Source of the DNA: a bacterium
GTDB lineage: Bacteria; Patescibacteriota; Patescibacteriia; UBA2169
Reading direction: 5' to 3'
Assembly (NCBI GenBank): GCA_002687895.1
Contig: NZBL01000003.1
Span: 20,821-84,820, forward strand
Length of the DNA stretch: 64,000 nt
The translations under genes were made by a program, and so were the position numbers. The notes beneath the pieces were generated by a model. The model worked only from the letters and a program-made list of their open reading frames with translations, was not told the origin of the DNA and ran no database searches. Shown one piece after another: positions 1 through 64,000 of this stretch (position 1 is the stretch's first letter; every line of letters begins with the position of its first letter).

Positions 1-37
1 TGTAATGCAAATACAATTTAAGCGTCTAATTAGGTAG

Positions 38-2245
38 ATGAATACAAAAGTTTTAATCACAATTGCGATTGCGCTAATATTGGCAGTGCCGAGTATGGCA
101 CAAGCTAGATTTTATGATCCAAACGATATTTTAACTGATGCAGAATTAAATGATGGAAATGCCTTGTCGCGAACTGCGATTCAAAGATTTTTAGATCAAA
201 AAGGCAGTGTATTAAGAAATACAACAGCACTTGTTAATGGAGTTCCAAAGCTGGTAAGCGAAATGATATATGAATTAGGTCAATCTTATGGGATTAGCCA
301 AAAGTTTTTATTGGCTAAACTTCAGCAAGAACAAGGTCTGATAGAAAAGTCTACAGCATCTGATACTAAATTAGATTGGGCAACAGGATATTCTTGCTTT
401 AGTGGTCGATGCAATGAAAAATATAGGGGAATCTATAAGCAATTAGATGCTGCCGCGGACGTGCAAAGGATTTATAATGAACGCAGCCAGTCAGCAGGAT
501 ATTTTGGTTATCAAAAGGATAAAGAAACTAAAACAAGGGATGGTTTTACAGTAAAGCCCGAAAATCAAGCAACTACAAATCTGTATATTTATACGCCATA
601 CAAAGGATCCTTATCTGGAATAGGAGGCAATTTCTTTTTCTCTAGAGTATGGAACCAATATTTTACAGAACGAATATATCCAGATGGCGCGCTTTTGCGA
701 GATAGCGCAACTGGCGAGTATTGGAAAATTAAGAATAACAAAAGAAGGCAGTATATAACTGACGCAATCTACTTATCTGATCATGCGCCCGAAGACGCTA
801 TCACTGTTCCATCAGAGCGTCTTGTTTATTATCAAATAGGCGAGCCTATTACAATTACAAACAATACTGTGGTCAAAACAAATGATTCTGGAGTTATGTA
901 CCTTTTGTCAGATGGATTAAAGCACCGTTTAGTAGGAAGCAGTGCTTTAGCATCTTTGGGATATCATATTGCAGATACTAGCTCTATTACTCCTACTATT
1001 ATTTCCAAAAACGAACTTAATGATCTAGAAGAAGGCGAACCAATTACAGAACAATCACTATACCCAACTGGAATACTTGTAAAAAGCGATGGACCTAGTA
1101 TTTTTTATGTTAAGCACAGTATTAAGCAATTGCTTTTAGATGAAGCAGTATGGCAGGAAAATTTTAATAAGGAGGAGCCTGTGTATGTATCGCAGTCTGT
1201 TTTAGACGGTTTTACTCTTGGAGATCCACTAAGCCTGAATGAAGGCAGCTTGGTAAAGTCAAAAGACGGCAAATACTATACAATTTCCAATAATAAAATA
1301 AAGAGAATTGCTAGTGCTGATATTGTAAAGCGAGTATATGGAATAGCAAGCTTCAATATAGTTCCAGAAGCAAGCGATGAATTGCTTGAATTAACAGATG
1401 CTGGAGATCCAATTGAATATATTGATGATACAGTAGAAGACCCTATAAATTATATTTCCTATGCTGATCGCCAGCAAAATGTAACAATACAAAAAAATCC
1501 ATATTTTGCATTGTTTGATACTTTGATAGCGCCAAAGAGCATGCTTGCGGGCGCAAATTCAACAGTCACGGTCAAATTCAGGAATAGGGGTGATGTGAAT
1601 TGGCCAGCAGGTCAGGTCTATTTAAAATTAATTGATGAAAATCATCCTACAAGTTCGTTTATAGAAAATAATAGAATTCCTTTGGATACAACAGCTACTT
1701 ATAACCGCTTAGCAATGTTTGATGTAGGAATTACCGCGCCAATTGAACCTCAAAAAATCAAGCAATGGTTTATTTTGGAATATACAGATTCAAGCGGAAC
1801 TATTGTAGAAATGCCAGGTGGGCTTCTAAATCAGGAGATCAACGTGATATCTGATGTATCAGCAGAAGTTGTTGAACATGATCTTCCAGTTGCAATTAAA
1901 GCCAATTCACGGCCAAAGCAAGTTGAAATTCATTTAAAGAACAACAGCCGCAATCAAGTTTGGACATCCCGCCGAGCTGCACTTACACTTAAAGGCGGAG
2001 ATGATACAGAATCTGTATTTTATGATCCAGGAGATTGGATAGATAATGAAACAGTCGGAGTTCCAATTAATCAGACGCTAATTCGCCCGGGTGAAACTGG
2101 AACAATTAAATTCACTCTTGATCCCCGCAATGTACGTCCAGCAATTTATAAACTTGTATTTTCCATGGAATTAAGAGATATAGAAGAAACAGTATATATA
2201 AATGGCGAACAATTTTGGGAGCGCTTAATTAGGGTTGATAAATAA
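38..2245 (+). CDS. Secreted repeat protein with N-terminal signal peptide; N-terminal domain has a GH73/glucosaminidase-like A-x4-E-x-G motif (AKLQQEQGL ... LDWATGY); C-terminal part built of ~45-50 aa tandem repeats centred on G-[DE]-P-[IL]; paralog of 12710..14140
   Basis: ORF track 735 aa; signal-peptide-like N-terminus MNTKVLITIAIALILAVPSMAQA; N-terminal ~180 aa align by eye with ORF 12710..14140 (FYDPNDILTDAELNDGNALSRTAIQRFLDQKGS vs DFNQNNIISDFELEDYNSLSLDSIQRFLEQKGS); repeated motifs YQIGEPITIT / LEEGEPITEQSLYPTGILVKSDGPSIFYV / FTLGDPLSL / TDAGDPIEY. Confidence 0.55.
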   Translation: MNTKVLITIAIALILAVPSMAQARFYDPNDILTDAELNDGNALSRTAIQRFLDQKGSVLRNTTALVNGVPKLVSEMIYELGQSYGISQKFLLAKLQQEQGLIEKSTASDTKLDWATGYSCFSGRCNEKYRGIYKQLDAAADVQRIYNERSQSAGYFGYQKDKETKTRDGFTVKPENQATTNLYIYTPYKGSLSGIGGNFFFSRVWNQYFTERIYPDGALLRDSATGEYWKIKNNKRRQYITDAIYLSDHAPEDAITVPSERLVYYQIGEPITITNNTVVKTNDSGVMYLLSDGLKHRLVGSSALASLGYHIADTSSITPTIISKNELNDLEEGEPITEQSLYPTGILVKSDGPSIFYVKHSIKQLLLDEAVWQENFNKEEPVYVSQSVLDGFTLGDPLSLNEGSLVKSKDGKYYTISNNKIKRIASADIVKRVYGIASFNIVPEASDELLELTDAGDPIEYIDDTVEDPINYISYADRQQNVTIQKNPYFALFDTLIAPKSMLAGANSTVTVKFRNRGDVNWPAGQVYLKLIDENHPTSSFIENNRIPLDTTATYNRLAMFDVGITAPIEPQKIKQWFILEYTDSSGTIVEMPGGLLNQEINVISDVSAEVVEHDLPVAIKANSRPKQVEIHLKNNSRNQVWTSRRAALTLKGGDDTESVFYDPGDWIDNETVGVPINQTLIRPGETGTIKFTLDPRNVRPAIYKLVFSMELRDIEETVYINGEQFWERLIRVDK

Positions 2246-2651
2246 TATGTCAAACTCAATTGTTAAGGCAATTATATTTTCCAAGCCAATGATTATAGTT
2301 GAAATTGGAATTTTAATAGTTATTGGGTTTAGCGCTGGAAAAGAATATTTAGAAAAAAGGGCAATAGAAGAGGAAATAGCTCATTTAGAAACTGAAATAG
2401 GAAAATTAGAAAACCAAAAAGATGATCTTGGAGCTTTGATTAAATATGTTCGAACTGACGCATTTGTGCAGCAGCAAGCAAGAGAAAAGCTTAATCTAAC
2501 AGCCCAAGGAGAATCAGTAGTAGTTATTCCAGAAGTTGACGCAGATTCAAGTGATTTTTATGCTTCAAATGAATCAGAAAAAGGCTTGGTTTTGGGAGAA
2601 TCCAGCTTAAAAATCTGGTGGGAGTATTTTTTTGATCAAGAAAGCTTATAA
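2235..2651 (+). CDS. FtsB/DivIC-like septum formation initiator (single TM + coiled coil)
   Basis: 138 aa; TM segment IIVEIGILIVIGF, coiled coil EEEIAHLETEIGKLENQKDDL, C-terminal motif TDAFVQQQAREKLNLTAQGESVVVIP typical of FtsB/DivIC family. Confidence 0.55.
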   Translation: MINNMSNSIVKAIIFSKPMIIVEIGILIVIGFSAGKEYLEKRAIEEEIAHLETEIGKLENQKDDLGALIKYVRTDAFVQQQAREKLNLTAQGESVVVIPEVDADSSDFYASNESEKGLVLGESSLKIWWEYFFDQESL

Positions 2652-2659
2652 TAACAATC

Positions 2660-3580
2660 ATGAGCATATTTAAGAATAAAAAAATTAAAAATACTATAAT
2701 TGGAGCAGGAATTATAATATTTATTGTCATAATATTTGGAATTGGAATATACCGCGCCCAATGGCAGTCAAATATTGCTTATGTTGCCGCCAGAATTATT
2801 CCTTATCCTGCTATTTTGGTTGATTGGGAATTTATTCCATTGCATATATATATAAATGATCTTCAAACTCTTAATAAGTATTGGAATTTCCAGCGCGACA
2901 ACACAAATATTCTTTTGGGCATACCTAACCAAAATGAGATTAGAGAGCGCTTGATAAATAAGCTGATTACTGAAAAAATCATTCATATTTGGGCGCGCAA
3001 GAACAGAATTCAAGTTTCAGATGAAGAGCTGTATTTGGAATGGGAAAGGCTAAAAACAAAGCCTGGAGGAGAGGAGGAAATCACACAGTTTTTAGATGAC
3101 GCATATGGGTGGAGCGATAAAAAATTTATAGATCGGGTATTGCATCCTTTTCTGCTTCAGCAAAAAGTAAAAGCAGCGCTTTTGCAGGAGCGCGGAGAAA
3201 CTGATGAAACAATAAAGGAAGATGCGTTGGAAATATACGTACTAGCAATAGAACAGGGAGCTGATTTTAGCGAGCTTGCTAAACAGTATTCTTATGACGC
3301 TATATCAGGACCAAAGGGAGGTGATCTTGGATATTTTGGAAGGGGAACCCTTGAGCCTCAGCTAGAATCAGCTATTTTTGATATGGAAATTGGCCAGATT
3401 AGCAAGCCAATAAAATCCTCTTTTGGGTATCACATAGTAAAGTTGGAGGATCTATTATATAGTGATACGGGCGTAGCAACTAAGGCGCGTGCAAGCCATA
3501 TTTTGATAAGAGGGTTTGATTTTAACGAGTGGATAGAAAAGCAAAAACAAGAACTAGCTATTTATAGGCTAGTAATATAG
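2660..3580 (+). CDS. PpiC/parvulin-type peptidyl-prolyl cis-trans isomerase (PrsA/SurA-like), N-terminal TM anchor
   Basis: 306 aa; parvulin motifs ASHILI and SFGYHIVKLED, GPKGGDLGYFGRG; N-terminal hydrophobic anchor. Confidence 0.7.
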   Translation: MSIFKNKKIKNTIIGAGIIIFIVIIFGIGIYRAQWQSNIAYVAARIIPYPAILVDWEFIPLHIYINDLQTLNKYWNFQRDNTNILLGIPNQNEIRERLINKLITEKIIHIWARKNRIQVSDEELYLEWERLKTKPGGEEEITQFLDDAYGWSDKKFIDRVLHPFLLQQKVKAALLQERGETDETIKEDALEIYVLAIEQGADFSELAKQYSYDAISGPKGGDLGYFGRGTLEPQLESAIFDMEIGQISKPIKSSFGYHIVKLEDLLYSDTGVATKARASHILIRGFDFNEWIEKQKQELAIYRLVI

Positions 3581-3775
3581 CTGGAGTGTCTTTATGACTC
3601 TGCTCGAACTTACTTTATCAAAAATTCCTGACTTTTGGAAGCCCGCCACCAGCCGCCGCAAAGCGGCGGCCTGCCTCGCAGAAAAATTGCCTTACCTTTT
3701 TTGATTTTGCGCGCGCCGAGCGGCAAGGATCCATCAGGGCAAAATCAATGGGCGGCTCTGCACTTTCTCTAAAAC

Positions 3776-3850
3776 TGGAGCAGGTGACGGGATTTGAACC
3801 CGCGATCTTCTGCTTGGGAAGCAGACGTTCTACCACTGAACTACACCTGC
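3776..3850 (-). tRNA. tRNA-Gly (anticodon CCC)
   Basis: Reverse complement GCAGGTGTAGTTCAGTGGTAGAACGTCTGCTTCCCAAGCAGAAGATCGCGGGTTCAAATCCCGTCACCTGCTCCA: 7-bp acceptor stem, GTTCAAATCC T-arm, anticodon loop TTCCCAA, encoded CCA. Confidence 0.85.
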
Positions 3851-3852
3851 AT

Positions 3853-3928
3853 GGAGCCACCTCCCGGAGTCGAACCGGGGACCTACGCATTACGAGTGCG
3901 TCGCTCTAACCATCTGAGCTAAGGTGGC
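3853..3928 (-). tRNA. tRNA-Thr (anticodon CGT)
   Basis: Reverse complement GCCACCTTAGCTCAGATGGTTAGAGCGACGCACTCGTAATGCGTAGGTCCCCGGTTCGACTCCGGGAGGTGGCTCCA: cloverleaf with anticodon loop CTCGTAA, GGTTCGACTCC T-arm, encoded CCA. Confidence 0.85.
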
Positions 3929-3940
3929 TCGTTGTAGTCA

Positions 3941-3988
3941 CACGAAAGCTTACAGAAGCCAGCAAGCTGGCTTCTGTAAGCTTTCGTG
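3941..3988. repeat. Perfect 22-bp inverted repeat (hairpin) immediately adjacent to the 5' end of tRNA-Thr, in the divergent region before ftsE
   Basis: cacgaaagcttacagaagccag-caag-ctggcttctgtaagctttcgtg; no flanking T-run on either strand. Confidence 0.6.
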
Positions 3989-4116
3989 CGCCTACCCCTC
4001 TAAATTCACCACTTAACCTCGCAAGCTCAGCCCAAGTGGTGAGTTGTAGAATCTAGGAACCAGTGTGTTTATGTGTTATAATATAGTATGCTACACTGAT
4101 TAGGTCAATTAATATT

Positions 4117-4797
4117 ATGGTAAGTTTCAAGAACGTAAGTAAAATTTATACTGGCCATCAAACAGCGCTTAAGAATGTAAATCTACATATAGAGCCTGGC
4201 GAGTTTGTCTCAATTGTCGGGCAAAGCGGAACAGGAAAAACAACTCTAGTTAAGCTGATTTTAGCGGAAGAGCGCCCCAGCCACGGCAAAATAAGCATAG
4301 GAGGATGGGATATTACAGATATAAAACACAGGGAAATCCCTACTTTGCGCAAGCAAATTGGAGTTGTGTTTCAGGATTTTAAGCTTTTACAAAGAAAAAC
4401 ATTGTTTGAAAATGTTGCTTTTGCCTTAGAAGTCGGCGGAGAGCAGCATAGCAATATTTATGAAATAGTTCCTCAAGTACTAAGGATTGTAGGATTAGAA
4501 GGAAAAATGGACAGGTTTCCGCATCAGATTTCCGGAGGAGAGCAGCAAAGAGTAGTTGTTGCGCGTTCGCTCGCGCACAGGCCCAAGATTCTAGTTGCGG
4601 ATGAGCCAACAGGAAATCTAGATTCAATTAATTCCCGCGACATAATTGAGCTATTAAAAAAAATAAATGATTTCGGCACAACAGTTATTTTAGTTACTCA
4701 CAACAGAGAGGTTGTAAATGAGCTGCATCGCAGGGTTATTACTTTGGAGGATGGAGTTGTTATAAGCGACAAGCAAAGAGGCAAGTATTTATTATAA
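4117..4797 (+). CDS. ftsE: Cell division ABC ATPase FtsE
   Basis: 226 aa; Walker A GQSGTGKTT, ABC signature ISGGEQQRVVVARSL, Walker B ILVADEPTGNLD; followed immediately by FtsX-like permease. Confidence 0.85.
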   Translation: MVSFKNVSKIYTGHQTALKNVNLHIEPGEFVSIVGQSGTGKTTLVKLILAEERPSHGKISIGGWDITDIKHREIPTLRKQIGVVFQDFKLLQRKTLFENVAFALEVGGEQHSNIYEIVPQVLRIVGLEGKMDRFPHQISGGEQQRVVVARSLAHRPKILVADEPTGNLDSINSRDIIELLKKINDFGTTVILVTHNREVVNELHRRVITLEDGVVISDKQRGKYLL

Positions 4798-4798
4798 T

Positions 4799-5719
4799 AT
4801 GATATTTCTTTCAATATCCAGGATTGCGAAATTTTCACTGCAGAATTTTTTTAGAAATATCTGGCTTTCTTTGGTTACTATTACAATCATAGTGCTTACT
4901 TTATTCAGCGTTACATCCTTGGTATTTGTCAACGCGGTCATGAACCAGGCAATTAAGTTGGTTGAATCAAAAGTAGATGTAAGCGTGTATTTTAAGCCTA
5001 CTGTAATAGAAGAGCAGATTGTGGCTGTGCAGTCTAATCTTGTTGAATTGCCATATGTCAAAGAAGTGCGCCATGTAACAAAATCACAGGCCTTGGCAGG
5101 CCTGCGCGAGCAATATAAGGACAGCCCCTTAATTTTAGAATCATTAAAGGAGCTGGGTAATAATCCCTTAGGAGATACTTTAATAGTAAATACTTATGAA
5201 ACGCAGGATTACCAAAAAGTAATTGATATATTAAAAGCAACTCCAGAGTACGCTGTTTTAATTGACAGCCAAAGCTTTGATGACAACAGCTATATCATAG
5301 ACAAGCTGGAGCAGATTTCTAAGCAAGTTACAGGAATTGGATGGGGAGTTACTGTCTTTTTCGCCTTAATATCATTATTAGTTATTGTCAACACAATTAG
5401 AATTGCCATATATACTCACCGCGATGAAATAGGCATTATGAAGCTTGTTGGCGCTTCTAATACTTTTGTGCGTGGCCCATTTATTGGAGAAGCAATTTTG
5501 TACGCGATATTAGGAAGCATTATAACATTTGGATTAACTTATATAGTTGCTGGATTTAGCGATCCATATATAGTAGGGTTGCTTGGCAAGACTGATTTTA
5601 CTTTGCTTAACTATCTAAATGCAAATGTATTATATATATTTGGAGGAGAGCTTATAGGAATTACATTAATATCAGTTATAGCTACTTCGCTTGCATTGCG
5701 CAGGTATATGCGTATATAA
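4799..5719 (+). CDS. ftsX: Cell division permease-like protein FtsX
   Basis: 306 aa; N-terminal TM, large extracellular loop, three C-terminal TMs; adjacent to ftsE. Confidence 0.75.
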   Translation: MIFLSISRIAKFSLQNFFRNIWLSLVTITIIVLTLFSVTSLVFVNAVMNQAIKLVESKVDVSVYFKPTVIEEQIVAVQSNLVELPYVKEVRHVTKSQALAGLREQYKDSPLILESLKELGNNPLGDTLIVNTYETQDYQKVIDILKATPEYAVLIDSQSFDDNSYIIDKLEQISKQVTGIGWGVTVFFALISLLVIVNTIRIAIYTHRDEIGIMKLVGASNTFVRGPFIGEAILYAILGSIITFGLTYIVAGFSDPYIVGLLGKTDFTLLNYLNANVLYIFGGELIGITLISVIATSLALRRYMRI

Positions 5720-5733
5720 TGCATAGCTATTAT

Positions 5734-5807
5734 TCGGGGATCGTCTAATGGTAGGACGCCAGGTTTTGGTCCTGGTAATCGGGGTTCAAATCCCTGTCCC
5801 CGAGCCA
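5734..5807 (+). tRNA. tRNA-Gln (anticodon TTG)
   Basis: TCGGGGATCGTCTAATGGTAGGACGCCAGGTTTTGGTCCTGGTAATCGGGGTTCAAATCCCTGTCCCCGAGCCA: acceptor stem TCGGGGA/TCCCCGA, anticodon loop TTTTGGT, T-arm GGTTCAAATCC, encoded CCA. Confidence 0.8.
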
Positions 5808-5811
5808 GGAA

Positions 5812-5843
5812 TTTAAAGGCCGCCTTTGGGTGGTTTTTTTGCT
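5812..5843 (+). terminator. Rho-independent terminator after tRNA-Gln
   Basis: aaaggccgcctttgggtggttttttt: GC hairpin (one G-U) followed by T7. Confidence 0.5.
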
Positions 5844-5855
5844 TGCAAATTTAGG

Positions 5856-5890
5856 GTTGACTAGATTATAAAAATATGTTATTATATTTT
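5856..5890 (+). promoter_or_regulatory. Sigma70-like promoter (TTGACT - 17 bp - TATTAT)
   Basis: ttgactagattataaaaatatgttattatat read directly from the sequence. Confidence 0.5.
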
Positions 5891-6119
5891 ACTCGTGAGT
5901 ATTGTACATTGAAAACAACCACATAGCCAAAAAATTTGGCTTAAAAGAAAAGCTTTATCATGAGCTTGAAAGAGGATTTTTTCAAAGTCGTAGGAGATCC
6001 AAGTTTCGTTAGTAGGTTATTCAGAGATTTGGATAATGCCAGAGGGTTTTTAGAGGAGCTTCCAAATACCATATGCGAGACACCCATTTTAATTATGCTA
6101 TAATATAAAGATAAGATTT

Positions 6120-6869
6120 ATGAAAAATACAAAACAAGAGATCATAAAAGAATTAAAACAAGTACATAAAAGCGGTGGTGCAATGGAGAAGTATCACAAA
6201 ACAGGCTCTGGAGCCTATTTAAGGGATATGGTATATGGAGCAAATGACGGAATCATCACTACATTCGCGGTTGTTGCTGGAGTTGCTGGAGCTGGATTAG
6301 ACACTAAAATTGTTTTGATTTTAGGAATAGCAAACTTAGTTGCGGATGGATTTGCCATGGCAACTGGAAACTTTCTTGGCACTAGAAGCGAAAATCAGCT
6401 AATTAAGCGCGAAAGAGAAATGGAGGAATGGGAAATTGAGCATATTCCAGAGGAAGAAAAAAAGGAGATTCAGGCAATCTACGCAAAAAAAGGATTTAAA
6501 GGGAATGACCTTAAGCGAGCGACGCAGATTATTACCAGCAACAAAGAGGCATGGATAGATGAGATGATGATTCATGAGCTTGGAACTGTGCCAGGCGAGG
6601 AAGATCATCCTTTTAAAAATGGCGTGGCAACATTTATTGCGTTTGTAATTGCTGGTTTTTTGCCTTTAGTGCCTTATATATTTGCCTTGGGAAATACTTT
6701 TTACACCGCGATTATTATGACCGTGTTCGCATTATTTGTTGTTGGTGCGCTCCGCAATATTTTCACAAAACAAAATATCATCATTGCAGGGTTAGAAATG
6801 CTTGGAGTTGGGGCAATTGCTGCTGTAGTTGCATATGGCCTAGGATATTGGATTGAAACCTTTGTGTAA
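6120..6869 (+). CDS. VIT1/CCC1-family membrane protein (MbfA-like Fe/Mn transporter)
   Basis: 249 aa; [17 protein letters not shown] motif typical of the VIT family, soluble central E/K-rich segment, C-terminal TM helices. Confidence 0.65.
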
Positions 6870-6879
6870 AACTTAGTTT

Positions 6880-6910
6880 TATTTATGAGGAAACAGAATA
6901 TAACTCTGTT
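6880..6910 (+). terminator. Rho-independent terminator of the VIT-family gene
   Basis: aacagaatataactctgtt hairpin followed by T8. Confidence 0.6.
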
Positions 6911-6956
6911 TTTTTTATGCTTGATTATATGAGCCTAAATATGTTATATTATTGAG

Positions 6957-7385
6957 TCATTTGAAAGGCAAATGATTAAACCTTAAAAATTGAAATGCAT
7001 ATATCTTGGGAGGTGTTATCGTGAAATATGCAAACGTGGTATTGGCATTTATGCTGCTGATTTTTAGTATGCTGTCGTGCGGGGACAAAGGTCCTCCAAC
7101 AGGGCCTGTGCCAGGGAAAGAAGACACGCAACCTGACTCCTGTTTCCAATAGATCGTGGATACCACAAACTTGTCTACCTGATCATCCGCAACCACAATT
7201 TCGACCTTAATCTTAGGGTTAAAGTCAATAACATATTCAGCTCCGCAGTACACCTCTGAACGGCCTCTTTGTTGGCCATATCCTTTTACCTCACCTACGG
7301 TCATTCCAAAGATGCCTGGTTTGTTTAGTGCATCTTTTAGCTCATCAAGAGCATTTGGCCGCAAGATGGCTACTACCATTTTCAT
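6957..7385 (-). CDS. P-II (GlnB/GlnK) family protein with canonical N-terminal 75 aa (T-loop and Tyr present) but a non-canonical C-terminal half (no RTGxxGDGKIFV B-loop); possible pseudogene or rearranged gene
   Basis: MKMVVAILRPNALDELKDALNKPGIFGMTVGEVKGYGQQRGRSEVYCGAEYVIDFNPKIKVEIVVADDQVDKFV matches P-II residues 1-75; none of the three frames downstream encodes the conserved B/C-loop region. Confidence 0.5.
   Translation of the reverse strand: MKMVVAILRPNALDELKDALNKPGIFGMTVGEVKGYGQQRGRSEVYCGAEYVIDFNPKIKVEIVVADDQVDKFVVSTIYWKQESGCVSSFPGTGPVGGPLSPHDSILKISSINANTTFAYFTITPPKIYAFQFLRFNHLPFK
7021..7152 (+). CDS. Small ORF (43 codons, GTG start) encoding a signal-peptide-like N-terminus and a Pro/Gly-rich tail with two Cys; antisense to the 3' half of the P-II-like ORF
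   Basis: Strong SD gggagg 7 nt upstream of GTG; peptide VKYANVVLAFMLLIFSMLSCGDKGPPTGPVPGKEDTQPDSCFQ; local GC higher than the surroundings. Confidence 0.35.
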   Translation: MKYANVVLAFMLLIFSMLSCGDKGPPTGPVPGKEDTQPDSCFQ

Positions 7386-7449
7386 GTCATTACTCCTTTA
7401 CATGAGTTTAAATTGACAAGGTGCCTTGCTATAAAGCTACTATTATGGC

Positions 7450-8973
7450 ATGATTTCGTCAATGCCGCGATTATCACACAAACCGCTATATCGCTTTTTA
7501 GAAACAATCCCAGCCACTTTGGTTTGGGGTAGTTTTATTGGAGCAATAATTTTATCTATTTTCGCGCCATTGATTGCTATATATATCATCATATTATTTG
7601 ATTTGTATTGGCTAATTAAAGTAGTATATTGGCTAGTATACTTATTTAATTCATATCGCCATTATAGAACAGACATAAGAATTAACTGGCTCTCTAAACT
7701 AGAACAAGAAGATCCAATTTCTAATGACACAGCGCAATCGCATTGGAATAATTTATATCATTTAATATTTTTACCTACTTACAAAGAGCCTTTTGAAGTA
7801 CTTGATACAACATTTAAGGGTTTAGTTAATAGCAATTATCCTAAAGATAAATTTATAATTGCATTAGGAGTAGAGGAATGGGATAAAGAGCATGGATTGA
7901 AGGTTGCTCAAAAAATCAAGCAAAAATACGGAAATTACTTTTTTAAATTCTGGATTACTGTTCATCCAAAAAATCTTCCAAATGAGCAAAGAGGCAAAGG
8001 ATCAAACAATGTATTTGCCGCGAAAGCCGCGCAAAAGGAAATTGACAAGCTGAATATTGCATATGAAAAAATAATTGTATCAAGTTTTGATATTGACACA
8101 ATCGCGCATAAAGAATACTTTGGACATCTTACATATAAATTCTTGACCCACCCAAAGCCGCACAACACAAGCTATCAGCCAGTTGCTTTGTTTAACAACA
8201 ATATTTGGAAATCAAATCCATTTACAAGAACAGTTTCCAATGGCACAACATTCTGGCTTTTAACTGATCTCTCGCGTCCAGATCGTTTATTCACATTCTC
8301 ATCTCACTCAATGAGCTGGAAAACATTGGTTGCTGTTGGATTTTGGGAGGCTGATATTGTTACAGAAGATTCGCGCATTTTTCTGCAATGTCTGCTTCAC
8401 TATAATGGCGACTATGCTGTGACTCCAATGTATGTGCCAGTTTCCATGGATACTGTTGAGACAGGATCATTTTGGAGCTCCATATATGCTGTGTATAAGC
8501 AGCAAAGAAGATGGGCATGGGGAGTAGAGAATACCCCATACATGATGTGGCATTTTAGATTTAACAAAAAAATTCCTTTTATGAAAAAATTTAAATACTT
8601 TTTTAATCAAACAGAAGGAGCGTTCTCACTAGCAACTGTTCCAATATTAATTACAATGCTTGGGCGCTTGCCTTTGTATTTTGCAGATAAATCTACTCAA
8701 TCCACCGTAATAGCGCAAAACGCACCAATTGTTTTGGACTGGCTTTTGACAACTGCCATGGTTGGATTGTTCGCAACCGCAGTTATTTCAATTGTATTTT
8801 TACCGCCAATTCCAAAAGGCGAATCAAAGCACCGCTATTTGTGGATGTTTTTACAGTGGTTGCTTTTTCCTGTAAATATGATATTATTCGGCTCTGTGCC
8901 TGCAATTGAGGCGCAGACCCGCTTGGCCACAGGAAAGTATTTAGGCTTTCATGTGACTAAGAAAAATCGTTGA
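7450..8973 (+). CDS. Membrane-embedded family 2 glycosyltransferase of the processive cellulose/chitin-synthase-like type (QxxRW motif)
   Basis: 507 aa; N-terminal TMs, QQRRWAWG (QxxRW) motif, C-terminal TMs. Confidence 0.55.
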   Translation: MISSMPRLSHKPLYRFLETIPATLVWGSFIGAIILSIFAPLIAIYIIILFDLYWLIKVVYWLVYLFNSYRHYRTDIRINWLSKLEQEDPISNDTAQSHWNNLYHLIFLPTYKEPFEVLDTTFKGLVNSNYPKDKFIIALGVEEWDKEHGLKVAQKIKQKYGNYFFKFWITVHPKNLPNEQRGKGSNNVFAAKAAQKEIDKLNIAYEKIIVSSFDIDTIAHKEYFGHLTYKFLTHPKPHNTSYQPVALFNNNIWKSNPFTRTVSNGTTFWLLTDLSRPDRLFTFSSHSMSWKTLVAVGFWEADIVTEDSRIFLQCLLHYNGDYAVTPMYVPVSMDTVETGSFWSSIYAVYKQQRRWAWGVENTPYMMWHFRFNKKIPFMKKFKYFFNQTEGAFSLATVPILITMLGRLPLYFADKSTQSTVIAQNAPIVLDWLLTTAMVGLFATAVISIVFLPPIPKGESKHRYLWMFLQWLLFPVNMILFGSVPAIEAQTRLATGKYLGFHVTKKNR

Positions 8974-9799
8974 TATTGAATCCTTTATTGCCTTTCAGAA
9001 ATTCTGAATAAGGCATTCTTTTTTTACCTTCAAGCTGAACCTCCTTTGGAGTTCCATCTTTTGACATTTTCCAGATGATGAGCTTTTTATTTTTATAAGT
9101 TGTCCATGCCCCAGGCCAGGGATTCATTGCGCGAACATGTGCTTCAATTTCAGTTTTTGACTTTTTCCAGTTAATTTTCCCAACTTGTTTTGTCAATTTT
9201 TCTGTGAATGATGCTTTAGCATGATCCTGCTCTTTTGGTTTGATTTTGCCTGCAATATAATCTGGTAATATTTTTATAAACAAATCAGCACCTATTTTAG
9301 CGAGTTTATCATGTAAATCTCCTGCTGTTTCTGTTTTATCTAGTTTAACTTTTTCTTGTGTAATAATTGGTCCATGATCCATTTCATCATCAAGTTGCAT
9401 AATAGTAACTCCTGTTTCATCATCTTGATTTAAGATTGCTACCTGAATAGGGGATGAACCGCGATACTTTGGCAAAAGGGATGGATGAAGATTTAATATT
9501 CCCTTTGGAAATGAATTAATAAGTTTCTTTGGAATAATTTTTCCATAAGCAACAAGAATGCCAAGATCAGCACCTGTGGGGTCAATTTTAGTTATATCAT
9601 CAACAACATCAATCCCTGCCTTTTGTGATTCTTTTTTTATAGGAGAGGGAACTAATTTTGAATGATGCCTGCCAACTGGCTTATCTGGTTGCGTAACGAC
9701 AAATTTAATATCAATAAAACCGGCCTTAATTAAGGCCTTAAGTGTTGGCACTGCAAATTCAGGCGTACCGAAGAATATAATTTGATAATTCTTATACAT
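8957..9799 (-). CDS. fmt: Methionyl-tRNA formyltransferase
   Basis: 280 aa; N-terminus IIFFGTPEFAVPTLKAL, NLHPSLLPKYRG motif; directly downstream of def. Confidence 0.85.
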   Translation of the reverse strand: MYKNYQIIFFGTPEFAVPTLKALIKAGFIDIKFVVTQPDKPVGRHHSKLVPSPIKKESQKAGIDVVDDITKIDPTGADLGILVAYGKIIPKKLINSFPKGILNLHPSLLPKYRGSSPIQVAILNQDDETGVTIMQLDDEMDHGPIITQEKVKLDKTETAGDLHDKLAKIGADLFIKILPDYIAGKIKPKEQDHAKASFTEKLTKQVGKINWKKSKTEIEAHVRAMNPWPGAWTTYKNKKLIIWKMSKDGTPKEVQLEGKKRMPYSEFLKGNKGFNINDFS

Positions 9800-10268
9800 C
9801 TAATTTGCCTTTTGTGATTTCACTTACTCTATCTATGATCAAAACTCCGTCCATGTGATCAATCTCATGCTGGAGAACGCGAGCAAAAAGATTGGTTGCC
9901 TTCAACTTTTGCTCTTGTCCACTACTATCTGTGTAGCGGACTTTTATTTTTTTATGGCGATTCACCATTCCAAATACTTCTGGAATAGATAAGCATCCTT
10001 CTTCCTCTTCAACCATTTCTTTTGAAGCGGAAAATATTTTTGGATTGATAATTATCAAGTGATCTTCCAAAGATTCATCAGCGTCTTTGCTGATTATGGC
10101 GCAACGAACGCTCTTCCCAACCTGAACAGCGGAAATTCCAATGCCTTTTTCATGCTCCATGGTATCAATCATATCTGAACACAATTTTTGAACACCAGAA
10201 ATATCATCAACTTTAACTGATGCTTCACTTAACTTTGGGTTAGGATAAAATACAAGAGGCAGTTTCAT
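9792..10268 (-). CDS. def: Peptide deformylase
   Basis: 158 aa; motifs GIGISAVQVG, EGCLSIP, QHEIDH. Confidence 0.9.
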   Translation of the reverse strand: MKLPLVFYPNPKLSEASVKVDDISGVQKLCSDMIDTMEHEKGIGISAVQVGKSVRCAIISKDADESLEDHLIIINPKIFSASKEMVEEEEGCLSIPEVFGMVNRHKKIKVRYTDSSGQEQKLKATNLFARVLQHEIDHMDGVLIIDRVSEITKGKLDV

Positions 10269-11944
10269 AATACATTTTCTGGATCGCGATCTATGCTCCA
10301 GTCTTTTGAAAGCTCTTTGAGCATTGATAAATCAGTTTTAGAATTGAATTTTAATACAATTGATAATTTCTTTTTTTTGTCTACAAAAGGGCCTAATATC
10401 TTTACAGAGGAATCTAATTCCTGCTTAAGAATTCTGGCTGCTTGTTCATCATCATAAGGATTATTCTTTTTTCTTCTGTAAGAAAGCTTAATTAAATTTA
10501 CAAATGGGGGATATTGAAGTTCTTTCCTATGCTCTAGCTCATTTTTTATAAATGCATCCACTTCATCATACGCAAACGCGCGCATTATAGAACTATTAGG
10601 AGAATATGACTGCAGAATAAGCTCGCTAAATCCAAGTTCTTGAGCAAGCATTTTCCAATGCTGAAGACGATAATATACTCGTTCCGAGCTTCTGTAGTCT
10701 GGTATGGCAAGCAGTGGTTCTATAGAGCTGAATATTAGCAATCCAAGTGAACCGCGCTTAGAACTCAATTTTAAGCCTTCTAGGATATTAGGAGTTGCAA
10801 CAAGTACATCAAAGTCATTTTTATCAGTGCTAATATTACAATTTTTCAGTGATTTAGTCAATATTTCATATAATGCTTCAACAGACACACCTTTATCAGA
10901 TTTTTCACGCAAGGATAATATGACAACTTTCTTTTGAGCATTGATAGTTTCTTGAACGCGACCCATGGTTTTATCCGCCATAATAGAAAAATCTTTTCTT
11001 GTCATTTCCTGCTCCATATCAATGATTTTGATTTTGAGATTATGACTGCGAGCAGGAGGTAAATTTATATATGATAGAGCCTTGTTTGTGACAATAGAGC
11101 TGGATGAAGTAAAGATTAATTGCGACTTGCTGATGCCTGCGAGCCAGTTAGCCGCAATCCTAGCGTCATATTTTGGATGCTGGTCATACTGCTTAAAATC
11201 ATCGCTTGTGCTTTCAAAGAATATAATAATGCTGTTAGCCTGAATAGGAAGAAATACGCCTTGTCGAGTTGAAAAAATAATATTTGACTTGGCATCTCTT
11301 ATGCTTTTATACGCATTCCAGTACTGTGTCTTATTTAAATCGCTATGAATTGCGGTGCATTTGCCTGAACACAAAATTTGCACAGTAGCTTGCATGGCAT
11401 TAATCATTTCAATGTTCGGAACCAATACAAGCAATTGGCTTTGCGTGTGCTTTGACAGGCGGACAATGAGCCATACAAACGAAGACACGTCGCTGATTGT
11501 GATATGGCTTGCTTGATCTGACAGGGTAGAAGCGAACTGCTCAAGTGCTGGAAGCTGGCTTTTCGCGATTCTGAATTCAGCGTCTGAAGCAAGGGCGTAA
11601 TCTTTAGTAGTAATTTTTTTCTCTGGCGCGTCTGGAACTATCATGCGCGCAACTGATCCGCGAGCTACAAAATAATAATCACTGAATTTTTGAATTAAAT
11701 CCAGCTGGCTGCTGGTTAGGATTGGATTCTCATCCGCGATTGACGCGACAGGACGGGCTCTAAACTTTTTTGATTCTTGAGTTTGGGCCAAAGACAAAAC
11801 AACCCCTGTGGCTTTTTCATGCCTCCAGGGGATTTGTACTAATTGTCCTTCTTTTATCCTGCTAGTAAATTCATCTGGAACAAAGTAGTCAAACACATCA
11901 ACTTTAGAAGGCAGGCGAAGAAGAGGAGTAACTTTTGCTATCAT
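10265..11944 (-). CDS. Primosomal protein N' (PriA)-like with a degenerate helicase Walker A
   Basis: 559 aa; N-terminal 3'-DNA-binding region MIAKVTPLLRLPSKVDVFDYFVP...GQLVQIPWRHEKATGVVL; LVLVPNIEMINAM segment matches PriA motif I-a but no GxTGSGKT Walker A is present. Confidence 0.55.
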   Translation of the reverse strand: MIAKVTPLLRLPSKVDVFDYFVPDEFTSRIKEGQLVQIPWRHEKATGVVLSLAQTQESKKFRARPVASIADENPILTSSQLDLIQKFSDYYFVARGSVARMIVPDAPEKKITTKDYALASDAEFRIAKSQLPALEQFASTLSDQASHITISDVSSFVWLIVRLSKHTQSQLLVLVPNIEMINAMQATVQILCSGKCTAIHSDLNKTQYWNAYKSIRDAKSNIIFSTRQGVFLPIQANSIIIFFESTSDDFKQYDQHPKYDARIAANWLAGISKSQLIFTSSSSIVTNKALSYINLPPARSHNLKIKIIDMEQEMTRKDFSIMADKTMGRVQETINAQKKVVILSLREKSDKGVSVEALYEILTKSLKNCNISTDKNDFDVLVATPNILEGLKLSSKRGSLGLLIFSSIEPLLAIPDYRSSERVYYRLQHWKMLAQELGFSELILQSYSPNSSIMRAFAYDEVDAFIKNELEHRKELQYPPFVNLIKLSYRRKKNNPYDDEQAARILKQELDSSVKILGPFVDKKKKLSIVLKFNSKTDLSMLKELSKDWSIDRDPENVL

Positions 11945-12708
11945 ATAAATCTGGCTGCCATCATGCCCACTCCATGCTTTTGCTCATAATTTAAAATATC
12001 AGCCTTATAGTTCATCTTATCAAGCAATCCTAAAACGAGAGCCAAAGTCCTAGCACCACTGATATGAAACGAATTGATTTGAGCAGAACCAAGCTTAAAG
12101 AAAGAAAGTGTATCTTTATCATTTAAATATTTTAATAGTTTTTCGTCTAACTCGCGCGCGTTCTGCAAATTAGCCATATTAGACCGTGAAAGATCTCCTA
12201 AAGAGACTACTGCAACCTTATTGTCGGCTCTCTCAATTACGCTGCGAAGCTTGCTTCCAAATTTATGAAGACTATCTGAACTTTGCTGTGCATATGAAAA
12301 AGGCAGAATATTGTATTTTGCTCCATTGCTTTCTATTTGTATCATAGCTGCGCCAGAAGCAGTGTCAAGATCTGGCTCTGTAATAGATAATATGTCATAT
12401 TCCGTGCATAATGCATGCCTAATTCTGTACGCAAGCTCCAAATCTCCGGAAAACTCCTCTTTTGTCCTAAAATCTCCAAAATTTTCAAATTTTGCGCTGT
12501 GTTTTGGGCTTACATTTAGCAAATAATGGCTGGGCAATCTATTGTTATAAGGGGTAAGAAGAAGTATTGTATTGCATTTTTTCGCATATATATCACTAGC
12601 AATAGATTTTACAGATTCATGCATTTTTTTAAAGTTCTTAAACCTATGCCTGCTTATCTGCGGCAGTAAAAGAGGAGAATGCGGAATATGTGCAACATAT
12701 GACAACAT
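11941..12708 (-). CDS. Hypothetical protein, possibly MEMO1/AmmeMemoRadiSam-system protein B-like (extradiol dioxygenase subunit B-like fold)
   Basis: 255 aa; weak resemblance only (N-terminal HIPHSPLL, C-terminal HGVGMMAA); the family call is tentative. Confidence 0.3.
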   Translation of the reverse strand: MLSYVAHIPHSPLLLPQISRHRFKNFKKMHESVKSIASDIYAKKCNTILLLTPYNNRLPSHYLLNVSPKHSAKFENFGDFRTKEEFSGDLELAYRIRHALCTEYDILSITEPDLDTASGAAMIQIESNGAKYNILPFSYAQQSSDSLHKFGSKLRSVIERADNKVAVVSLGDLSRSNMANLQNARELDEKLLKYLNDKDTLSFFKLGSAQINSFHISGARTLALVLGLLDKMNYKADILNYEQKHGVGMMAARFI

Positions 12709-12709
12709 A

Positions 12710-14140
12710 TTATTCTATATTATCTCCCAAGATCTCTCCTTCTCCATATGTAACAATCAAATCCAATGGATCGCCAATAGGATGCAGGTCAACTACGCTT
12801 TGAGGCACTTCATGTATATTATCCCATGCATAGCCAAGCTTTTCAAATGCTTCGCCTGAAATGACAGCTCTACGTCTTCCATCTGATATCACATATACAG
12901 CAGAAGATTCAGATGAGGTGATGATGGTTCCGTCTTTAAGCTTAAGTCTGCCAGCGTACCCGTATTGGTTGAGCTCGCCTGGATGAATTGCCAAGGGTTT
13001 TGTGTTTCTAAAATTTAAATCAAGTATTGTGCGATCTATAATTCCTTGCCGCTTTCCATCTTGCACGAAAAATACTGCTCCAGTGGAATTGTCTTGAAGA
13101 AGAGCGCCTGTTGGATATGCAGAGGATAATGTGATGTTGTCTCCTATAATGTATAATTCAAGGTCTTCTTCATTTACCTTTATAACTTCCTCCGGATTAA
13201 ATCCTATTGTGCGAAAAACTTCTTGGGACTCTATTCCGCGAATAGTGTCATCTACTAACAGATAGATGGTTCCATAAGGAGCTTGGAGCAGGGAATAATT
13301 AGCAAACTGAATTGAAGGGCCTATTTCATATGTTTCTAATTCATTTTTGCTGACTTGAATTATGCGCGATGAATCATAGCGAGAATATAGTGCTACACGA
13401 GTCTTAAAAGGCCTGCGATTGCCATTCTGAAGCAGCCACACACCTGGCTCGCCTTTTTCCTGCAAAAGGGTTCCATCAGGATAGTTTCTTACAAAGTACC
13501 TGTTCCATATTCTCCAAAAGTTGAAGTTAGCGCCTATTCTTGATCCGCCTCTGTATGGATTATAGGTATATAATACTGCTGTTGCATTATTAACAGGGGT
13601 AACATTATATCCATCTAAGGTTTTTTTGGTTCTTGCAGGACCCCAGCCAGTAAAAGTTCTGCCTAAGGATTTTAGATCTCTTAGGTATGCTACTCGTACT
13701 TTTTCCGCAAAATCTGATACTTGATTATAAAATCCTTTGAAAGGCGCAAGGCTAGGGTCTGATTTTGAGCATGAATCACAAACCGCAAACCCAGTTGCCC
13801 AGTCTAGTTGATTTTGACTAGGGGATTTGTCTGTAATTAATGATTGCTCCTTTTGAAGCATTGCTAAAATTACTTTTGGGCTTATTTGGTAAATCTGTGA
13901 TTCTTCAAATATAATTTGAGAAGCTGGCTTGCGAACTCCGTCAACAACCTCGGTGAATTGTGCTAAAAAGCTTCCTTTTTGTTCTAAAAACCTTTGTATT
14001 GAGTCCAGTGATAGGGAATTGTAGTCTTCTAACTCAAAGTCAGAAATAATATTATTTTGATTAAAATCAGCAGCACTCACAGATAAGAAAGGTGACAAGC
14101 TAAAGATAAATACAATTATAGACGGCACAATTTTTTTCAT
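12710..14140 (-). CDS. Secreted paralog of 38..2245 (GH73-like N-terminal domain plus GDP[IL]-centred repeats)
   Basis: 476 aa; signal peptide MKKIVPSIIVFIFSLSPFLSVSA; AMLQKEQSLITDKS ... LDWATGF aligns with ORF1; repeats IGPSIQ / IIGDNITLSSAYPTGALLQDNSTGAVFFVQDGKRQ / IGDPLDL. Confidence 0.6.
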   Translation of the reverse strand: MKKIVPSIIVFIFSLSPFLSVSAADFNQNNIISDFELEDYNSLSLDSIQRFLEQKGSFLAQFTEVVDGVRKPASQIIFEESQIYQISPKVILAMLQKEQSLITDKSPSQNQLDWATGFAVCDSCSKSDPSLAPFKGFYNQVSDFAEKVRVAYLRDLKSLGRTFTGWGPARTKKTLDGYNVTPVNNATAVLYTYNPYRGGSRIGANFNFWRIWNRYFVRNYPDGTLLQEKGEPGVWLLQNGNRRPFKTRVALYSRYDSSRIIQVSKNELETYEIGPSIQFANYSLLQAPYGTIYLLVDDTIRGIESQEVFRTIGFNPEEVIKVNEEDLELYIIGDNITLSSAYPTGALLQDNSTGAVFFVQDGKRQGIIDRTILDLNFRNTKPLAIHPGELNQYGYAGRLKLKDGTIITSSESSAVYVISDGRRRAVISGEAFEKLGYAWDNIHEVPQSVVDLHPIGDPLDLIVTYGEGEILGDNIE

Positions 14141-14170
14141 GCATTTATTGTACCATAAATTTTTTAGAAT

Positions 14171-14220
14171 AAAAAAAGCGCATATGAGTCTTTTTAACCT
14201 TTCAGGTTGCTCATATGTGC
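14171..14220 (-). terminator. Rho-independent terminator (minus strand) between a small leader ORF and the secreted-protein gene
   Basis: Minus-strand gcacatatgagc-[loop]-gactcatatgcgc hairpin (CATATGAG/CTCATATG stem) followed by T7. Confidence 0.65.
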
Positions 14221-14265
14221 AATAACGGCTTGACCGTTAATAAATTCCGTGGGTTACCGTGAGCG

Positions 14266-14400
14266 TCACCCGAGCTTGGAATCGTTGGCGGTGGCCGGAA
14301 GGGCCCCATTGACTTCGTCCGTCGTCCTTAATTCTACAAACAAGCTGTTGGGGCCAGCGCGAATAGTCTCACACTCGGCCCTGGAGATGAATTTATTCAT
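14266..14400 (-). CDS. Small ORF (44 aa), GC-rich, with strong SD; candidate leader peptide or small protein upstream of the terminator and the secreted-protein gene
   Basis: Minus-strand aaggagaactgtcATG; peptide MNKFISRAECETIRAGPNSLFVELRTTDEVNGALPATANDSKLG; the start codon lies within the perfect palindrome atgaatttattcat. Confidence 0.3.
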   Translation of the reverse strand: MNKFISRAECETIRAGPNSLFVELRTTDEVNGALPATANDSKLG

Positions 14401-14574
14401 GACAGTTCTCCTTTAAAAGGGAGTTCTGCGGACGGTAAAAGTAGGGGGACGTGAATTAAATGTAAAGGAGCCAATATAATTATACCTTAATTACAATCAC
14501 TACGTTAACTAGCTCTTTCCATAGGAAGCTAGAATATTGTGTATTTTTCTGTAAAGGTATATACTAAAATTACC

Positions 14575-14808
14575 ATGCAAACACAAGCACAAGTTACCAT
14601 CAATTTAGATAAAACACTCAAAGAGAAAGTTCAAAAAAAGGCACGAAAAAAGGGGATAACAATTTCCTCTCTTACGAATTCTTTTTTTAAGGATTTCGTG
14701 GAAAATGAGCAAACGCTTGTTGATAGACTTGAGGAGCGCATGTTTGATAGTGTACTACAATCAACAAAAGTAAAAAAAGAACTCAGTAATCTTGGAAAAT
14801 TACTATGA
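14575..14808 (+). CDS. Ribbon-helix-helix antitoxin (RelB/DinJ/ParD-like)
   Basis: MQTQAQVTINLDKTLKEKVQKKARKKGITISSLTNSFF: typical RHH N-terminus; 4-nt ATGA overlap with the downstream toxin-like ORF. Confidence 0.6.
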   Translation: MQTQAQVTINLDKTLKEKVQKKARKKGITISSLTNSFFKDFVENEQTLVDRLEERMFDSVLQSTKVKKELSNLGKLL

Positions 14809-15167
14809 GTAAGATTCTATTAACTAGATCTTTTACTCAGGAATTATCTAAACTACGAATCACAACAAAACAGGAAATTATTACGGTTATTGTTCAATAT
14901 GAAAAAGGTCTGCCAGTGTTGTTGGATTTATACTCACCAGAAAAAAATATAAAAGTACTCAAAGGATATATTCGTCATAGGAGAGGGGTGCGAATAGCTG
15001 TAGTCTTAGAAATTCAGAAGCACGTTTATGTGCCTTTTTTTATAGCAAAAAAGACAAGTAGAGAAGGCTGGAATCTGAGTAAATATTCCGAAATCTATTT
15101 ATCATCAAAGATTAGACGCGTGTATAGGGATATTAAAAATCAGCTATATGAAAAAATAACAATTTAA
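14805..15167 (+). CDS. RelE/ParE-superfamily toxin-like protein
   Basis: 120 aa; KVLKGYIRHRRGVRIAVVLEIQKHVYVPFFIAKK resembles the RelE/ParE core (R-rich beta strands); translationally coupled to the RHH gene. Confidence 0.5.
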   Translation: MSKILLTRSFTQELSKLRITTKQEIITVIVQYEKGLPVLLDLYSPEKNIKVLKGYIRHRRGVRIAVVLEIQKHVYVPFFIAKKTSREGWNLSKYSEIYLSSKIRRVYRDIKNQLYEKITI

Positions 15168-15172
15168 TTAGT

Positions 15173-16393
15173 ATGCAATCTGTAAACATTCTAGGTATAG
15201 AAATATCTGATATAAGTAAATCTGAAGCACTAGCTCGTGTCAGGAATTACCTAAATAGCAAATATCAGCATTACATAGTTACGCCAAATCCAGAAATAGT
15301 TCTAAAAGCTAAAAATGATCAAAATTTGCGCCTAATTCTGAATCATGCTGATCTTGCCTTGCCAGATGGATTTGGATTAAAGATAGCAGCCAGAATTCTA
15401 GGGCAAAAGCTTCATCATAGAATAACAGGAGCTGATTTTATGGAGTCTATTAGCATGCTAGCTGAATCAGAAGACTGGCCTGTTTTTCTATTGGGAGGCA
15501 TGGACGAAAAAATAGCAGAGCAGGCAGCATGGTATTTGCGGTACAAATACAAAAACCTAAAAATCGTTGGTCATGCAAGCGGTGGTGTGGTAGAATTTAA
15601 GCATGCCAAATGGCAGACATCAGACACAAAGCTGATTGATCATATCAATAAATCCCAAGCAAAAATCATATTTGTGGGATTTGGATGCCCAAAGCAGGAA
15701 AAGTGGATTTATCAGAATCTAGATAAGATTCCTTCTGTTAAGGTGGCCATGACAATTGGAGGGGCTTTAGACTTTTTAGCAGGAGAGCGCAAGCGCGCCA
15801 TATATTTATTGCGCAGGTTAGGATTGGAATGGTTTTGGAGAATGATTACTGAATCATCTCACCTAAAGCGTATTTGGAATGCTACAGCAGTTTTTATTTG
15901 GACATCAATTAAGTGGCGAATAAGAATGTTTAAATACCGCGAAAACGCCGCAGCATTCATTGTAAACAGCAAAGATGAAATATTTTTAATAAAGCGGGCA
16001 GACACAAAAGATGATCACTGGCAAATGCCCCAAGGCGGTGTAGATTCCAACGAAACCCCAGAGCAGGCCGCAATACGTGAAGCAAAAGAGGAAACTGGAA
16101 TGCGGAATTTAGAAATAATCGGACTTCATCCAGATCACCATGCTTATGAATTTCCATCTAATTGGCATAAATTCAACAATGGATACAAGGGCCAAAGACA
16201 GAATATTTTTTATTTAAAATATAAGGGTGATAATTCTGATATAAAGCTTGATAATAGGGAAGCAATAGATTATTCATGGGTATATATTGATGATGTGGAA
16301 GACATGGTTTACGAAAGAAGAAAGCAAATGGCCAAGATGGCAGTTGAGGGATATAAACAAATTCAAAATGACAAAGCAGAGCAGCAAAATTAG
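15173..16393 (+). CDS. Fusion protein: WecG/TagA/CpsF-family (GT26) glycosyltransferase N-terminal domain and a C-terminal Nudix hydrolase domain
   Basis: 406 aa single ORF; N-terminus VTPNPEIVLKA...LALPDGFGL...FVGFGCPKQEKW (WecG/TagA hallmarks); C-terminal Nudix box GGVDSNETPEQAAIREAKEETGM. Confidence 0.7.
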   Translation: MQSVNILGIEISDISKSEALARVRNYLNSKYQHYIVTPNPEIVLKAKNDQNLRLILNHADLALPDGFGLKIAARILGQKLHHRITGADFMESISMLAESEDWPVFLLGGMDEKIAEQAAWYLRYKYKNLKIVGHASGGVVEFKHAKWQTSDTKLIDHINKSQAKIIFVGFGCPKQEKWIYQNLDKIPSVKVAMTIGGALDFLAGERKRAIYLLRRLGLEWFWRMITESSHLKRIWNATAVFIWTSIKWRIRMFKYRENAAAFIVNSKDEIFLIKRADTKDDHWQMPQGGVDSNETPEQAAIREAKEETGMRNLEIIGLHPDHHAYEFPSNWHKFNNGYKGQRQNIFYLKYKGDNSDIKLDNREAIDYSWVYIDDVEDMVYERRKQMAKMAVEGYKQIQNDKAEQQN

Positions 16394-17885
16394 AACTAGG
16401 TTCGCGCCAAGCCCCACAGGAGCTCCTCATGTGGGCAATATTCGCACTGCTCTTTTTGTGTGGCTGTTTGCCAGGCATAACAAAGGTAATTTTATTCTGC
16501 GTGTAGAAGACACAGATCAATCCAGAGCAGAACAAGGAAGCATAAAATCAATTCTAGAAGCATTGAATTGGCTTGGCTTGGATATAGACGAAGGCATATT
16601 CAAACAAGGACAAGAAAAAGGCGAACATGGGCCATATACGCAGTCAAATAGATTAAAGACTTATCGCGATCATGCTAAAAAGCTAGTGCAAGCTGGCCAT
16701 GCTTTTTATTGCTTTTGCTCGCAAGAACGCTTAGCTGTAATCAGCGAACTTCAAAAACAGGAAAAAAAGCCGCCAAAATATGATGGACAATGTTTGAATT
16801 TAAAGCCAGAAGACGTAAAAAAATGGCTAGCTGAAAAGCGGAGCGCTGTCATTCGCATGAAAGTTCCACAAGAAGGTGAAACATCTTTCAAAGATACTAT
16901 CAAAGGAAATATTACAGTACAAAACAGCACTATTAATTATCAAGTGCTTTTAAAGTCAGATGGATTTCCAACTTATCACTTGGCTAGCGTGGTTGATGAT
17001 TATTTAATGGAGATCTCGCATGTTTTGCGCGCGGACGAGTGGATTGCTTCAACTCCAAAGCATGTTCTGCTTTACCAATATTTTGGATGGGAGCCACCTG
17101 AATTCATACACCTTCCAATTATTCTCGGCCAAGACAAATCAAAGCTGTCCAAGCGACATGGCGCAATATCAATTTTAGATTATAAAAAGCAAGGATATTT
17201 AGCAGATGCTGTTGTGAACTTTTTAGCATTGCTAGGATGGAATCCAAAAACTAATCAAGAAATTTTATCTCGCGATGAATTGATTGAGCAGTTTGATGTC
17301 TCAAAAATAAATAAAAACAGCCCTGTATTTGAGTTGCAAAAGCTTGATTGGATGAACAAGCAATATATTAAAGAAATGAGTGCTGATAAAATCAGAAAGG
17401 CCTTGCATGATATTGATGGATTAAGCGATGAGGCGCTTGTGTTCTTCAATAAGCAGTATAGATTTGATAAGGCCTTGAATCTTATTAAAGACCGCCTTGA
17501 AAAGTTATCTGATTTTGAGGATAGTGTGCGCTTCCTCTGGGATATGCCTGATTATAAGGCAGATATTTTAGTTGGCAAAGGGTTAGACAAAAAACAAACC
17601 AAGCAAAATCTAGAAAAGGCCTTAGAACTTATAGATAGGAGTGATGATTTGCGCCAAATATTTTTAGACCATTGCGATAAAAGCAATATTAAAAGAGGGG
17701 ACATGCTTTGGCCTTTGCGTGTTGCTATAACAGGCATGGAGCATTCTCCAGAGGTTTTTGCTAGTATTGAGATTATTGGTAAGGATGAGTCAAGGGAAAG
17801 AGTGGAAAAAGCGATTGAGAAGGTATCCTTCAAGATGGCGCAAAGGCCTGGGTTAGAGAAAATCCAGGAGAAAGTATTGTGGTAG
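16368..17885 (+). CDS. gltX: Glutamyl-tRNA synthetase
   Basis: HIGH region RFAPSPTGAPHVGNIRTALF, KMSKS-type KLSKRHG; ATG at 16368 chosen over track start 16287 because the earlier in-frame codons overlap the upstream gene by 107 nt. Confidence 0.85.
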   Translation: MTKQSSKIRTRFAPSPTGAPHVGNIRTALFVWLFARHNKGNFILRVEDTDQSRAEQGSIKSILEALNWLGLDIDEGIFKQGQEKGEHGPYTQSNRLKTYRDHAKKLVQAGHAFYCFCSQERLAVISELQKQEKKPPKYDGQCLNLKPEDVKKWLAEKRSAVIRMKVPQEGETSFKDTIKGNITVQNSTINYQVLLKSDGFPTYHLASVVDDYLMEISHVLRADEWIASTPKHVLLYQYFGWEPPEFIHLPIILGQDKSKLSKRHGAISILDYKKQGYLADAVVNFLALLGWNPKTNQEILSRDELIEQFDVSKINKNSPVFELQKLDWMNKQYIKEMSADKIRKALHDIDGLSDEALVFFNKQYRFDKALNLIKDRLEKLSDFEDSVRFLWDMPDYKADILVGKGLDKKQTKQNLEKALELIDRSDDLRQIFLDHCDKSNIKRGDMLWPLRVAITGMEHSPEVFASIEIIGKDESRERVEKAIEKVSFKMAQRPGLEKIQEKVLW

Positions 17886-18065
17886 TTGCTTATGATAGAG
17901 ATGCATCAATAAGCCCAAAAGAAGGGAAAAATGTAAATGAAATTTGGACATTTGATATAAAATCATCAACATGGACATCAGAACCAGAAGTTCCAAAAAG
18001 AAATTTGGAAGATGTACTAAAAGAAATATCTGAACAATAATAAATTACCAAAATCAAATAAAAAA

Positions 18066-18106
18066 CAAAGCCCGATCTATTCGCTAGACCGGGCTTTGTT
18101 TTTTTG
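18066..18106 (+). terminator. Rho-independent terminator downstream of gltX
   Basis: aaagcccgatctattcgctagaccgggctttgttttttt. Confidence 0.6.
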
Positions 18107-18226
18107 GACACTCCGCTAGAAATCTATCGGATTAGGCAGAGGCGATTACCTCAACCATGGCACCATATACTACAAATAATATATTTCGTCAATATTTTGT
18201 ATTTATGCTATAATATGCGTACAAAT

Positions 18227-19468
18227 ATGCAAAACAAAGCAAAAACAAAAATAATAGGTTTTTGGGTAGTTTTGGGATTGATGATTATATCAAACCCTGG
18301 TTTTGCTATTGCGCAAGAAGATGGGGCAACAGGAAAAGATCCTGAAATACAGGATATTGCGCAGCAGCTTAAAACCCAAAGAGACGCAATAGATGAAGTG
18401 CGGAATAAGATAGACCAATATGAATCCAAGATTCAGGCTAAGCGGAATGAGGCTTTGACCATAAAAAATCAGCTTGGATCATTAAGTGATCAAGTTGATC
18501 AGACAAAATTGAAATTAGAGCTTAAGAGGCAGGAAATAACCGAGATAAATCTTTTAATAACTGAAACTGAAAAAAGAATATCAGGAAAGGAAATTGAAAT
18601 AAGCCAGCAAAAGGAAAAAATAGCAGAATTCATCCGCTTGCTGTATCAGCGCCAGCAAAAAAGCCCAGTTGAAATACTTTTGGCTAATGATGCTTTTTCA
18701 GAATTCTTTGATGCTGCGCAATATTTAGAAGCAATTGAGGAAGATCTGGAAGTAATACTTAAAAAAATGAAAGCTGTGCAGGAAAAACTGCAGGAAGAGC
18801 ATACTGGATTAGAATCGCAGCGCGAGGAATTAAAAGAGCTTAAGGCCCAGCTGACAGGCACGCAGGTAGTTTTAGAAGAAAAAGTAACAGCTAAGAATGT
18901 CATTTTAGAGGCAACACAAGCTGATGAATCAAAATTCCAAGCATTATTAAAACAAGTTCGCGCGGAACAAGCGCAGATTAATAATGATATTATCGGCTTA
19001 GAGCGCCAGCTTAGAGCTCGCCTAGAAGCACAAGGCGATAAGACATTAGCAGAGCTTTCTGGGCAAGGATTTATCTGGCCAGTTCCAAACAGGACCGTGA
19101 CCGCGACATTCCATGATCCTGATTATCCTTTTAGAAGATATTTTGAGCATCCAGCAATAGATATACGCTCAAAGCAGGGAACACCAATTAAAGCTGTTGG
19201 TTCTGGATATGTTGCGCGAACCCGAGATGGAGGATTGGGGTATAGCTATATTTCCGTGATTCACGCGGACGGATTAAGCAGTGTTTATGGGCATGTATCC
19301 TGCATTCTTGTGCAAGAAGATGAATATGTTGTGCAAGGGCAGGTAATAGGGTGCAGTGGCGCAACTCCAGGTACTCCAGGGGCTGGTCGGCTGACTACGG
19401 GGCCGCATCTGCATTTAGAGATTAGGCTTAATGGTATTCCAGTTAACCCAATAGGATATTTGCAATAG
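18227..19468 (+). CDS. M23 (LytM) family peptidase with N-terminal signal/TM and long coiled coil (EnvC-like), catalytic HxxxD and HxH motifs intact
   Basis: Coiled-coil-rich N-terminal half; HPAIDIRSKQGTPIKAVGSGYV ... GPHLHLEIRLNG; start is at ATG 18227 or 18215 (tataat at 18209-18214). Confidence 0.7.
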   Translation: MQNKAKTKIIGFWVVLGLMIISNPGFAIAQEDGATGKDPEIQDIAQQLKTQRDAIDEVRNKIDQYESKIQAKRNEALTIKNQLGSLSDQVDQTKLKLELKRQEITEINLLITETEKRISGKEIEISQQKEKIAEFIRLLYQRQQKSPVEILLANDAFSEFFDAAQYLEAIEEDLEVILKKMKAVQEKLQEEHTGLESQREELKELKAQLTGTQVVLEEKVTAKNVILEATQADESKFQALLKQVRAEQAQINNDIIGLERQLRARLEAQGDKTLAELSGQGFIWPVPNRTVTATFHDPDYPFRRYFEHPAIDIRSKQGTPIKAVGSGYVARTRDGGLGYSYISVIHADGLSSVYGHVSCILVQEDEYVVQGQVIGCSGATPGTPGAGRLTTGPHLHLEIRLNGIPVNPIGYLQ

Positions 19469-19620
19469 TAATGAGTTTAATAGAGTAGAGTAAAACCCAA
19501 TATTATAAACACCAGTATGTTTAAATAATACTGGTATTTATAATATATATGTGTCGCTCAATATATCTTATGCGACGCATCATTTTGGTTTTATAACATA
19601 TATGCTATTTAGGATATATG

Positions 19621-20607
19621 TTATTTAAAATATACCCGATCCTTAATGCGCAAATCCACATACTGCAAAGTACTGCGCTGGGACTTTATCTTATCCTGCA
19701 AAGCCAGTTCAAGCTTTTTTATTTGCGTTTCAATGGATATCTGCATACTCACAAATGCCTGCCAGCCTTCTGTGGTTATGAATTTAAGCTCATCTAGGAT
19801 GTCTGGATCATATAAAACGTGCGCAAGCTTTATCTGCTCCTGCGACCTCGCAGTCTCCTCAAATAAGGCGAAAATGAACTCAATTATTTCTCTATTTAAA
19901 ATTATATCTCCAGGATTTATTTTGGTTTGACTAGTGGTTATAATCTCTATGGTGGGTAAAGATGAGAGATCATCATCAGAAACTTTGCCAACAACAACAA
20001 TACCATTCACATCTAAGTAGTAGTGTTCTCGAGTGTATTGCATTTCTCTCTCTTCTTCAGGTTCCTCTTCTGTAACATTATTGTGCGACACTTGCTCTCC
20101 AGCGATTATTCCCCCCTCTTCCCCATCTTCTTCTTGATCATCATCTAATTCTATAGTTTGAATCGGGGTTTTAGTTCGTAGAACCACTCTGGCCAGCTTC
20201 TCCTCTAGGGCAATGCTCAAAGTAAATGGCAATTTTCTTGTAATCTTTATATCATCCACAATATACTGCTCCCTTATAGCCTGAACAACGCCAGACATGC
20301 TTGTTATGATTATATTATTATTAGAAAGGAATATAAATTTTTTTTGGTTAAGATGATTATCAACAATCTCCCTAAGCTCATGCATTGGAATATTTTCATT
20401 TCCAGAAATTTCAACTGTCTTTATTTTAAAATTATCAGAACCTAAAAAAAAGTACGCAAACCAGGCTAAGGCCGCTGTAAAAAAAATTGATCCCACAATC
20501 ATGGAAACAACAGATGTGTTAACTGGCTTTTTAGGCTGCTGCTTGCTTGGGCTTTGCGGGTGTATTATTTTTCTTTTTGGCTTGTAGTATCTATGTCTTC
20601 TTAGCAT
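19621..20607 (-). CDS. ftsQ: Cell division protein FtsQ/DivIB-like (TM + POTRA) with an acidic insertion
   Basis: 328 aa; TM VVSMIVGSIFFTAALAWFAYFFLG, POTRA-like IKTVEISGNENIPMHELREIVDNHLN; DDDQEEDGEEGG insert; directly downstream of ddl. Confidence 0.6.
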   Translation of the reverse strand: MLRRHRYYKPKRKIIHPQSPSKQQPKKPVNTSVVSMIVGSIFFTAALAWFAYFFLGSDNFKIKTVEISGNENIPMHELREIVDNHLNQKKFIFLSNNNIIITSMSGVVQAIREQYIVDDIKITRKLPFTLSIALEEKLARVVLRTKTPIQTIELDDDQEEDGEEGGIIAGEQVSHNNVTEEEPEEEREMQYTREHYYLDVNGIVVVGKVSDDDLSSLPTIEIITTSQTKINPGDIILNREIIEFIFALFEETARSQEQIKLAHVLYDPDILDELKFITTEGWQAFVSMQISIETQIKKLELALQDKIKSQRSTLQYVDLRIKDRVYFK

Positions 20608-20612
20608 TTTGA

Positions 20613-21719
20613 TTAATCAGAATACCATTCTTTTTTCGGCTGATATGAAACTTTAAGCTGGGCTTTTTCTTTAGCCCTTTCAATAGCTAGTTTGATAAGC
20701 TCATCTAATATTTCTTTATATGATAATCCGCTTGCCTGCCATAATTTTGGATACATGCTAATAGATGTGAATCCTGGAATAGTATTCATTTCATTAAGAT
20801 AAATTTCTCCATCCTCTGAAAGCAAAAAATCCACTCGCGCCATTCCTTCTCCATCTAGGGCTTTATAGGTTTTAATGGCCATGTCCTGAATCTGTTTTGA
20901 AACCTTATCTGATATTTCAGCTGGAATTTTTTCATCTGTTTTTCCATCAACGTATTTTGCATCATAATCATAAAATTCATTGCTAGGAATAATTTCTCCT
21001 ACAACACTTGCTTTTGGATTTCTATTGCCAAGTACAGAGACCTCAAGCTCGCGAGCTCCTTTAACACCTTGCTCTATGATTACTTTGCGATCATATTGTA
21101 TGGCCTCTTCTACTGCGCCTATTAATTCATCTTTATTATCTGCTTTAGAGATTCCAACTGATGAACCCATGTTTGGTGGTTTTACAAAAACTGGATAACT
21201 CAATGACAATTCATTAATGATTTCATCTTTGCGATCATTCCATTCTTTTGACCAAAACCAAATATATGGTGTCTGTTTAATTCCTTCTGATTCAATCACT
21301 TTCTTTTGCATTACCTTGTCCATGCTAACTGCTGATCCTAATACTCCGCAACCAGCATAAGGCAATCCAGTTAATTCTAAAAAGCCCTGTATTGTGCCAT
21401 CTTCTCCATATGGACCATGTAATACTGGAAATACCACATCAATATGTCCTAGTTGACTAGAAGCGTCATTTGACGAAGTAGAAAGGTCAGCTGGTTCTGG
21501 CGGAATTAAGGCATTACTCTCTTTCGGAGCATTGCCTGCCTTCAGCAATCCCAAAGATTCTTGGCCGCTAATCCATTTCCCCTCTTTTGTAATTCCAATA
21601 GGAAGAATTTCGTATTTATCTTTATCTAGATTTTCTATTACAGAGGTAGCAGAAACCAAGGAAACTTCATGTTCCCCGCTTCTGCCTCCAAATAATACTG
21701 CTACTCTTAATTTTTTCAT
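20613..21719 (-). CDS. ddl: D-alanine--D-alanine ligase
   Basis: 368 aa; MKKLRVAVLFGGRSGEHEVSLVSA and ATP-grasp motifs. Confidence 0.9.
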   Translation of the reverse strand: MKKLRVAVLFGGRSGEHEVSLVSATSVIENLDKDKYEILPIGITKEGKWISGQESLGLLKAGNAPKESNALIPPEPADLSTSSNDASSQLGHIDVVFPVLHGPYGEDGTIQGFLELTGLPYAGCGVLGSAVSMDKVMQKKVIESEGIKQTPYIWFWSKEWNDRKDEIINELSLSYPVFVKPPNMGSSVGISKADNKDELIGAVEEAIQYDRKVIIEQGVKGARELEVSVLGNRNPKASVVGEIIPSNEFYDYDAKYVDGKTDEKIPAEISDKVSKQIQDMAIKTYKALDGEGMARVDFLLSEDGEIYLNEMNTIPGFTSISMYPKLWQASGLSYKEILDELIKLAIERAKEKAQLKVSYQPKKEWYSD

Positions 21720-21721
21720 AA

Positions 21722-22858
21722 TTATTTTGTAATTATTCTCTCAATATTAGAATTAATCCCTGTTACAACTTCATAATTTATAGCTCCTTGAATTTCTGCA
21801 AGTTCGTCTGCAGTAATTTCATTCTCCCCTTGTTTGCCTATCAAAACAACTTCTACGCCTCTTTTTACATCATATACATCAGTAACATCAACCATGCTCA
21901 TGTTCATGCATACTCGGCCGATTATAGGACATCTTTTTCCATTTATCAAGACCTCTGCTTTGTTTGAAAGTCCCCTGCTATATCCTTCGTAATAACCTAC
22001 TGGGATGATTGCTATCTTAGTTTTACGCTTGGTTTTATGGGTACAACCATAACCTATATATTCGCCCTCTGGGTAATCCTTTACCTGAAGCACTTTTGTC
22101 TTCCATGTCAGAACTGGCTTGAGTTCAAATTCTGGATGTGTTGATTTGACTCTATCAATCAATTTTTGATCTGGCCACAAGCCATAGAGTCCAATTCCTA
22201 AACGTACTGCATCTAAATGTGATTCACTAAAATCTAGAATTGCCTCTGTTTTTGCCATGTGAAACATCTGTGGCTCAATCTTTTCTTTGTATAATTGAAA
22301 GCGAATATCCTCAAATGTCTGTAATTGCTTTTTGGCGTAATCGCGATGATTTACAACGTCACTAAAATGTGATTCCACTCCTTTAATCAATAAATGAGGA
22401 AGTTCATTTATCTTTTTAATATAGTCAACCGCGTTCTGCGGCATTATGCCCATACGCCCCATGCCAGTATCAATTTTTATATGAATCCTTAAATCGCCTC
22501 CTGCGCCGGATTCAGAAATTATTTTTGATAAACGCTGTGCATGGCTTAAACTATTTACAACCACTTCCGCCCTCTCTTGCATTAGCCATTGCAACTCGTC
22601 GGCACTTTCGTTTATGTATCCTAAAATAATAATTGGGGTATTAACCCCTTTTTCTCTTATTTGCTTTGCTTCATCCAGATTTATTACAGCCAAATAATCA
22701 ACCTCACTTTGAATCACTTCGCTTACTTGCGTTAATCCATGTCCATATGCGTTTGCTTTGACAACTGCTATAAGTTTGGTATCTAGATTAAGAAGTGACT
22801 TAATTTGTGAGATGTTATTTTTGAGAGCATGTTTTGATAATTCTATCCATGTATTCAT
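21722..22858 (-). CDS. alr: Alanine racemase
   Basis: 378 aa; PLP-lysine motif AVVKANAYGHG. Confidence 0.85.
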   Translation of the reverse strand: MNTWIELSKHALKNNISQIKSLLNLDTKLIAVVKANAYGHGLTQVSEVIQSEVDYLAVINLDEAKQIREKGVNTPIIILGYINESADELQWLMQERAEVVVNSLSHAQRLSKIISESGAGGDLRIHIKIDTGMGRMGIMPQNAVDYIKKINELPHLLIKGVESHFSDVVNHRDYAKKQLQTFEDIRFQLYKEKIEPQMFHMAKTEAILDFSESHLDAVRLGIGLYGLWPDQKLIDRVKSTHPEFELKPVLTWKTKVLQVKDYPEGEYIGYGCTHKTKRKTKIAIIPVGYYEGYSRGLSNKAEVLINGKRCPIIGRVCMNMSMVDVTDVYDVKRGVEVVLIGKQGENEITADELAEIQGAINYEVVTGINSNIERIITK

Positions 22859-24363
22859 GATTTATCTTTTGGCCGCAAAGTTGGGAACAAAATAACTTCT
22901 TTTATATTTTTTTTGTTTGTGAGCAAGCTGGTTAACCGATCAATACCCATGCCAAAGCCAGCAGTCGGAGGCATGCCATGCTCTAGGGCCTCTATAAAAT
23001 CATCATCAATTGGATGAGCTTCTTCGTCTCCTGCAATTGCTGCTTCTTGCTGTTCGTTGAATCGTTCTCGCTGGTCTATTGGGTCATTTAACTCGCTGAA
23101 CGCGTTGACTAGTTCAATGCCTCCGCCAACAACTAGCTGAAATCGCTCAACATATCTTGGATCATCTTCTTTTTTCTTTGCAAGCGGTGAAAGTTCAACA
23201 GGATGATCTATCATAAAAGTCGGCTGAACCAAATTTGGACGCACAAATTCTTTATAAAGCTCATCACAAATCTTGCCTCTAGAATCCTTCGGCTTAATAT
23301 CTTTTAATCCTAGCTTTTGGGCTTTTTTGTAAATTGATTTTTGGTCTGGATATGCCTCAATATCAATATCAGCTGCGTCTATTAATGCCTGCCTAAACTG
23401 AACTCTTTTAAACTTCTTTTTAAATTTAATTTTGTTGCCCTCATATTCAATTTCATTTGAATCATTTACATTTTTTACAATTTCCAAAATAAGATCCTCT
23501 GTAAGATCCATTAACTGCTCATAATCCATGTATGCGGCATAAAACTCTACTTGCGTGAACTCTGGATTATGTGACCAGTCCATGCCCTCGTTCCTAAAGC
23601 ACCGCGCAACTTCGTATACGCGTTCATATCCTCCTACTATTAGGCGTTTAAGATAAAGTTCTGGGGCAATGCGCAAATACAAATCAGTATCAAGTGAATT
23701 ATGATGAGTAACAAACGGCTTTGCCAAAGCTCCTCCAGGCATTGGCTGTAACTCCGGAGTATCAACTTCTAAAAATCCATGCTCATTTAAAAACATTCTA
23801 ATAGTGCTTACAATAGCGGCGCGGGCGTAAAATATTTCCCTAACTTCTTCATTCGTGATCAAGTCCAAATATCGCTTGCGGAAACGCGCTTCAATATCCT
23901 GTAAACCATGCCATTTTTCAGGCATTGGGCTTAAGGTCTTGGAAAGCAAAGTCCAATCATTAACCATTATTGTGTGCTCGCCTTTTTTTGTTTTGAATAA
24001 TGATCCTGTAACTTGGATAAAATCTCCAACATCAATAAGCTCTATAAAATTTTTATAAAGATCTTTTTTTAATTCATCTTTTTTAAAATATACTTGGAAC
24101 CTTCCAGTGCCATCCTCAATATGCGCGAAACTTGAGCCTCCATGTGCGCGGATTGATCGGACGCGTCCTACAAGAATTATCTTCTTGCTTTTCTTAAGCT
24201 TATTAAGATTATCCTCTAAATCAATAATAGTATGAGTGCGATCACTCTGAGATGGATATGGATTAATACCCTTTTTAATAAGAGCTTCCAAGCGCTGTGC
24301 GCGGGTTAAAGACTCATCCTGATATGTTTCTTTTTTAGCCATAATGAATATATTATAAGCCAA
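22855..24363 (-). CDS. lysS: Lysyl-tRNA synthetase (class II)
   Basis: 502 aa; OB-fold N-terminus, class II motifs FRNEG and GMGIDRL. Confidence 0.9.
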   Translation of the reverse strand: MAYNIFIMAKKETYQDESLTRAQRLEALIKKGINPYPSQSDRTHTIIDLEDNLNKLKKSKKIILVGRVRSIRAHGGSSFAHIEDGTGRFQVYFKKDELKKDLYKNFIELIDVGDFIQVTGSLFKTKKGEHTIMVNDWTLLSKTLSPMPEKWHGLQDIEARFRKRYLDLITNEEVREIFYARAAIVSTIRMFLNEHGFLEVDTPELQPMPGGALAKPFVTHHNSLDTDLYLRIAPELYLKRLIVGGYERVYEVARCFRNEGMDWSHNPEFTQVEFYAAYMDYEQLMDLTEDLILEIVKNVNDSNEIEYEGNKIKFKKKFKRVQFRQALIDAADIDIEAYPDQKSIYKKAQKLGLKDIKPKDSRGKICDELYKEFVRPNLVQPTFMIDHPVELSPLAKKKEDDPRYVERFQLVVGGGIELVNAFSELNDPIDQRERFNEQQEAAIAGDEEAHPIDDDFIEALEHGMPPTAGFGMGIDRLTSLLTNKKNIKEVILFPTLRPKDKS

Positions 24364-24394
24364 AATTAATAATTAAGCAATAAAAATACACGGC

Positions 24395-24500
24395 TATTTC
24401 CGTGCACTTACTAATTGGTCTCAGGGGTACAAATTTCGAAGCGAGAATGTATGGAACCCTTCGGAGCGAAGAAATTTCGTACACCTGATACCAATACTTA
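24395..24500 (-). promoter_or_regulatory. Candidate structured 5' leader of lysS (nested imperfect inverted repeats)
   Basis: Minus strand ggtatcaggtgtac...gtacccctgagacc enclose gaaatttcttcgctccgaagg / cttcgaaattt repeats. Confidence 0.25.
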
Positions 24501-24510
24501 TAAATACTTT

Positions 24511-24984
24511 TTATGATGCTTTGATATCCACAATCTTCCAAACTGACTCGCCTTTTGGCGTTTGTACTGTTGCTTCTTCTCCCTTCTTTTTTCCAACTAA
24601 AGATTTGCCAATTGGAGATTCATTGGAAATTTTTCCTGCTGTTGGATTAGCTTCATTTGAACCTACAATAGTATATTCTGATTTACCGCCATCTTTTTCC
24701 ACAGTAATAGTATCCCCTATTTGAACCATATCTGGATCAGAATTTCCATTTGATACAACAGTTACGTTTTTTAGAACAGTTTCCAATTCCAAAATACGGC
24801 CTTCTGTAAAAGATTGCTCTTCGCGCGCGTCAGCATATTCCGCGTTCTCGCTTAAATCTCCATAATCTTTTGCTTGTTTGATGCGTTCTGCTATTTCTGG
24901 ACGCTTTTTTTTCTTTAGCTGATCCAACTCATCTTTGAGCTTGTAATAGCCTTCTTGGGTTAAATAGTTTTGTTTATCTGACAT
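24511..24984 (-). CDS. greA: Transcription elongation factor GreA
   Basis: 157 aa; YGDLSENAEYADAREEQ motif. Confidence 0.9.
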   Translation of the reverse strand: MSDKQNYLTQEGYYKLKDELDQLKKKKRPEIAERIKQAKDYGDLSENAEYADAREEQSFTEGRILELETVLKNVTVVSNGNSDPDMVQIGDTITVEKDGGKSEYTIVGSNEANPTAGKISNESPIGKSLVGKKKGEEATVQTPKGESVWKIVDIKAS

Positions 24985-25044
24985 AAAAAAAATGTGGATA
25001 ATTAGTATATCTAATTACCTATAATACTAGAAATAAAAGATCTG

Positions 25045-26964
25045 TCAAATTTTACTAAAATACCATTCAAAAATCTTTTTAGCGATTGGAGTGGCGCTGA
25101 TATCCCCTCCTTCGCCTTCTTCAACCAAAACAGTGACAACGATTTCAGGATTATTATATGGAGCATAGGCTGTAAACCAGGCATGGGGCTCTTTTGTGCT
25201 GGAAAACTGTGCAGTGCCTGTTTTTCCCGCAATATCCACTGGAAGAACGGAAAGCGAGCGCGCAGTGCCATATGTAACCACAGACCGCAATCCTTGTTGA
25301 ATAGTTCTTATAGTATTAGGATCAACAACTTGCTTGCTAAGAACTATTGGCTTGATAATTTCAGCATCATCATAATTCCTTCCTATTTTATCAACTATTC
25401 TTGGAGAATATAATGTGCCTCCATTCGCAATTACAGATGTGAAGTTTGCAACTTGAATTGGAGTAACAGATATATCCCCCTGCCCAATTGCCAAATGATA
25501 TGTGTCCCCTAAATACCAGCGCTCTCCTTTTTTCTGCAGCTTCCAATCCTTGCTTGGTAAAAATCCCATAGACTCAGAAGGAAGATCAATTCCTGTTTTT
25601 GTGTTAAGCCCGAACTTAACTCCATAATCAGAAATTCTAGATACTCCCAAGCCTTCTATGCTCTCATATCCCCCTCCAATGGCATAGAAGAACGTGTTAA
25701 CTGATTCCGCGAGCGCGTGCTCTATATCTGTTCTGCCATGGCCTCCGTATTTCCAGTCTGGATACCAATATTGATTCACGCTTATTCCTCCTGTGCTAGA
25801 TATTGTGGTATATGGAGTGATAATTCCTTCTTCCAATGCGGCAGATCCAACCACAAGCTTTATTGTGGATCCAGAAGGATATTCGCCCGCGATTGACCTG
25901 TTAAAAAGAGGCTTTCGCTCATCCTTAAGCAGGCTTTGATATGCTTTGCTGTCTATTCCCCTGCTAAACTTGCCATTGTCAAACCCAGGATAGCTTACTA
26001 GCGCTTTTATGGCTCCAGTTTCTGGGTCCATAACAATAACGCTTCCTCCAGGAGATTCGCGCTCAATAATCATCTTTTCCAGCTCCTGCCAAATAAACAT
26101 CTGAAGCTCGCTGTTTAAATGCAAATACATGTTGTCCCCCATTACAGGCTCGGTTTGTGTCAGCTTTCTGCTGAATATACCATTTGAATCAACTTCAATT
26201 CTTAATTCTCCCAATACTCCCCTTAGCTGATCTTGATAAACTTTTTCTAATCCTATTTTTCCAACATGCTCAAAAAGCTCGTAGTCATCTTTATCTAAAA
26301 TCTCGTAATCATCAGTGGAAATTTTTCCTGTATATCCTAAAATATGGCTTAATGGATCTGTTATCTGGTATGTCCTTTTTTCAACTGGAACCAATGATAT
26401 GCCCTGCCATTCCTGAATAGAGCTTGCAATAACAACAGCCTGCTCCTGCGTAATTCCGCGGGCTATTTCTATGGCGTTTTCTGAAGTTCTCTCAATATTG
26501 GAAAAGCTTTCAATAAGGTCAAAATGGCTTATTCCAATTAACTCGGCAATGCTCGAGAATATTGCGTCTTCTGCTTCCTGATCATGCGGAAGATCAGCTG
26601 GAATTACAACCAAAGCAAAATCCGGAACATTATATGCAAGCTTTTTTCCGTTTGAATCTATTATTACTCCTCTTGGAGGAATAATAGATAAGCTGCGGAT
26701 TCTGTTTCCCTCTGCTGTTCCATAATACTCTGCTCCGCGCACAACCTGAAGATAATACAGCTTCGCAAATAAGGACCCAAATAAAAGCATACCCAAAACA
26801 GCAAGCAGCTGAAGGCTTTTTTTGTTTTTCCAGCCAATATTTACCTGCTTGCGATATGAATCTGCAATAACAATATCTCCATCAATTTCTGATGAAAATG
26901 AATCAATACTAGGGTCGCTGATGTCAGTTGCCTCCTGCTTAATTAAAAATGGATCTTTTTCCAT
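25045..26964 (-). CDS. mrdA: Penicillin-binding protein 2 (elongation transpeptidase; adjacent to mreBCD)
   Basis: 639 aa; SxxK YPSGSTIK, KTG motif AGKTGTA; N-terminal TM. Confidence 0.8.
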   Translation of the reverse strand: MEKDPFLIKQEATDISDPSIDSFSSEIDGDIVIADSYRKQVNIGWKNKKSLQLLAVLGMLLFGSLFAKLYYLQVVRGAEYYGTAEGNRIRSLSIIPPRGVIIDSNGKKLAYNVPDFALVVIPADLPHDQEAEDAIFSSIAELIGISHFDLIESFSNIERTSENAIEIARGITQEQAVVIASSIQEWQGISLVPVEKRTYQITDPLSHILGYTGKISTDDYEILDKDDYELFEHVGKIGLEKVYQDQLRGVLGELRIEVDSNGIFSRKLTQTEPVMGDNMYLHLNSELQMFIWQELEKMIIERESPGGSVIVMDPETGAIKALVSYPGFDNGKFSRGIDSKAYQSLLKDERKPLFNRSIAGEYPSGSTIKLVVGSAALEEGIITPYTTISSTGGISVNQYWYPDWKYGGHGRTDIEHALAESVNTFFYAIGGGYESIEGLGVSRISDYGVKFGLNTKTGIDLPSESMGFLPSKDWKLQKKGERWYLGDTYHLAIGQGDISVTPIQVANFTSVIANGGTLYSPRIVDKIGRNYDDAEIIKPIVLSKQVVDPNTIRTIQQGLRSVVTYGTARSLSVLPVDIAGKTGTAQFSSTKEPHAWFTAYAPYNNPEIVVTVLVEEGEGGDISATPIAKKIFEWYFSKI

Positions 26965-26965
26965 A

Positions 26966-27481
26966 TTATCTTACAAAAAACCATTTTCTTAAATTTGATT
27001 TAAAAATTGACGCCATAATTCCCATACCAACAACAAAAAGAGTGCTTATTAAAGATGATATAATAATTGACTCAAAAAAAGCATATGAATCAAATATAAA
27101 ATTAGACGCGCTTAAAAAATTGCTTGAATAAAATATAATAAGCTCTATGGCGGCCGAATACGCAAGCAAGCTGAAAAATATTACAGCAATATATAAATTC
27201 CTGGAAACGCTTAAGGCGATATTAGCCTGGCTGTTTATAATCATAAATACTAATATATGAGCAATGGTTAAAACGCCAAAAGGAACTTCAATAATAATTA
27301 AATCAAGCATTAGTCCATATAAAACAGCAGCTAATATTGCTTGGCTGTGCCTTTTGTGTATTGTTAAAAGCGCAATAAGCAAAAATCCTGTATAAAGATG
27401 GAGCTGCTGCGCAATTGAGCCTATAAAAAAATAATCCAATTGAATGGCCGCGAACACTCCTATTAGCAGTAATAATTTCAT
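26966..27481 (-). CDS. mreD: Rod shape-determining protein MreD-like polytopic membrane protein
   Basis: 171 aa, 5 TMs, position downstream of mreC. Confidence 0.5.
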   Translation of the reverse strand: MKLLLLIGVFAAIQLDYFFIGSIAQQLHLYTGFLLIALLTIHKRHSQAILAAVLYGLMLDLIIIEVPFGVLTIAHILVFMIINSQANIALSVSRNLYIAVIFFSLLAYSAAIELIIFYSSNFLSASNFIFDSYAFFESIIISSLISTLFVVGMGIMASIFKSNLRKWFFVR

Positions 27482-27483
27482 TT

Positions 27484-28260
27484 TTATTTAATTAAAAATA
27501 TTTCAATATCTTGAATATTTTGAAGCGAAAGAAAAGGAGTTAATACAGCTGTTTGAAAAAGCTGGCCTTGTGTATAGTTTACAGATGATATTGTTCCTAT
27601 TAAAAGCCCTCGCGGAGTATTTTCCTCTAATATGGAAGTTGTAACAATATCTCCAGCTGTTAATTCAGCATCCTGTGGTATAAGCTCCATTATTAAACCA
27701 AGGCCTCCATTTCCCTTTACTACTGCCTGGAATTCCAAATCACCAGATATTGTCGCGGCAATCGCGCTTGATGGGCTTGTGGTGGGAAGAATACTAGCTA
27801 TTGATGCGTCCGCTGAAATAATTTTTCCAATAAAAACTCCCTGGCTTGTTGCGGCTGCTGATCCAGGATATATGCCGTGCTTTGTTCCCTTGTTTATTAT
27901 TAGCACCTTGTTTCCTGCGACATTGGACTGCGCAAGCACTTGTGCTTGGATTTTTTCTAAAGGAATAAAATCGCCTAAAGAGCTTTCTTCAACTGAATTC
28001 TGTGAAAACAAAGTTTGGCTAAGATAAAACTGAAGCTGTGCTATTCTTTTTTCCTGGTCTTTAGATTTTTCTACTAATTCACTTCCATGAGATATGCCAA
28101 ACCACCAAGTCTGCACAAGAGAGCCCATATTGCTTGAAACAGCCCCGACTAATACAATAGGAGATCTTATAATATTTATTAGTCCTTTTGTTGGAGCTAT
28201 ATAATATAAGATTATTATGCCAGCCAAAATCAGCATTAATATTTTTTTGTTTTTTATCAT
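27484..28260 (-). CDS. mreC: Rod shape-determining protein MreC
   Basis: 258 aa; N-terminal TM, coiled coil, beta-rich C-terminus; between mreB and mreD. Confidence 0.6.
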   Translation of the reverse strand: MIKNKKILMLILAGIIILYYIAPTKGLINIIRSPIVLVGAVSSNMGSLVQTWWFGISHGSELVEKSKDQEKRIAQLQFYLSQTLFSQNSVEESSLGDFIPLEKIQAQVLAQSNVAGNKVLIINKGTKHGIYPGSAAATSQGVFIGKIISADASIASILPTTSPSSAIAATISGDLEFQAVVKGNGGLGLIMELIPQDAELTAGDIVTTSILEENTPRGLLIGTISSVNYTQGQLFQTAVLTPFLSLQNIQDIEIFLIK

Positions 28261-28269
28261 GATATATTT

Positions 28270-29319
28270 TTAAGAAGAAAGCACCATGCTTCCAATTGAT
28301 TCAACTTCGCGCAATAAATTAGAATCATCCAATAAAATTCCTGTTCCCCGAACAACTGTTGTTAAAGGATCATCTACCACATGAACAGGCATTTGCAGCT
28401 CTTTTGATATTAAGGAATCAAATCCTTTCAAAAGCGCTCCTCCTCCGGAAAGCAGAATTCCGCTTTCATACAGATCTCCTATAAGCTCGGCAGGCGCGTT
28501 TTCTACTGTTGTGCGGACCGCGTCTACAATTACTCCAACAGGCCTTTTTATTGCTTCTCTTATTTGCTCATCTGTAATTTCAAACTCCTTAGGCAGGCCA
28601 GTTAGCATGTTTCTGCCTTTTACTTTCATCTCGTGCGCTTCATCGCTAGCTACAACAGATCCAATCTTAATTTTGATTTCCTCTGCTGACTTTGAGCCTA
28701 TTGTAATGTTAAAATTCTCTCTTATATAATCCTGTATCGCGCTGTCAAATTCATGTCCTGCTGTTTTAAGGGAATTATAAGAAACAATTCCAGACAAGGA
28801 AATAACCGCGATTGAGGTATTGCCTCCTCCTATTTCCACCACCATTCTGCCGTATGAATCCTGCAGATTCAGCCTGGCTCCTATGGCTGTTGCAACTGGC
28901 TCGTCTATAAGGTGAACTTCGCGCGCGCCTGCGTTGGTAATTGCGTCCTGAACTGCTTTGCGCTCTACCTCTGTAATATCCAAAGGAATGCTTACAATTG
29001 TGCGCGGGCGAGGAGCTATGGTAAACGATCCTCTGTGTATTTTTTCTATGCAGTGCTTTATCAGTTTTTCTGATACTTCAAAATCTGAAATCACTCCATT
29101 AACAATAGGGCCGACCACAGATATATGCGGAGGTGTTTTGCCCATCATTTTTTTCGCGTCCACTCCAACAGCAACCAGTTGATCGCTCCTTGTATTGATT
29201 GCTACAATGCTTGGCTCATTAATAACAATACCCTTATCTTTTACGTAAAATATTGAATTTGAGGTGCCAAGATCAATTCCAATATCTTTTGAAAGGCTTC
29301 CAAATATATTTTTTAACAT
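28270..29319 (-). CDS. mreB: Actin-like rod shape protein MreB
   Basis: 349 aa; IGIDLGTSNS, DIGGGNTSIAV actin-fold motifs. Confidence 0.9.
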   Translation of the reverse strand: MLKNIFGSLSKDIGIDLGTSNSIFYVKDKGIVINEPSIVAINTRSDQLVAVGVDAKKMMGKTPPHISVVGPIVNGVISDFEVSEKLIKHCIEKIHRGSFTIAPRPRTIVSIPLDITEVERKAVQDAITNAGAREVHLIDEPVATAIGARLNLQDSYGRMVVEIGGGNTSIAVISLSGIVSYNSLKTAGHEFDSAIQDYIRENFNITIGSKSAEEIKIKIGSVVASDEAHEMKVKGRNMLTGLPKEFEITDEQIREAIKRPVGVIVDAVRTTVENAPAELIGDLYESGILLSGGGALLKGFDSLISKELQMPVHVVDDPLTTVVRGTGILLDDSNLLREVESIGSMVLSS

Positions 29320-29325
29320 AGTCCT

Positions 29326-30432
29326 CTATCCTATCACTGCTTTCCAAATTCGTCCACCAAAACGCACAATATCCCTATATGTTATTACAATTGCCAAAAG
29401 CATAAGAAGTACAAATCCGATTCTATGAAACCATGCCTCAATTTCGCGTCTTCCCTTTTTCCCCCTTATCTTTTCCGCGAATAAGAATATAAGCCTTCCT
29501 CCGTCTAACGCTGGAAAAGGAAGTATATTTATTATTGCCAGATTAAAAGATAATACTGCAGTAAAAATAATTACATGAGAAAATCCTAAATCAAGAACAT
29601 CATTAGTTGTTACAGCAATAGCAACAGGCCCTCCAACGCTTCCCGCGCCCTGGCCCTTGAACAGGCCGCTGATGATATTTGCGAACGCAACAGCTATTCT
29701 TTGTATATAGCCTATTGTGGATGTTGTTCCTGCAACAATTGCCTTGTGCACAGGAAATCTAACTGTTCCTGATTCGCTTAAGCCTACGCCTATTATGTGC
29801 CTGTTTTCATCTATATCCTGCATAATTTCTGGCGTAATATTTGCTGTGTACTGCTCTTTTGCGCGTTCATATACAATTATAGATTCTTGCCCTTGTTTTG
29901 AATCAGTAAATTCCTGAAAAGGATCAATATCTGTGAACTGATTACTGTCTGCTGATATAATCCTGTCTCCTATTTCTAGGCCCGCGGCCTGTGCTGGTGA
30001 ATTTTCCAAAACTTCTGTAATAAGCAAATGCGGATCATATATATATTTAGCATCAATATCGCTTGTGCGCTCAATTGGCGCGCCTGCCATAAATAATATT
30101 ACAAGCAACAGCCAGCCTGCCACAACATTCATGGTAACACCAGCGCATACAACAGCAACCCTTTGGTAAACAGGCTTTGAACCAAAGCTATCCTCATCTT
30201 CCTCCTCATTCTCACTGTCTTCGCCTTTTATTTTTACATATCCGCCAAGAGGTATGCTGTTTATGGCGTACTTGGTCTGCCCAACCTTTTTGGCGAATAT
30301 TTTTGGGGGAAATCCTATTCCAAACTCCTCAACCGCTATTTTGCTCCATCGTGCAACTAAAAAATGACCCAGTTCATGAACCAGAACCAGGAAGCCTAAA
30401 ATTACTATAAAAGCGATTATGGTTAAAGCCAT
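29326..30432 (-). CDS. rseP: Site-2 protease RseP/RasP family (M50 zinc metalloprotease with PDZ)
   Basis: 368 aa; HELGHF zinc motif in TM1, PDZ-like middle, C-terminal LDGG motif. Confidence 0.8.
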   Translation of the reverse strand: MALTIIAFIVILGFLVLVHELGHFLVARWSKIAVEEFGIGFPPKIFAKKVGQTKYAINSIPLGGYVKIKGEDSENEEEDEDSFGSKPVYQRVAVVCAGVTMNVVAGWLLLVILFMAGAPIERTSDIDAKYIYDPHLLITEVLENSPAQAAGLEIGDRIISADSNQFTDIDPFQEFTDSKQGQESIIVYERAKEQYTANITPEIMQDIDENRHIIGVGLSESGTVRFPVHKAIVAGTTSTIGYIQRIAVAFANIISGLFKGQGAGSVGGPVAIAVTTNDVLDLGFSHVIIFTAVLSFNLAIINILPFPALDGGRLIFLFAEKIRGKKGRREIEAWFHRIGFVLLMLLAIVITYRDIVRFGGRIWKAVIG

Positions 30433-30974
30433 TATAATGTCATTATTTCTTTTTCTTTTTCTTTTGCGAGATTATCCATATCATCTGCTGCCTTTTTTGT
30501 GTCTTCATCAAGACTTTTGATTTCATCTCTTTTGTCATCTTCTGTTAAATTTCCTTGCTTTTCTTGGGACTCTATGCTCTTTTTTTCTTCTTCGCGCGCT
30601 TTTCTTATTCCTACTTTTGCCTGTTCTAATTCTTGGTTCATTGATTTAACAATTTCTTTTCTGCTTTCTTCTGTCATCTCTGGAATATTTATTCTAATTC
30701 CCGAGCCATCCACAGATGGGGCTAAATTCTTTTCACTAGCAATAATGCCCTTTTCTATGTCTTTTACTATGCTCTTATCCCATGGCTCTATTAGTAGAGT
30801 TTTCGCGTCCTGCACTCCTATGCTCGCAAGCTGGCTTAAAGGAGTTTTTGAACCATAAGCTTCTATCTCAATATCAGAAACTAGGGCCGGGCTTGCTCTT
30901 CCTGTTCTAATATTTTTTAAGTACTCGGAAAAACTGCTTTGAATGGCTTTTGTCTTATCATTAAAATTTCCCAT
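30432..30974 (-). CDS. frr: Ribosome recycling factor
   Basis: 180 aa; characteristic Frr sequence (IRTGRASPALV..., coiled-coil C-terminus). Confidence 0.85.
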   Translation of the reverse strand: MGNFNDKTKAIQSSFSEYLKNIRTGRASPALVSDIEIEAYGSKTPLSQLASIGVQDAKTLLIEPWDKSIVKDIEKGIIASEKNLAPSVDGSGIRINIPEMTEESRKEIVKSMNQELEQAKVGIRKAREEEKKSIESQEKQGNLTEDDKRDEIKSLDEDTKKAADDMDNLAKEKEKEIMTL

Positions 30975-30977
30975 AAT

Positions 30978-32051
30978 TTATCTGGCTAAGCTTACTCCCA
31001 AATACAGCAGATCAGGATTTTCCGGATGGATCTTAAGCTCTGTTGCTGTTCTTGTTGTTGGAAGCATCCGGGGTATCCAATTAAATCCTCCGTCAATTGA
31101 GTGGTAAAGCGTTGATCTTGTTCCATATGTTACTTCTAAAGGATTCACCGGGTCAACTACCAAGGAATATATATTAGCATTGTGCGACCCAGAAATCAAC
31201 GGCAATTCTACCCAGTCTTTGCCATGGTTCAAACTTCGCAATAATCCAAACGCGGACGCATACACAACTCCAGAAGGCACAAGAACAAAATCGCGCCCAT
31301 CATCTGTTCCCGCAAATTCGGTAAAAGCCTCATCAAAAAATTCCCAATTTTTTCCTTCATCTAAGGATCTAACTAACCCTTTTCCTTTTACTAATGCATA
31401 TATTGTTTTTTGAATAGTTGGATGAAATTCCATATCAGTTAGCACAACACTGCCCAAGGACGAATATATCCTCCAAAAAGTGCCACTATCTTCTGATATT
31501 AATATATCTCCTGAATCTGTCGCAGCCAAAAGAATGTTAGGATTATTAGGATTAAGCACTATGCTTGTAATTAATATTGATGAATCATCGCTTGTGTAAA
31601 TAGAGCGCCAATGTATTCCCTGATCCCCTGAAACCACGATCGTGCTTCCAATTGCAGCGTATATAACTTTTGGATTGTCTGGATGTATGGCAATATCCGT
31701 TATATGCATGTTTGATAGTATCAAATCCCAAAAATGCCCTTTGTTCCAGCTTACCCACAAGCCTGCACGATCGCTTATGGCAAATACTTTATCAGGATCA
31801 TCTGAAGAAAATATAATCTCTTTTATATCAATTGATCCAATTGTTTTTTTAGATGTTCTGTCAGCAAAAATTGTTGATCTATGCTCCCAGGTCTCGCCTT
31901 TATTTTGGGTTACCCAAACTCCTCCATCTGCTTCTGTCTGAACTGCTCCTGGAGTGCATGCCGCGCCTAAAAACACTAATAATGCGGCAATTGATAATAA
32001 TTTTGTTTTTGTCATATAGATATAATAGATTGCTCTGCAACCAATTGCCAA
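30978..32051 (-). CDS. Secreted/lipoprotein-like beta-propeller protein with BNR/Ycf48-like W-containing repeats
   Basis: 357 aa; signal peptide plus GAAC; repeated GxxW motifs (GETWEHRS, GHFWDL, GIHWRS, GTFWRI, GKNWEF, GKDWVE, GGFNWIP). Confidence 0.45.
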   Translation of the reverse strand: MAIGCRAIYYIYMTKTKLLSIAALLVFLGAACTPGAVQTEADGGVWVTQNKGETWEHRSTIFADRTSKKTIGSIDIKEIIFSSDDPDKVFAISDRAGLWVSWNKGHFWDLILSNMHITDIAIHPDNPKVIYAAIGSTIVVSGDQGIHWRSIYTSDDSSILITSIVLNPNNPNILLAATDSGDILISEDSGTFWRIYSSLGSVVLTDMEFHPTIQKTIYALVKGKGLVRSLDEGKNWEFFDEAFTEFAGTDDGRDFVLVPSGVVYASAFGLLRSLNHGKDWVELPLISGSHNANIYSLVVDPVNPLEVTYGTRSTLYHSIDGGFNWIPRMLPTTRTATELKIHPENPDLLYLGVSLAR

Positions 32052-32755
32052 TTTTGGCTGATTGGCCTGCTTAGGGAATCTAAAAGTATTCTAATGGCTT
32101 TTGAAAGCTTTTTTGAATGATGCTTAAGAAGCTCTGCGCGCAATACAGGGATTAATGATTCTATCCAATCTTGAATATGCTCCTTTTCTACTCCAGCCTC
32201 TAGCCATACTCTCATTCTTTGGTTGCTTGAATCTTCTTTAAGAATATTTTGAATTAGTGAATTATCCTGATTTTCTGATTCTATAACAGGCTTTCCACTG
32301 AAATAGAATGGCACTGTTCTTGAATATATTGTGGGCAGAACTTGATCTTTGTGATTTATAAGCAGAAATATGTATGTATTTTTTGCTGGCTCTTCTAAAA
32401 TTTTCAAAAACGCATTCTGCGCTTCTGTGTTCATTGCATTTGCGCTGTTTATGATAAGCACTTTTTTGTCTGAACTAATAGGCGTCTGTGCTAGCCATGA
32501 TCGTGATTCACGGATTTTATTTATGCTTATAATGCTCTTTTCTGGAGAAATTGACCTTATGTCTGGATGATTTAAATCTTGCGACGGTACAAAATCAATT
32601 AAAAATGATTTTAACAACTCTGTTCTTCCTATGTTTCTAGCTCCAATAAAGCTATACGCATGGCTTAATGTTTTATTATTAGCGCAATTTTGTAAATATA
32701 ATAAAATCTGTTTCTGCATAACTTCATTATACATAAAATTGATTGATTGCGTCAA
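32012..32755 (-). CDS. holB: DNA polymerase III delta' subunit-like (HolB; degenerate AAA+)
   Basis: 247 aa; N-terminal LSHAYSFIGARNIGRTELLKSF resembles the delta' degenerate P-loop region. Confidence 0.55.
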   Translation of the reverse strand: MTQSINFMYNEVMQKQILLYLQNCANNKTLSHAYSFIGARNIGRTELLKSFLIDFVPSQDLNHPDIRSISPEKSIISINKIRESRSWLAQTPISSDKKVLIINSANAMNTEAQNAFLKILEEPAKNTYIFLLINHKDQVLPTIYSRTVPFYFSGKPVIESENQDNSLIQNILKEDSSNQRMRVWLEAGVEKEHIQDWIESLIPVLRAELLKHHSKKLSKAIRILLDSLSRPISQNWQLVAEQSIISI

Positions 32756-32761
32756 ATTTTG

Positions 32762-32795
32762 TAAAAAAATGGCCGAACACTTTGTTCAGCCATTT
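32762..32795 (-). terminator. Rho-independent terminator (minus strand) ending the small-ORF transcript upstream of holB
   Basis: aatggccgaaca-ctt-tgttcagccatt hairpin (11/12 bp) preceded on plus by A7 (T-run on minus). Confidence 0.55.
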
Positions 32796-32816
32796 TATAA
32801 ACTGCTATAGTCGCTT

Positions 32817-33041
32817 TTAGTAGTATTTTTCTTGGGGTCTTCGTTCTGGCCAAATTCTCCTGTTTCCGCTTCCTCCTCCGCGTTTTCTGCATTCATGTTT
32901 AGCATCAAATTCATCAACACCTTGTACCAAAAGAAAGCCAGTCTCACCTCCCCACAGAGTTGATATCACTTTTCCACTACTCCCAACTACTTCTCTTTCC
33001 TTTGAAGATAATTCCTTATCAACAAATTCTTCTGATACCAA
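32817..33041 (-). CDS. Small hypothetical ORF (74 codons, TTG start only), Gly/Arg/Glu-rich
   Basis: ORF track; in-frame TAG 34 nt upstream so only a TTG start is available; poly-G immediately upstream; composition atypical for the window. Confidence 0.25.
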   Translation of the reverse strand: MVSEEFVDKELSSKEREVVGSSGKVISTLWGGETGFLLVQGVDEFDAKHECRKRGGGSGNRRIWPERRPQEKYY

Positions 33042-33060
33042 AACCCCCCAGTTGTATTCA

Positions 33061-33267
33061 TTAGTCTTCGTGGCCTACCTCCTTTTCGCCAACTTGCTCT
33101 ATACCTGTCGCATTATATTTCTTAGTACTAAGAAGTTCGTTAGGTTTCTCGACAGCTTCCTCATATGTCAGATTCGGTTCTGAAAGTCGTTTTGGATCTG
33201 CGTCTGGTGCTGCACCTTTTTCTACGACAACCACAACAAAGGTGCAACCAGGAAATAATGAATACAT
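33061..33267 (-). CDS. Small acidic hypothetical protein (68 aa) with good SD
   Basis: Minus strand aaaggagtattgctATG; MYSLFPGCTFVVVVVEKGAAPDADPKRLSEPNLTYEEAVEKPNELLSTKKYNATGIEQVGEKEVGHED. Confidence 0.4.
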   Translation of the reverse strand: MYSLFPGCTFVVVVVEKGAAPDADPKRLSEPNLTYEEAVEKPNELLSTKKYNATGIEQVGEKEVGHED

Positions 33268-33294
33268 AGCAATACTCCTTTCTTAAATGAACAA

Positions 33295-33322
33295 TTAAAA
33301 AACCCTAGCTCGTGCTAGGGAT
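33295..33322 (-). terminator. Hairpin with U-run on minus strand (CCCTAGC-TCGT-GCTAGGG) just upstream of the small-ORF SD; first of two similar palindromes
   Basis: aaaaaaccctagctcgtgctaggg on plus; second copy ccctagcctgagctagagg at 33353-33371. Confidence 0.4.
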
Positions 33323-33637
33323 ATGTTGAAAAAATTATTCAAATCAAACTTCCCTAGCCTGAGCTAGAGGAGGATGAAACTGCCAGTACTTTTGACAATT
33401 GATATGTTTGAATATTTTTCATATCTAGTATTATTATAGAGCCATGAACTTTATATGTCTATATCATCTTGTTAATAACTAAATTGACTTAAATTAAAAC
33501 TATTATATTATTAATATAATATAATAAAGCAATTAGCCAAGAACTACTCCTTTTTCTTCATTTTCACCTGATTAGGATCAGTTTTTGATTAGCGTTGGAG
33601 CAAATTGCTCCTTTATAACCAACCCAAGGGGGAGGAG

Positions 33638-34315
33638 ATGTCAGATAATAACGGATTTGTAATACATGAGCCTAATAAGTTTTCCAAATTCATTAAAGAT
33701 GAGCTGAATATCCCATTTAAAATCGCAATACATGGCTTGGAGAATTCTTTCTCAAGCCTGGTGACTAGAAAAGCCTTGGAAAGCATTGGGCTTTCTTTGG
33801 GATATGATGCTATTCCTGTTTATTCAAAATCCGCGCGCAATACAGTAAACGAGGTAATGAACAGGAAAATTTCACTTGGCGTTGTTGCTTCAATAAACAA
33901 TAACGTGGGATTTGTTGATGAAACAAGGCAGGCTTTTTTAGATAATGGCGGCACAATGCTCTGTATAACCTGCTGCACGCTTGAGATAGAGCAATGCTTG
34001 ATCGCGCATCAAAGCATTGTAGATATCAATCAGGTATTAGCTATAAAAGCCCACCCAATGGCGCTTAGGCAGTGTTTAGAAAAGTTATCGCACAAATATC
34101 CTCATATTAAACTGCTTGACAGTTCTAATGAGGACGACACTGCAAAATGCGCATTGGACATAGCAAGCGGCATTGTGCCATCAACAACCGCAACCCTGGC
34201 CTCTGAAGAAGTAATACAAGGAGATGCCAGGATTAAATGCATAAAAAAAAGAATGGAGACAAGGCATCCGAACATTACCACCTTTCCCATATTTATGAGT
34301 TCCCCCCTACCATGA
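33638..34315 (+). CDS. Prephenate dehydratase (PDT) domain protein lacking an ACT domain
   Basis: SD gggggaggag before ATG 33638; alignable by eye to the PheA PDT domain (KIAIHGLENSFSSLV ~ RIAFLGPKGSYSHLA; VLAIKAHPMALRQCLEKL ~ VYSHPQPFQQCSKFL; TAKCA ~ TSAAM; NITTFPIF ~ NFTRFVVL). Confidence 0.55.
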   Translation: MSDNNGFVIHEPNKFSKFIKDELNIPFKIAIHGLENSFSSLVTRKALESIGLSLGYDAIPVYSKSARNTVNEVMNRKISLGVVASINNNVGFVDETRQAFLDNGGTMLCITCCTLEIEQCLIAHQSIVDINQVLAIKAHPMALRQCLEKLSHKYPHIKLLDSSNEDDTAKCALDIASGIVPSTTATLASEEVIQGDARIKCIKKRMETRHPNITTFPIFMSSPLP

Positions 34316-34326
34316 GGAGTCAACAA

Positions 34327-34368
34327 GAGCCCGGCTTGGTCTAAACCTTGCTGGGCTTGCTTTTTTTT
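34327..34368 (+). terminator. Rho-independent terminator of the PDT-like gene
   Basis: agcccggcttggtctaaaccttgctgggcttgc followed by T8. Confidence 0.55.
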
Positions 34369-34395
34369 AACGTTCCATACGGTGTGGAACGTTAA
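34367..34395 (-). terminator. Perfect palindrome hairpin at the 3' end of the second mreB
   Basis: ttaacgttcca-tacggtg-tggaacgttaa overlapping the stop codon; A-run on plus gives U-run on minus. Confidence 0.5.
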
Positions 34396-35405
34396 CTCGC
34401 GACTAAAATACTGCGCTTATATGATTCAAGATTCTCCAAGGCAACTCCAGTGCCTTTTGCAACGCATAACAATGCCTCATCAGCAGTATAGGCTGGAACA
34501 CCAGTTGCCTGCGCAATTAAGCGATCCATATTTCTGAGCAAAGATGATCCGCCTGATAAAACTATGCCTTTATCAATCACGTCTGCAGATAATTCCGGAG
34601 GCGTGCTTTGCAGTACTGTTTTAACAGATGAAATAATTCCTTCTAGTTCAGCTTGAATAGCTTCTGTTACGTCGTCTGATGAGACAGTAACTGTGCGCGG
34701 TAATCCAGATACCATGTCTCGGCCCCGTACTTCTGTTGACATCTTTTTCTGGAGATATAAGGCAGAGCCAATGTTGATTTTAATTTCTTCCGCGCTTCGC
34801 TCGCCTATTGCTAAATTATATTTTTTACGTATATGCTCGCTAATCGCGTTGTCAAACCTATTGCCTCCAATCCTGACTGAATTATTTGCAACAATTCCGC
34901 CTAAAGAAATAACTGCCATTTCACTTGTGCCGCCGCCCATGTCTATTATCATATGCCCGCTTGCTGATCCAATTGGAATGTTAGCGCCGATTGCTGCGGC
35001 TATTGGCTCTTTTATAATATAAGCTGCTTTTGCGCCACCAGCGATTGTAGCATCAATGACTGCGCGCCTTTCTGTTGAAGTAATTCCAGCTGGAACAGCT
35101 ACCATGACTTCTGGCCTGAATAACCTAACTGATCCAACTGCCTTGTTGATGAAATACTTTAGCATTGCTTCTGTTGTTTTGTAATCAGCAATCACACCCT
35201 CGCGCAAAGGGCGTGACGCCACAATAGTATCAGGTGTTCTTCCAAGCATTTCTTTGGCATCATCTCCAACTGCAAGCACTTGCTTGTCATTCAAAGAAAC
35301 CGCAACAACAGACGGTTCATTCAAAACAATGCCTTTTCCAGGCAAATGAACCAATGTGTTTGCTGTTCCAAGATCTATACCAATTTTATTTACAAATATA
35401 CTCAT
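34392..35405 (-). CDS. Second actin-like MreB/Mbl paralog
   Basis: 337 aa; IGIDLGTANT, DMGGGTSEMAV; about 45 percent identical by eye to the mreB at 28270..29319. Confidence 0.85.
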   Translation of the reverse strand: MSIFVNKIGIDLGTANTLVHLPGKGIVLNEPSVVAVSLNDKQVLAVGDDAKEMLGRTPDTIVASRPLREGVIADYKTTEAMLKYFINKAVGSVRLFRPEVMVAVPAGITSTERRAVIDATIAGGAKAAYIIKEPIAAAIGANIPIGSASGHMIIDMGGGTSEMAVISLGGIVANNSVRIGGNRFDNAISEHIRKKYNLAIGERSAEEIKINIGSALYLQKKMSTEVRGRDMVSGLPRTVTVSSDDVTEAIQAELEGIISSVKTVLQSTPPELSADVIDKGIVLSGGSSLLRNMDRLIAQATGVPAYTADEALLCVAKGTGVALENLESYKRSILVAS

Positions 35406-35489
35406 AGTTTGTTCATCTTACCAGAAGTTGCTTGTTAGTCAACCAAAAAATACCTTACAAGTTAATAGTAAGGCCACTTAATAGCTTAA

Positions 35490-37421
35490 TTACTTGGATT
35501 GTATAAGAACCTCGCGATCCTCCCCTAAATCCCAGGTTCCAGTAATTTGATTTCCTCCTTTTTTGTCAAAAATATCGCTTGGAATTATGCTGTCAATTTT
35601 AAATGGCAACTCAATATCAATTACTAAATCATGCGCACGAGTTCCTGCCTGTTTTTGAATATATAATCTATATCCCTCTTCTAAAATCTGCTGTGTTAAT
35701 TCTTGCGGTAAAATATATGTAAATGACAAAGTCTCCGTATCCAAAGGCTCAATAGAGATGAACGTGCCAAAAACTGTTTTATTATGCTCATCCGTGATAG
35801 CTAGCTCTTCCTCATTCCCCTCTGCGCTTACAAATATTGAGCCTTGGGGAACATAAATCCTAGTATAAGTTCTATACCGAGTTGTTTTCCAGTCAAAATC
35901 AGCTGTATGTTCATATGTAATTGAGGCCGTAGCTTGGAGCTGTATATCTTCTAATGATTCAGATTCTTCACCTACTGTCTCTATGGAATATGAAATTGAA
36001 CGGTTGATTGCTGGATCAGATTTCAAAGACCCTAAGTTAGCATCAACTATATGAAGATAATCGCCTTTTGCGCCTAAAATTCTTCCATCCCACTTAAAGC
36101 CCGCAACAATGTCACCTACTTTTTCATCGCTAAAGTAGAACATTATTTGGCGCTCGCTTAAAGCATCAAAAACCAAAGGAGCAAAATCGCGCATTTGATC
36201 TAATGATAATGAGAATAATTTTTCTTTTAACTGCTGTGCCACATCATCAATAATCTGCTTTCTGTTGTAAATGTTAACGCCCTCTTCTTTAAAGCCAAGC
36301 TCAACATGGTATGCTAAAGTATCAATAAGATTATCTGCTGTAAATTCTTTTTCATCAACATATACTGGACCTACCACTTGCAGAAGATCCTCTATTAACT
36401 CTGGAGTAAAAGCGATCACCCCGTCAAAATTGCGCACTGGGCCTCTTTCATCTTTATAAAATTGAATCGCGTTTTGGGCAGTTGTAGGAAAATCCGGATC
36501 CCAGTTCACGTCGCGGAAAAACCATTGCGACTGCTTTATATATTTTTGCAAAGGCAAAGGCGGAACTTTTGTATTAAATGCTTTTGCTGGCTCATCAAGA
36601 TTATATACATTGTCAGTAATAAATGATGAGATTTCACCGTTCCTGACCTTTAGCACTCCATATGTGCCAATGAATCCGCCTGTTGGCCGAAGTTCTGTAT
36701 TGTTCTGTAAAAGCAAAAGATAGGTCTTTTCGCGAGGATGGCCAAGCACTTGCGGCGCAACTGCAATCCAGGGCTGTATTTGGCTGAACAATGACTGTGC
36801 TTGATATAATTTTGATGTAAGATTATTAACTTGTGAATTTATGATTGGAATCTTTGTCTGTGCTTGCGCGTCTTTTAAAAATGATAAAGATAATATTGTT
36901 TGATTATTCACGCGCTCCCAAAGTTCGCTTGAATCAGCTAAAGAAGCAAGCAAGGTTGATTTGTCTTGTACTGTGAGCTCATCAAATGCACCAAACTCTG
37001 TTTCAGATAAAATTGGAATTGTTTTTGCCCAGTCAATTACCAGTGCGCCAGACGCGATTGAAACCTTTGCGGCCGCGAGCAATGATCTGCTAGCTTTTAC
37101 TTCTCCAGATATTCCAGGAATTAAAGTAATTGGATACAAGCGGTTAATAGTGCTTTCCAGCTCCTTGATATTTGTATTTACGCTATTTAAAATTTCTTTG
37201 GATTGATCCCAATCCCTGTTTACTAATGATTCTTGCAAAGGCTGAACTAATTTGGATATTTGGCGCGCGTTTCTATACGCGTCTATTGCTTGATATCCGT
37301 AAAAAATAATTATTAAAGCAGCAACTATAATTGTAGACCACATTATATGGTCCTTTTGGGGCAATGCTTTTATAAAAGCATCTTTCCATGTGCTTTGAAA
37401 TGGATTTTTTAACTCACTCAT
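35490..37421 (-). CDS. Large N-terminally membrane-anchored extracytoplasmic protein of unknown function (possibly DUF4012-like)
   Basis: 643 aa; single TM IMWSTIIVAALIIIFYGY then a long soluble region; heads the glycosyltransferase cluster; the family call is tentative. Confidence 0.4.
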   Translation of the reverse strand: MSELKNPFQSTWKDAFIKALPQKDHIMWSTIIVAALIIIFYGYQAIDAYRNARQISKLVQPLQESLVNRDWDQSKEILNSVNTNIKELESTINRLYPITLIPGISGEVKASRSLLAAAKVSIASGALVIDWAKTIPILSETEFGAFDELTVQDKSTLLASLADSSELWERVNNQTILSLSFLKDAQAQTKIPIINSQVNNLTSKLYQAQSLFSQIQPWIAVAPQVLGHPREKTYLLLLQNNTELRPTGGFIGTYGVLKVRNGEISSFITDNVYNLDEPAKAFNTKVPPLPLQKYIKQSQWFFRDVNWDPDFPTTAQNAIQFYKDERGPVRNFDGVIAFTPELIEDLLQVVGPVYVDEKEFTADNLIDTLAYHVELGFKEEGVNIYNRKQIIDDVAQQLKEKLFSLSLDQMRDFAPLVFDALSERQIMFYFSDEKVGDIVAGFKWDGRILGAKGDYLHIVDANLGSLKSDPAINRSISYSIETVGEESESLEDIQLQATASITYEHTADFDWKTTRYRTYTRIYVPQGSIFVSAEGNEEELAITDEHNKTVFGTFISIEPLDTETLSFTYILPQELTQQILEEGYRLYIQKQAGTRAHDLVIDIELPFKIDSIIPSDIFDKKGGNQITGTWDLGEDREVLIQSK

Positions 37422-38265
37422 ATTTTTCGGGGTCCCCAGAAACTGCCACAGGCATTTCTGGGGTAAAATTTAGTCCCCACTTTTTAAAATATTTTACAGC
37501 GCTGATTAAATGTATCCAGCTCATTTTATTGAACAAAGCCATGTAAAATTTTCCAACGTTTGATGCACGACCATGATAATGAATGATTTCTGTGTCAGCT
37601 AAATACCAAACTTCATATCCTGCTTGCAAGACTCTCCTGCACCAGTCAGTGTCCTCCAAAAACATAAAATACCTTTCATCCATTAGCCCGATCTTTTGCA
37701 CAGCGCTTTTGCGCACAATCATGCAAGAACCCTGCACCCAGTCTACTTTGCGATTTTCCTTATGATCCCAATTTGTCATTAAATATTTGTGGATGGCGCG
37801 GCGCGCGAATTGGAATCTTGATAAAGGAGTTCTGCGGTAAACTAGTACTTGGGGCGTTGGAAACTCATATACAAAATATTGCAATGATCCATCTGGTGAA
37901 AGTAAGCGCGGTCCCGCGATTCCAGCTTTTGGATTATTATCCATGAATTGAACCATTCGTTTAAAAGCATTATCCCATACAGCGATATCTGAATTCATTA
38001 CAAGATAATATCTTCCACGCGCTTTTTTAATGCCCACATTGTTTCCTGCTGCAAATCCAACATTTGCTGTTGATCTAATCAATTGCACATTATCAAAGCG
38101 AGGACATAACTTTTGCTCTACATATTCCGCGCTTCCATCTATTGAAGCATTATCAACCACAATAATCTCATAATCTAAATCCAAAGTATGTTCAACAATT
38201 CCTTTGATGCATGGAAGCAGAAAATCCTTAGTGTTGTAATTGAGAATTATTATTGAGAGATCCAT
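37414..38265 (-). CDS. Family 2 glycosyltransferase
   Basis: LSIIILNYNTKDFL...VVDNASIDGS, DxD-like region. Confidence 0.75.
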   Translation of the reverse strand: MDLSIIILNYNTKDFLLPCIKGIVEHTLDLDYEIIVVDNASIDGSAEYVEQKLCPRFDNVQLIRSTANVGFAAGNNVGIKKARGRYYLVMNSDIAVWDNAFKRMVQFMDNNPKAGIAGPRLLSPDGSLQYFVYEFPTPQVLVYRRTPLSRFQFARRAIHKYLMTNWDHKENRKVDWVQGSCMIVRKSAVQKIGLMDERYFMFLEDTDWCRRVLQAGYEVWYLADTEIIHYHGRASNVGKFYMALFNKMSWIHLISAVKYFKKWGLNFTPEMPVAVSGDPEKYE

Positions 38266-39121
38266 ATGCTTTCAAATTCTGTGTTTCAAATATTAGAATA
38301 TATATAAACTTTAAAAATTCGTATATGACAATCAGCGGTATTCGCCACCAGTCACGCATAGATAAGTTCTTACGTAGCATCATTAAATGATTACGAATAC
38401 TTTCTTGCTTTACTTTATCTGCGCGCATAGAACGATCTCCATGCTGCACTGTTCTATCATGTATTGCAACTGCACTTGGCTCCAACACTGTTTTCCAGCC
38501 AGCACGATTCAATCGCCATGAGAGATCAGCATCTTCTTTATACATCCAAAATCTCTCATCATATATGCCATATTCATCTTTGACGCTTTGCAAGGCTTTT
38601 AATCTATATAGTACGCAAGCCCCAGATCCTCCCCAAACTTGCTTTATATGGCTATTTTGAGGCTTATCTGGCTTGTTTTCATCTATATTTACAACCCTGC
38701 CCCATGCACGCATTGATAGGCCTAACCCATCAATTATGCCAGAATTTGTATCATCTGGCAATGATCTATAAAGCTTTGGAATAACTGCGGCAATGCGCTC
38801 GTTTGACTCTATTGTTTGCATTATCTTTGCAAGACAATTTTTTTGCAGTTCAACATCATGGTTTAAGACAAGAATATATGGGGATGTGCATATCTCAAAT
38901 CCCTGGTTATGCGCTTTGGCAAATCCTTTGTTCTCCTTATTCTCTATAATATCCGCATTTGAATAGTTTTGTCTAATAAAATCAATGGTTTTGTCGCTTG
39001 ACGCATTGTCTATTACAAGTACAGAATACTCAATTTCTGTCTGATTTTGAATACCTAAAAACAGCCTTGGAAGGTGCTGTTTGCTATTCCATGTGGTAAT
39101 TTGGATTTGTACTTTTTTCAT
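38228..39121 (-). CDS. Family 2 glycosyltransferase
   Basis: ITTWNSKQHLPRLFLGIQNQT...LVIDNASSDKT. Confidence 0.75.
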   Translation of the reverse strand: MKKVQIQITTWNSKQHLPRLFLGIQNQTEIEYSVLVIDNASSDKTIDFIRQNYSNADIIENKENKGFAKAHNQGFEICTSPYILVLNHDVELQKNCLAKIMQTIESNERIAAVIPKLYRSLPDDTNSGIIDGLGLSMRAWGRVVNIDENKPDKPQNSHIKQVWGGSGACVLYRLKALQSVKDEYGIYDERFWMYKEDADLSWRLNRAGWKTVLEPSAVAIHDRTVQHGDRSMRADKVKQESIRNHLMMLRKNLSMRDWWRIPLIVIYEFLKFIYILIFETQNLKAYGSLNNNSQLQH

Positions 39122-39178
39122 AAATGTTGTATTATATACATATTAGTATTTATAAAAATAAAAAGAAAGGAGACTAAT

Positions 39179-39364
39179 ATGTTAAACAAAAAGTTACTTA
39201 CAGACATTGTAACAACTTTTGTTATAACAGCAATTGTAAGTGTTGTTGTAACCTATGTCTGGACCCTGATTGATGATGGCGCAGATGCTATCTCATTAAG
39301 TAGCTCTCTGCAGTTTGCAGCTGTTCTGGGTATTACTTTGCCTATTGTTAAGGCTAAGACATAG
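39179..39364 (+). CDS. Small membrane protein (61 aa)
   Basis: SD aaaggag before ATG 39179; MLNKKLLTDIVTTFVITAIVSVVVTYVWTLIDD... Confidence 0.4.
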   Translation: MLNKKLLTDIVTTFVITAIVSVVVTYVWTLIDDGADAISLSSSLQFAAVLGITLPIVKAKT

Positions 39365-39424
39365 CATATTTCTAAACTCATTAAAAACAGTCTGCTGTAT
39401 GCAGTCTGTTTTTAATTAGCAACT

Positions 39425-39811
39425 ATGGAAAATCTAAAAAAAGTTGAATGGATTTTGCGCATTGCAGTGTCTGGTGAATTCTTGGGACATGGCATATTTG
39501 CCATACAAGGCAAGGCCGCATGGATTAATTGGATTGAGCAATTACTAAATGTGGATGCGTCTGTTGCCACTCAACTACTGCTCTTAATTGGAATTATTGA
39601 TATAGGAATAGCCATATTCGCGCTTGTTCAGCCAATACGAGCAATATTGCTTTGGGCCGCGATTTGGGGATTTTGGACTGCTCTTTTAAGGCCTATTATG
39701 GGCGATCCAATTTGGGATTTTGTAGAGCGGTTTGCCAACATCGGCGCGCCATTAGCGCTCTTATATGTACGCGGTGTGCCAAGAAGTTTAAAGCAATGGC
39801 TAAAGGTATGA
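39425..39811 (+). CDS. Small polytopic membrane protein (DoxX-like, tentative)
   Basis: 128 aa, 3-4 predicted TMs. Confidence 0.45.
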   Translation: MENLKKVEWILRIAVSGEFLGHGIFAIQGKAAWINWIEQLLNVDASVATQLLLLIGIIDIGIAIFALVQPIRAILLWAAIWGFWTALLRPIMGDPIWDFVERFANIGAPLALLYVRGVPRSLKQWLKV

Positions 39812-39854
39812 TAAATATCACTGCTTTTCGATGAGCATATTATTTATATTCTTA

Positions 39855-41303
39855 TCAATTTCTCTTGTCAACCAGTCCAGACATTAACATAACCACACCA
39901 ATACCAAGTGGATGATTTAAGTATGGACTTACTCCGTGCGTTAATACTACAGCAACAAGGCCAATTATTCCTCCAAGTATTAAATAATTTTCACGATTTG
40001 ACCTCCACCCAAACTTTGCAATCATCCATAAAAGATATAAATAAAATCCAACTCCTAAAAGACCAATCTTAAGCCAAATTTCAAGCCAGCCAAGTTCAAA
40101 CGCTGTTGTTGTGTATAATCCATCTGGATTATTTTTTAGTACTCTTGGATCTTGGGACGCGTATGTAACCGAAGTTCCAAATCCAGATCCATATATTGGA
40201 TGATTTTTGATTGATGACAAGAGCGGCCTAATCTGTGAATAGCGGGATGACACAGCTGCTTCACCGCTGAATTTTGCTGCCCTGTCTTTTAGCAAATCAG
40301 CGCTCATTGTGCCTTTTGGAATTGGAAACATTGCTACTCCAACTGTCAATCCAATGCTTATCACAATAAGCCCAACAAATATTGATCCAAAACTTGAAAC
40401 CTGTTTAATCTTTTCTTTATTAAAAACTAGGATTACAAGCATTACTACCAAGGACGCTATTCCTGCCAGCCAAAAGCTCCTAGAAAATGACATGCTGATT
40501 GCTGATATCACAACAATAATCAATACCACAATCCATGAAACATATTTCTTTTGCTTTAATTTAATAAAGCCATACAGCATTCCAAGCAACGCGAATAATC
40601 CAAATAACAGCCAAATCTGGGACTGCATAAAAATACGGGAAGTCAAAATATTTGGATCAATATTTGTAATTTCTCCTAACCTAGAATACCTAGACCAATC
40701 ATATAATCTATCCTGCAATCCAAACAGCTCATGGCTGAAAATATAAAATAAAGCAATTGTTTTTACAGACAGCCACGCGATCGCGCTGATTACCACAATG
40801 CTGACTTCGCGCGCAATATGCTTTGATCTTGATAAAACATCATATATAGGAAATATCAATGCAAAGTACATGTAATTGTTCACATCACTGAATATTGATC
40901 CTAATCCATTGCCCCTTAATATTCCCCAAATAGTGCCCCAGATAATTATGATCGCAAGCCCGAGATATGGCTTAAATAATTTTGAATGTAAAAATGCGAT
41001 CTTGCGATCTTTTAAAGCATGAGCAAGCCACACTAATATGACAATAAGCCACAAAGTCATGCGGATTGTGACGTCAAACCCAGCAATATCCAATATAAAC
41101 ATCTTGCCTAAAGAGCCAATAATCAGCTCCCCAAAAATCAGCATTACTCCATATTCCAAGCGATAAACAGTTAAAAAAATCGCAGACGTGGCAATAAACC
41201 CAAAAATCCACGGACTTGCATCCACGTTAACATATGAAAGATATGAGAGTAACTCCGCAATCAAGACAATAATCAATGTATTTAAAATCAGGCCTTTTTT
41301 CAT
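39855..41303 (-). CDS. Polytopic membrane protein, O-antigen polymerase/ligase (Wzy/WaaL)-like
   Basis: 482 aa, at least 10 TMs with a large loop; located inside the glycosyltransferase cluster. Confidence 0.45.
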   Translation of the reverse strand: MKKGLILNTLIIVLIAELLSYLSYVNVDASPWIFGFIATSAIFLTVYRLEYGVMLIFGELIIGSLGKMFILDIAGFDVTIRMTLWLIVILVWLAHALKDRKIAFLHSKLFKPYLGLAIIIIWGTIWGILRGNGLGSIFSDVNNYMYFALIFPIYDVLSRSKHIAREVSIVVISAIAWLSVKTIALFYIFSHELFGLQDRLYDWSRYSRLGEITNIDPNILTSRIFMQSQIWLLFGLFALLGMLYGFIKLKQKKYVSWIVVLIIVVISAISMSFSRSFWLAGIASLVVMLVILVFNKEKIKQVSSFGSIFVGLIVISIGLTVGVAMFPIPKGTMSADLLKDRAAKFSGEAAVSSRYSQIRPLLSSIKNHPIYGSGFGTSVTYASQDPRVLKNNPDGLYTTTAFELGWLEIWLKIGLLGVGFYLYLLWMIAKFGWRSNRENYLILGGIIGLVAVVLTHGVSPYLNHPLGIGVVMLMSGLVDKRN

Positions 41304-41368
41304 AGCCCTAATATACTAGCTAGAAACAAAGCAAAAGTAAATGCAGGGCCCCTAGTTTCGAGACCCTA

Positions 41369-41545
41369 CTACCTCACTAACCTGCTGGTAGTTGATTTGG
41401 TGACATATGCGCCACCCTTTCCTTGACACTTGCTGCAATCAACTTTTCCACCTTGCAGCGTAGGCGCCTTCTTTATGCACCTCCTGCAATCACACTTTCC
41501 AGTACCATTGCAATGGACGCAATTCTGCCAGGTAATTCTTGGCAT
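41369..41545 (-). CDS. Small Cys-rich protein (58 aa) with two CxxCxGxG DnaJ-type zinc-finger repeats plus CxC-xx-C
   Basis: Minus strand ggaggtaaacaATG; MPRITWQNCVHCNGTGKCDCRRCIKKAPTLQGGKVDCSKCQGKGGAYVTKSTTSRLVR (below the ORF-track size cut-off). Confidence 0.45.
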   Translation of the reverse strand: MPRITWQNCVHCNGTGKCDCRRCIKKAPTLQGGKVDCSKCQGKGGAYVTKSTTSRLVR

Positions 41546-41568
41546 TGTTTACCTCCCCATGGTTTACG

Positions 41569-41778
41569 TCAATTTATCTGCAGTTCACATGCTATTCTAG
41601 CTTCCTCTCTTCTTACAACCAAGAAGCCATCATGCCCACTTGTGCAGGCCTTATTGGCGCATCCATAGTGAACCTCCTTTTCAAACACACGCCTCTTAAG
41701 TTCTGCATTACAATATGGGCAATTGCCCCAATCTTTTTCCTCCCCTTTCCTGATTTGAGTGTTTTCAGCCATGATCAC
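41569..41778 (-). CDS. Small zinc-ribbon protein (69 aa; CPYC...CANKAC)
   Basis: ORF track; four Cys in CxxC-(17)-CxxxxC arrangement; overlaps the stop of the upstream GT2 gene by 14 nt. Confidence 0.45.
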   Translation of the reverse strand: MIMAENTQIRKGEEKDWGNCPYCNAELKRRVFEKEVHYGCANKACTSGHDGFLVVRREEARIACELQIN

Positions 41779-42550
41779 GCTCCTTTTTTTTCAAAAAGTA
41801 GTGGGCCATGCTTCGAAAGAACCATGCCTGTTTTGTAAGCGTCATCTGCTGTTTAAATGATTCACCTCCTTTATGTACAACAGATATATGTGGATAATAA
41901 ATAACATTATAGCCAGCTTTCCAGACCCTGCGGCAAAAGTCAACTTCCTCGAACCAAATATAGAATTTTTCATCAAGTAGGCCGATTTGATTAAACACAG
42001 ATCTCCGAACCAAGAAAAAAGCTCCCATTACTTGATCAATTTTTTGTTCTCGCGAATAATCAAAATCTTTTGCAAGATAATTATCTAAAAGCAATGGAAA
42101 TGGCTTATGTAGTTTTAGTAATATGACAATTTGCGACCATATAGTTGGAAATCTGCGAACAGAGGGCTGAAGTGTCCTATCTTGATTCAGTAAGCGACAT
42201 CCAAGAACTCCTATTTTCTTGTCTGACTCCACTTTCGCAATCACTTTTGAAAGTGTGTCTTCAATAAATTCTGTATCAGGATTTAACAGCAAAACATAAT
42301 CCCCTTTTGACTGTCTAATTCCTTGATTATTTGCTTTTGCAAAACCAAAATTCTCTTTGTTAGTAATTAGCTTTACTTGCGGAAAATTCTGCTTGATCAT
42401 GTCAGATGTTCCATCATTTGAAGCATTATCAACAACTATAATTTCATATCCAACATTTTGCGAATACTTCAAAACAGACTCAATACATTTCTTGAGCAAG
42501 TCTTTCACGTTCCACGAAACAATAATTATAGATATATCCATACTCAACAT
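41765..42550 (-). CDS. Family 2 glycosyltransferase
   Basis: ISIIIVSWNVKDLLKKCIESV...VVDNASNDGT. Confidence 0.75.
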   Translation of the reverse strand: MLSMDISIIIVSWNVKDLLKKCIESVLKYSQNVGYEIIVVDNASNDGTSDMIKQNFPQVKLITNKENFGFAKANNQGIRQSKGDYVLLLNPDTEFIEDTLSKVIAKVESDKKIGVLGCRLLNQDRTLQPSVRRFPTIWSQIVILLKLHKPFPLLLDNYLAKDFDYSREQKIDQVMGAFFLVRRSVFNQIGLLDEKFYIWFEEVDFCRRVWKAGYNVIYYPHISVVHKGGESFKQQMTLTKQAWFFRSMAHYFLKKKERDHG

Positions 42551-42718
42551 ACTACCTCATTTAACCAAAAAGAAAAGCGCCGCACGAACATGTGAAGCGC
42601 TAACCGTTGCTTGGATTTAAGATTTAAAAGTAGACTAATTTGACGGAACTCTAAGGGATATATAGACAGCAACCCTTCTGATTGTGCAATCTCAGTTAGC
42701 AGATCAGACATCTGCATT

Positions 42719-43396
42719 TTAGAGTATATGTTTTTTCTTAATTGTTAAAATTGCTTTTTGATAAGATTTACTTTTATCACTAAATCGAAACTTTATCAAG
42801 AATGACGGAACCCACGAACTCATTGTTCCTCCTGTTTTTACAGTAAACAGCATTTCATTAATCCACTTTCCTACATTTCCCTTTTCCAGCATACTAAGCC
42901 ATAAATCCCAATCCTGCAATCGCTTGAGTGATTCATCAAATCCTGTAAAGTGCTCCCTGCGAATCAATGAAGTAGTATGGATATATGGCATTTCCTTGAG
43001 TTTGTCTGCATCAAATTCCCAAAGTTTAAATTTTTTCCAGCCAAACTTAAATGATGAATATACATATGATACATCTGGATTCTCATCAAGTGTTTTTGAC
43101 ATTTTAGCAAGCATGTCTGGCTTCATTACAACATCTGCATCACAAAAGATGACATACCTTCCAATTGATTCTTTGAACCCTCGGTTCCGAGCTGATGGAG
43201 CACCTTTATTTTCTTGCCTAATGAGCAGATCAACTCTTTCAAGCTTTTGTATTAGTTCATCTGACCCATCATCAACAACTATTACTTCATAATCTTTGGA
43301 TGTCTGATTTTTAATGGATTCCAAACATTTCACAAGTTCTTTTGTGTGATTATACACTGGGATTATTATTGATATTTTAGGAATTGACATATACAA
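42719..43396 (-). CDS. Family 2 glycosyltransferase
   Basis: ISIIIPVYNHTKELVKCLESIKNQTSKDYEVIVVDDGSDE. Confidence 0.75.
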   Translation of the reverse strand: MYMSIPKISIIIPVYNHTKELVKCLESIKNQTSKDYEVIVVDDGSDELIQKLERVDLLIRQENKGAPSARNRGFKESIGRYVIFCDADVVMKPDMLAKMSKTLDENPDVSYVYSSFKFGWKKFKLWEFDADKLKEMPYIHTTSLIRREHFTGFDESLKRLQDWDLWLSMLEKGNVGKWINEMLFTVKTGGTMSSWVPSFLIKFRFSDKSKSYQKAILTIKKKHIL

Positions 43397-43596
43397 TTAT
43401 ATATTGTATTCTATATATAGTTCTTACAAATATAACTTTGTTAAACCTATTATTGCGTAAACAAGATAAGTCAGATCTGTGGCAACCACTGACACTTGTG
43501 CTTCTGTCTATCATAGGTGCTGCTACTGCCTTTCTATTTGGGCAAACACTTGAAGCGTTTTTTTCATCACTGTGGATGCAATAGCGGTTCCGGGGA

Positions 43597-44559
43597 TCAA
43601 GGATGATCCCCTTTTATTTTTGTTAAAATTGCCTTGCTAAGTGCATCAACATTACTTGGGCCAATCAACATTCCTTTGTCACCAACTGCCTCCGGAACTC
43701 CGCCGACTTTTGAACCTATCACTGGCTTACCGAATATTTGTGCCTCTTTGTATACAATACCATATCCCTCAAAATCATCTTCATCATCTCGTGGAGTTAG
43801 TATAAACACATCGCAGGCCGAAAGCCAAGAATATTTTTCATCTTCACTTACTGAGCCCGTGAAAATAACATTGTTTTGATCTTTGGACAGCAAACGCAAA
43901 TTATCAATTTCTTCTCCATCACCAACAACAACATATACCAAATCAGGAATCTGTTTCCAAACCATTGGCAATGCACGAATAACCAAATCAATGCCTTTTC
44001 TTTTCACTAATCTACTAATAGTTAAAAGAATTGGCTTATCATCAATTCCGTGCTTTTGACGTAATTCTTTTCCCAAGCTTCTATACTTCTCTATTTCTAT
44101 ACTTTTTATCCTAGGATATTGTACACGAGCAATAGATGAATCTAATTCATAGTGACACAGTAACTCTGCAGTTGCTTTGCTATTTACAATAACTTCATCT
44201 GCATTTTGTAAAATCTTTTTTACCCAAAACCTTTTCCATAACGACTTTCTTGGCCGCACCAAATCTAACCCATGCAGATATACTCGATACGGGGTTTTAA
44301 AAGTCCACTTCCACATTAAAGCAATATATCCTATTGGCAAAATATGCGAAACCCATAACCCATCACATTGGCTCTTATCAAACATACTTTTGGCTTTCCA
44401 AATTAAAGGCAACCATTGTGGCCATAATGGCATTAAATAATTTTGTGCTTTAACTACCGCAACATCGCCATTAAAATGCTTGACTTCTGATTCAAGATAT
44501 TTAGCAATACCTCCATGTTGAGGCAAATATTCTAAGGTAAGTAGTAAAGGCTTTTGCAT
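43597..44559 (-). CDS. Group 1 (GT4) glycosyltransferase
   Basis: C-terminal EGYGIVYKEAQIFGKPVIGSKVGGVPE (E-x7-E GT4 motif). Confidence 0.7.
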   Translation of the reverse strand: MQKPLLLTLEYLPQHGGIAKYLESEVKHFNGDVAVVKAQNYLMPLWPQWLPLIWKAKSMFDKSQCDGLWVSHILPIGYIALMWKWTFKTPYRVYLHGLDLVRPRKSLWKRFWVKKILQNADEVIVNSKATAELLCHYELDSSIARVQYPRIKSIEIEKYRSLGKELRQKHGIDDKPILLTISRLVKRKGIDLVIRALPMVWKQIPDLVYVVVGDGEEIDNLRLLSKDQNNVIFTGSVSEDEKYSWLSACDVFILTPRDDEDDFEGYGIVYKEAQIFGKPVIGSKVGGVPEAVGDKGMLIGPSNVDALSKAILTKIKGDHP

Positions 44560-44645
44560 ATTTACAAAAATACCCCATATACTATACTAACACAATAAGG
44601 GGAGTTCTTTTCATTTAGCATATAAATTGCCAAAAGGAGAGAAAA

Positions 44646-44954
44646 ATGAATGCTCTAACAGATATTGAGATTGTTGTAGAATTAAAAGGGAACATGCCAT
44701 TTGGGGAAAGCATAGAACTTCTCTATGCAGAAATTCATCATATAGGCAATCCAACCATAAAGGTCTTTTATGAGATATATGGAACAGAACAATCCAAACC
44801 CCTCATACTTCATATCGGGTTGGAGCCCTATATCGAAAATCTAGATGTAATGGATTTCACTCCTACCCAAAGGAGTCTGATAACAAGGGCTGTACCACAT
44901 ATTACAGCGTTTATAGCCTTTGAACTATCAAGGAGGAAACCATCGAGTAGTTAG
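44646..44954 (+). CDS. Hypothetical protein (102 aa)
   Basis: SD aaaaggagag before ATG; no recognisable motif. Confidence 0.4.
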   Translation: MNALTDIEIVVELKGNMPFGESIELLYAEIHHIGNPTIKVFYEIYGTEQSKPLILHIGLEPYIENLDVMDFTPTQRSLITRAVPHITAFIAFELSRRKPSSS

Positions 44955-45018
44955 CTAATAAAAACAAATTCTAAACATTTAGAGAAAGCGTAACGCAATT
45001 AAGACGCGGAGCGCTTTT

Positions 45019-46494
45019 TTATTTTGTCTTTAAAATAACAGACTTTGTCCATCTCCAATCCTCTGCAGTATATGCGCGCAAAAGCAACAAAAGCATTCCG
45101 TAGATGACAACAGCAATTGGAATCACAATCATGAATGAAAATTCCATCTTCATGTAATACACAGCAGTTCCCATTACTCCAGCCGCTATAATAAGCTTAA
45201 TAATGCCAAGAACAACATCGCGGTTAAATACTTTAATGATTTTTCGCGCGCGAATATAGCCTAGGATCACAATCAATACACTGCTGAATAATGCGCTATA
45301 TACTGCTCCCATAAATCCATAAATTGGAATAAGAATAAGATTTAAAGCGATAAATGTTACTAACTGAATTCCACGATTTATTGTAACCCCGCGCTCATTT
45401 CCTGTTGCATTAAGCAATGATCCAAATGGAAACTCAATATACAAGAACACAACCGCCCAAATCAATAACTGCAATGCCGCGATTGACCGAGTAAAGTCTG
45501 GCCAAACTTTTACTATTATCTGATCAGCCAATAAAAATATTCCAACTGCAATTGGAAGGGAAATCGTTAAAAGCAACTGAAATGTTCTGCTGAAAATGGA
45601 TTGCAAGCGCTCTTTTGACGCAACAGCATAATTGCTCATAGCTGGATACACTGCAGCTGTAATTGCTAAAGCAATAAATGGGAAAGTAAACACAACCTTT
45701 GCCGCAATGGCGTATAAACCTACTGCTTCATCTCCTATTATATTTTTGATTAGGATTGAATCAATTGTGTTATATGCTTTTATAAATCCAGCAGCTAAAA
45801 AGAAAGGAAAAGCTATTTTCATCCAATGCTTTATTAATTGCCAGTCAATATACGGCTTAAATGATATGTCTGTTTTCCTTCGCAATAAAGCATTTGAAAA
45901 AATAAGATGAAACAAGCTTCCAGTAAATATAACTAATAGCAAAGCGCGAAGATCTTGGGTTTTTGATATAACAAATAATCCAGTTGAAAATACTATAATC
46001 TGGAAAAGTGCTGTGCCTAATGATTCATAAAACAAATTTTGTTTTGATCGGAATATAGTATAAAAGTAAGCAGTAAACGCGTCCATGATCATGATCACGC
46101 TTGTTATTCCAAGCAAAGTCCAAAGCTTGGCATCATAACCAAGTATAAATGCTGTTGAATGAAGGACAATAAGCGCTACAACTGCCAATCCCATGCGGAT
46201 TGTGAAAAAAGTTCTAAAATTCTTTTTTTGATTTTCCGCGTCCTGGCTAAAATTGCGAATTGCCATTGGAACAAATCCAAAATCAACCACTAAACTAAAG
46301 AACGCGGCAAATGATAAAACAAATACATAAGTTCCAAGCTGTTCTGGGCCTAAAGCGCGCGCAACAATAGTAAAATACGTAAAAGACAAAATCTTCTGAA
46401 ATATCAATGCGCTGGTATATACTGCTCCTGATCTTGCTACTTTTTTTGGATTATGTGCTTTATTCATGCATATAGTATGCCATATTTTAATCAA
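45019..46494 (-). CDS. Wzx-like oligosaccharide flippase / polysaccharide biosynthesis protein (MOP superfamily)
   Basis: 491 aa, about 14 TMs; N-terminus VARSGAVYTSALIFQKILSFTYFTIVARALGPEQLGTYVFVLSF typical of Wzx-type flippases. Confidence 0.6.
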   Translation of the reverse strand: MIKIWHTICMNKAHNPKKVARSGAVYTSALIFQKILSFTYFTIVARALGPEQLGTYVFVLSFAAFFSLVVDFGFVPMAIRNFSQDAENQKKNFRTFFTIRMGLAVVALIVLHSTAFILGYDAKLWTLLGITSVIMIMDAFTAYFYTIFRSKQNLFYESLGTALFQIIVFSTGLFVISKTQDLRALLLVIFTGSLFHLIFSNALLRRKTDISFKPYIDWQLIKHWMKIAFPFFLAAGFIKAYNTIDSILIKNIIGDEAVGLYAIAAKVVFTFPFIALAITAAVYPAMSNYAVASKERLQSIFSRTFQLLLTISLPIAVGIFLLADQIIVKVWPDFTRSIAALQLLIWAVVFLYIEFPFGSLLNATGNERGVTINRGIQLVTFIALNLILIPIYGFMGAVYSALFSSVLIVILGYIRARKIIKVFNRDVVLGIIKLIIAAGVMGTAVYYMKMEFSFMIVIPIAVVIYGMLLLLLRAYTAEDWRWTKSVILKTK

Positions 46495-46496
46495 AA

Positions 46497-46524
46497 GAGC
46501 ATCCTTGCGGATGCCCTTTAAAAA
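46497..46524 (-). terminator. Terminator hairpin after rpsI
   Basis: gagcatcc-ttgc-ggatgccc with a flanking A/T run. Confidence 0.5.
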
Positions 46525-46953
46525 TTATCGCTTGCTCCATTGCGGAGCTCGTCTTGCGCGCTTTAAGCCTGGCTTTTTGCGCTCCTTAACTCTGCGATCT
46601 ACTGTAATAAGCCCCGCTCCCCTTAATACTGGCCTTAAATCAGCATCATGCTTAAGTAATGCCCGCGCTACTGCCAAGCTTACTGCTTGTGCTTGGCCTT
46701 TTTCTCCGCCGCCTGATACGCGCACATTAATATCATAATTCTTGTCTTCTATTTTCTGCATTGCCAAGCGCGCCATATCAATTAAATCAGCCCTAGAAAA
46801 ATAATCAGAAACATCTTTTTTGTTCACTACAAACTGGCCTTTGCCCCTTACATAAAGCTGGGCAACAGCGCTGGAGGATTTTCTGCGTCCTAGTCCGCGA
46901 ATATATTTGCGCCCTTCAAAAGGATTTTTTTCTTTTTTCTCAACTTTTTCCAT
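46525..46953 (-). CDS. rpsI: 30S ribosomal protein S9
   Basis: 142 aa; C-terminus ...RRAPQWSKR. Confidence 0.9.
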   Translation of the reverse strand: MEKVEKKEKNPFEGRKYIRGLGRRKSSSAVAQLYVRGKGQFVVNKKDVSDYFSRADLIDMARLAMQKIEDKNYDINVRVSGGGEKGQAQAVSLAVARALLKHDADLRPVLRGAGLITVDRRVKERKKPGLKRARRAPQWSKR

Positions 46954-46954
46954 A

Positions 46955-47308
46955 TTAGGTTTCAGCCTTAATAGTTAATCTCTTAATCATTTCGCGGCGC
47001 AAAGAATTTTTAGGAAGCATTCCCATAACAGCTTTTCGCAATACTTCATTTGGCCTGCGAGACATTAATGATCCCAAAGTTTCGCTTTTTAACGCCCCAA
47101 CCCTGGTAGTTGGAGAATAATATCTTTTTTGCTCAAGCTTGTTTCCGGTAATTTTTACCTTTTTAAAATTAGTTACCACAACAGATCCGCCTTGGTCTTT
47201 ATATGGCACATAATTGGCCTTATCCTTGCCCATTAGAATATGAGCAGCCTGCGCCGCCACTCTGCCGAGCGAGATTCCTTCTGCATCAATTGTGGTTGCC
47301 TTATTCAT
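46955..47308 (-). CDS. rplM: 50S ribosomal protein L13
   Basis: 117 aa; GRVAAQAAHILMGKDK ... AVMGMLPKNSL. Confidence 0.9.
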   Translation of the reverse strand: MNKATTIDAEGISLGRVAAQAAHILMGKDKANYVPYKDQGGSVVVTNFKKVKITGNKLEQKRYYSPTTRVGALKSETLGSLMSRRPNEVLRKAVMGMLPKNSLRREMIKRLTIKAET

Positions 47309-47309
47309 A

Positions 47310-47660
47310 TTAAATTAATGATATTACAGCTTTCTGTCCACTGTCGCCTGCGCGCGTTCCAGTTCTTCGGATAGAAGTATATCCGCCTTTTCGCTCTTTA
47401 TACTTTGGCCCAATCACTTCAAAAAGCTTTTTAATAGCGTTCTTGTGGCTGAGCTTTGTATCTGCTTTTCTGCGCGCTGAAACCGAGTCCTCGCTAGCAA
47501 GAGTAATTAATCGCTCCGCATATGGGCGAAGAGCCTTTGCTTTTGCTAATGTTGTTTCTATTTTTTCATGCAAAAACAAGCTAGTCGCAAGCTGGCTTAC
47601 AAGCTCTTTTCTATGGGTTGGCTTTCTTCCTAAATGAATTTTAGAGCTTCTGTGCCTCAT
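47310..47660 (-). CDS. rplQ: 50S ribosomal protein L17
   Basis: MRHRSSKIHLGRKPTHRKELV...; start taken at the internal ATG 47660, which abuts the rpoA stop. Confidence 0.85.
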   Translation of the reverse strand: MRHRSSKIHLGRKPTHRKELVSQLATSLFLHEKIETTLAKAKALRPYAERLITLASEDSVSARRKADTKLSHKNAIKKLFEVIGPKYKERKGGYTSIRRTGTRAGDSGQKAVISLI

Positions 47661-47661
47661 A

Positions 47662-48459
47662 TTATTCTTTGTCCTTATCTTCTTCTTTTGCTTCAGATTC
47701 ACCAGACTCATCTTCATCTTTTGCGGGCTCATCAGTATTTTCTGAAATGTCTTCTTCTTCGCCTATATTTTCAAAATCGCTTATTAAGTTAAAATGATCA
47801 GCTAAAATTTTAGCAGACTGCTTAATCGCTTCCTCTATGGTTATTGTTCCATTAGATTCAATCTCCATGGTTACTTTGTCATAATCAGTTCGCGCGCCTT
47901 TTCTAACATTATCCACCTCATATCCAACCTGCACTATAGGAGTAAAAATAGTATCAATAGCGATCGCGTTCACGTCCAGCTCCTCCTTTTCCCTGGATTC
48001 AATTGTTACATAACCCCTTCCTGTTCTTACCCAAAGCGTCATTTCAATAGACGCTGCTTTATCTGTTAATGTCATAATAACCTGATCTGGATTAGCTATT
48101 TCTATGTCTGCGTTTTTTTCAATATTACCGGCTGTTAAAACTTTTTCACCTTCTGCTTTAAGGGTCAGCTGAACTGGCTCGTCTGTGTGGCTTGTTAAGT
48201 TAACGCGCTTTAAATTCAAGGAAATATCAACCACATCTTCTTTTACATGGTCAATAGAAGTAAACTCATGAGTGGTGCCTTTTATCTTGAAAGCGAATAT
48301 AGCGGCCCCAGGCAAAGAAGAAAGCAAAACTCTTCGTAAAGAATTTCCAACTGTTGGGCCATATCCTGGATACAATGGCTCAATAATTAAAGTTGCCTTG
48401 TTTTCGTTTTCAGCATCTTTATCAATGGATACTTTTTTTGGAAGCGGGATAGATTCCAT
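47662..48459 (-). CDS. rpoA: DNA-directed RNA polymerase alpha subunit, N-terminal domain only, with an acidic C-terminal tail (no recognisable alpha-CTD)
   Basis: 265 aa; LIIEPLYPGYGPTVGNSLRRVLLSSLPGAAI; C-terminus EEEDISENTDEPAKDEDESGESEAKEEDKDKE; stop abuts the rplQ start. Confidence 0.85.
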   Translation of the reverse strand: MESIPLPKKVSIDKDAENENKATLIIEPLYPGYGPTVGNSLRRVLLSSLPGAAIFAFKIKGTTHEFTSIDHVKEDVVDISLNLKRVNLTSHTDEPVQLTLKAEGEKVLTAGNIEKNADIEIANPDQVIMTLTDKAASIEMTLWVRTGRGYVTIESREKEELDVNAIAIDTIFTPIVQVGYEVDNVRKGARTDYDKVTMEIESNGTITIEEAIKQSAKILADHFNLISDFENIGEEEDISENTDEPAKDEDESGESEAKEEDKDKE

Positions 48460-48478
48460 ATGTTTATAAAAATTATTA

Positions 48479-49102
48479 TTATCTTGAATAAAATTCTACA
48501 ATGCGCCTAACATCTATAAGCGCTTTTGGCTCGTCTACATCTGGCTCTGCCACGACTTTTGCCTGCGTGTCTTTCTTGGAAAGCCAACTTGCGGTAGATC
48601 TATCAAGCTCTTTTAGCTTCTCAATTAATGTTGGACTTTTTGCTATGCTTTCTTTTATTGAAACAGTGGCCCCTACAGGAACCTGCGTAGAAGGAGTGGT
48701 AGATTTTTTGCCATTAACCAATATATGCCCATGGCTCACCATTTGCCTGGCAGCGGGCCTGGTTTTGGCAAATCCTAATCTATACACTATATTATCCAAT
48801 CTTCGCTCTAGCATTGTAAGCATTGCCTCTCCAGTGTCTCCTTCTGAATTAATTGCTTTTTTGTAGTAGTTTCTAAATTGCTTTTCCAATACGCCATACA
48901 TGCGCTTTGCTTTCTGCTTTTCGCGCAGCTGAACACCATAGTTGGTAACCTTGATTCGCATGGCGCGCGGACCATGAACTCCAGGCTGATAGCCTTTTCT
49001 TGTTAAAGGGGATTTCGCTGTTCCAGCCTTGTCTAAGTCTGGATGCAAATCAACTCCTTCTCTGCGCGAACGCTTGTATTTTGGGGTTAAATCTCTAGCC
49101 AT
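48479..49102 (-). CDS. rpsD: 30S ribosomal protein S4
   Basis: 207 aa; MARDLTPKYKRSRREGVDL..., S4 domain. Confidence 0.9.
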   Translation of the reverse strand: MARDLTPKYKRSRREGVDLHPDLDKAGTAKSPLTRKGYQPGVHGPRAMRIKVTNYGVQLREKQKAKRMYGVLEKQFRNYYKKAINSEGDTGEAMLTMLERRLDNIVYRLGFAKTRPAARQMVSHGHILVNGKKSTTPSTQVPVGATVSIKESIAKSPTLIEKLKELDRSTASWLSKKDTQAKVVAEPDVDEPKALIDVRRIVEFYSR

Positions 49103-49105
49103 AAT

Positions 49106-49555
49106 TTATACTCTCCTTGGTTTGCGCGCTCTTGGGCCGTTATGCGGAACTGGTGTTCTATCTTTTATGGATTGGATCTGAATCCCTAATCCGCTTAGCC
49201 CGCGGACTGCGGCGTCTCTTCCCATTCCCACTCCTTTTATAATTACGTCAACTTCGCTTAGTCCTGACTGCTTTACAAAATCAGCTAATCCTCTAACAAC
49301 AATTCCGGCCGCATATGGAGTGGATTTTTTAGGGCCTTTGAATCCTGCTTTGCCAGAGCTGGCCCATGCCATAATATTTCCAGATTGGTCTGCAATAGAA
49401 ACCATTGTGTTGTTATATGTTGAATTAATATAAGCAACTCCTTTTTTAAGGGATATCTTAGATTTCTTCTTTTTCTTTTTAACAGAAAGCTTGTTCTCGC
49501 TTTCAGGAACAGATTGGGGCGATTCAGATTGGGCTTTTGTATCTTGATCTGGCAT
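49106..49555 (-). CDS. rpsK: 30S ribosomal protein S11
   Basis: 149 aa; C-terminal ...DRTPVPHNGPRARKPRRV; K-rich N-terminal extension. Confidence 0.9.
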   Translation of the reverse strand: MPDQDTKAQSESPQSVPESENKLSVKKKKKKSKISLKKGVAYINSTYNNTMVSIADQSGNIMAWASSGKAGFKGPKKSTPYAAGIVVRGLADFVKQSGLSEVDVIIKGVGMGRDAAVRGLSGLGIQIQSIKDRTPVPHNGPRARKPRRV

Positions 49556-49564
49556 ATAAAATTA

Positions 49565-49960
49565 TTAGGTCTTTTGAGCAGCAGGCTTTTTGCCGCTTGT
49601 GGTTGTTTTTCTAATATTTCCGCGGACAGTTCTAGAATTAGTTTTGGTTCTTTGCCCGCGAACAGGCATATGCTTTGCGTGCCGCATGCCTCTCCATGTT
49701 CCAATCTCGCGCAAGCGCTTAATATTAGCGTGAACAGACCGCGCTAGCTCTCCTTCTAAAAGCGATCCTTGCTTGTCTATAATCTGCCTGATTCTGTTTA
49801 CTTCTTCTTCTGTTAAATCTTTTCCTCTTTTTTGCACGTCAATATCAGCTTCTTTAAGCAATTTTTCACTTAAGCTTTTTCCTATTCCATTTATAGTGGT
49901 TAAGCCTATTACTATTCTTTTGTTGTCTGGAAGATTAACTCCAGCTATTCTTGCTGACAT
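49565..49960 (-). CDS. rpsM: 30S ribosomal protein S13
   Basis: 131 aa; MSARIAGVNLPDNKRIVIGLTTINGIG. Confidence 0.9.
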   Translation of the reverse strand: MSARIAGVNLPDNKRIVIGLTTINGIGKSLSEKLLKEADIDVQKRGKDLTEEEVNRIRQIIDKQGSLLEGELARSVHANIKRLREIGTWRGMRHAKHMPVRGQRTKTNSRTVRGNIRKTTTSGKKPAAQKT

Positions 49961-49969
49961 AATGTATTA

Positions 49970-50083
49970 TTATCCCTGCCTTTGCTTATGCTTTGGATTT
50001 CTGCAAATCACAACCAAGCGCCCTTTTCGGCGAACAACCTTGCAGTCTCTGCATATTGGTTTTACAGAAGATCTAACTTTCAT
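49970..50083 (-). CDS. rpmJ: 50S ribosomal protein L36
   Basis: Manual translation of the minus strand: [37 protein letters not shown] (C-x2-C-x12-C-x4-H zinc ribbon); below the ORF-track size cut-off. Confidence 0.85.
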
Positions 50084-50089
50084 AATAAT

Positions 50090-50440
50090 TTAATAACGAT
50101 ATGTAATTCTACCCTTTGTGGTGTCATATGGGCTCATTTCTATTTTAACCTTGTCAAAAGGCAATAGCCTTATCTTGTGCATTCTCATTCTTCCGGAAAG
50201 ATGAGCCAAAATCTCATGCCCGTTTTCCAGCTCTACCTTGAATGTGGCATTTGGAAGAAGCTCTAAAACCTGGCCTTCCAGCTCTATAAACCCTTTTTTA
50301 TTAACGCTAAATCCCTCTGGCTGATCCGAAGCTGTTGGTTCAGTCTGAGGAGTTTTAGAAATGTTTGATTCTGGAGCTTTGTTGCTCTTCTTCTTGTTGC
50401 TCTTGTATGGTTTTGATTTGGGCTTGTAGGCCATGATCAA
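50090..50440 (-). CDS. infA: Translation initiation factor IF-1 with an unusual ~45-aa Lys-rich N-terminal extension (true start uncertain)
   Basis: C-terminal 70 aa [62 protein letters not shown] match IF-1; no internal Met near the usual start. Confidence 0.8.
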
Positions 50441-50538
50441 GACAAAATATAAACAATTTAAGAGTTTTTTCTCTTAAATAATACTTTTATTTATATTATA
50501 TTTTACTGTTATATTCGCAATATATAAGTATGATTATA

Positions 50539-51972
50539 CTAATATAGTTCTGATTTTGTGTCAATAGTTGCAATATTCCTTGCAACTTGATCTACATTCC
50601 CTGCTCCCATGATTATGGCCACATCTTCTGGCTTAATTTTTTCTTTAAGCATTGATTCAGCAGACGCGAGATCGGGAGTATATTCAACTAGTTTTGATGG
50701 TGAGCTTTTTTTGATCGCATTAACCAGATCTTTTGAAGATGCTTTTTGATCAGATTTTGTTGTCCTTCCTGCTACATCATAAATCTCGCTAACGATGACT
50801 TCATCTGCTTCATTAAATGATTCAACAAAATCATCAAACAAATTCTTTGTGCGGTTATGCTGGTGCGGTTCAAACAAAACTATGATTCTGTTAAATGGAT
50901 ACCACTGGCGAGCTGCTTTTAAAGTTGCCTTAATTCCATCTGGATGATGAGCATAATCAGAAACAATCAATGCCTTGTTATATTCCCCAACCAGCTCAAA
51001 TCTTCTCCAAGTGCCTTTGAACTTTCCAAGCAGTTTTATTATTTTATCCTTTTTAATGTCTGCTAAATCTGCGGCAATTGCGGCAGTGATCGCGTTTGCC
51101 ATGTTATGCTCTCCGGGCAGATGATATTCTACATGGCCCCAGTCTTCTTTATCGCTGACAATATTAAATCCAATATTGCCCAGCCATGTGTTAGTTCCTG
51201 AAGTTACTATTACTCCTGCGCTGCGAACTCCTGTACTGCCTCCAATTCCAAATTTAATAAGATTGTTATGCTTAATAGAAATCTTGTTCAAGTTCTTGTC
51301 ATCGCGATTAATTATTATCGCCCCTTCACCAGGAACTGAATCTACCCATTTCTGGAAATGAGAAATAATATCATTTATATCTTTATAATAATCAAGGTGA
51401 TCTGCTGCAATATTGGTTATTACTGCTATAAAAGGCTTATACTCAAGCATTTTAGCGGCATATTCATCTGCTTCTATAACCAGCCAATCTGTGTTTCCGA
51501 TTCTAATATTGGAATTCCACTGCAAAACGCGGGTGCCCACTACCACAGTTGGATCAAGCCCAGCTTGTTCCATAATAAATCCAAGTATTGCTGTTGTTGT
51601 GCTTTTTCCGTTTGTTCCGCTTACTGCGATAACTTTTTTATCTTTTGCGAATTTACCCCAAAACTGCGAGCCATTTAACTGCTTTATATTTTTCTCTTTT
51701 GCTTGAGTTCTAATAACGTCGTCCTCTTTAACTGCTTCTGAATATATTACTAAATCAACATCATCTGGCAATGATGTTTTATCATGAATGATAATATCCG
51801 CGCCCATTGATTCCAGCTCTGTTGTGATATCTGATTCAACCAAATCAAAACCGCTCACTTTAACTTTGTGATGTAAAAATAATTTAGCAATAGCAGAAAT
51901 GCTTATTCCGCCGATTCCAATGAGATAAATGTGTTTGTATTTACTTAAATCCATAAGCTTGAATAATTTCAA
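50539..51972 (-). CDS. murC: UDP-N-acetylmuramate--L-alanine ligase
   Basis: 477 aa; IYLIGIGGISISAIAKLF, VSGTNGKSTTTAIL. Confidence 0.85.
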   Translation of the reverse strand: MKLFKLMDLSKYKHIYLIGIGGISISAIAKLFLHHKVKVSGFDLVESDITTELESMGADIIIHDKTSLPDDVDLVIYSEAVKEDDVIRTQAKEKNIKQLNGSQFWGKFAKDKKVIAVSGTNGKSTTTAILGFIMEQAGLDPTVVVGTRVLQWNSNIRIGNTDWLVIEADEYAAKMLEYKPFIAVITNIAADHLDYYKDINDIISHFQKWVDSVPGEGAIIINRDDKNLNKISIKHNNLIKFGIGGSTGVRSAGVIVTSGTNTWLGNIGFNIVSDKEDWGHVEYHLPGEHNMANAITAAIAADLADIKKDKIIKLLGKFKGTWRRFELVGEYNKALIVSDYAHHPDGIKATLKAARQWYPFNRIIVLFEPHQHNRTKNLFDDFVESFNEADEVIVSEIYDVAGRTTKSDQKASSKDLVNAIKKSSPSKLVEYTPDLASAESMLKEKIKPEDVAIIMGAGNVDQVARNIATIDTKSELY

Positions 51973-53002
51973 TCATGCGCTCTCTAGCGCCTTGTTTCAT
52001 AAGTTCGCGAATATTTTTAGAAAGTTTTTCACGCTCATCTTTGTTTTGAAGAAGCTCTTGAACTTTTTGGATAAGATGAACATCCAGCTGGTCTTGGCGA
52101 TATACTAATGCGGCATGCTCATCTAAAATATAAAAAGCATTGTCCTCTTGATGCGTACCAGGCATTGGAATAATAATGCTTGGCTTTGCTAAATAAGCAA
52201 GCTCAGTTAAGGTAGAGATCCCAGCGCGGCTGATTACTAAATCGCTTGCAACCAAAACATGAAACATATCACCCCCTAAAAATTCAATTTGATGGTAATT
52301 TTCCAGCTTAATTTCTGGTTTAGATTTATTATTGCCAGTTAAATGAATAATATTTGCCTTTGGGCTTATTTGATTTATATTATCCCATACCCATTTGTTT
52401 AATGAATCTGCTCCACTGCTTCCTCCTGTAATCAAAAGCGTTGGCAGATCAGAATTTAAATGAAATTTGCCTTTGGCAGCTTCCGCGTTTCCTTTTGTTA
52501 ATGAATTTCGCACAGGATTTCCAATATATTCTGTTTTTTCTTTTGGATAATCTTGCAAAGATTTTTTAAAGCTAATAGTTATCCTGCTGGCGCACCAGCT
52601 AGTCAGCTTGTTGGATAATGTAGGCCTAATATCCTGCTGGTGAATAATAATTTTCTTGCGGAAAATCCAACTAGCCCAAATTACAGGCACGCTCACGAAC
52701 GATCCCGCGCTTACAACAATATCCGGCTTTATTGCTGATATAATTAAAATGCTCCGCAAAAATGCAGCTATCAAAAGAATCGGGTCAATCAAAATATGCA
52801 GGCTTAGATATCTGCGCAATTTAGCAATAGGAAGCCACTCATAGCTTATTCCCAAGGACTGCACAACTTTTTTTTCTATTCCGCTTTTTGTGCCAACCCA
52901 AAACCATTCCCAATTTTTGCCTTGTTTTTGGGCTTCTTCAAAAATCGCAATTAGCGGATTAACTGATCCAAGAGTTCCGCCGCCTGTTAAAAGTATCTTC
53001 AT
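51941..53002 (-). CDS. murG: UDP-GlcNAc:lipid I GlcNAc transferase MurG
   Basis: 353 aa; KILLTGGGTLGSVNPLIAI, GGSSGADSLN. Confidence 0.85.
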   Translation of the reverse strand: MKILLTGGGTLGSVNPLIAIFEEAQKQGKNWEWFWVGTKSGIEKKVVQSLGISYEWLPIAKLRRYLSLHILIDPILLIAAFLRSILIISAIKPDIVVSAGSFVSVPVIWASWIFRKKIIIHQQDIRPTLSNKLTSWCASRITISFKKSLQDYPKEKTEYIGNPVRNSLTKGNAEAAKGKFHLNSDLPTLLITGGSSGADSLNKWVWDNINQISPKANIIHLTGNNKSKPEIKLENYHQIEFLGGDMFHVLVASDLVISRAGISTLTELAYLAKPSIIIPMPGTHQEDNAFYILDEHAALVYRQDQLDVHLIQKVQELLQNKDEREKLSKNIRELMKQGARERMIEIIQAYGFK

Positions 53003-53006
53003 AAGC

Positions 53007-54131
53007 TTACACCTTACTCCTTTTTGAGATATTCAACAAGATGCCTATTGAGACAAGGGTTACTATAAGAGAGCTGCTTCCATAGCTCATTAAAGGCAAA
53101 GTTAGCCCAGTTAAAGGCAATACTCCAAGCATTGCGCCTATATTTACAAACGCCTGCAATACAATCCAAGTGCCTATTCCAATTGCTGCGAGCTTTCCAA
53201 ACATATCTGTAGAGCGTTTGGCAACTTGAAAGCTCTTCCAAAAAAACATCACAAAAAGAACAATAACTAAAACGCTAAAAACAAACCCAAGCTCTTCCGC
53301 GATTATGGCGAAAAGCGAATCTCCTGTTACTTCTGGAAGGTAAAAAAATTTCTGCCGAGAATGGCCAAGCCCCAAGCCTAATATTCCTCCGCTTCCAACT
53401 GCCAGCAATGCCTGGTTGATATGATACCCAGCGCCTTGAGGATCTGCCGCAGGATTTAAAAAAGCTATTAAGCGCGACAAGCGATATGGAGCAGATGCAA
53501 TAGCAGTAACAACTGCGACTGCTCCTGCCACAACCAGCACCAGCATATGCTTAATGCTTGCTCCTCCCACAAAATACATAACAAAAGCTATCATTGCTAT
53601 AATTATTAAAGTGCCCAAATCCGGCTGCCTAAGAATTAAAAACCCAATTACTCCTAAAACAGCTACAAATGGAATTAATCCAGTATATGTATCTTGTATT
53701 TCCCTGCGTCCACGCTCGCTTAGCCATGCTGCCATATATAGTATTAAAGTTAGCTTAACTAATTCGCTTGGCTGAAATCCAAATACTCCAAGATCAATCC
53801 ATCTTTGAGCTCCTTGTCCGCTAGCGCCGACCCCAGGCATAAGAACCACTATCAACAGAGCTATGCTTGCTAATAAAAGAAAAAAGGACCACCTTTGCCA
53901 AAAATGATAATCAATTTTGTAGATAACATAAGCCCCAATTAATCCTATTACAAGCCCTATAAGCTGGCGCTTAATAAAAAAATTAGCATCTCCAAATCTT
54001 TCCAATCCAACTGCCACAGAAGCGGAAAACAGCATAACCAAGCCAAATAAAATAATAAGTCCGCTAATTAATAAAACAGATTTATCAGCAAGAAATTTTT
54101 TTTGTTTTAATCTATTTCTTAGTGGAGTCAT
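53007..54131 (-). CDS. ftsW: SEDS-family peptidoglycan glycosyltransferase (FtsW by dcw context; RodA not excluded)
   Basis: 374 aa, 10 TMs, SEDS motifs; sits between murD and murG. Confidence 0.75.
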   Translation of the reverse strand: MTPLRNRLKQKKFLADKSVLLISGLIILFGLVMLFSASVAVGLERFGDANFFIKRQLIGLVIGLIGAYVIYKIDYHFWQRWSFFLLLASIALLIVVLMPGVGASGQGAQRWIDLGVFGFQPSELVKLTLILYMAAWLSERGRREIQDTYTGLIPFVAVLGVIGFLILRQPDLGTLIIIAMIAFVMYFVGGASIKHMLVLVVAGAVAVVTAIASAPYRLSRLIAFLNPAADPQGAGYHINQALLAVGSGGILGLGLGHSRQKFFYLPEVTGDSLFAIIAEELGFVFSVLVIVLFVMFFWKSFQVAKRSTDMFGKLAAIGIGTWIVLQAFVNIGAMLGVLPLTGLTLPLMSYGSSSLIVTLVSIGILLNISKRSKV

Positions 54132-55518
54132 TATTTTGATTAAGATTTACTGCTTTTACAAAATCGTCTCCGCGTTCAAACTCATGCTGCCAAAGATTAA
54201 AGCTTGCAGCTGCTGGAGAGAGTAAGATGATGTTGCCTTTTTTTGCTTGTTCAAGCGCTTTTTCCGCTATAACGCTCATGCTGGTATGGTTTGTATCTAA
54301 ATTGCGAAATTTTTTAAGCGCTTTTTCCTGCTTTATGCTTGCGTCTCCTTTAAGCAGAAAAACTTGTTTGCAATATTTTTTTACTTCTTTTGACCAATCA
54401 TAATAATCAAGTTTTTTATCTGCTCCTCCTGCAATAAGGATTATATTTTTTTTCTTATTGCCAAATCTCTGCAAAGCTGCAATGCCAGCAACTGGAGTGG
54501 TTGCTGTTGTGTCGTTGACAAACGTGATACCGCGCTTGACGCTTATAACCTCTTGCCTACCTTCTAAAATTAATTCTGTGTTTAAAGCTTTCTTGATTTG
54601 GCTATTAGCTACTCCATAAATCTTTGCGGCAGTTATGGCTGCTAAAACATTTTCTAGATTATGCATTCCCTCAAGTTTAATATCTTTGACTGATGCAATG
54701 ACTTCGCGCTTGTTTTCTAAAGCAAACTTGATCTTGTTGTTCTGAACATATGCGCCATGCCCCTTATGATTCTTTTTGGAGAATAAGAAAGTTCTTGAAC
54801 ATGCTTCTTTTTGCCAGTCTCGGACAATATTGTCTTCATCATTTAATATTATGAAGCGGTCTTCGTCTTGATGCTTGAATATTTCCTTTTTAGAGCAATA
54901 ATAATTTGTGAGATTGCGATACCTATTCAAATGATCTGGATAAAGATTTGTAACTACAGCGACATGGGGCGTTCCGCGGACTATATTCAAACCCTCTAAT
55001 TGCCAAGATGACAATTCTAATACCACAAGATCATTCTTTGTGGCGCGATCCACAACATCAAGCATAAATGATGTTTTAATATTTCCCGCGAGGATGGTGC
55101 GCTTATTTTTCTTTTCGCACATGCTTGCGATCAAAGCAGATGTTGTTGATTTACCGCGTGTTCCTGTAACAGCGATGATTTGGGCTTTGCATCTATCAAA
55201 AAATAAACTTGCCTCATTATATACTGGTTTATTTAGGCGGCGAGCAAGCTGAAGATACTTAGATTCTTTCGGCACACCAGGGTTATAGACGATGTAGTCA
55301 GCCCATTTTACATCTCGCTCTTTATGTTTTCCCAATACGTACTTTATACTTTTATGCTTTGCTAGTTTTTCAATGGAGTGAGACAATACTGATTTCTTTT
55401 TTAAATCAGAAATAACAAGTTTAGCGCCATTTTTATGCAGCCATCTAGCAGTTGCCACTCCTCCTCCATGCAGTCCCAAGCCCAATAGGAGTATCTTTTT
55501 ATTCTTGATCTCTATCAT
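54112..55518 (-). CDS. murD: UDP-N-acetylmuramoylalanine--D-glutamate ligase
   Basis: 468 aa; IAVTGTRGKSTT, Mur ligase domains. Confidence 0.85.
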   Translation of the reverse strand: MIEIKNKKILLLGLGLHGGGVATARWLHKNGAKLVISDLKKKSVLSHSIEKLAKHKSIKYVLGKHKERDVKWADYIVYNPGVPKESKYLQLARRLNKPVYNEASLFFDRCKAQIIAVTGTRGKSTTSALIASMCEKKNKRTILAGNIKTSFMLDVVDRATKNDLVVLELSSWQLEGLNIVRGTPHVAVVTNLYPDHLNRYRNLTNYYCSKKEIFKHQDEDRFIILNDEDNIVRDWQKEACSRTFLFSKKNHKGHGAYVQNNKIKFALENKREVIASVKDIKLEGMHNLENVLAAITAAKIYGVANSQIKKALNTELILEGRQEVISVKRGITFVNDTTATTPVAGIAALQRFGNKKKNIILIAGGADKKLDYYDWSKEVKKYCKQVFLLKGDASIKQEKALKKFRNLDTNHTSMSVIAEKALEQAKKGNIILLSPAAASFNLWQHEFERGDDFVKAVNLNQNNDSTKK

Positions 55519-56570
55519 AAGCTACTGTCAATCAAAAACAGGATAAACCCTAAAACAGCAGTTACGCCGGAAATTACCCAAAACCTCATTACAATTTTAG
55601 GCTCGCTCCAGCCTATTGCCTCAAAGTGATGATGAATCGGCGTTGATAAAAATACTTTCTTTTTGCAAATCTTTTTAGACAGTTGCTGCACAATTACAGA
55701 TCCAGATTCAAGCACAAACAAGAAGCAAATCACAGGCAAAAACAAAGCAGTATTAGTTAACATAGCCACAATGCCCAATGTGACGCCTAAGCCCATTGAT
55801 CCTGTATCCCCCATAAAAAATCTAGCCGGCGCAATATTAAACCATAAAAAAGCTAATAAAGCTCCCACAATCACTCCGCAAAAAGTTGCTAATTCAAATC
55901 TGCCAACTACAAAAGCCATAGCTCCAAAAGAAGCAAAAGCCGCAATTAATAATCCTCCAGCTAATCCATCTAAACCATCTGTATTATTAACAGAAAAAGA
56001 AGTTGCGACAATTATGAATATAAATATTGGGATATACCATAAGCCAATCTCAAAATTTCCAACAAAAGGCACATGTATCAAATCCCAGTCTAGCTTATAA
56101 AAAAACCATAAAGAACCTACTATTGCTATTACAGTATACACAATTAATCTGTGCCAAACGCTGAACCCTCCTTTAAAAATACCCTTGCCCCTAATATTAA
56201 GCCAATCATCAGCTAAACCTATTAAAGAAGACGCAACTAAAGCGCCCAAAGGAAGCAATGTCTCTCCCCTATCCAAAAAATTAAATCCAGCCAAGCGCGA
56301 CTCTGGGTATATCTTTTCCACATAAAAAAATACTAATATGATAACAAGCACGCTCATCCATATTAATATTCCTCCCATTGTCGGAGTTCCTGCTTTTTTA
56401 CTGTGCAATCTCGCGAATATAGGCGCTCGCGCCTTATCGCGTATAGACTTGCCAAGCTTATACTTATATAGAAAGTGAGATAAAACAGGAGTCAGCCCAA
56501 TAGCAGCTGCAAAAGCGAGTGATGTTAAAATAAAAATCTTAATTACTGGAAACAAAGATATGTAATCCAT
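55515..56570 (-). CDS. mraY: Phospho-N-acetylmuramoyl-pentapeptide transferase
   Basis: 351 aa; DDWLNIRGKG, NNTDGLDGLAGG, 10 TMs. Confidence 0.9.
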   Translation of the reverse strand: MDYISLFPVIKIFILTSLAFAAAIGLTPVLSHFLYKYKLGKSIRDKARAPIFARLHSKKAGTPTMGGILIWMSVLVIILVFFYVEKIYPESRLAGFNFLDRGETLLPLGALVASSLIGLADDWLNIRGKGIFKGGFSVWHRLIVYTVIAIVGSLWFFYKLDWDLIHVPFVGNFEIGLWYIPIFIFIIVATSFSVNNTDGLDGLAGGLLIAAFASFGAMAFVVGRFELATFCGVIVGALLAFLWFNIAPARFFMGDTGSMGLGVTLGIVAMLTNTALFLPVICFLFVLESGSVIVQQLSKKICKKKVFLSTPIHHHFEAIGWSEPKIVMRFWVISGVTAVLGFILFLIDSSL

Positions 56571-56573
56571 AAT

Positions 56574-56942
56574 TTATGATAAACTTTTTAATAGTGCCAG
56601 CATTAACGACACAAGCAAAATAAGCTCCATAAGCAATGTCAGTCCAAGCAAAACTCCTTGCCACAATTTATTATCCTTTAAAACCAGCTTGCTTATTGCT
56701 GAATTAACAATCATTATAATGCTTCCAAGCGTTGGAAACAAAAACAAATCAAACTTCGGCCCAAACCTGTCAAAGCCGAAATATATAGTGTAATGTAGTG
56801 GTATAAAACTTTCTGAAGCTTGAAATCGCCAAACCACAATAAACCAAATCACAAATAGCACAAACAATGAAGCTCCAAAGAGAATATATAAATAAATTAA
56901 AGAATTTCTTTTTCCTAAATTCATAAATCTATAATACAACAT
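56574..56942 (-). CDS. Small 3-TM membrane protein of unknown function at the head of the dcw-like block
   Basis: 122 aa ORF, hydrophobic; abuts mraY. Confidence 0.4.
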   Translation of the reverse strand: MLYYRFMNLGKRNSLIYLYILFGASLFVLFVIWFIVVWRFQASESFIPLHYTIYFGFDRFGPKFDLFLFPTLGSIIMIVNSAISKLVLKDNKLWQGVLLGLTLLMELILLVSLMLALLKSLS

Positions 56943-57049
56943 TTTTATGATTTAGTCTACTTAACTTATAATAACGCGTATTTTAAAGCTCTTGTGTTAA
57001 ATCATTAGTTTCTGTTATAATAAACTAGTTACTATAGAGCAAAAATAAA

Positions 57050-58834
57050 ATGCTTTCTGATAAAAAAACAAAAGAAATTCTTGAAAAAAATAATCTTCTT
57101 GAGCCAGAGCAAATCAAGGAATTTTCACAAAAGGCAGAAAAGAAAAATCAACAGCTAGATGTCTTCTTAATCGCGGGCAATGTGATTACAGAAGATATTT
57201 TGTACAACGCTGTCGCAACAAGCCATGACCTGCCTTTTGTAAACCTTAAAGACAAGGCCATCAACCAAGATGTGCTTTTTTTAATTCCAGAACCAATAGC
57301 AAGCACATACCATATAATTGCTTTTGAAAAAACAGATAAAGAACTAAGCGTGGCAATGATAGATCCAGATGATGTGCAGACAATTGAATTTATAAAAAGA
57401 AAAGTAAACCTTCCAGTAAAAATATACATTTCTACTCCAGGAGCCATAAAAGACGCGGCCAAAGCATATCATAAAAGCTTGGAAACAGAGCTTAAGTCAA
57501 TTAATAAAAAAACAAATGTAAGGGTTTCAGCAGTGGTAAAAGGAGGTGAAAAAGGTAAAAAGCAGTCCCAGCTTCAAGATCTAGCCCAAGATGTTCCAGT
57601 AATCAGAGTTGTGGACACTTTGCTTGAATACGCGATTTTTGAAGGAGCAAGCGACATACACATAGAGCCAGCGGAAAAATCCGTAATAGTCAGATTTAGA
57701 ATAGACGGAATATTAAGAGAAGTAATGAATCTGCCTAAAAAGCTGCAAGACGGCATATTAGCACGCATAAAAATACTTTCCAATTTAAAGCTGGATGAAC
57801 ACAGGCTTCCCCAAGACGGCAGATTTAAAATTGAGACTAAAGAATATAAAATTTCATTCCGCGTGTCTATTTTGCCGGTATTTGACGGCGAAAAAGCTGT
57901 AATGCGCCTGCTTGATGAAGGCAAAAAAATCCTTGATTTAGAAGAGCTTGGACTAAACAGCCAATCCTTGAAAATTGTTAAGCAGAATCTTGCTAAGCCT
58001 CATGGAATGATTTTAGTAACAGGCCCAACAGGCTCTGGTAAAACCACAACATTATACACAATGGTAAACCTGCTAAATACCACTAAAGTGAACATCGCGA
58101 CTGTGGAAGACCCTATTGAATATCGAATGTCCAAAATCAACCAATCCCAGGTTAACCCAAAAATTGAATTCACTTTCGCCAAAGGCTTAAGAGCGCTTTT
58201 GCGCCAAGATCCAGACATAATAATGGTAGGAGAAATCAGAGACAAGGAAACAGCGTCAATCGCAATAAATGCGGCAATGACAGGACATCTTGTGCTTTCT
58301 ACTCTGCATACAAACGACGCTCCAACTACTCTTCCAAGGCTTTTAGATATGGGCATTGAGCCTTTCCTTGTAAGCTCAACAGTTAACATGATTTTAGCGC
58401 AAAGGCTTGTGCGCAAGCTGTGCCAGCAGTGCATTTCAAGCTACAACCTTACTGCCCAAGAAGTAGAACAGATGAATAAAGACCATGGAATAAATATAGA
58501 AAATCTTACAAAAATGCTTTCTAAAGCAGAAACTTCCAAAGAAAAAACTCCTAAAGCTTCCGCGCAAAACAGGGATCTTTCATCTATATTATTTTTTAAG
58601 GGAAAAGGATGCAATAAATGCGGAAACTTAGGATATAAAGGAAGAATTGGAATATATGAAGTGCTTGATATGACAGAAGAAATCAAGCACTTGGTAGCCT
58701 CGCGAGCTACAGCAGATGATATACTCGCAAAAGCGCGCGAAAATGGAATGCTAAGCATGCTGGAAGATGGATTCTTAAAAGCTAAATCAGGAATTACAAG
58801 CATAGAAGAATTATTAAGAGTAATAAAGGAGTAA
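57050..58834 (+). CDS. pilB: Type IV pilus assembly ATPase PilB (GspE family)
   Basis: 594 aa; Walker A LVTGPTGSGKTTTLY, GEIRD, tetracysteine CQQC...CNKC. Confidence 0.85.
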   Translation: MLSDKKTKEILEKNNLLEPEQIKEFSQKAEKKNQQLDVFLIAGNVITEDILYNAVATSHDLPFVNLKDKAINQDVLFLIPEPIASTYHIIAFEKTDKELSVAMIDPDDVQTIEFIKRKVNLPVKIYISTPGAIKDAAKAYHKSLETELKSINKKTNVRVSAVVKGGEKGKKQSQLQDLAQDVPVIRVVDTLLEYAIFEGASDIHIEPAEKSVIVRFRIDGILREVMNLPKKLQDGILARIKILSNLKLDEHRLPQDGRFKIETKEYKISFRVSILPVFDGEKAVMRLLDEGKKILDLEELGLNSQSLKIVKQNLAKPHGMILVTGPTGSGKTTTLYTMVNLLNTTKVNIATVEDPIEYRMSKINQSQVNPKIEFTFAKGLRALLRQDPDIIMVGEIRDKETASIAINAAMTGHLVLSTLHTNDAPTTLPRLLDMGIEPFLVSSTVNMILAQRLVRKLCQQCISSYNLTAQEVEQMNKDHGINIENLTKMLSKAETSKEKTPKASAQNRDLSSILFFKGKGCNKCGNLGYKGRIGIYEVLDMTEEIKHLVASRATADDILAKARENGMLSMLEDGFLKAKSGITSIEELLRVIKE

Positions 58835-58847
58835 GCATAATTCATAC

Positions 58848-60032
58848 ATGCCAATATCAACAACTAATGCCAAACCAAAAACTCTGAATAATGAGCATGG
58901 TTCTAATAGTTCTGATAATTTTAATGCTCTTGAAAAAAAACTGCTAAATCCAGATGGAATAAACCAAAAATTTGATCTTTTATTTGATGTAATAAGATCT
59001 GTTCCAGCAGATGAAAAAATTTTTTTCACGCAGAACTTCGGAGTAATGCTCAAGAGCGGGCTTGCTGCTGCGCGATCTTTAAGAACGCTTACTTTGCAGG
59101 CTAACAACCCCAAATTCGCCAGAACCCTGGCAAAAATTACAAGAGATGTGGAAAAAGGCCTGCCAATCGCGGATTCCATGGGAAAATACCCAAAAGTATT
59201 TTCTCCGATATTCGTGAACATGGTGCGGGCCGGAGAAAAATCAGGACAGCTTGAGCCTGTTCTGCAGGAGCTGACTCGCCAGCTTAAGCGCAGCCACCAG
59301 CTTAAACAAAAAGTAAAAGGCGCTTTAATGTATCCAATTGTTATTCTTGTGGCAATGGTAGCTATTGGAACTGGCATGGTGCTGTTTATCATTCCAAAGC
59401 TTCTTACAATTTTCACGGAAATGAGCGTGGATCTGCCCATAGCAACTAGAATATTGATTTATATTTCTACCTTGATAAATAATAATATATTTATTGTAGC
59501 GCCTATAGTTATATTAGGCTCTGGATTTCTTGTGTATATAACAAGAAAAGGCCCAGGCCAGCGCATTTGGCATAAAATAATCCTTAAAATGCCTATTGTA
59601 AAAAAAATAGCAATTAAAATAAATCTAGCTAAAATATCAAGAACCTTAAGCTCACTTCTCGCAACTGACATGCCTATTGTAGACAGCTTAAAGCTTTCTT
59701 CTAATGTCATAAAAAACATGGAATACAGAGCATCTTTATTGGAAATAGCGTCTAAAGTGGAAAAAGGAGAAACCATTTCCAGCCATTTAGCAAGATACGA
59801 AAAACTCTACCCTCCTGTTGTTCAGCAAATGATGCAGGTTGGAGAAGAAACAGGAGAAATATCCAACATACTTAACCAGCTTGCGGAATTTTACGAGGAA
59901 GATGTTCGCCAAACAATGGAATCTTTACCAACTATTATTGAGCCTGTGCTGATCATTCTTTTAGGAGGCGCTGTTGGCGGCATGGCAATAGCGGTTATTA
60001 CGCCTATGTTCTCTTTGGCTAATGCTGTTTAA
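58848..60032 (+). CDS. pilC: Type IV pilus platform protein PilC (GspF family)
   Basis: 394 aa; two GspF repeats, three TMs. Confidence 0.85.
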   Translation: MPISTTNAKPKTLNNEHGSNSSDNFNALEKKLLNPDGINQKFDLLFDVIRSVPADEKIFFTQNFGVMLKSGLAAARSLRTLTLQANNPKFARTLAKITRDVEKGLPIADSMGKYPKVFSPIFVNMVRAGEKSGQLEPVLQELTRQLKRSHQLKQKVKGALMYPIVILVAMVAIGTGMVLFIIPKLLTIFTEMSVDLPIATRILIYISTLINNNIFIVAPIVILGSGFLVYITRKGPGQRIWHKIILKMPIVKKIAIKINLAKISRTLSSLLATDMPIVDSLKLSSNVIKNMEYRASLLEIASKVEKGETISSHLARYEKLYPPVVQQMMQVGEETGEISNILNQLAEFYEEDVRQTMESLPTIIEPVLIILLGGAVGGMAIAVITPMFSLANAV

Positions 60033-60480
60033 TAAAATGAAAAAATATATTAATAAGTTAAATGCGCTCACATTAATAGAGCTCATAACCGTGATTGCAA
60101 TCATAGGCATTTTAGCAACAATTAGTGCTGGGTTTATAAAAATCTATCAGCCAAATATCCAACTCATAGGTGCAAATAGAACCTTAAAAGCAAACATCGA
60201 GCATGCGCGCAGCCAAACAGTGGCCCAGCAGCAAACATTTGGCATACACTTTTCGATTTCGCAAGATACTTATGAACTAAGAAAACTAGGAGCAACAATA
60301 GAAACATACTCTTTGCCGCAATCAATCACCTTTTCAAGTATTGGGCCGTTTACTGATGATTTTGTAAGCTTTAACAAAGCAGGGGCAGCAAGCGAATCAG
60401 GAAGTATTGTACTCCAAAATATAAGAGGAGACACCAAAACAGTAACCATCAACCCATCTGGATATGTTCAGTCAAATTAA
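60022..60480 (+). CDS. Prepilin-type N-terminal cleavage/methylation domain protein (pilin/pseudopilin)
   Basis: LTLIELITVIAIIGILATISAGF class III signal/N-methylation motif. Confidence 0.7.
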   Translation: MLFNKMKKYINKLNALTLIELITVIAIIGILATISAGFIKIYQPNIQLIGANRTLKANIEHARSQTVAQQQTFGIHFSISQDTYELRKLGATIETYSLPQSITFSSIGPFTDDFVSFNKAGAASESGSIVLQNIRGDTKTVTINPSGYVQSN

Positions 60481-60895
60481 AAACAACAAACAAGGAATAA
60501 GCTTAATTGAAATTATTATTAGTATTTCTGTTCTTGCTATTGGCATTTTAGGATTGCTTCAGGCTTTTCCGCGCGGAGTTGCAACCCAAAGGACCATTGA
60601 GCTTGAAACAATTGGCAACCATTTAGCCCAAGAAAAATTTGAAGAATTTGCAGCTCTGACTTATGAAGATATTGCAACTGGAACACTTGAAAACCAAGTT
60701 CGCATGTCTAGTGACCAAGGCGACCCATTTTATCATTTTAAGCGAACAACAGTCGTAGAGCTTGTTGACCAAGATATGATAGTCACAGGAGGAGACATTG
60801 GACTCAAAAAAATTACCGTGACCTTGAGCTGGCCACGCCCACTTAATGGAGCAACTGATTCGCTTACCATGGTCACACTAGTAAGCAAACGATGA
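60464..60895 (+). CDS. Pilin-like protein
   Basis: GISLIEIIISISVLAIGILGLLQAF prepilin-type N-terminus. Confidence 0.6.
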   Translation: MFSQIKNNKQGISLIEIIISISVLAIGILGLLQAFPRGVATQRTIELETIGNHLAQEKFEEFAALTYEDIATGTLENQVRMSSDQGDPFYHFKRTTVVELVDQDMIVTGGDIGLKKITVTLSWPRPLNGATDSLTMVTLVSKR

Positions 60896-60896
60896 T

Positions 60897-61454
60897 ATGA
60901 ATAAAAGAGGTTTTACATTATTTGAAGCATTAATTGCCATTACAGCTGGAGTCACGCTGCTCGGGCTTGTGATGTCTATTTACCTGCTTTCAATTAAGTC
61001 TCTTAGTTTAGGGCAAAATAGAGCTGAGCTAACTCAAGACTCGCGCATTATTATTGAGCGCATAACCCGCGATTTTAGGGAAGCGCGTGATATTGCGACA
61101 ATACTTCCAGAGGACAGCGATGACGTAGAAAATCCTCCGACAAATGATGTGGAATTACAGGATGGACACACTCAAATTCTGCAGTACATTAGATACTATT
61201 TATCTGGAACTGACTTAAAAAGGCAAATTAGGCAATATTCATTTGCATCTGACCCTACTGTGCTAGTGCCTTTTGATGCTGAAGATGATTTTAGCAATCC
61301 TCCTGATCTTGTAATTTTATCAGATAATATAGTGGGTGAATTTGTAAACGATATAGATTATTATGGCGATAATCCGATTTTTATTGAGCTAACCCTTATA
61401 GAAGGAGATATAACACATAAGACCAGAACAACTATTTATGGACGAAACCTGTAA
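60897..61454 (+). CDS. Pilin-like protein (minor pilin, PilW-like)
   Basis: KRGFTLFEALIAITAGVTLLGLVMSIYLL prepilin-type N-terminus. Confidence 0.6.
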   Translation: MNKRGFTLFEALIAITAGVTLLGLVMSIYLLSIKSLSLGQNRAELTQDSRIIIERITRDFREARDIATILPEDSDDVENPPTNDVELQDGHTQILQYIRYYLSGTDLKRQIRQYSFASDPTVLVPFDAEDDFSNPPDLVILSDNIVGEFVNDIDYYGDNPIFIELTLIEGDITHKTRTTIYGRNL

Positions 61455-62658
61455 TCATAATCAATCTGGGTTTCTTTTAATATCATCGTTATTTATTTTA
61501 ACGACCATGATTATTATTGTGAGCTTTTATCTTTCTGCTGTGCTCCTTGAGGTAAAGGTGGCGCAAATAATTGATACTACTCCCCAGGCATATTATCTTG
61601 CAGAATCAGGAATCCAAGAAGCTTTTTGGAAGCTGCAAAATGACGCAGCTTATAAAACAAACTTTGAAACTGATCCAAATTGGTCAACAAGCTTTACTAG
61701 GAATGATTCATTGGTTAGCGGAGGCTCATATAATGTAAGCATACAAAACCAAGATATAGCACGCGCGATTATCACAGCTACAAGCACTATTTCCGTGCGC
61801 GACACTCAAGCGCAAAGAGTGGTTGAGGTAGGAGTTTTTAAAGCAATTAACGATGATCCTATTACAGCCACGACTTTGATAGCTAATAATGATATTAAAG
61901 GAATCGGAAGCAATGTAAGCGTTACTGGAGGCGAAATATTTGCAAATGATGATATTGATCTTGCTTTTTTCAGCACTTGGTCCACAGACCAAACCGCAAA
62001 AGCAGTTCATGAAGTTGATGTTAGCGTATCATCTAACTTAACTGCCACTTTAGGCATTTTTGATGAAGACAATCCTCCTATTCCAAGCACCATTTTAATA
62101 CCAGAAATTGATTTTGACTCAACTGCGACAAGCTCGTATAAATCCTTAGCTAACCAAGTATATACTAGAAGCGAGTTTAGAAATCTGCTTAAAAATTTTC
62201 CAATAACAACGCTTAACGGCATCACATATGTTACTGGCAGCATATATATCAAAAAAGGCCAATTACTTACAATTAACGGCGCGCTTGTAGCTGACGGCTC
62301 TATTGGAGTTGGGAGCGGATTTAGCTTTAGCGGTACGCCAGCTACATTAATAGTTAATAAAGTTGGAGATGACCCATCAGGACTAATCAGTAAAAAAAAT
62401 ATTACTATTGGAGGATTTTCTTCTGATGTGGATATTAATGGATTAGTATATGCAGGAGGAAACTTTATAATAACAGATGGAATTTGGGAAAATGTTGACA
62501 CAGATATTGAAGGAGCAGTTATTGCGCAAGATATAAAAATACTTATGTCATGGGATCCAACCACAATGCTGTTAAACGAAGCATATATACTTGATGCCTT
62601 AGGAGAACCTTTATTTTCTCAAATACTCTTTATTAATCATTGGGAAGAGGAATTCTAA
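61438..62658 (+). CDS. Minor pilin-like protein (PilX-like N-terminus)
   Basis: SGFLLISSLFILTTMIIIVSFYLSAVLLE; 406 aa Ser/Thr/Asn-rich. Confidence 0.5.
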   Translation: MDETCNHNQSGFLLISSLFILTTMIIIVSFYLSAVLLEVKVAQIIDTTPQAYYLAESGIQEAFWKLQNDAAYKTNFETDPNWSTSFTRNDSLVSGGSYNVSIQNQDIARAIITATSTISVRDTQAQRVVEVGVFKAINDDPITATTLIANNDIKGIGSNVSVTGGEIFANDDIDLAFFSTWSTDQTAKAVHEVDVSVSSNLTATLGIFDEDNPPIPSTILIPEIDFDSTATSSYKSLANQVYTRSEFRNLLKNFPITTLNGITYVTGSIYIKKGQLLTINGALVADGSIGVGSGFSFSGTPATLIVNKVGDDPSGLISKKNITIGGFSSDVDINGLVYAGGNFIITDGIWENVDTDIEGAVIAQDIKILMSWDPTTMLLNEAYILDALGEPLFSQILFINHWEEEF

Positions 62659-62661
62659 TAT

Positions 62662-63717
62662 ATGAAGATATTGACGAATAAATTTGATTTATTTGGACTG
62701 GATATAGGAGACAGATCCCTAAAGCTGGCATATCTTGAGCCAATCGGAAAAAAAGCCATATTAAAAAGCGCAAGCTCTATAGATGTTCCAAAAGGAGTTT
62801 TTGATAAAGGCGCCTTAATTAAGCCGGAAGTTTTTTGCGAAAACTTGACTAAGCTTATTGCAAAATCCGCTCCTAAAAAAATAAGCACAAAATACGTGCA
62901 TGCCTGCCTTCCTGAAACCCATACATTTATCAAGCTTCTTTCCATAGAAACAGGCACGCGAGAGGAGATTTCAGCCCTAATCCGCGAAGAGCTGCCGCGC
63001 CATGTTCCTTTGGATATAAATGAAAGCTATATTGACTGGAATATTGCGCCCAGCGCAAAGCCAAATCCAGGCCAAGTTCAGGTTTTGGTTGGAGCAATAC
63101 CCAAAAAAACATCAGACGCGTACACTAATTCCTTAAAGCATTGCGGACTTGTGCCTGTTTCTCTGCAGATTGAGGCGCAGGCGATTTTGCGCTGCCTTTT
63201 GCCGTTTGAGCCTAAGGCGGAAAACCCTTTTGTTATTATTGATATTGGAGCAACGCGATCCAGCTTTATTTATTATGACTATGGAACAATACAATTCACA
63301 GTAAGCGCGCCTTTTTCCAGCGAAGACATAACAGATATAATATCAAGCCAATTAAGCCTTTCCAAAGAAGACGCGGAAAAAGCAAAAATCAGCATTGGAC
63401 TAGACCCTAAAAAAGGCCAAGCATCTCTTATAAAAATTCTAGATCCAATGATAAAGGAACTTGCGCAATCCATTCAAAAAAACAATTCTTTTTATTTGGA
63501 GCATTTTCCTGGAGCGCGCCCAATTACATCCTTAATGCTGTGCGGAGGCGGATCCCTGCTTTCCGGCCTGCCAGAGCTCTTAGAAAAGGAAATTCCAAAT
63601 ATTAAAATTAGTCTTGGAAACCAAATGCAGCATATACAGGAAAACAAAGATATCAGCCTTAATCTGGCATATACAACCGCGATTGGCTTAGGATTAACCA
63701 ATGTATTTGATTCATGA
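62662..63717 (+). CDS. pilM: Type IV pilus assembly protein PilM (actin-like)
   Basis: 351 aa; LFGLDIGDRSLKLAYLE, IIDIGATRSSF. Confidence 0.75.
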   Translation: MKILTNKFDLFGLDIGDRSLKLAYLEPIGKKAILKSASSIDVPKGVFDKGALIKPEVFCENLTKLIAKSAPKKISTKYVHACLPETHTFIKLLSIETGTREEISALIREELPRHVPLDINESYIDWNIAPSAKPNPGQVQVLVGAIPKKTSDAYTNSLKHCGLVPVSLQIEAQAILRCLLPFEPKAENPFVIIDIGATRSSFIYYDYGTIQFTVSAPFSSEDITDIISSQLSLSKEDAEKAKISIGLDPKKGQASLIKILDPMIKELAQSIQKNNSFYLEHFPGARPITSLMLCGGGSLLSGLPELLEKEIPNIKISLGNQMQHIQENKDISLNLAYTTAIGLGLTNVFDS

Positions 63718-64000
63718 AATATACTTATCTAAATCTTATTCCTAAAGACCATAAGCTCCGCTTAAAAAGGGAAAAAATGTTTTATTTGATCCACAGCATT
63801 GTAGGGCTGTTAGTTGTTGTAATAGCAGTCAACGCTGTTCTATTGAGCATTGCCAGATTCATACTTATAAACCACTTTAACCAGCTAAAAGATGAAACTT
63901 CTTTGGTAAATGTAGAGCACAGCATGCTGCAGGATAATATAAAGCAGGTAAACAACAGGATTGAGGACATAGCAGCCATGCAAATGTCACACACTAAGTG
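63714..64000 (+). CDS. pilN: PilN-like inner-membrane pilus assembly protein, partial (runs off the window end)
   Basis: ATG overlaps the pilM stop (ATGA); MKYTYLNLIPKDHKLRLKREKMFYLIHSIVGLLVVVIAVNAVLLSIARF... short cytoplasmic N-terminus, one TM, then coiled coil. Confidence 0.55.
   Translation, partial: MKYTYLNLIPKDHKLRLKREKMFYLIHSIVGLLVVVIAVNAVLLSIARFILINHFNQLKDETSLVNVEHSMLQDNIKQVNNRIEDIAAMQMSHTK

Follow-up and report, generated by a model that had tools for sequence, protein, structure and literature searches.

The question raised by this locus is whether an open reading frame (ORF) that public pipelines call 'nitrogen regulatory protein P-II' or 'transcriptional regulator' still represents a P-II (GlnB/GlnK) gene. 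The names call for caution in annotation, because nitrogen sensing could be attributed in error to a Patescibacteria lineage. The ORF belongs to a stretch of 64,000 nucleotides (64 kb, here called the window), and a mini-ORF lies antisense to its 3' part (Table 1). Here it is proposed, with considerable confidence, that the 142-codon ORF is a chimeric P-II pseudogene next to the stub of a lipoprotein gene, located at a rearrangement-prone locus in a marine Patescibacteria lineage. As a kind of feature, such a pseudogene or chimeric ORF is already known and corresponds to ordinary genome decay.

Table 1. Positions of the features at and around the P-II-like ORF (window numbering unless the L010 contig is named; SD, Shine-Dalgarno-like site)
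Feature	Position	Strand	Remarks
VIT1-family gene, conserved left flank of the variable slot	6120..6869	+	Pfam; 77-81% identical to the L009 and L010 products
Promoter-like site (TTGATT, 18 nt, TG-TATATT)	6921..6950	+	Consensus match only, upstream of the mini-ORF
Chimeric P-II ORF	6957-7385	-	142 aa
Read-through tail, ~62-64 codons	6957..7151	-	Antisense to the mini-ORF, then AT-rich intergenic DNA to the first stop
Mini-ORF SD, GGGAGG	7008-7013	+	7-nt spacer to GTG
Mini-ORF, 43 codons	7021-7152	+	GTG 7021, stop TAG 7150-7152
Mini-ORF, putative lipoprotein signal peptide	7021-7077	+	
Mini-ORF, putative lipobox Cys20 codon	7078-7080	+	
P-II (GlnB/GlnK) 5' fragment, codons 1 to ~78-82	7140..7385	-	Pfam and GlnB tblastn
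Probable rearrangement breakpoint	7140..7152		End of P-II homology and mini-ORF stop codon
Piece upstream of the P-II start, 76 bp	7386..7461		Contains the P-II SD and TTGACA
P-II SD, AAGGAG	7393-7398	-	
TTGACA facing GT2	7413-7418	+	
Family-2 glycosyltransferase gene (GT2), conserved right flank	7462..8973	+	Pfam; directly after the ABC-2 permease gene in relatives
L010 lipoprotein ORF	L010:1900-2304	+	Just downstream of VIT1; same position and strand as the mini-ORF

The initial annotation had placed a P-II-like sequence in residues 1-75 and had considered the C-terminus as replaced. The homology is indeed restricted to the N-terminal part: the Pfam profile PF00543 (P-II) covers only residues 1-75 of ORF 6957-7385 on the minus strand, which correspond to profile positions 1-72 of 102 (E = 3e-17), and E. 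coli GlnB used as a tblastn query matches with its residues 1-82 at 7385..7140. The limit at residue 75 is that of the Pfam match, but the homology itself probably extends to residues 78-82; aligned with nine homologues, the 142-aa protein is family-like up to '...VVADDQVDKFVVSTI' and departs after residue ~78. The fragment keeps beta1, alpha1, beta2, the T-loop, beta3 and alpha2, with 58-62% identity to normal P-II proteins of 112 aa. The B-loop (GKIGDGKIF in the nine homologues) and the RIRTGE segment are missing from the 142-aa protein in this alignment, and neither the B-loop pattern T-G-x-x-G-D-G-K-I-F nor the C-terminal R-I-R-T-G-E occurs in the ORF or in the six frames of the window. 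The ORF does not match the full-length P-II profile (~102-112 residues, with a beta-alpha-beta-beta-alpha-beta core). For the P-II C-terminal third, tblastn gave only chance-level matches (E >= 0.2) in all six frames of both the region and the whole 64 kb.

A frameshift does not account for this loss, as no frame contains the missing C-terminal sequence; on the same observation, an intron-like interruption and an invertible segment within the window were also rejected as candidates. Singleton P-II ORFs with aberrant C-termini are common in metagenome protein sets, which would fit an assembly chimera or a sequencing frameshift in a normal P-II gene, but the probability of such an artefact is negligible here. 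The identical 142-aa protein was found on at least 21 contigs (37 blocks) of ENA, JGI, Logan and NCBI assemblies. Seven loci fetched from different pipelines (ENA megahit, JGI, Logan and NCBI MAG) share 99.95-99.99% DNA identity with the window over 7-12 kb, having no differences inside 6870-7461. For 7020-7160, where a check for an assembly error had been suggested, the seven loci from independent assemblies, all >99.9% identical to the window, show no artefact. With copies of the locus >99.9% identical, the population is nearly clonal and offers no divergent alleles for dN/dS.

As in normal P-II proteins, the fragment keeps G35, G37, Q39, G41, E44, Y46, G48, Y51, P57 and K58. Unlike the family, it has R38, H42 and R47 substituted and has no amtB, glnA or other partner nearby, and 62-64 unrelated residues replace the B-loop (GxxGDGKIF), beta4 and the C-terminal hairpin (RIRTGE). 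The T-loop, which had been described as 'textbook', falls somewhat short of this: Q39, Y51 and K58 are present, and R38Q, H42R and R47C change positions at which R, H and R are found in 159/164, 154/164 and 164/164 homologue segments, respectively. At the near-invariant columns (>= 90% conserved), the fragment deviates at 8 of 35, compared with a median of 1 among the 164 homologue segments, only 7 of which are as deviant.

The nucleotide site of P-II proteins is formed by the B-loop and the C-terminal arginines together with R38. Because the fragment has no B-loop, beta4 or C-terminal hairpin, it is missing parts on which the fold of the subunit, the sheets of the trimer and the nucleotide site depend, and would be unable to act as a P-II protein. 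In P-II, the sheet of each subunit is completed by beta4 and the C-terminal beta5-beta6 hairpin, which also link the sheets within the trimer, and in GlnK it is Arg47 that inserts into AmtB and plugs it (PMC6243067). With these elements missing or substituted, 8/35 deviations at conserved columns, and no amtB or target genes in the window, canonical P-II function is excluded for the fragment.

P0003, the nearest of the P-II relatives examined, is encoded at the head of a glnK-amtB operon, and a neighbourhood with amtB, glnA or another target is typical, though not obligatory, for P-II genes. As had been stated initially for glnA and amtB, no such partner was found in the window: tblastn did not find AmtB in the 64 kb, and a Pfam survey of most window ORFs of at least 110 aa revealed no nitrogen-metabolism or known P-II target genes. 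The genes found in the survey include those for peptidoglycan synthesis, ribosomal proteins, aminoacyl-tRNA synthetases and type IV pili, as well as many glycosyltransferases. The Fmt-Def-PriA-Memo block, FtsE and the rotamase gene were also covered. Separately, two MreB paralogues, 28270-29319 (minus strand) and 34392-35405 (minus strand), are present within 6 kb, with MreC, PBP2 and RodA/FtsW-type genes.

The tail of the ORF has no homologues among 5.8 billion clusters or 1.84 billion representatives, apart from the identical protein. A word-indexed protein search retrieved 13 proteins, which were the identical sequence and P-II proteins of 112-122 aa (mostly 112), the non-identical ones having at most 62% identity and at most 82% query coverage. 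Similarly, an exhaustive phmmer search of the 1.84 billion representatives found 6996 P-II relatives, none of them matching the tail. Several of the top phmmer matches also end in odd C-termini; of these, P0016, P0019 and P0029 look like frameshift or chimera products, each an unrelated singleton, and P0014 and P0015 are tandem P-II fusions. As an observation on the library itself, the representatives at 50% identity are enriched in P-II ORFs of aberrant structure (chimeras, frameshift-like tails, and fusions of two or three P-II domains in tandem), and such uncollapsed singletons can mislead searches for 'variant' P-II families.

The two parts of the ORF also differ in coding character. The P-II fragment has a native-like codon score of 0.24 bits/codon (0.32 +/- 0.13 for the window genes), and the tail has 0.05 bits/codon, under the 5th percentile of window genes. 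A stop-free run of 64 codons has p of about 0.04 in non-gene frames of the window; this length is a mild coincidence and no evidence of selection. An AlphaFold2 model (monomer, small alignment) of the 142-aa protein has a mean pLDDT of 44, with the expected beta-alpha-beta...beta-alpha order in the N-terminal part. Residues 82-142 have a pLDDT of 26-36 and a single 3-residue strand at 132-134 as secondary structure, and the tail is predicted to be disordered.

A non-canonical P-II regulator had been one of the readings offered for this ORF, in which a functional P-II-derived protein would keep the N-terminal beta-alpha-beta-T-loop-beta-alpha module and have a new C-terminal segment in place of beta4 and the nucleotide-binding loops. 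In favour of this, the ORF is open and preceded by a strong SD, its N-terminal part has native-like codon usage, the population in which it is fixed has been sampled widely, and it retains most of the invariant P-II residues (among them Q39, K58 and Y51). These features are outweighed by a tail with no homologue in either collection (5.8 billion clusters and 1.84 billion representatives) and predicted as disordered within a model that is poor as a whole (mean pLDDT 44), by the missing elements of the fold, the trimer and the ATP/2-OG site (PMC6243067), and by R38Q, H42R and R47C, the lack of a partner gene in the window, and the lack of P-II at this locus in relatives. A functional regulator is accordingly very unlikely. 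The pseudogene reading, which had also been offered, is supported by the loss of the C-terminus, the unshared tail and the absence of P-II from the locus of relatives.

The ortholog comparison that had been recommended was anchored on GT2 (7462-8973), and relatives with 71-87% identity in GT2 were collected from genomes, metagenomes and a protein collection; the region upstream of GT2 was visible in eight of them. In seven of the eight, an ABC ATPase gene is followed by an ABC-2 permease gene and GT2 on the same strand (L009, L010, L015, L021, L024/L022, L025/L023 and the P0172 contig), the flanking GT2 being 74-87% identical. The slot contains a surface-protein gene and/or the ABC transporter operon, with large secreted or surface proteins encoded upstream of the ABC genes. 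The two closest relatives, L009 and L010, keep VIT1: in L009 it is followed by the ABC ATPase, permease and GT2 genes, and in L010 the order is FtsX, VIT1, lipoprotein/Ig-like surface-protein ORFs (GC 0.42-0.50), ABC ATPase, permease and GT2. The downstream side (Fmt, Def, PriA, Memo-like and others) is syntenic with the window, with extra ORFs between GT2 and Fmt in the P0172 contig and L025. In L014, the eighth relative, the GT2 orthologue is immediately preceded by an IS200-like Y1 transposase (L014:852-1535, plus strand; PF01797, E = 3.5e-13), and this junction appears to have been rearranged independently. The VIT1-GT2 slot is thereby documented as rearrangement-prone, with surface-protein genes, the ABC transporter, a transposase or the P-II fragment alternating among relatives.

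None of the eight relatives has a P-II gene at the orthologous locus. The comparison was intended to look for an intact 112-aa P-II; the seven ABC-carrying relatives have surface-protein and/or ABC genes instead. The proposal that foreign DNA was inserted into a resident P-II gene finds no support in this observation. Because the orthologous loci of seven relatives have no P-II, the P-II piece itself appears, from gene order, to be the newcomer or a translocated element. DNA homology between the window and L010 stops at the VIT1 stop (6859) and resumes at ~7460-7462, position 7460 being two bases before the GT2 start. Neither the ABC genes nor the L010 surface protein left a remnant that could be found in the window, and no intermediate state or source of the P-II fragment was found, the nearest relative having a GT2 only 87% identical.

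Some features of the relatives and of the left flank are worth recording separately. The surface lipoprotein/Ig-like gene of L010 (L010:1900-4215, plus strand) is broken up into a series of three or four ORFs (134, 295, 238 and 78 aa) and has a GC content of 0.42-0.50 versus 0.35-0.39; it may be decaying or carry assembly frameshifts. L009 (CAYOXH010000024.1) and L010 (CAZXOU010000008.1) are titled 'uncultured Gammaproteobacteria bacterium', labels or bins that look wrong; both have 73-80% DNA identity to the window over VIT1, GT2 and Fmt and are syntenic with the window and with Patescibacteria loci. In the window, a tRNA-Gln(ttg) gene (5734-5807, plus strand) lies within the 400 bp that separate FtsX from VIT1, so that a single gene stands between it and the variable slot.

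The mini-ORF on the opposite strand is as the initial annotation had described it in its start, SD and spacer, as is the GC shift of this region (0.50-0.52 over 7050-7199 against roughly 0.38 nearby), which is due to Gly/Pro codons. The described signal-peptide-like N-terminus, the Gly/Pro-rich 24-residue tail and the two cysteines also hold. The product is MKYANVVLAFMLLIFSMLS followed by CGDKGPPTGPVPGKEDTQPDSCFQ, with a mature part of 24 Gly/Pro-rich residues and the second Cys at position 41, and MKYANVVLAFMLLIFSMLSC, which contains Cys20, fits a regular expression based on the PROSITE rule for lipoboxes. The sequence features of a lipoprotein precursor are all present: an n-region with positive charge, a hydrophobic core and, in the first 15-35 residues, a lipobox ([LVI..][AST..][GAS]C). 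As in precursors of the Lgt/LspA pathway, the n-region contains Lys and is followed by a hydrophobic core, M-L-S-C at the putative cleavage site and, after Cys+1, a tether rich in Gly and Pro; unlike them, the product has only 24 residues after the Cys, no homologue and an end at the breakpoint. The window contains 1831 start/ORF pairs of at least 30 aa, of which 59 show an SD-like site; about 8 ORFs fit the loose lipobox pattern, and only the mini-ORF combines both.

No homologues of the mini-ORF were found in the protein database. Its codon score is -0.08 bits/codon, under the 5th percentile of window genes; the scores on the two strands of 7021-7152 (+0.05 and -0.08) are both below this percentile and do not tell the strands apart. 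A promoter-like site is located upstream, in a region where the count of such matches is no higher than the shuffled expectation. The L010 lipoprotein gene, which begins with MRRFLRVFVVSFLVAC-SGGKPDNSVGPITGTDESLLC, also has cysteines at Cys+1 and Cys+22. BLASTP of the mini-ORF against L010:1900-2304 gave no alignment, and the local DNA alignment of the VIT1-downstream regions of the window and L010 scored 22, not significantly different from shuffles (19.2 +/- 2.6). Because these similarities are not significant, we infer the derivation of the mini-ORF from a resident lipoprotein gene, and its position, strand and type of signal peptide suggest that it is most likely the 5' stub of a former resident surface lipoprotein gene.

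A genuine, complete small lipoprotein gene, with only the P-II gene as a remnant, would be the alternative for the mini-ORF. Entericidin-type lipoprotein precursors have 41-48 aa, a size comparable to that of the mini-ORF. The strong SD, the GTG start, the n-region Lys, the 15-residue hydrophobic core, the lipobox Cys and the promoter-like site upstream would suit such a gene, and the window contains at least one clear lipoprotein gene at another place (30978-32015). It is nevertheless unlikely, given that the mini-ORF has no homologue and a codon score below the 5th percentile (-0.08), that its stop lies at the breakpoint inside P-II-derived sequence, as for a truncated gene, and that a long lipoprotein gene with several domains occupies this position in the closest relative. 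A stub is more likely; judging from its sequence, it has everything needed for expression and may yield the 24-residue lipopeptide as a by-product.

The stop codon of the mini-ORF (TAG, 7150-7152, plus strand) is antisense to P-II codons I78-Y79. Because the end of P-II homology coincides with this stop, two convergent genes would have been fused at one breakpoint. Overlapping genes, another of the initial readings, are present only in the trivial sense of two truncated convergent ORFs that cross one junction. Only short chance-level matches to repeats or mobile-element ends were found at the junction, Rfam gave no match in 6000-8000, and a scan of 6700-7600 found no terminator. Over the whole window, Rfam matched three tRNAs only; besides the tRNA-Gln, these are a tRNA-Gly and a tRNA-Thr at 3776-3928 (minus strand).

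From these junctions, the order and mechanism of events can be inferred as follows. The linkage of ABC and GT2 genes would be ancestral and the VIT1-GT2 slot variable. In the window lineage, about 2-4 kb with the surface-protein and two-gene ABC DNA would have been lost, leaving of the surface-protein gene the promoter-proximal 43 codons with the SD, the start, the lipoprotein signal peptide and a Gly/Pro linker. A piece of ~320 bp (about 7140-7461), comprising the upstream region, the ribosome-binding site and the first ~80 codons of a P-II gene, would now lie reversed between VIT1 and GT2. The two truncated convergent genes would be joined at one breakpoint (about 7140-7152), each frame crossing the junction to the first chance stop, which would yield the 64-residue nonsense tail of P-II and place the mini-ORF stop inside P-II sequence. 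The simplest history would be a single deletion between the lipoprotein gene and a convergent glnK(-amtB) unit; alternatively, a filler fragment could have been captured during repair.

The 142-aa ORF has lost an essential coding part compared with all homologues, and the replacement is unconserved, as expected of a gene remnant. As in gene remnants of reduced genomes, the 5' part of a gene reads through a junction to a chance stop and the new part has no homologue, and the locus differs among relatives, the slot of one of them holding a transposase. Unlike typical gene remnants, the fragment is still open, its SD is intact and it is annotated as an intact P-II or 'transcriptional regulator'. 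Because the 80 codons are still open, with native-like codon usage and a good SD, either the decay of P-II is recent or the fragment is not entirely neutral; both this ORF and the mini-ORF may still be expressed. A new role for a translated and retained chimeric ORF could be that of a decoy or adaptor in an ultra-small symbiont, made of a P-II-derived T-loop module with a novel disordered tail, or of an antisense convergent-transcription switch in which the 76-bp piece drives GT2, and either role is highly improbable.

The 76-bp piece upstream of the P-II start probably arrived together with the P-II fragment. It might now provide a promoter for GT2, whose operon has been lost, but the idea is speculative, given that the TTGACA facing GT2 is separated by 19 nt from the nearest -10-like hexamer.

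Two large proteins of the window, of 735 aa (38-2245, plus strand) and 476 aa (12710-14140, minus strand), have no Pfam matches; a signal peptide is present at the N-terminus of the 476-aa protein. A single L024 protein is matched by both (32% and 71% identity, respectively), and they appear to form a lineage-specific surface-protein family. Between the gene for the 476-aa secreted protein and a WecG/NUDIX gene, two overlapping small ORFs (14539-14808 and 14805-15167, plus strand; 89 and 120 aa) are arranged like a toxin-antitoxin pair, the 120-aa product having no Pfam match. In L024, the equivalent of this gap contains a different ORF, of 101 aa and on the other strand.

Follow-up and report, generated by a model that had tools for sequence, protein, structure and literature searches.

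Short regulatory leader peptides, such as ErmCL, ErmBL, TnaC, and SpeFL, act within the exit tunnel; they adjoin the gene that they regulate and control its SD sequence, or a Rho or intrinsic terminator, by means of a defined alternative structure. Dual-function small RNAs and structured small-ORF transcripts are represented by SgrS-SgrT, RNAIII-hld, and SR1-SR1P. The arrest-peptide class includes SecM, ApdA, ApdP, ApcA, the RQH family, YwcI, and CruR (PMC7897499, PMC10987492, PMC10951299, PMC12992588, PMC9426467). Experimentally supported arrest cores are RAGP (in SecM and YwcI), RAPP (in ApdA, ApdP, and CruR), and RGSP (in Mannheimia SecM), and these motifs combine with unrelated N-terminal sequences and stand upstream of genes of diverse function (PMC10987492; PMC12992588). 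The Patescibacteria go unmentioned in the arrest-peptide literature cited here.

The locus that we describe comes from a member of the Patescibacteria and lies in a stretch of 64,000 nucleotides (the window), the GC content of which is 37.9%. On the minus strand, a GC-rich stretch of about 300 nt, a 44-codon ORF, an intrinsic terminator, and a gene for a 476-aa protein lie where an earlier note, made from the sequence, had placed them. That note proposed an attenuator or riboswitch for the 476-aa gene. Based on the comparisons outlined below, positions 14512-14171 very probably form an independent unit rather than a leader of that gene. We hold, at about even confidence, a fuller reading in which this is an autonomous small-ORF/structured-RNA unit with a nascent peptide that probably acts at the ribosome.

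The stretch is indeed unusually GC rich, at 51-56% in 100-nt windows across 14200-14449 versus 25-37% in the flanks. Its 311 nt fold at -88.3 kcal/mol, versus -74.8 +/- 4.4 kcal/mol in shuffles (z = -3.1), and beat 100 of 100 dinucleotide shuffles. Transcription would begin at a predicted sigma-70-type promoter (14479-14512, minus strand) that consists of ctag-TTAACG (-35 box at 14508-14503), an 18-nt spacer, and TATAAT (-10 box at 14484-14479); it scores 10 of 12 matches in a promoter scan and places the start at about G14472. This promoter is orthologous to ctagTTGACC-17/18-TAnAAT promoters at the same place in related loci L016, L015, L022, L023, and L109, and a ctag/ccagTTGAC(C/T) -35 box can be read in the sequences of L020 and L021 as well, as can ctagTTGCTT in L025. 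The 5' untranslated region spans 72 nt (14401-14472) and carries the SD sequence AAAGGAG (14414-14408), for which local folds predict pairing with a nearby anti-SD sequence (CUCC-N8-GGAG); most related elements have a like hairpin layout. The ORF (14266-14400) is followed by a structured 3' untranslated part (14221-14265) that forms two hairpins, UUCC..GGGU..ACCC..GGAA and AACGG-UCAAG-CCGUU, contains no ORF, and is not alignable with the relatives; no second ORF or SD sequence occurs farther down the element transcript. The canonical intrinsic terminator described earlier (14171-14220) is there as well, as a hairpin, GCACAUAUGAG...CUCAUAUGCGC, at 14220-14178 (-13.7 kcal/mol) with an 11-bp stem (14220-14210 / 14188-14178) and a 21-nt loop that holds a 4-bp helix, followed by U7 (14177-14171). 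A consensus scanner missed this terminator because the atypical 21-nt loop exceeds the limit of the scanner. The earlier note had listed neither of two promoters in the region, i.e., the sigma-70-type promoter (14508-14479) and an extended -10 box that follows the terminator and precedes the 476-aa gene.

About 19 lineages carry the element at one and the same syntenic site, in a gene order that has been kept (M23 - GluRS - WecG/NUDIX <> element - 476aa - LigB - PriA - Def - Fmt), and in the relatives it always points toward the 476-aa gene. Elements have 50-63% GC even where the genome has 32-40%, and they are barely alignable across lineages: MAFFT and short-word blastn among elements returned only short blocks within subgroups, and a 3' motif, UGAGGC..GCCAAUA, is limited to L021, L022, L023, and L111; L016 has a variant of it, and the window does not have it. 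The element has been deleted in at least seven related lineages. It is absent from L011/L018, L013, L025, L096, L101, and L112 and replaced in L019, L021 keeps a truncated form with only the 3' hairpin and terminator, and four elements (L009, L020, L024, and L026) lack the peptide motif discussed below. Given these losses and the four elements without the motif, the element is dispensable. The window holds no further copy of it, and population variation within the species is uninformative because eight contigs from different samples all carry it without a single difference (100% identity).

The short ORF (14400-14266, 44 codons plus stop; MNKFISRAECETIRAGPNSLFVELRTTDEVNGALPATANDSKLG) starts 7 nt after its SD sequence, as the earlier note described; the palindrome at its ATG exists as an inverted repeat but is not perfect, being a 6-nt repeat with a 2-nt spacer (AUGAAU-AA-AUUCAU). 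SD-led starts are found in a minority of the real genes of the window, such as that for ribosomal protein S4. Codons 13-17 (14350-14364; AUU CGC GCU GGC CCC) encode I-R-A-G-P, which is identical to residues 162-166 of Escherichia coli SecM, the C-terminal core of the SecM arrest sequence. Among 19 non-redundant orthologous elements, 14 have an SD-led ATG ORF with [R/K]-[A/G]-x-[P/T] 4-13 codons downstream. The motif occurs 26 times in 9,361 three-frame positions, and 15 of those occurrences fall in exactly that place. The motif is present in 16 of 33 SD-led short ORFs versus 0 of 12 on the reverse strand, and composition-preserving shuffles lead one to expect only 0.5 +/- 0.7 motif-bearing SD-led ORFs (maximum, 3). 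Variants in the relatives include RAGP, RAPP, RGSP, RGHP, and RGQP, and 6 of 15 motifs end in Thr, not Pro (RGHT, RGST twice, RGQT, and KGST twice). The core of the arrest-peptide class is R-[A/G]-x-P or R-A-P-P/G, and the Pro-ending variants fall in motif classes given in PMC10987492. In total, these observations make it likely that the ORF is translated and that its motif is under selection. The hunch in the earlier note that the short ORF matters has thus held up, with the N-terminal motif as the best-conserved part of the element.

Is the motif conserved as peptide or as RNA? The Arg codons of the motif are CGN or AGG/AGA and the Ser codons are AGY or UCC, and these codon switches, which keep the amino acids, suggest conservation at the peptide level rather than the RNA level. 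L105, for example, encodes the motif as AUU CGC GCU GGU CCG, which differs from the IRAGP of the window by synonymous changes only. Part of the conservation may nonetheless lie in the RNA, because R, A, G, and P have GC-rich codon families and the motif codons sit in a GC-rich hairpin arm with compensatory changes. In the window, local folds give the hairpin GGGCC-G-AGUGUGA / UCGCGCU-GGCCC (14351-14381), the 3' arm of which is made of the R-A-G-P codons; 9 of 15 modules place the motif codons on the 3' side of a local hairpin, and L105 retains the hairpin through a compensatory change (GGACC/GGUCC).

Could this simply be an ordinary, fast-evolving small-protein gene, with a 44-aa product that acts in trans, RG(H/S)(P/T) as its functional site, and the GC-rich RNA as its mRNA? 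Most elements do have a strong SD sequence and an open frame, the L022 and L183 products share a tail (K-K-K..V-T..E-T-G-H-Q-L-N-A), the three indels among L022, L023, and L183 that fall within ORFs are multiples of 3, and a few members have been called as hypothetical proteins. Beyond the motif, however, the tails range from 0 to 43 codons and cannot be aligned between subgroups. Two ORFs end with the motif or just past it (L099, RGHP*; L100, RAPPQ*), whereas 27 codons remain after Pro17 in the window. Charge is not conserved either, as the window peptide is acidic and the L022 group is basic, and the post-motif differences in the L022/L023/L183 trio are mostly nonsynonymous and spread evenly over codon positions, without third-position bias. 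Nor would protein function explain why GC3 is about 70% when the genome has 38% GC. Exact look-ups and a profile search returned only five gene calls of the short-ORF family, two of them overextended at the 5' end and all at the same syntenic locus where context is available; none of 21 public contigs of the same species has the ORF annotated. A phmmer search of 1.84 billion representative proteins returned one 1146-aa Ig-like repeat protein (E = 3.9e-20), a value that sums 13 weak repeat matches; a single repeat scores 25 bits with 12 of 32 positions identical, a score to be expected by chance from a library of 2.4e11 residues, and we discarded the match. Apart from this artefact, the search found no relative. 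We consider a small protein that acts in trans unlikely, and the pattern of conservation suggests that the selected part of the ORF is the N-terminal peptide up to the motif. Two possible resemblances at the peptide ends are those of the window C terminus (...ANDSKLG) to ssrA tags and of MKTIHP.. in the L022 group to the N terminus of ribosomal protein bL31, the latter over six residues only.

The converse possibility is a structured noncoding RNA, either a small RNA or a protein-binding one, in which the SD-like sequence and ATG are structural and the ORF is incidental. All lineages hold GC enrichment against AT mutational pressure, and the fold z-score given above and the compensatory changes in hairpins speak for a role of structure, as do elements that lack a motif ORF (L020 and L026) or consist of little more than the terminator (L021). 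Against this, the in-frame enrichment of the motif after SD-led ATGs is far above the composition-matched expectation and absent on the reverse strand, the codon switches preserve amino acids rather than bases, and neither overall secondary structure nor sequence is conserved across the elements. No relevant family was matched by Rfam 15, the ydaO c-di-AMP class included; the searches used the gathering threshold for the window, E <= 10 for 14050-14600, and E <= 1 for five related loci. ARAGORN reported no tmRNA, and its only three tRNAs lie elsewhere in the window; by-eye comparison with consensus elements of RNase P, SRP, 6S, and tmRNA likewise gave no convincing match. A type I toxin mRNA was also considered and rejected: the window peptide and all of its relatives are hydrophilic, and long-range pairing of the pyrimidine-rich 5' end with the SD sequence was no better than in shuffles across nine elements. 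On balance, a noncoding RNA seems quite improbable.

Does the unit control the 476-aa gene, as the earlier note proposed? In that case, transcription would start at about 14472, and translation or a ligand would decide whether the terminator forms. The linear order of promoter, short ORF or structured RNA, intrinsic terminator, and gene, all on one strand, is the order found in trpL, thrL, hisL, and riboswitches, including the ydaO/c-di-AMP class, and the constant direction of the element in the relatives is consistent with such control. CruR, moreover, is a RAPP peptide that with its GC-rich spacer is able to control downstream transcription. In L009 and L097b, the stop of a different, conserved 11-codon mini-ORF lies only 8-10 nt upstream of the terminator stem. 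Such spacing is classic for attenuation and would be consistent, in those two relatives, with control of termination through translation. An attenuator calls for a single transcript, however, and here a predicted promoter lies between the element and the gene. The start of the gene at 14140 is confirmed, and exactly 6 nt upstream of its ATG (14140-14138) is a predicted extended -10 box, TGGTACAAT (TGG-TACAAT, 14155-14147; the whole arrangement is at 14138-14155, minus strand), with no SD sequence. This is the layout of a leaderless mRNA promoter, with a predicted start at the A of the ATG. Since the -10 box is 6 nt from the ATG and there is no SD sequence, a read-through RNA would offer only an internal, SD-less start.

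The promoter is also conserved where the element is not. The arrangement TGnTAnAAT-N6-ATG occurs in 12 distinct close-clade loci, the window included; four of these (L011, L025, L096, and L101) lack the element and, where measured, have an intergenic region of just 60-100 nt or so, and L021 has only its remnant. More broadly, 77 of 134 homologues have a -10-like box 4-9 nt upstream of their ATG. All related elements end in a hairpin and U-run shortly upstream of the -10 box of the next gene, and a remnant, ..CGUAUGCGC(U/C)CUUUUUUU, is found in L011, L096, and L019. Because the 3' arm and T-run of the terminator are kept in relatives without the element, we propose that they probably also serve as the upstream part of the next promoter.

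Other features of attenuators and riboswitches are likewise missing at this locus. No antiterminator pairing was found for the 5' arm of the terminator, which is largely unpaired once the 3' arm is removed (the best upstream duplex reaches -9.3 kcal/mol), and 45 nt separate the stop of the window ORF from the terminator stem downstream. In contrast to trpL, thrL, and hisL, there is neither a regulatory codon run nor a 2:3 antiterminator. The Rfam searches described above matched no known riboswitch or cis-regulatory RNA, the paralogue of the 476-aa gene has no such leader before it, and several orthologous loci lack it even though about 19 lineages have the element. Control of the 476-aa gene by attenuation or a riboswitch is, like a noncoding RNA, quite improbable. 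The GH73-like label once given to the 476-aa product also falls, as there is no Pfam match and only subthreshold, evidently chance matches to NCBIfam and PDB sequences; the product is a conserved, uncharacterized secreted protein.

DNA that is foreign or decayed and has no function of its own (a GC-rich fragment gained by horizontal transfer or a pseudogene remnant, e.g., of an Ig-like repeat adhesin) would account for the GC content and codon usage, atypical for the genome, for the repeat-protein match, and for the adjacent toxin-antitoxin-like pair, which is a species-specific insertion, but it is barely credible given a syntenic site with an orthologous promoter shared by about 19 lineages, identity across eight contigs of the species, a blastn search of phage and plasmid collections that returned no match to the element, and the chance level of the repeat match. 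The conserved site and orthologous promoter indicate that the element is vertically inherited. The fallback offered in the earlier note, an independent GC-rich gene of foreign origin with its own terminator, survives in its independence and its terminator and fails in its foreign origin.

We return, then, to the autonomous small-ORF/structured-RNA unit. We posit that this marine Patescibacteria lineage carries a unit with a sigma-70-type promoter, a GC-rich structured RNA of about 300 nt, and its own intrinsic terminator and that the 476-aa gene would yield a leaderless mRNA, made from a separate extended -10 promoter. The short ORF of the RNA would be translated, with the selected part reaching to IRAGP at codons 13-17. 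We speculate that the nascent peptide arrests or pauses the ribosome in the manner of SecM and the RAPP-like peptides, when Gly16 occupies the P site and Pro17 the A site; by analogy with the described peptides, ribosome arrest is a tentative candidate for the mechanism. What becomes of the structured transcript, be it folding, stability, or termination and read-through toward the next promoter, would depend on ribosome occupancy of the GC-rich hairpin, and no functional protein would be released from the ribosome. A bolder version, which we regard as rather doubtful, is a Patescibacteria-specific family of very short, sensor-less arrest peptides (T-x-R-[A/G]-x-[P/T]), each in an autonomous GC-rich structured RNA that has a promoter and terminator to itself. 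Here, a stall about 16 codons in would itself be the regulatory event, acting, e.g., on RNA stability or folding, or on the neighboring leaderless gene, which encodes a conserved secreted envelope protein, by way of termination and promoter occlusion, and the unit would be a stand-alone "arrest-peptide RNA," as opposed to the upstream ORF of an operon.

Most genes of the Patescibacteria (candidate phyla radiation) are uncharacterized, and to our knowledge, their small ORFs and regulatory RNAs are almost wholly unstudied. If the IRAGP, RAPP, and RGSP peptides do stall ribosomes, the RAPP-like arrest class would extend to a new phylum, to a stand-alone transcript, and to a minimal format of a 5- to 17-residue nascent chain with no force-sensing domain; the family would also offer a compact natural set of N-terminal contexts in which to test what an arrest core needs. 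In addition, because many genes in these genomes are leaderless directly at a -10 box, layouts of ORF, terminator, and gene can be two back-to-back transcription units, a point that is relevant to the annotation of start sites and operons in reduced genomes.

How does this unit compare with the systems that we set out from? Like SgrS-SgrT, RNAIII-hld, and SR1-SR1P, it would be a stand-alone transcript of a few hundred nucleotides with its own promoter and terminator, extensive structure, and one short translated ORF; unlike them, it has no identified target complementarity or partner, and only the N-terminal 5-17 residues are conserved. With ErmCL, ErmBL, TnaC, and SpeFL, it would share a very short nascent chain (about 16 aa) that has no sensor domain outside the ribosome and an ORF embedded in alternative RNA hairpins with a sequestered SD sequence, but no coupling to the next gene is visible here and no ligand is suggested.

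There are several differences from the SecM/RAPP peptides. The motif lies 4-13 codons from the start, whereas in those peptides it is at the C terminus of a 60- to 170-aa protein, a placement approached here only in L099 and L100, and the chain would be just 16 residues long at the putative stall. The signal peptide or membrane segment that usually acts as the force sensor in the known examples has no counterpart here, there being no hydrophobic segment in the 13 residues that precede the window motif. The unit does not share an operon with a downstream secA, secDF, or yidC, and a terminator and a separate promoter come before the next gene. Thr at position 4 in six family members, furthermore, does not fit a mechanism that depends on proline in the A site. 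There are also likenesses. The R-A-G-P core of the window is identical to that of SecM, and the RAPP and RGSP of its relatives are validated arrest cores. A GC-rich structured spacer follows the motif both here and in cruR-bfrG, and here, as across the arrest-peptide class, the motif is conserved while the residues that precede it vary.

Between 14520 and 14130, read along the minus strand, lies what is, on its sequence, best described as an unannotated, autonomous, lineage-conserved small-ORF/structured-RNA gene whose short ORF carries a SecM-like motif, IRAGP. It opens with a sigma-70-type promoter identified by promoter scan (ctag-TTAACG, 14508-14503; 18-nt spacer; TATAAT, 14484-14479) and continues as about 300 nt of 51-56% GC, against a window mean of 37.9% and flanks of 25-37%. 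Within the GC-rich stretch, a Shine-Dalgarno sequence (SD; AAAGGAG, 14414-14408) stands 7 nt 5' of the ATG of a 44-codon ORF (14400-14266), followed by a terminator hairpin (GCACAUAUGAG...CUCAUAUGCGC, 14220-14178, -13.7 kcal/mol), a U7 tract directly 3' of it (14177-14171), a TGG-TACAAT box (14155-14147), and, six bases on, the ATG (14140) of the gene for a 476-aa secreted protein (12710-14140), all on the minus strand. An earlier note on this DNA had read the order of GC-rich stretch, SD-led ORF, terminator, and gene correctly, and the stretch is nonrandom, its folding beating 100/100 dinucleotide shuffles (z = -3.1). The "perfect palindrome" that it saw at the ATG is an inverted repeat of 6 nt with a 2-nt spacer.

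Orthologous loci of related Patescibacteria (L numbers; letters mark separate modules of one locus) were gathered by exact look-ups and by scanning species-representative genomes and metagenomes once each. Their elements are hardly alignable as nucleotides; most nevertheless have an SD-led ATG ORF, and in the peptide alignment one motif stays in register, [R/K]-[A/G]-x-[P/T], 4-13 codons past the start. It reads ETI-RAGP-N in the window, DI-RAGP-T at L105, S-RAPP-Q* at L100, RGSP at L097a, C-RGHP-* at L099, RGHP at L022, L023, L183, and L015b, RGQP at L098, RGHT at L015a, RGST at L016 and L115, RGQT at L114, and KGST at L027 and L097b, and is absent from four elements (L009, L020, L024, and L026). 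Across three frames, 19 nonredundant elements (9,570 nt) contain it 26 times, 15 of them in frame behind an SD-led ATG. It occurs in 16/33 SD-led short ORFs and in 0/12 on the opposite strand, with 0.5 +/- 0.7 expected when the 57 nt following each ATG are shuffled and a background of about 0.5% of SD-led short ORFs in all fetched loci. The motif codons vary while the residues are kept (Arg as CGN or AGG/AGA; Ser as AGU/AGC or UCC), and the IRAGP codons of the window (AUU CGC GCU GGC CCC) and of L105 (AUU CGC GCU GGU CCG) have only synonymous third-position differences. Since the amino acids are retained through differing codons, the conservation points to selection on the peptide, and by this comparison it is the short ORF that forms the element's conserved core.

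Past the motif, the residues are without conservation: tails measure 0-43 codons, two ORFs end at or just past the motif, and the changes among L022, L023, and L183 are even across codon positions and mostly nonsynonymous. Could the product instead be a fast-evolving small protein that acts in trans? Of the rivals, taken here in descending weight, this is the first; tails that can shrink to nothing tell against it, and we consider it unlikely. The ORFs at L022 (2684-2833), L023 (2663-2794), and L183 (3-158) begin MK(T/M)IHP, recalling the way ribosomal protein bL31 begins (MKxGIHP), a likeness of six residues only and probably chance. For the 44-aa peptide, databases gave one "homologue" only, a public 1146-aa Ig-like adhesin (P0127; E = 3.9e-20), which was rejected: its misleadingly low E-value sums 13 weak repeat matches, and one repeat (..VETIKAGPDGKFELVSKTPQPSGDISVTATDAAGN.., resembling ORF residues 10-41 with 12/32 identical) gives 25 bits, chance level for the library searched.

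RNA structure, to judge from predicted folds, is maintained besides the peptide. In most elements the SD pairs with an anti-SD close by, in 9/15 modules a GC-rich hairpin has the motif codons as its 3' arm, and some hairpin changes are compensatory (e.g., GGGCC/GGCCC in the window versus GGACC/GGUCC at L105). A structured noncoding RNA with an incidental ORF would account for such folds and leave the in-register motif to coincidence, and we hold it to be improbable. Rfam returned no match in the element region even at E <= 10 (three tRNAs lie elsewhere in the window) and none in five related loci at E <= 1; ARAGORN found no tmRNA in the window, phage and plasmid collections contained nothing resembling the element, and a literature search yielded no mention of such elements in Patescibacteria. 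Elsewhere on the minus strand, a promoter-like site is separated from tRNA-Thr/tRNA-Gly by a perfect 22-bp hairpin (cgcacgaaagcttacagaagccagc-ttgc-..., 3940-3990), and the tRNAs are followed by GC-rich sequence (3640-3775) containing a further hairpin, GCCGCCGC-uuu-GCGGCGGC; Rfam has no family at either besides the tRNAs.

Does the element control the 476-aa gene, as the attenuator or riboswitch proposed in the earlier note would? TGnTAnAAT stands exactly 6 nt 5' of the ATG in 12 distinct close-clade loci, window included, among them four without the element (L011, L025, L096, and L101) and one with only a remnant (L021). A -10-like box lies 4-9 nt 5' of the assigned ATG in 77/134 distinct homologues, and no SD precedes the ATG of the 476-aa gene. 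The box geometry is that predicted for a leaderless mRNA whose first base is the A of the ATG; in RNA reading through from upstream, this gene would have an internal, SD-less start. Leaderless starts may be common in the lineage and strong SDs confined to a minority, such as the ribosomal protein S4 gene at 49102; an SD-like motif precedes the first ATG in only 7/52 long ORFs of the window. At L026 (2850-2995), L027 (2840-2935), L115 (1895-1995), and L105 (885-990), the 476-aa gene is not leaderless, its leader being ~100 nt of AT-rich sequence composed of inverted repeats that are long and imperfect, e.g., tacagattacagata...atatctgtatatctgta.

Within the element we found no structure competing with the terminator, and the ORF stop lies 45 nt 5' of the terminator stem. 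The 735-aa paralogue that opens the window (38-2245, plus strand) has an upstream spacer of merely 87 nt and no such element, and several orthologous loci also lack it. A leader not conserved ahead of orthologous genes and a separate promoter for the downstream gene are what the earlier note had named as telling against its own proposal; in sequence, the element is kept at the syntenic site in about 19 lineages and missing from several others, and a separate promoter is predicted. Together with the lack of an Rfam match, these results leave the attenuator interpretation not supported, its order of leader, terminator, and gene notwithstanding, and we give it a slim chance. A second, different conserved mini-ORF of 11 codons, absent from the window, occurs at L009 (1170-1290; MLTMLRTRRRR*) and L097b (2370-2475; MRLDLRTSQRL*) with its own SD-like AAGGAAAGGAU; its stop lies 8-10 nt 5' of the terminator stem, an attenuation-like geometry by which a link between translation and termination stays conceivable in the family but not in the window sequence. 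The 476-aa protein belongs to a large family well conserved in Patescibacteria (1,945 matches at E <= 1e-10; 80-85% identity to the nearest species' homologue; invariant blocks MLQKEQSL and GANFNFW). Pfam yielded no match for it, and NCBIfam and PDB sequences gave matches below threshold only, evidently by chance; its earlier "GH73-like" label is without support.

At least 21 contigs in public databases, for the most part from marine metagenomes and in one case from a Patescibacteria MAG, encode the identical 476-aa protein; eight of them carry the element with 100% identity, and on none is the 44-codon ORF annotated. Gene order is kept (M23 peptidase - GluRS - WecG/NUDIX <> 476aa - LigB-like - PriA - Def - Fmt), with a spacer between WecG/NUDIX and the 476-aa gene of 62 nt at L011/L018, 93 nt at L025, 103 nt at L096, 122 nt at L013, about 60 nt at L112, and 450-1000 nt in about 19 other lineages. 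The long spacers have 50-63% GC irrespective of genome GC (32-57%), open with a strong promoter, recognisably alike in its -35 region (ctagTTGACC-17/18-TAnAAT), and close with a hairpin and U-run just 5' of the -10 box of the 476-aa gene. Loci without the full element look like internal deletions: a -35-like box persists at L025 and L021, and the terminator 3' arm and T-run persist at L011, L096, and L019. Based on these shared ends and remnants, the element is an orthologous yet dispensable unit, inherited vertically and lost repeatedly. The earlier fallback, an independent small GC-rich gene of foreign origin, is supported as to independence; foreign or decayed DNA, which the GC contrast might suggest, is very hard to reconcile with vertical inheritance. 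At L097 (1000-2475), two tandem GC-rich short-ORF elements (RGSP and KGST types) flank a 131-aa gene that starts 9 nt after a TGATATAAT box, and a homologous 121-aa gene replaces the element at L019 (2563-2928). A toxin-antitoxin-like pair (14539-15167, plus strand) that separates WecG/NUDIX from the element is an insertion specific to the window species, the site being gene-free in relatives; one member is an 89/77-aa ribbon-helix-helix-like protein with weak DUF6364, CopG, and RelB/DinJ matches, and the other, of 120 aa, has no family match.

In total, sequence comparison shows an orthologous unit that bears consensus sequences for a promoter and a terminator, an independent downstream promoter, and selection on the SD-led ORF up to the motif. 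We posit that transcription would run from about 14472 to about 14171, that translation would start at the AUG at 14400, and that the ribosome would slow down or stall once Gly16 occupies the P site and Pro17 the A site, melting the GC hairpin at 14381-14351 and covering about 15 nt downstream. Candidate outputs would be how the 3' part of the element RNA folds or how stable it is, or termination efficiency ahead of the adjacent leaderless promoter (occlusion).

RAGP forms the core of SecM's arrest sequence, where IRAGP corresponds to residues 162-166. Arrest cores with experimental support include RAPP (ApdA, ApdP, and CruR), RAGP (YwcI), and RGSP (Mannheimia SecM); such cores function behind unrelated residues, are underrepresented in proteomes, and precede genes of diverse function (PMC10987492, PMC12992588, PMC9426467). 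The present family has the same core and the same pattern of conserved core and variable context. Unlike the SecM/RAPP-like class, however, it carries the motif near the N terminus, has neither a signal or membrane sensor nor a sec or yidC gene in the same operon, places a terminator and promoter before the next gene, and includes six members that end in Thr. Given a shared core and several defining departures, the short-ORF peptide probably acts like an arrest or pausing peptide, and we do not assign its family to the SecM/RQH families; if the arrest function holds, it would represent a variant form of the arrest-peptide class.

Follow-up and report, generated by a model that had tools for sequence, protein, structure and literature searches.

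Why should a WecG/TagA-family glycosyltransferase and a Nudix hydrolase be encoded in one reading frame, and does either half depend on the other? This question is raised by a 406-aa open reading frame (ORF) in the 64,000-nucleotide stretch of patescibacterial DNA analyzed here, which we refer to as the window. The preliminary description had read the ORF as a single in-frame fusion of both domains. Indeed, the ORF list and direct reading of the DNA confirmed one ATG-started frame without an internal stop, and both Pfam domains scored above their cut-offs: PF03808 (Glyco_tran_WecG) at aa 59 to 234 (E value, 8.4e-52; 175.8 bits versus a cut-off of 27.4) and PF00293 (NUDIX) at aa 255 to 385 (E value, 2.9e-22; 79.5 bits versus 21.1). 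The AlphaFold2 model of the full 406-aa protein had a mean pLDDT of 94.2 and a pTM of 0.86. The features of the locus are listed in Table 1.

Table 1. Coordinates of the fusion gene, its parts, and its neighbors in the window
Feature	Position	Strand	Basis
Conserved 476-aa protein, divergently oriented, no Pfam match; upstream synteny anchor defining the slot	12710..14140	-	Pfam, synteny
Whole fusion ORF, 406 aa: TagA-like GT26 plus RppH/NudH-type Nudix	15173..16393	+	ORF, domain, homologue, and model evidence
GT26 catalytic core, aa 1-204; pocket T37, N39, D65, R83, Q175, E176	15173..15784	+	TagA 7MPK alignment, Foldseek, conservation
TagA C-terminal appendage, aa 205-251; predicted membrane-binding, active-site-completing helices	15785..15925	+	Alignment to TagA residues 196-226, model
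Nudix domain, aa 252-400, RppH/NudH/Ap4A-hydrolase type	15926..16372	+	PF00293, NCBIfam, PDB sequence and fold matches
Nudix box GGVDSNETPEQAAIREAKEETGM, aa 288-310	16034..16102	+	Six-frame regular expression, conservation
gltX (glutamyl-tRNA synthetase), conserved downstream neighbor	16368..17885	+	PF00749 and PF19269
Palindromic terminator-like hairpin, 20 pairs, A/T-run flanks, after gltX	18060..18104	.	Consensus scan
M23 peptidase gene, third in the conserved order	18104..19468	+	PF01551

The fusion could be explained by an artefact of assembly or sequencing, in which a missed stop codon or a frameshift joins two genes of the window, and it is true that tagA and nudix are genuinely split in Uhrbacteria (see below). 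However, 173 proteins, which come from many assemblies made independently and show 33 to 70% identity, have the identical in-frame junction, a partial copy of the window protein with 100% identity is present on a separate JGI contig (P0001), and the model is confident across the junction (pLDDT of 85 to 98 at aa 220 to 260). The preliminary description had proposed looking for the same fusion in related genomes. It was present there in at least 173 homologues of approximately 400 aa, which come from independent Patescibacteria assemblies and show identities down to approximately 33%. More than 120 of the homologues were full length and carried both Pfam domains, and in 23 distinct genome loci GT26 and Nudix lay in a single tblastn frame. 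Furthermore, the junction is of near-constant length among the 173 fusion proteins, with a spacing of 36 to 38 residues in 131 of 141 proteins. Since the fused frame recurs in more than 120 homologues and in 23 loci at steady spacing, a frameshift artefact in the window is very unlikely; we give it practically no credence and rejected it as the source of the fusion. We conclude that the TagA-Nudix fusion is real, ancient, and widely conserved in ultra-small Patescibacteria.

The GT26 half was similar to TagA/TarA of T. italicus (PDB 5WB4, 5WFG, 7MPK, and 7N41) in the sequence of aa 1 to 235, in fold, in the catalytic and pocket residues, and in the tail residues Arg214 and Arg224. Alignment to 7MPK gave 152 bits over aa 1 to 235, including the C-terminal appendage. 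The Foldseek search against the PDB revealed the TagA (GT-E) fold, with target-normalized TM scores of 0.92 to 0.94 and rmsd values of 2.5 to 2.9 Å to the TagA chains 7MPK, 5WB4, and 5WFG. In T. italicus TagA, Asp65 is the catalytic base, while Thr37, Asn39, Arg83, Gln167, and Glu168 belong to the pocket (PMC6493773). All their equivalents are present in the window protein. When residue conservation was counted over 46 fusion homologues, T37, N39, D65, Q175, and E176 were invariant (46/46), and R83 was found in 40/46.

The C-terminal appendage of TagA, with Arg214, Arg221, and Arg224, completes the active site and binds the membrane (PMC6493773). In the corresponding region of the fusion homologues (n = 46), R208, E219, W220, R223, and R233 were invariant, R223 and R233 being the equivalents of Arg214 and Arg224. 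Position 230, the equivalent of Arg221, is Arg in 44 of the 46 homologues and His in the window protein, and therefore the glycosyltransferase activity of the latter may be altered. The window protein also differs from TagA/TarA in the region of the uracil-stacking Tyr137, which is variable and was modeled with lower pLDDT (70 to 86), and in its score against the TarA equivalog NF041710, which was missed (157.3 bits versus a cut-off of 350). In addition, a 150-aa Nudix part follows straight after the last TagA helix: the model places helices at aa 211 to 215, 219 to 226, and 228 to 251, the last of which enters the first Nudix strand directly. The models for WecG (NF002980; 106.8 bits versus 323) and EpsA (102.8 bits versus 500) were missed as well, while TIGR00696 was passed (123.9 bits versus 69), which together with PF03808 assigns the half to the GT26 family. 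Among the scanned ORFs of the window, no UDP-GlcNAc 2-epimerase or WecA/TagO gene was seen. Judged by its sequence, the glycosyltransferase half is an intact TagA/TarA-like GT26 enzyme at the family level, with its C-terminal helices.

The Nudix box had been described as complete, and this held on alignment, where it looked catalytically intact: E303 and E307 were present in 46/46 fusion homologues, G288 in 45/46, R302 in 43/46, and E294 and E306 in 41/46 each. The six-frame regular-expression search of the 64-kb window had its single match here (16034 to 16093) and found no second Nudix box. The box pattern GX5EX7REUXEEXGU, PF00293, and Nudix fold matches place this half in the Nudix superfamily. 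Within it, the best Nudix-type NCBIfam models were those of RppH, with scores just under the cut-offs (NF001938, 106 bits versus 116; NF001936, 102 bits versus 118). The best PDB sequence matches were lupin Ap4A hydrolase 1F3Y (77 bits) and E. coli RppH (34 bits), and the same two enzymes were the best fold matches (Foldseek TM scores of 0.75 to 0.80).

To E. coli RppH/NudH (YgdP) and 1F3Y, the window domain is alike in the Nudix box, the active-site residues, and a basic residue at the position of K140. The metal- and phosphate-binding residues of RppH are R8, N10, Q37, E53, E57, Y77, Q95, E120, and K140 (PMC7144940). The equivalents in the window protein are R256, N258, Q287, E303, E307, Y325, Q341, E363, and an Arg at the K140 position; they were kept in 42 to 46 of the 46 fusion homologues and in 22 to 24 of the 24 sequences used for the active-site comparison. 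The equivalents of RppH E56, Q97, and W126 were also conserved. In contrast to the RppH and Ap4A hydrolases, the window domain is fused to a (by homology) membrane-associated glycosyltransferase, falls just short of the RppH equivalogs, and has replaced cleft residues. The RppH nucleobase cleft (R27, S32, V137, and F139) was not matched overall: the R27 equivalent R275 occurred in 33/46, while the other three positions were mostly H, H, and V, where residues 137 to 140 were mapped on an E. coli sequence whose residue names agree with PMC7144940. Because S32, V137, and F139 are not conserved, the domain may in fact act on a substrate other than that of RppH.

Editing of the nucleotide-sugar donor pool had been put forward as one role of the Nudix domain. 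The closest known parallel to this idea is Gmm/WcaH/NudD of the colanic-acid cluster, a Nudix enzyme tied to polysaccharide genes. However, Gmm is a free protein acting on a GDP-sugar, and the window domain scored no more than 17.6 bits against NF011963, the model for GDP-mannose mannosyl hydrolase (cut-off, 146). Its fold matched Gmm with TM scores of 0.59 to 0.64, versus 0.75 to 0.80 for RppH. With this score, and with the TagA-free Nudix relatives described below, donor-pool editing found no support. Sequence features identify the Nudix half as being of the RppH/NudH/Ap4A-hydrolase type, unlike nucleotide-sugar hydrolases.

The gene neighborhood allowed us to compare arrangements of the two halves. 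At its 3' end, the fusion gene shares 26 nt with the start of gltX, and the order fusion, gltX, M23 was kept in most loci. On the other side, the 476-aa anchor protein (U476) holds the same position in other loci, followed by LigB/Memo, PriA, Def, and Fmt. The hairpin downstream of gltX possibly marks the end of a fusion-gltX transcription unit. It alone stood out in the promoter and terminator scan of positions 14100 to 19600; promoter-like sites were not above chance there (14 versus 18.3 expected).

All alternative arrangements sat between the U476/LigB/PriA/Def/Fmt block on the upstream side and gltX-M23 on the downstream side, and the contents of this slot varied by lineage: the TagA-Nudix fusion, adjacent separate tagA and nudix genes, TagA alone, or a LigT-Nudix fusion without TagA. 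The evidence for split genes was drawn solely from Uhrbacteria genes whose context was read. In one locus (L090), tagA (251 aa) and nudix (145 aa) have 75 nt between them, in which stops close the tagA frame, and gltX and M23 come next; in two others (L088 and L089), the genes are split in the same way with a gap of 26 nt. The orthologous domains are thus found as separate adjacent genes at the same locus of a related genome, as in the gene-fusion ("Rosetta stone") pattern. TagA alone occupied the slot in L024, L031, L032, L040, L053, and L081 and, with inserts, in L035 and L048. When 26 Patescibacteria loci were searched by tblastn (threshold, 1e-5) and with a relaxed regular expression for the Nudix box, no separate Nudix gene was found within approximately 6 kb of the TagA-only genes. 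Across deep divergence, tagA and nudix remain adjacent or fused.

The LigT-Nudix fusion was present, with no TagA in the locus, in L085 to L087, and other genomes have a free ligT gene directly upstream of tagA or tagA-nudix. The LigT-Nudix proteins (P0133, P0137, and P0268 to P0274) share with the window protein an orthologous Nudix domain (32 to 39% identity; sister clade) with the same active site in the same slot, but at the N terminus they carry a 2H phosphoesterase (PF02834) where the window protein has TagA. They form a small family of 9 clusters at 90% identity, which carries the NCBI name "RNA 2',3'-cyclic phosphodiesterase".

In the neighbor-joining tree of the Nudix domains, the split and LigT-fused forms clustered with the TagA-fused ones, and the split form nested among the fused. 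Fused and unfused forms were interleaved in the neighbor-joining trees of both GT26 and Nudix, in which branches are long and for which the method is crude. Four standalone Nudix relatives (P0122, P0123, P0124, and P0138) were considered as free genes and set aside, because they lie on contigs of 650 to 1,700 bp and may be truncated fusions. The active-site residues of the Nudix domain were alike in the TagA-fused, LigT-fused, split, and solo groups. Since TagA alone, split genes, and LigT-Nudix occur in the same slot and the active site does not differ among the Nudix groups, neither half is likely to need the other. We conclude that the two halves are modular and occur both fused and apart at the same slot. 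The same active site in the free, TagA-fused, and LigT-fused forms further suggests that the Nudix domain works autonomously.

These arrangements bear on the main proposal of the preliminary description, namely, that the Nudix domain hydrolyzes the by-product of the transferase. It would turn the UDP released by GT26 into UMP and phosphate, or trim the UDP-sugar donor pool. The rationale would be relief of TagA from product inhibition and delivery of UMP to salvage in a nucleotide-auxotrophic cell, with channeling selecting for the covalent link. TagA is inhibited competitively by UDP (PMC6493773), and E. coli RppH can hydrolyze NDPs, UDP among them, with weak hydrolysis at pH 7 to 7.5 and nearly complete hydrolysis at pH 8 (PMC7144940). 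In chemical terms, a coupled role is therefore plausible. In line with it, tagA and nudix are adjacent or fused in many lineages, and the proteins have a rigid junction of constant length, with a high pTM of the model (0.86). However, adjacency is weak evidence of shared function here, because the block of gltX, M23, PriA, Def, and Fmt is itself a conserved order of functionally unrelated genes. Moreover, both Firmicutes and several Patescibacteria that share this synteny have a TagA that functions without a Nudix partner, the orthologous Nudix persists on LigT with no TagA in the locus, and the active-site residues are the same in TagA-fused and other forms. The domain also bears no likeness to known nucleotide-sugar Nudix hydrolases (17.6 bits versus 146 for Gmm). 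With an RppH-type Nudix, halves that are separable in the slot, and an unchanged active site, we consider coupled catalysis rather unlikely.

The alternative partner LigT belongs to the RNA 2',3'-cyclic phosphodiesterase family, which points to RNA-end chemistry and would suit a regulatory link of envelope synthesis to the turnover of RNA 5' ends or alarmones. By analogy, the TagA domain might activate or localize the RppH-type domain, so that Np4N hydrolysis or RNA decapping at the membrane would respond to the flux of cell wall precursors. A precedent exists in E. coli, where DapF, an enzyme of the peptidoglycan/lysine pathway, forms an activating complex with RppH (PMC6061855 and PMC6061791), and structures of this complex (PDB 6D1Q and 5YGU) were among our Foldseek matches. 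There, too, an RppH-type Nudix is physically paired with an envelope-precursor enzyme (PMC6061855 and PMC6061791). The TagA tail as a membrane-binding element (PMC6493773) would suit such a role. However, the RppH-DapF pairing is noncovalent and the partner that stimulates RppH is an epimerase, while the link in the window protein is covalent and its partner has the GT-E/GT26 fold, unrelated to that of DapF. Considering also that the pairing is dispensable in the split-gene and TagA-only lineages, and that the case is made by analogy, this regulation seems to us quite improbable.

Some Nudix enzymes hydrolyze prenyl diphosphates. If the Nudix domain is held at the membrane beside an enzyme that binds undecaprenyl-PP-GlcNAc, it might act on a lipid-linked pyrophosphate (undecaprenyl-PP-sugar or undecaprenyl-PP), serving in carrier-lipid recycling or in proofreading of dead-end intermediates of TagA. 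Against this stand the full set of RppH nucleotide-polyphosphate-binding residues, the nearest characterized relatives (Ap4A hydrolase and RppH), and the occurrence of the same domain as a free protein and on the soluble LigT. The chance that the domain acts on such lipids is accordingly very slim.

The explanation that we favor, and consider probable, is that a fusion of two neighboring operon genes anchored an autonomous RppH/NudH-type hydrolase to a TagA-like enzyme at the membrane and created a genuine bifunctional protein. The ORF would have arisen in this way in a Parcubacteria-like member of the Patescibacteria. By homology, the N-terminal 250 residues would act as an inverting TagA/TarA-like GT26 at the cytoplasmic face of the membrane, adding a hexosamine from a UDP-sugar to undecaprenyl-PP-GlcNAc and releasing UDP. 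The C-terminal TagA helices are predicted to bind the membrane, to close the active site, and to continue without a flexible linker into the Nudix domain. The latter most probably cleaves a pyrophosphate bond in 5'-polyphosphorylated nucleotides. Candidate substrates are dinucleoside polyphosphates and di- or triphosphorylated RNA 5' ends, with slower action expected on NDPs and NTPs. The module would be the lineage's own RppH/NudH-type enzyme, for which the fusion would mainly set a 1:1 stoichiometry and a place at the membrane beside TagA. Local clearance of the inhibitory UDP would be a possible side benefit and not the reason why the domain exists.

The constrained junction, the pTM of 0.86, and the lasting adjacency hint at a fixed interdomain geometry that could reflect functional coupling. 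The covalent link would then be functional in itself, either through in situ destruction of UDP (a self-clearing glycosyltransferase in nucleotide scavengers) or through Np4N and RNA 5'-end turnover tied to the synthesis of cell wall glycopolymers, in which case it would be the covalent equivalent of the RppH-DapF pairing of E. coli. We regard such a function as unlikely. If true, it would connect the assembly of the envelope with the metabolism of nucleotides or RNA ends in a way not described before, and this in a phylum whose biochemistry has hardly been studied by experiment.

A C-terminal Nudix domain on a nucleotide-using enzyme is also known from NadM-Nudix (NMN adenylyltransferase/ADP-ribose pyrophosphatase; PDB 2R5W and 2QJO), although its Nudix belongs to another subfamily (ADP-ribose pyrophosphatase) and its partner is a different one. 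It was a weak whole-chain fold match of the window protein (ranks 33 and 45), and the poor superposition (rmsd, 17 to 18 Å) shows that the two have no common domain arrangement.

The preliminary description did not recognize the domain pair as a described architecture. This stands insofar as the literature searched held no paper describing a TagA/WecG-Nudix fusion, but not for sequence databases, in which the fusion is common. Both halves belong to well-studied families, and nothing categorically new is implied. In many Patescibacteria, the fusion gene is conserved and near-core. If its Nudix half is the lineage's RppH/Ap4A hydrolase, an RNA 5'-end or alarmone hydrolase would be tethered to a membrane enzyme. 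Four forms of the slot exist, namely, split, fused, TagA-only, and LigT-Nudix. They amount to a clean natural experiment on the fusion of neighboring genes in compact genomes, and their variety warns against inferring biochemical coupling from every fusion. Public databases name the fusion proteins merely WecB/TagA/CpsF glycosyltransferase, and owing to this label, the putative RppH/NudH-type activity is invisible to metabolic reconstructions.

The preliminary description reported a WecG/TagA-family (GT26) glycosyltransferase and a Nudix hydrolase in one ORF. Indeed, both Pfam families were matched within a 406-aa frame that starts with ATG and has no internal stop. It harbors the only Nudix box of the 64-kb window (G+C content, 37.9%). 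A search of 5.8 billion proteins yielded 1,917 matches, and 119 of the best 120 contained both domains; the lone exception, 266 aa long, was encoded on a contig of 1.2 kb. Most of these 120 proteins were approximately 390 to 440 aa long, with 94 to 100% query coverage and 37 to 70% identity, and their named sources were MAGs of Patescibacteria, Parcubacteria, or Magasanikbacteria. A partial copy (protein P0001), 100% identical to the fusion, was present on a separate JGI contig. Furthermore, tblastn against species-representative genomes detected GT26 and Nudix in a single frame at 23 distinct loci, confirming that related genomes have the fusion. Since it recurs across assemblies, a frameshift artefact is a very unlikely origin.

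Coordinates of the fusion, its surroundings, and the LigT-Nudix genes of relatives
Feature	Position	Strand	Remark
TagA-Nudix fusion ORF	15173-16393	+	406 aa
Glyco_tran_WecG (PF03808)	aa 59-234	+	Pfam E 8.4e-52
NUDIX (PF00293)	aa 255-385	+	Pfam E 2.9e-22
Nudix box GGVDSNETPEQAAIREAKEETGM	aa 288-310, nt 16034-16102	+
Codon 230	15860-15862	+	His
gltX start region	16287-16393		TTG 16287 (mechanical ORF); ATG 16368 (homologues)
Hairpin	18060-18104		between gltX and M23 peptidase gene
PriA homologue	10265-11944	-	559 aa
U476	12710-14140	-	476 aa
Two small ORFs	14539-15167	+	89 aa and 120 aa
MreB paralogue	28270-29319	-
MreB paralogue	34392-35405	-
Wzx-type glycan gene cluster	35490-46494	-
LigT-Nudix genes (loci L085-L087)	7001-7984, 7001-8017, 7001-7888		proteins P0133, P0137, P0268-P0274

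The junction between the two domains was constrained in length. The distance from the EWxxR motif in the TagA tail to the (Y)RxN motif at the Nudix N terminus, scorable in 141 of 173 fusion proteins, was exactly 37 residues in 111 cases and between 36 and 38 in 131; differences in protein length were found within the Nudix domain, without variation at the junction. Each half is a member or near-member of a well-characterized family. The fold search returned no solved structure spanning both domains, and the literature searched contained no mention of a TagA/GT26-Nudix combination. Thus, the earlier statement that this is not a described architecture holds for that literature; in public databases, this conserved combination is nevertheless abundant, labeled only as WecB/TagA/CpsF family glycosyltransferase or with a TagA enzyme name.

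The glycosyltransferase half aligned over aa 1 to 235 with full-length Thermoanaerobacter italicus TagA (PDB 7MPK; 152 bits). An AlphaFold2 model based on an alignment of 46 family sequences (mean pLDDT, 94.2; pTM, 0.86) superposed on TagA chains with TM scores of 0.92 to 0.94. In TagA, Asp65 is the catalytic base, Thr37, Asn39, Arg83, Gln167, and Glu168 form a conserved pocket, and a C-terminal appendage, with the active-site residues Arg214, Arg221, and Arg224, is required for activity and membrane association (PMC6493773). The equivalents in the fusion are T37, N39, D65, R83, Q175, E176, R223, H230, and R233. Apart from R83 (retained in 40/46 homologues) and H230, these residues were invariant in all 46. 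Position 230 is occupied by Arg in 44 of the 46 homologues, as in T. italicus TagA, where this Arg221 was proposed to stabilize the UDP leaving group (PMC6493773); the window protein carries His instead. The cutoffs of family-level GT26 models were passed; the equivalog models scored far below theirs (TarA, 157 versus 350; WecG, 107 versus 323; EpsA, 103 versus 500). Transfer from UDP-ManNAc onto undecaprenyl-PP-GlcNAc is therefore a homology-based best guess for the reaction, not an assignment.

For the Nudix half, the top NCBIfam models were four RNA pyrophosphohydrolase (RppH) models, of which the two best fell just short of their cutoffs (106 versus 116 bits and 102 versus 118). Its closest solved sequence relatives were the lupin Ap4A hydrolase (1F3Y; 77 bits; E = 1.2e-20) and Escherichia coli RppH (34 bits). 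Both also led the fold search (TM, 0.75 to 0.80; rmsd, 2.1 to 2.7 Å), whereas GDP-mannose mannosyl hydrolase was less similar (TM, 0.59 to 0.64). E. coli RppH binds the 5' phosphates through R8, N10, R27, Q37, Y77, Q95, and K140, coordinates metal with E53, E57, Q37, and E120, and sandwiches the base between R27 and V137/F139, with S32 (PMC7144940). The equivalents R256, N258, Q287, E303, E307, Y325, Q341, and E363 were retained in 42 to 46 of the 46 homologues, and the noted Nudix box, with E303 and E307, is intact on alignment. At the K140 position, 22 of 24 sequences compared had Arg, while conservation of the base-cleft residues S32, V137, and F139 was not found in the fusion family. In the E. 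coli RppH sequence used here and in the Nudix tree, residues 7 to 121 were confirmed by PDB alignment, and 137 to 140 are presumably correct, backed only by residue names agreeing with PMC7144940. Since the best models, solved relatives, and retained residues all point in this direction, we conclude from these comparisons that the Nudix half is an RppH/NudH/Ap4A-hydrolase-type pyrophosphohydrolase with an intact predicted catalytic and polyphosphate-binding site.

Upstream of the fusion, the minus strand encodes Fmt, Def, PriA, a LigB/Memo-like protein, and U476, followed by two small ORFs, the fusion, gltX, and an M23 peptidase gene. The order fusion-gltX-M23 recurred at 33 to 70% identity, usually with the same upstream block, also in Magasanikbacteria. 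In relatives, 1 to 60 nt separate the fusion from gltX; in the window, the gltX start probably overlaps the fusion by 26 nt, since homologues align from the internal ATG. A 20-bp palindromic hairpin with A-run and T-run flanks follows gltX and looks like a putative bidirectional intrinsic terminator. U476 matched no Pfam family and has a hydrophobic segment at its N terminus; its position, divergent from the tagA/nudix slot, is conserved (37 to 83% identity in Patescibacteria loci). The small ORFs end 5 nt before the fusion; the first gave subthreshold DUF6364 and CopG-antitoxin matches, the second no Pfam match. The corresponding position is devoid of genes in the related locus L001, so they may represent a toxin-antitoxin-like insertion. 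In the PriA homologue, the 3'-DNA-binding domain was matched and the helicase C-terminal domain only weakly, below cutoff, a pattern shared by relatives of 563 to 622 aa.

Decisive for the relation between the halves was the comparison of this slot, between the U476-to-Fmt block and gltX-M23, across loci of relatives. In L024, L031, L032, L040, L053, and L081, a TagA of approximately 247 aa directly precedes gltX and M23; L035 and L048 have inserts in between. No Nudix box was found within approximately 6 kb of these TagA-only genes. In Uhrbacteria, the genes are split: L090 has a 251-aa tagA and then a 145-aa nudix gene before gltX and M23, with the two set apart by 75 nt that include stop codons in frame with tagA, and L088 and L089 are arranged alike, with a 26-nt spacer. 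Three further loci (L085 to L087), with the same upstream block, encode a 295- to 338-aa LigT/2H phosphoesterase (PF02834)-Nudix fusion before gltX and M23, with no TagA within the locus; its Nudix domain is orthologous to that of the TagA fusion. A free ligT lies directly upstream of tagA-nudix in L002, L007, L047, L014, L017, and L010 and of a lone tagA in L034, L084, L037, L036, and L033. The sampled TagA homologues of Firmicutes, Saccharibacteria, Peribacteria/Peregrinibacteria, Gracilibacteria, and Berkelbacteria lacked the Nudix domain. In the Nudix-domain tree, split and LigT-fused forms clustered with TagA-fused ones, and this group nested within a broader collection of free RppH-type proteins, one of them an annotated proteobacterial RppH. 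The active-site residues were identical across all groups compared.

The simplest history would be an ancestral operon (ligT)-tagA-nudix-gltX-M23, in which neighboring genes would have fused and single genes been lost differently by lineage; the neighbor-joining trees are too crude for counting such events. Since TagA persists without Nudix and Nudix without TagA, and the active site is the same whatever the partner, we infer that the Nudix module is autonomous and acts as the RppH/NudH-type hydrolase of this lineage. The fusion would mainly fix its dosage and place it at the membrane beside TagA.

Coupled catalysis, in which the Nudix domain hydrolyzes the UDP by-product of the TagA half, was part of the earlier proposal, together with donor-pool editing. 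UDP is a competitive inhibitor of TagA (PMC6493773), and RppH cleaves NDPs including UDP, weakly at pH 7 to 7.5 and almost completely at pH 8 (PMC7144940). UDP clearance is thus chemically plausible, and the rigid, length-constrained junction and high pTM, which suggest a defined mutual orientation of the modeled domains, count against autonomy. However, the modular occurrence and unchanging active site speak against a mechanism in which the halves depend obligatorily on each other, the GDP-mannose mannosyl hydrolase model scored only 17.6 bits (cutoff, 146), and we consider coupled catalysis unlikely. Purely by analogy with DapF, an enzyme of envelope-precursor synthesis that activates E. coli RppH (PMC6061855, PMC6061791), TagA could localize or activate an RNA 5'-end or Np4N hydrolase.

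The LigT-Nudix proteins, labeled at NCBI only as RNA 2',3'-cyclic phosphodiesterase, form a small family joining a putative RNA 3'-end enzyme to an RppH-type 5'-end enzyme. Among close Nudix-domain relatives, P0125 (457 aa), P0126 (293 aa), and P0192 (331 aa) contain two or three tandem Nudix domains. Many loci from MAGs titled "uncultured Gammaproteobacteria bacterium" (L005, L006, L009, L012, L015 to L018, and others) have Patescibacteria-type gene order, with neighbors 57 to 83% identical, as do L053 ("Acutalibacteraceae") and L032 ("Binatia"); these titles or the binning look wrong, and the Gammaproteobacteria titles were treated as unreliable.

Approximately 20 kb from the TagA-like gene lies a Wzx-type cluster encoding a DUF4012 protein, four GT2 glycosyltransferases, a GT1/GT4 enzyme, a Polysacc_synt flippase, and a 482-aa protein without Pfam matches; TagA could supply this cluster with a lipid-linked primer. 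The window of this small genome also contains two MreB paralogues, the first followed by MreC, a 171-aa ORF without Pfam matches, and PBP2.
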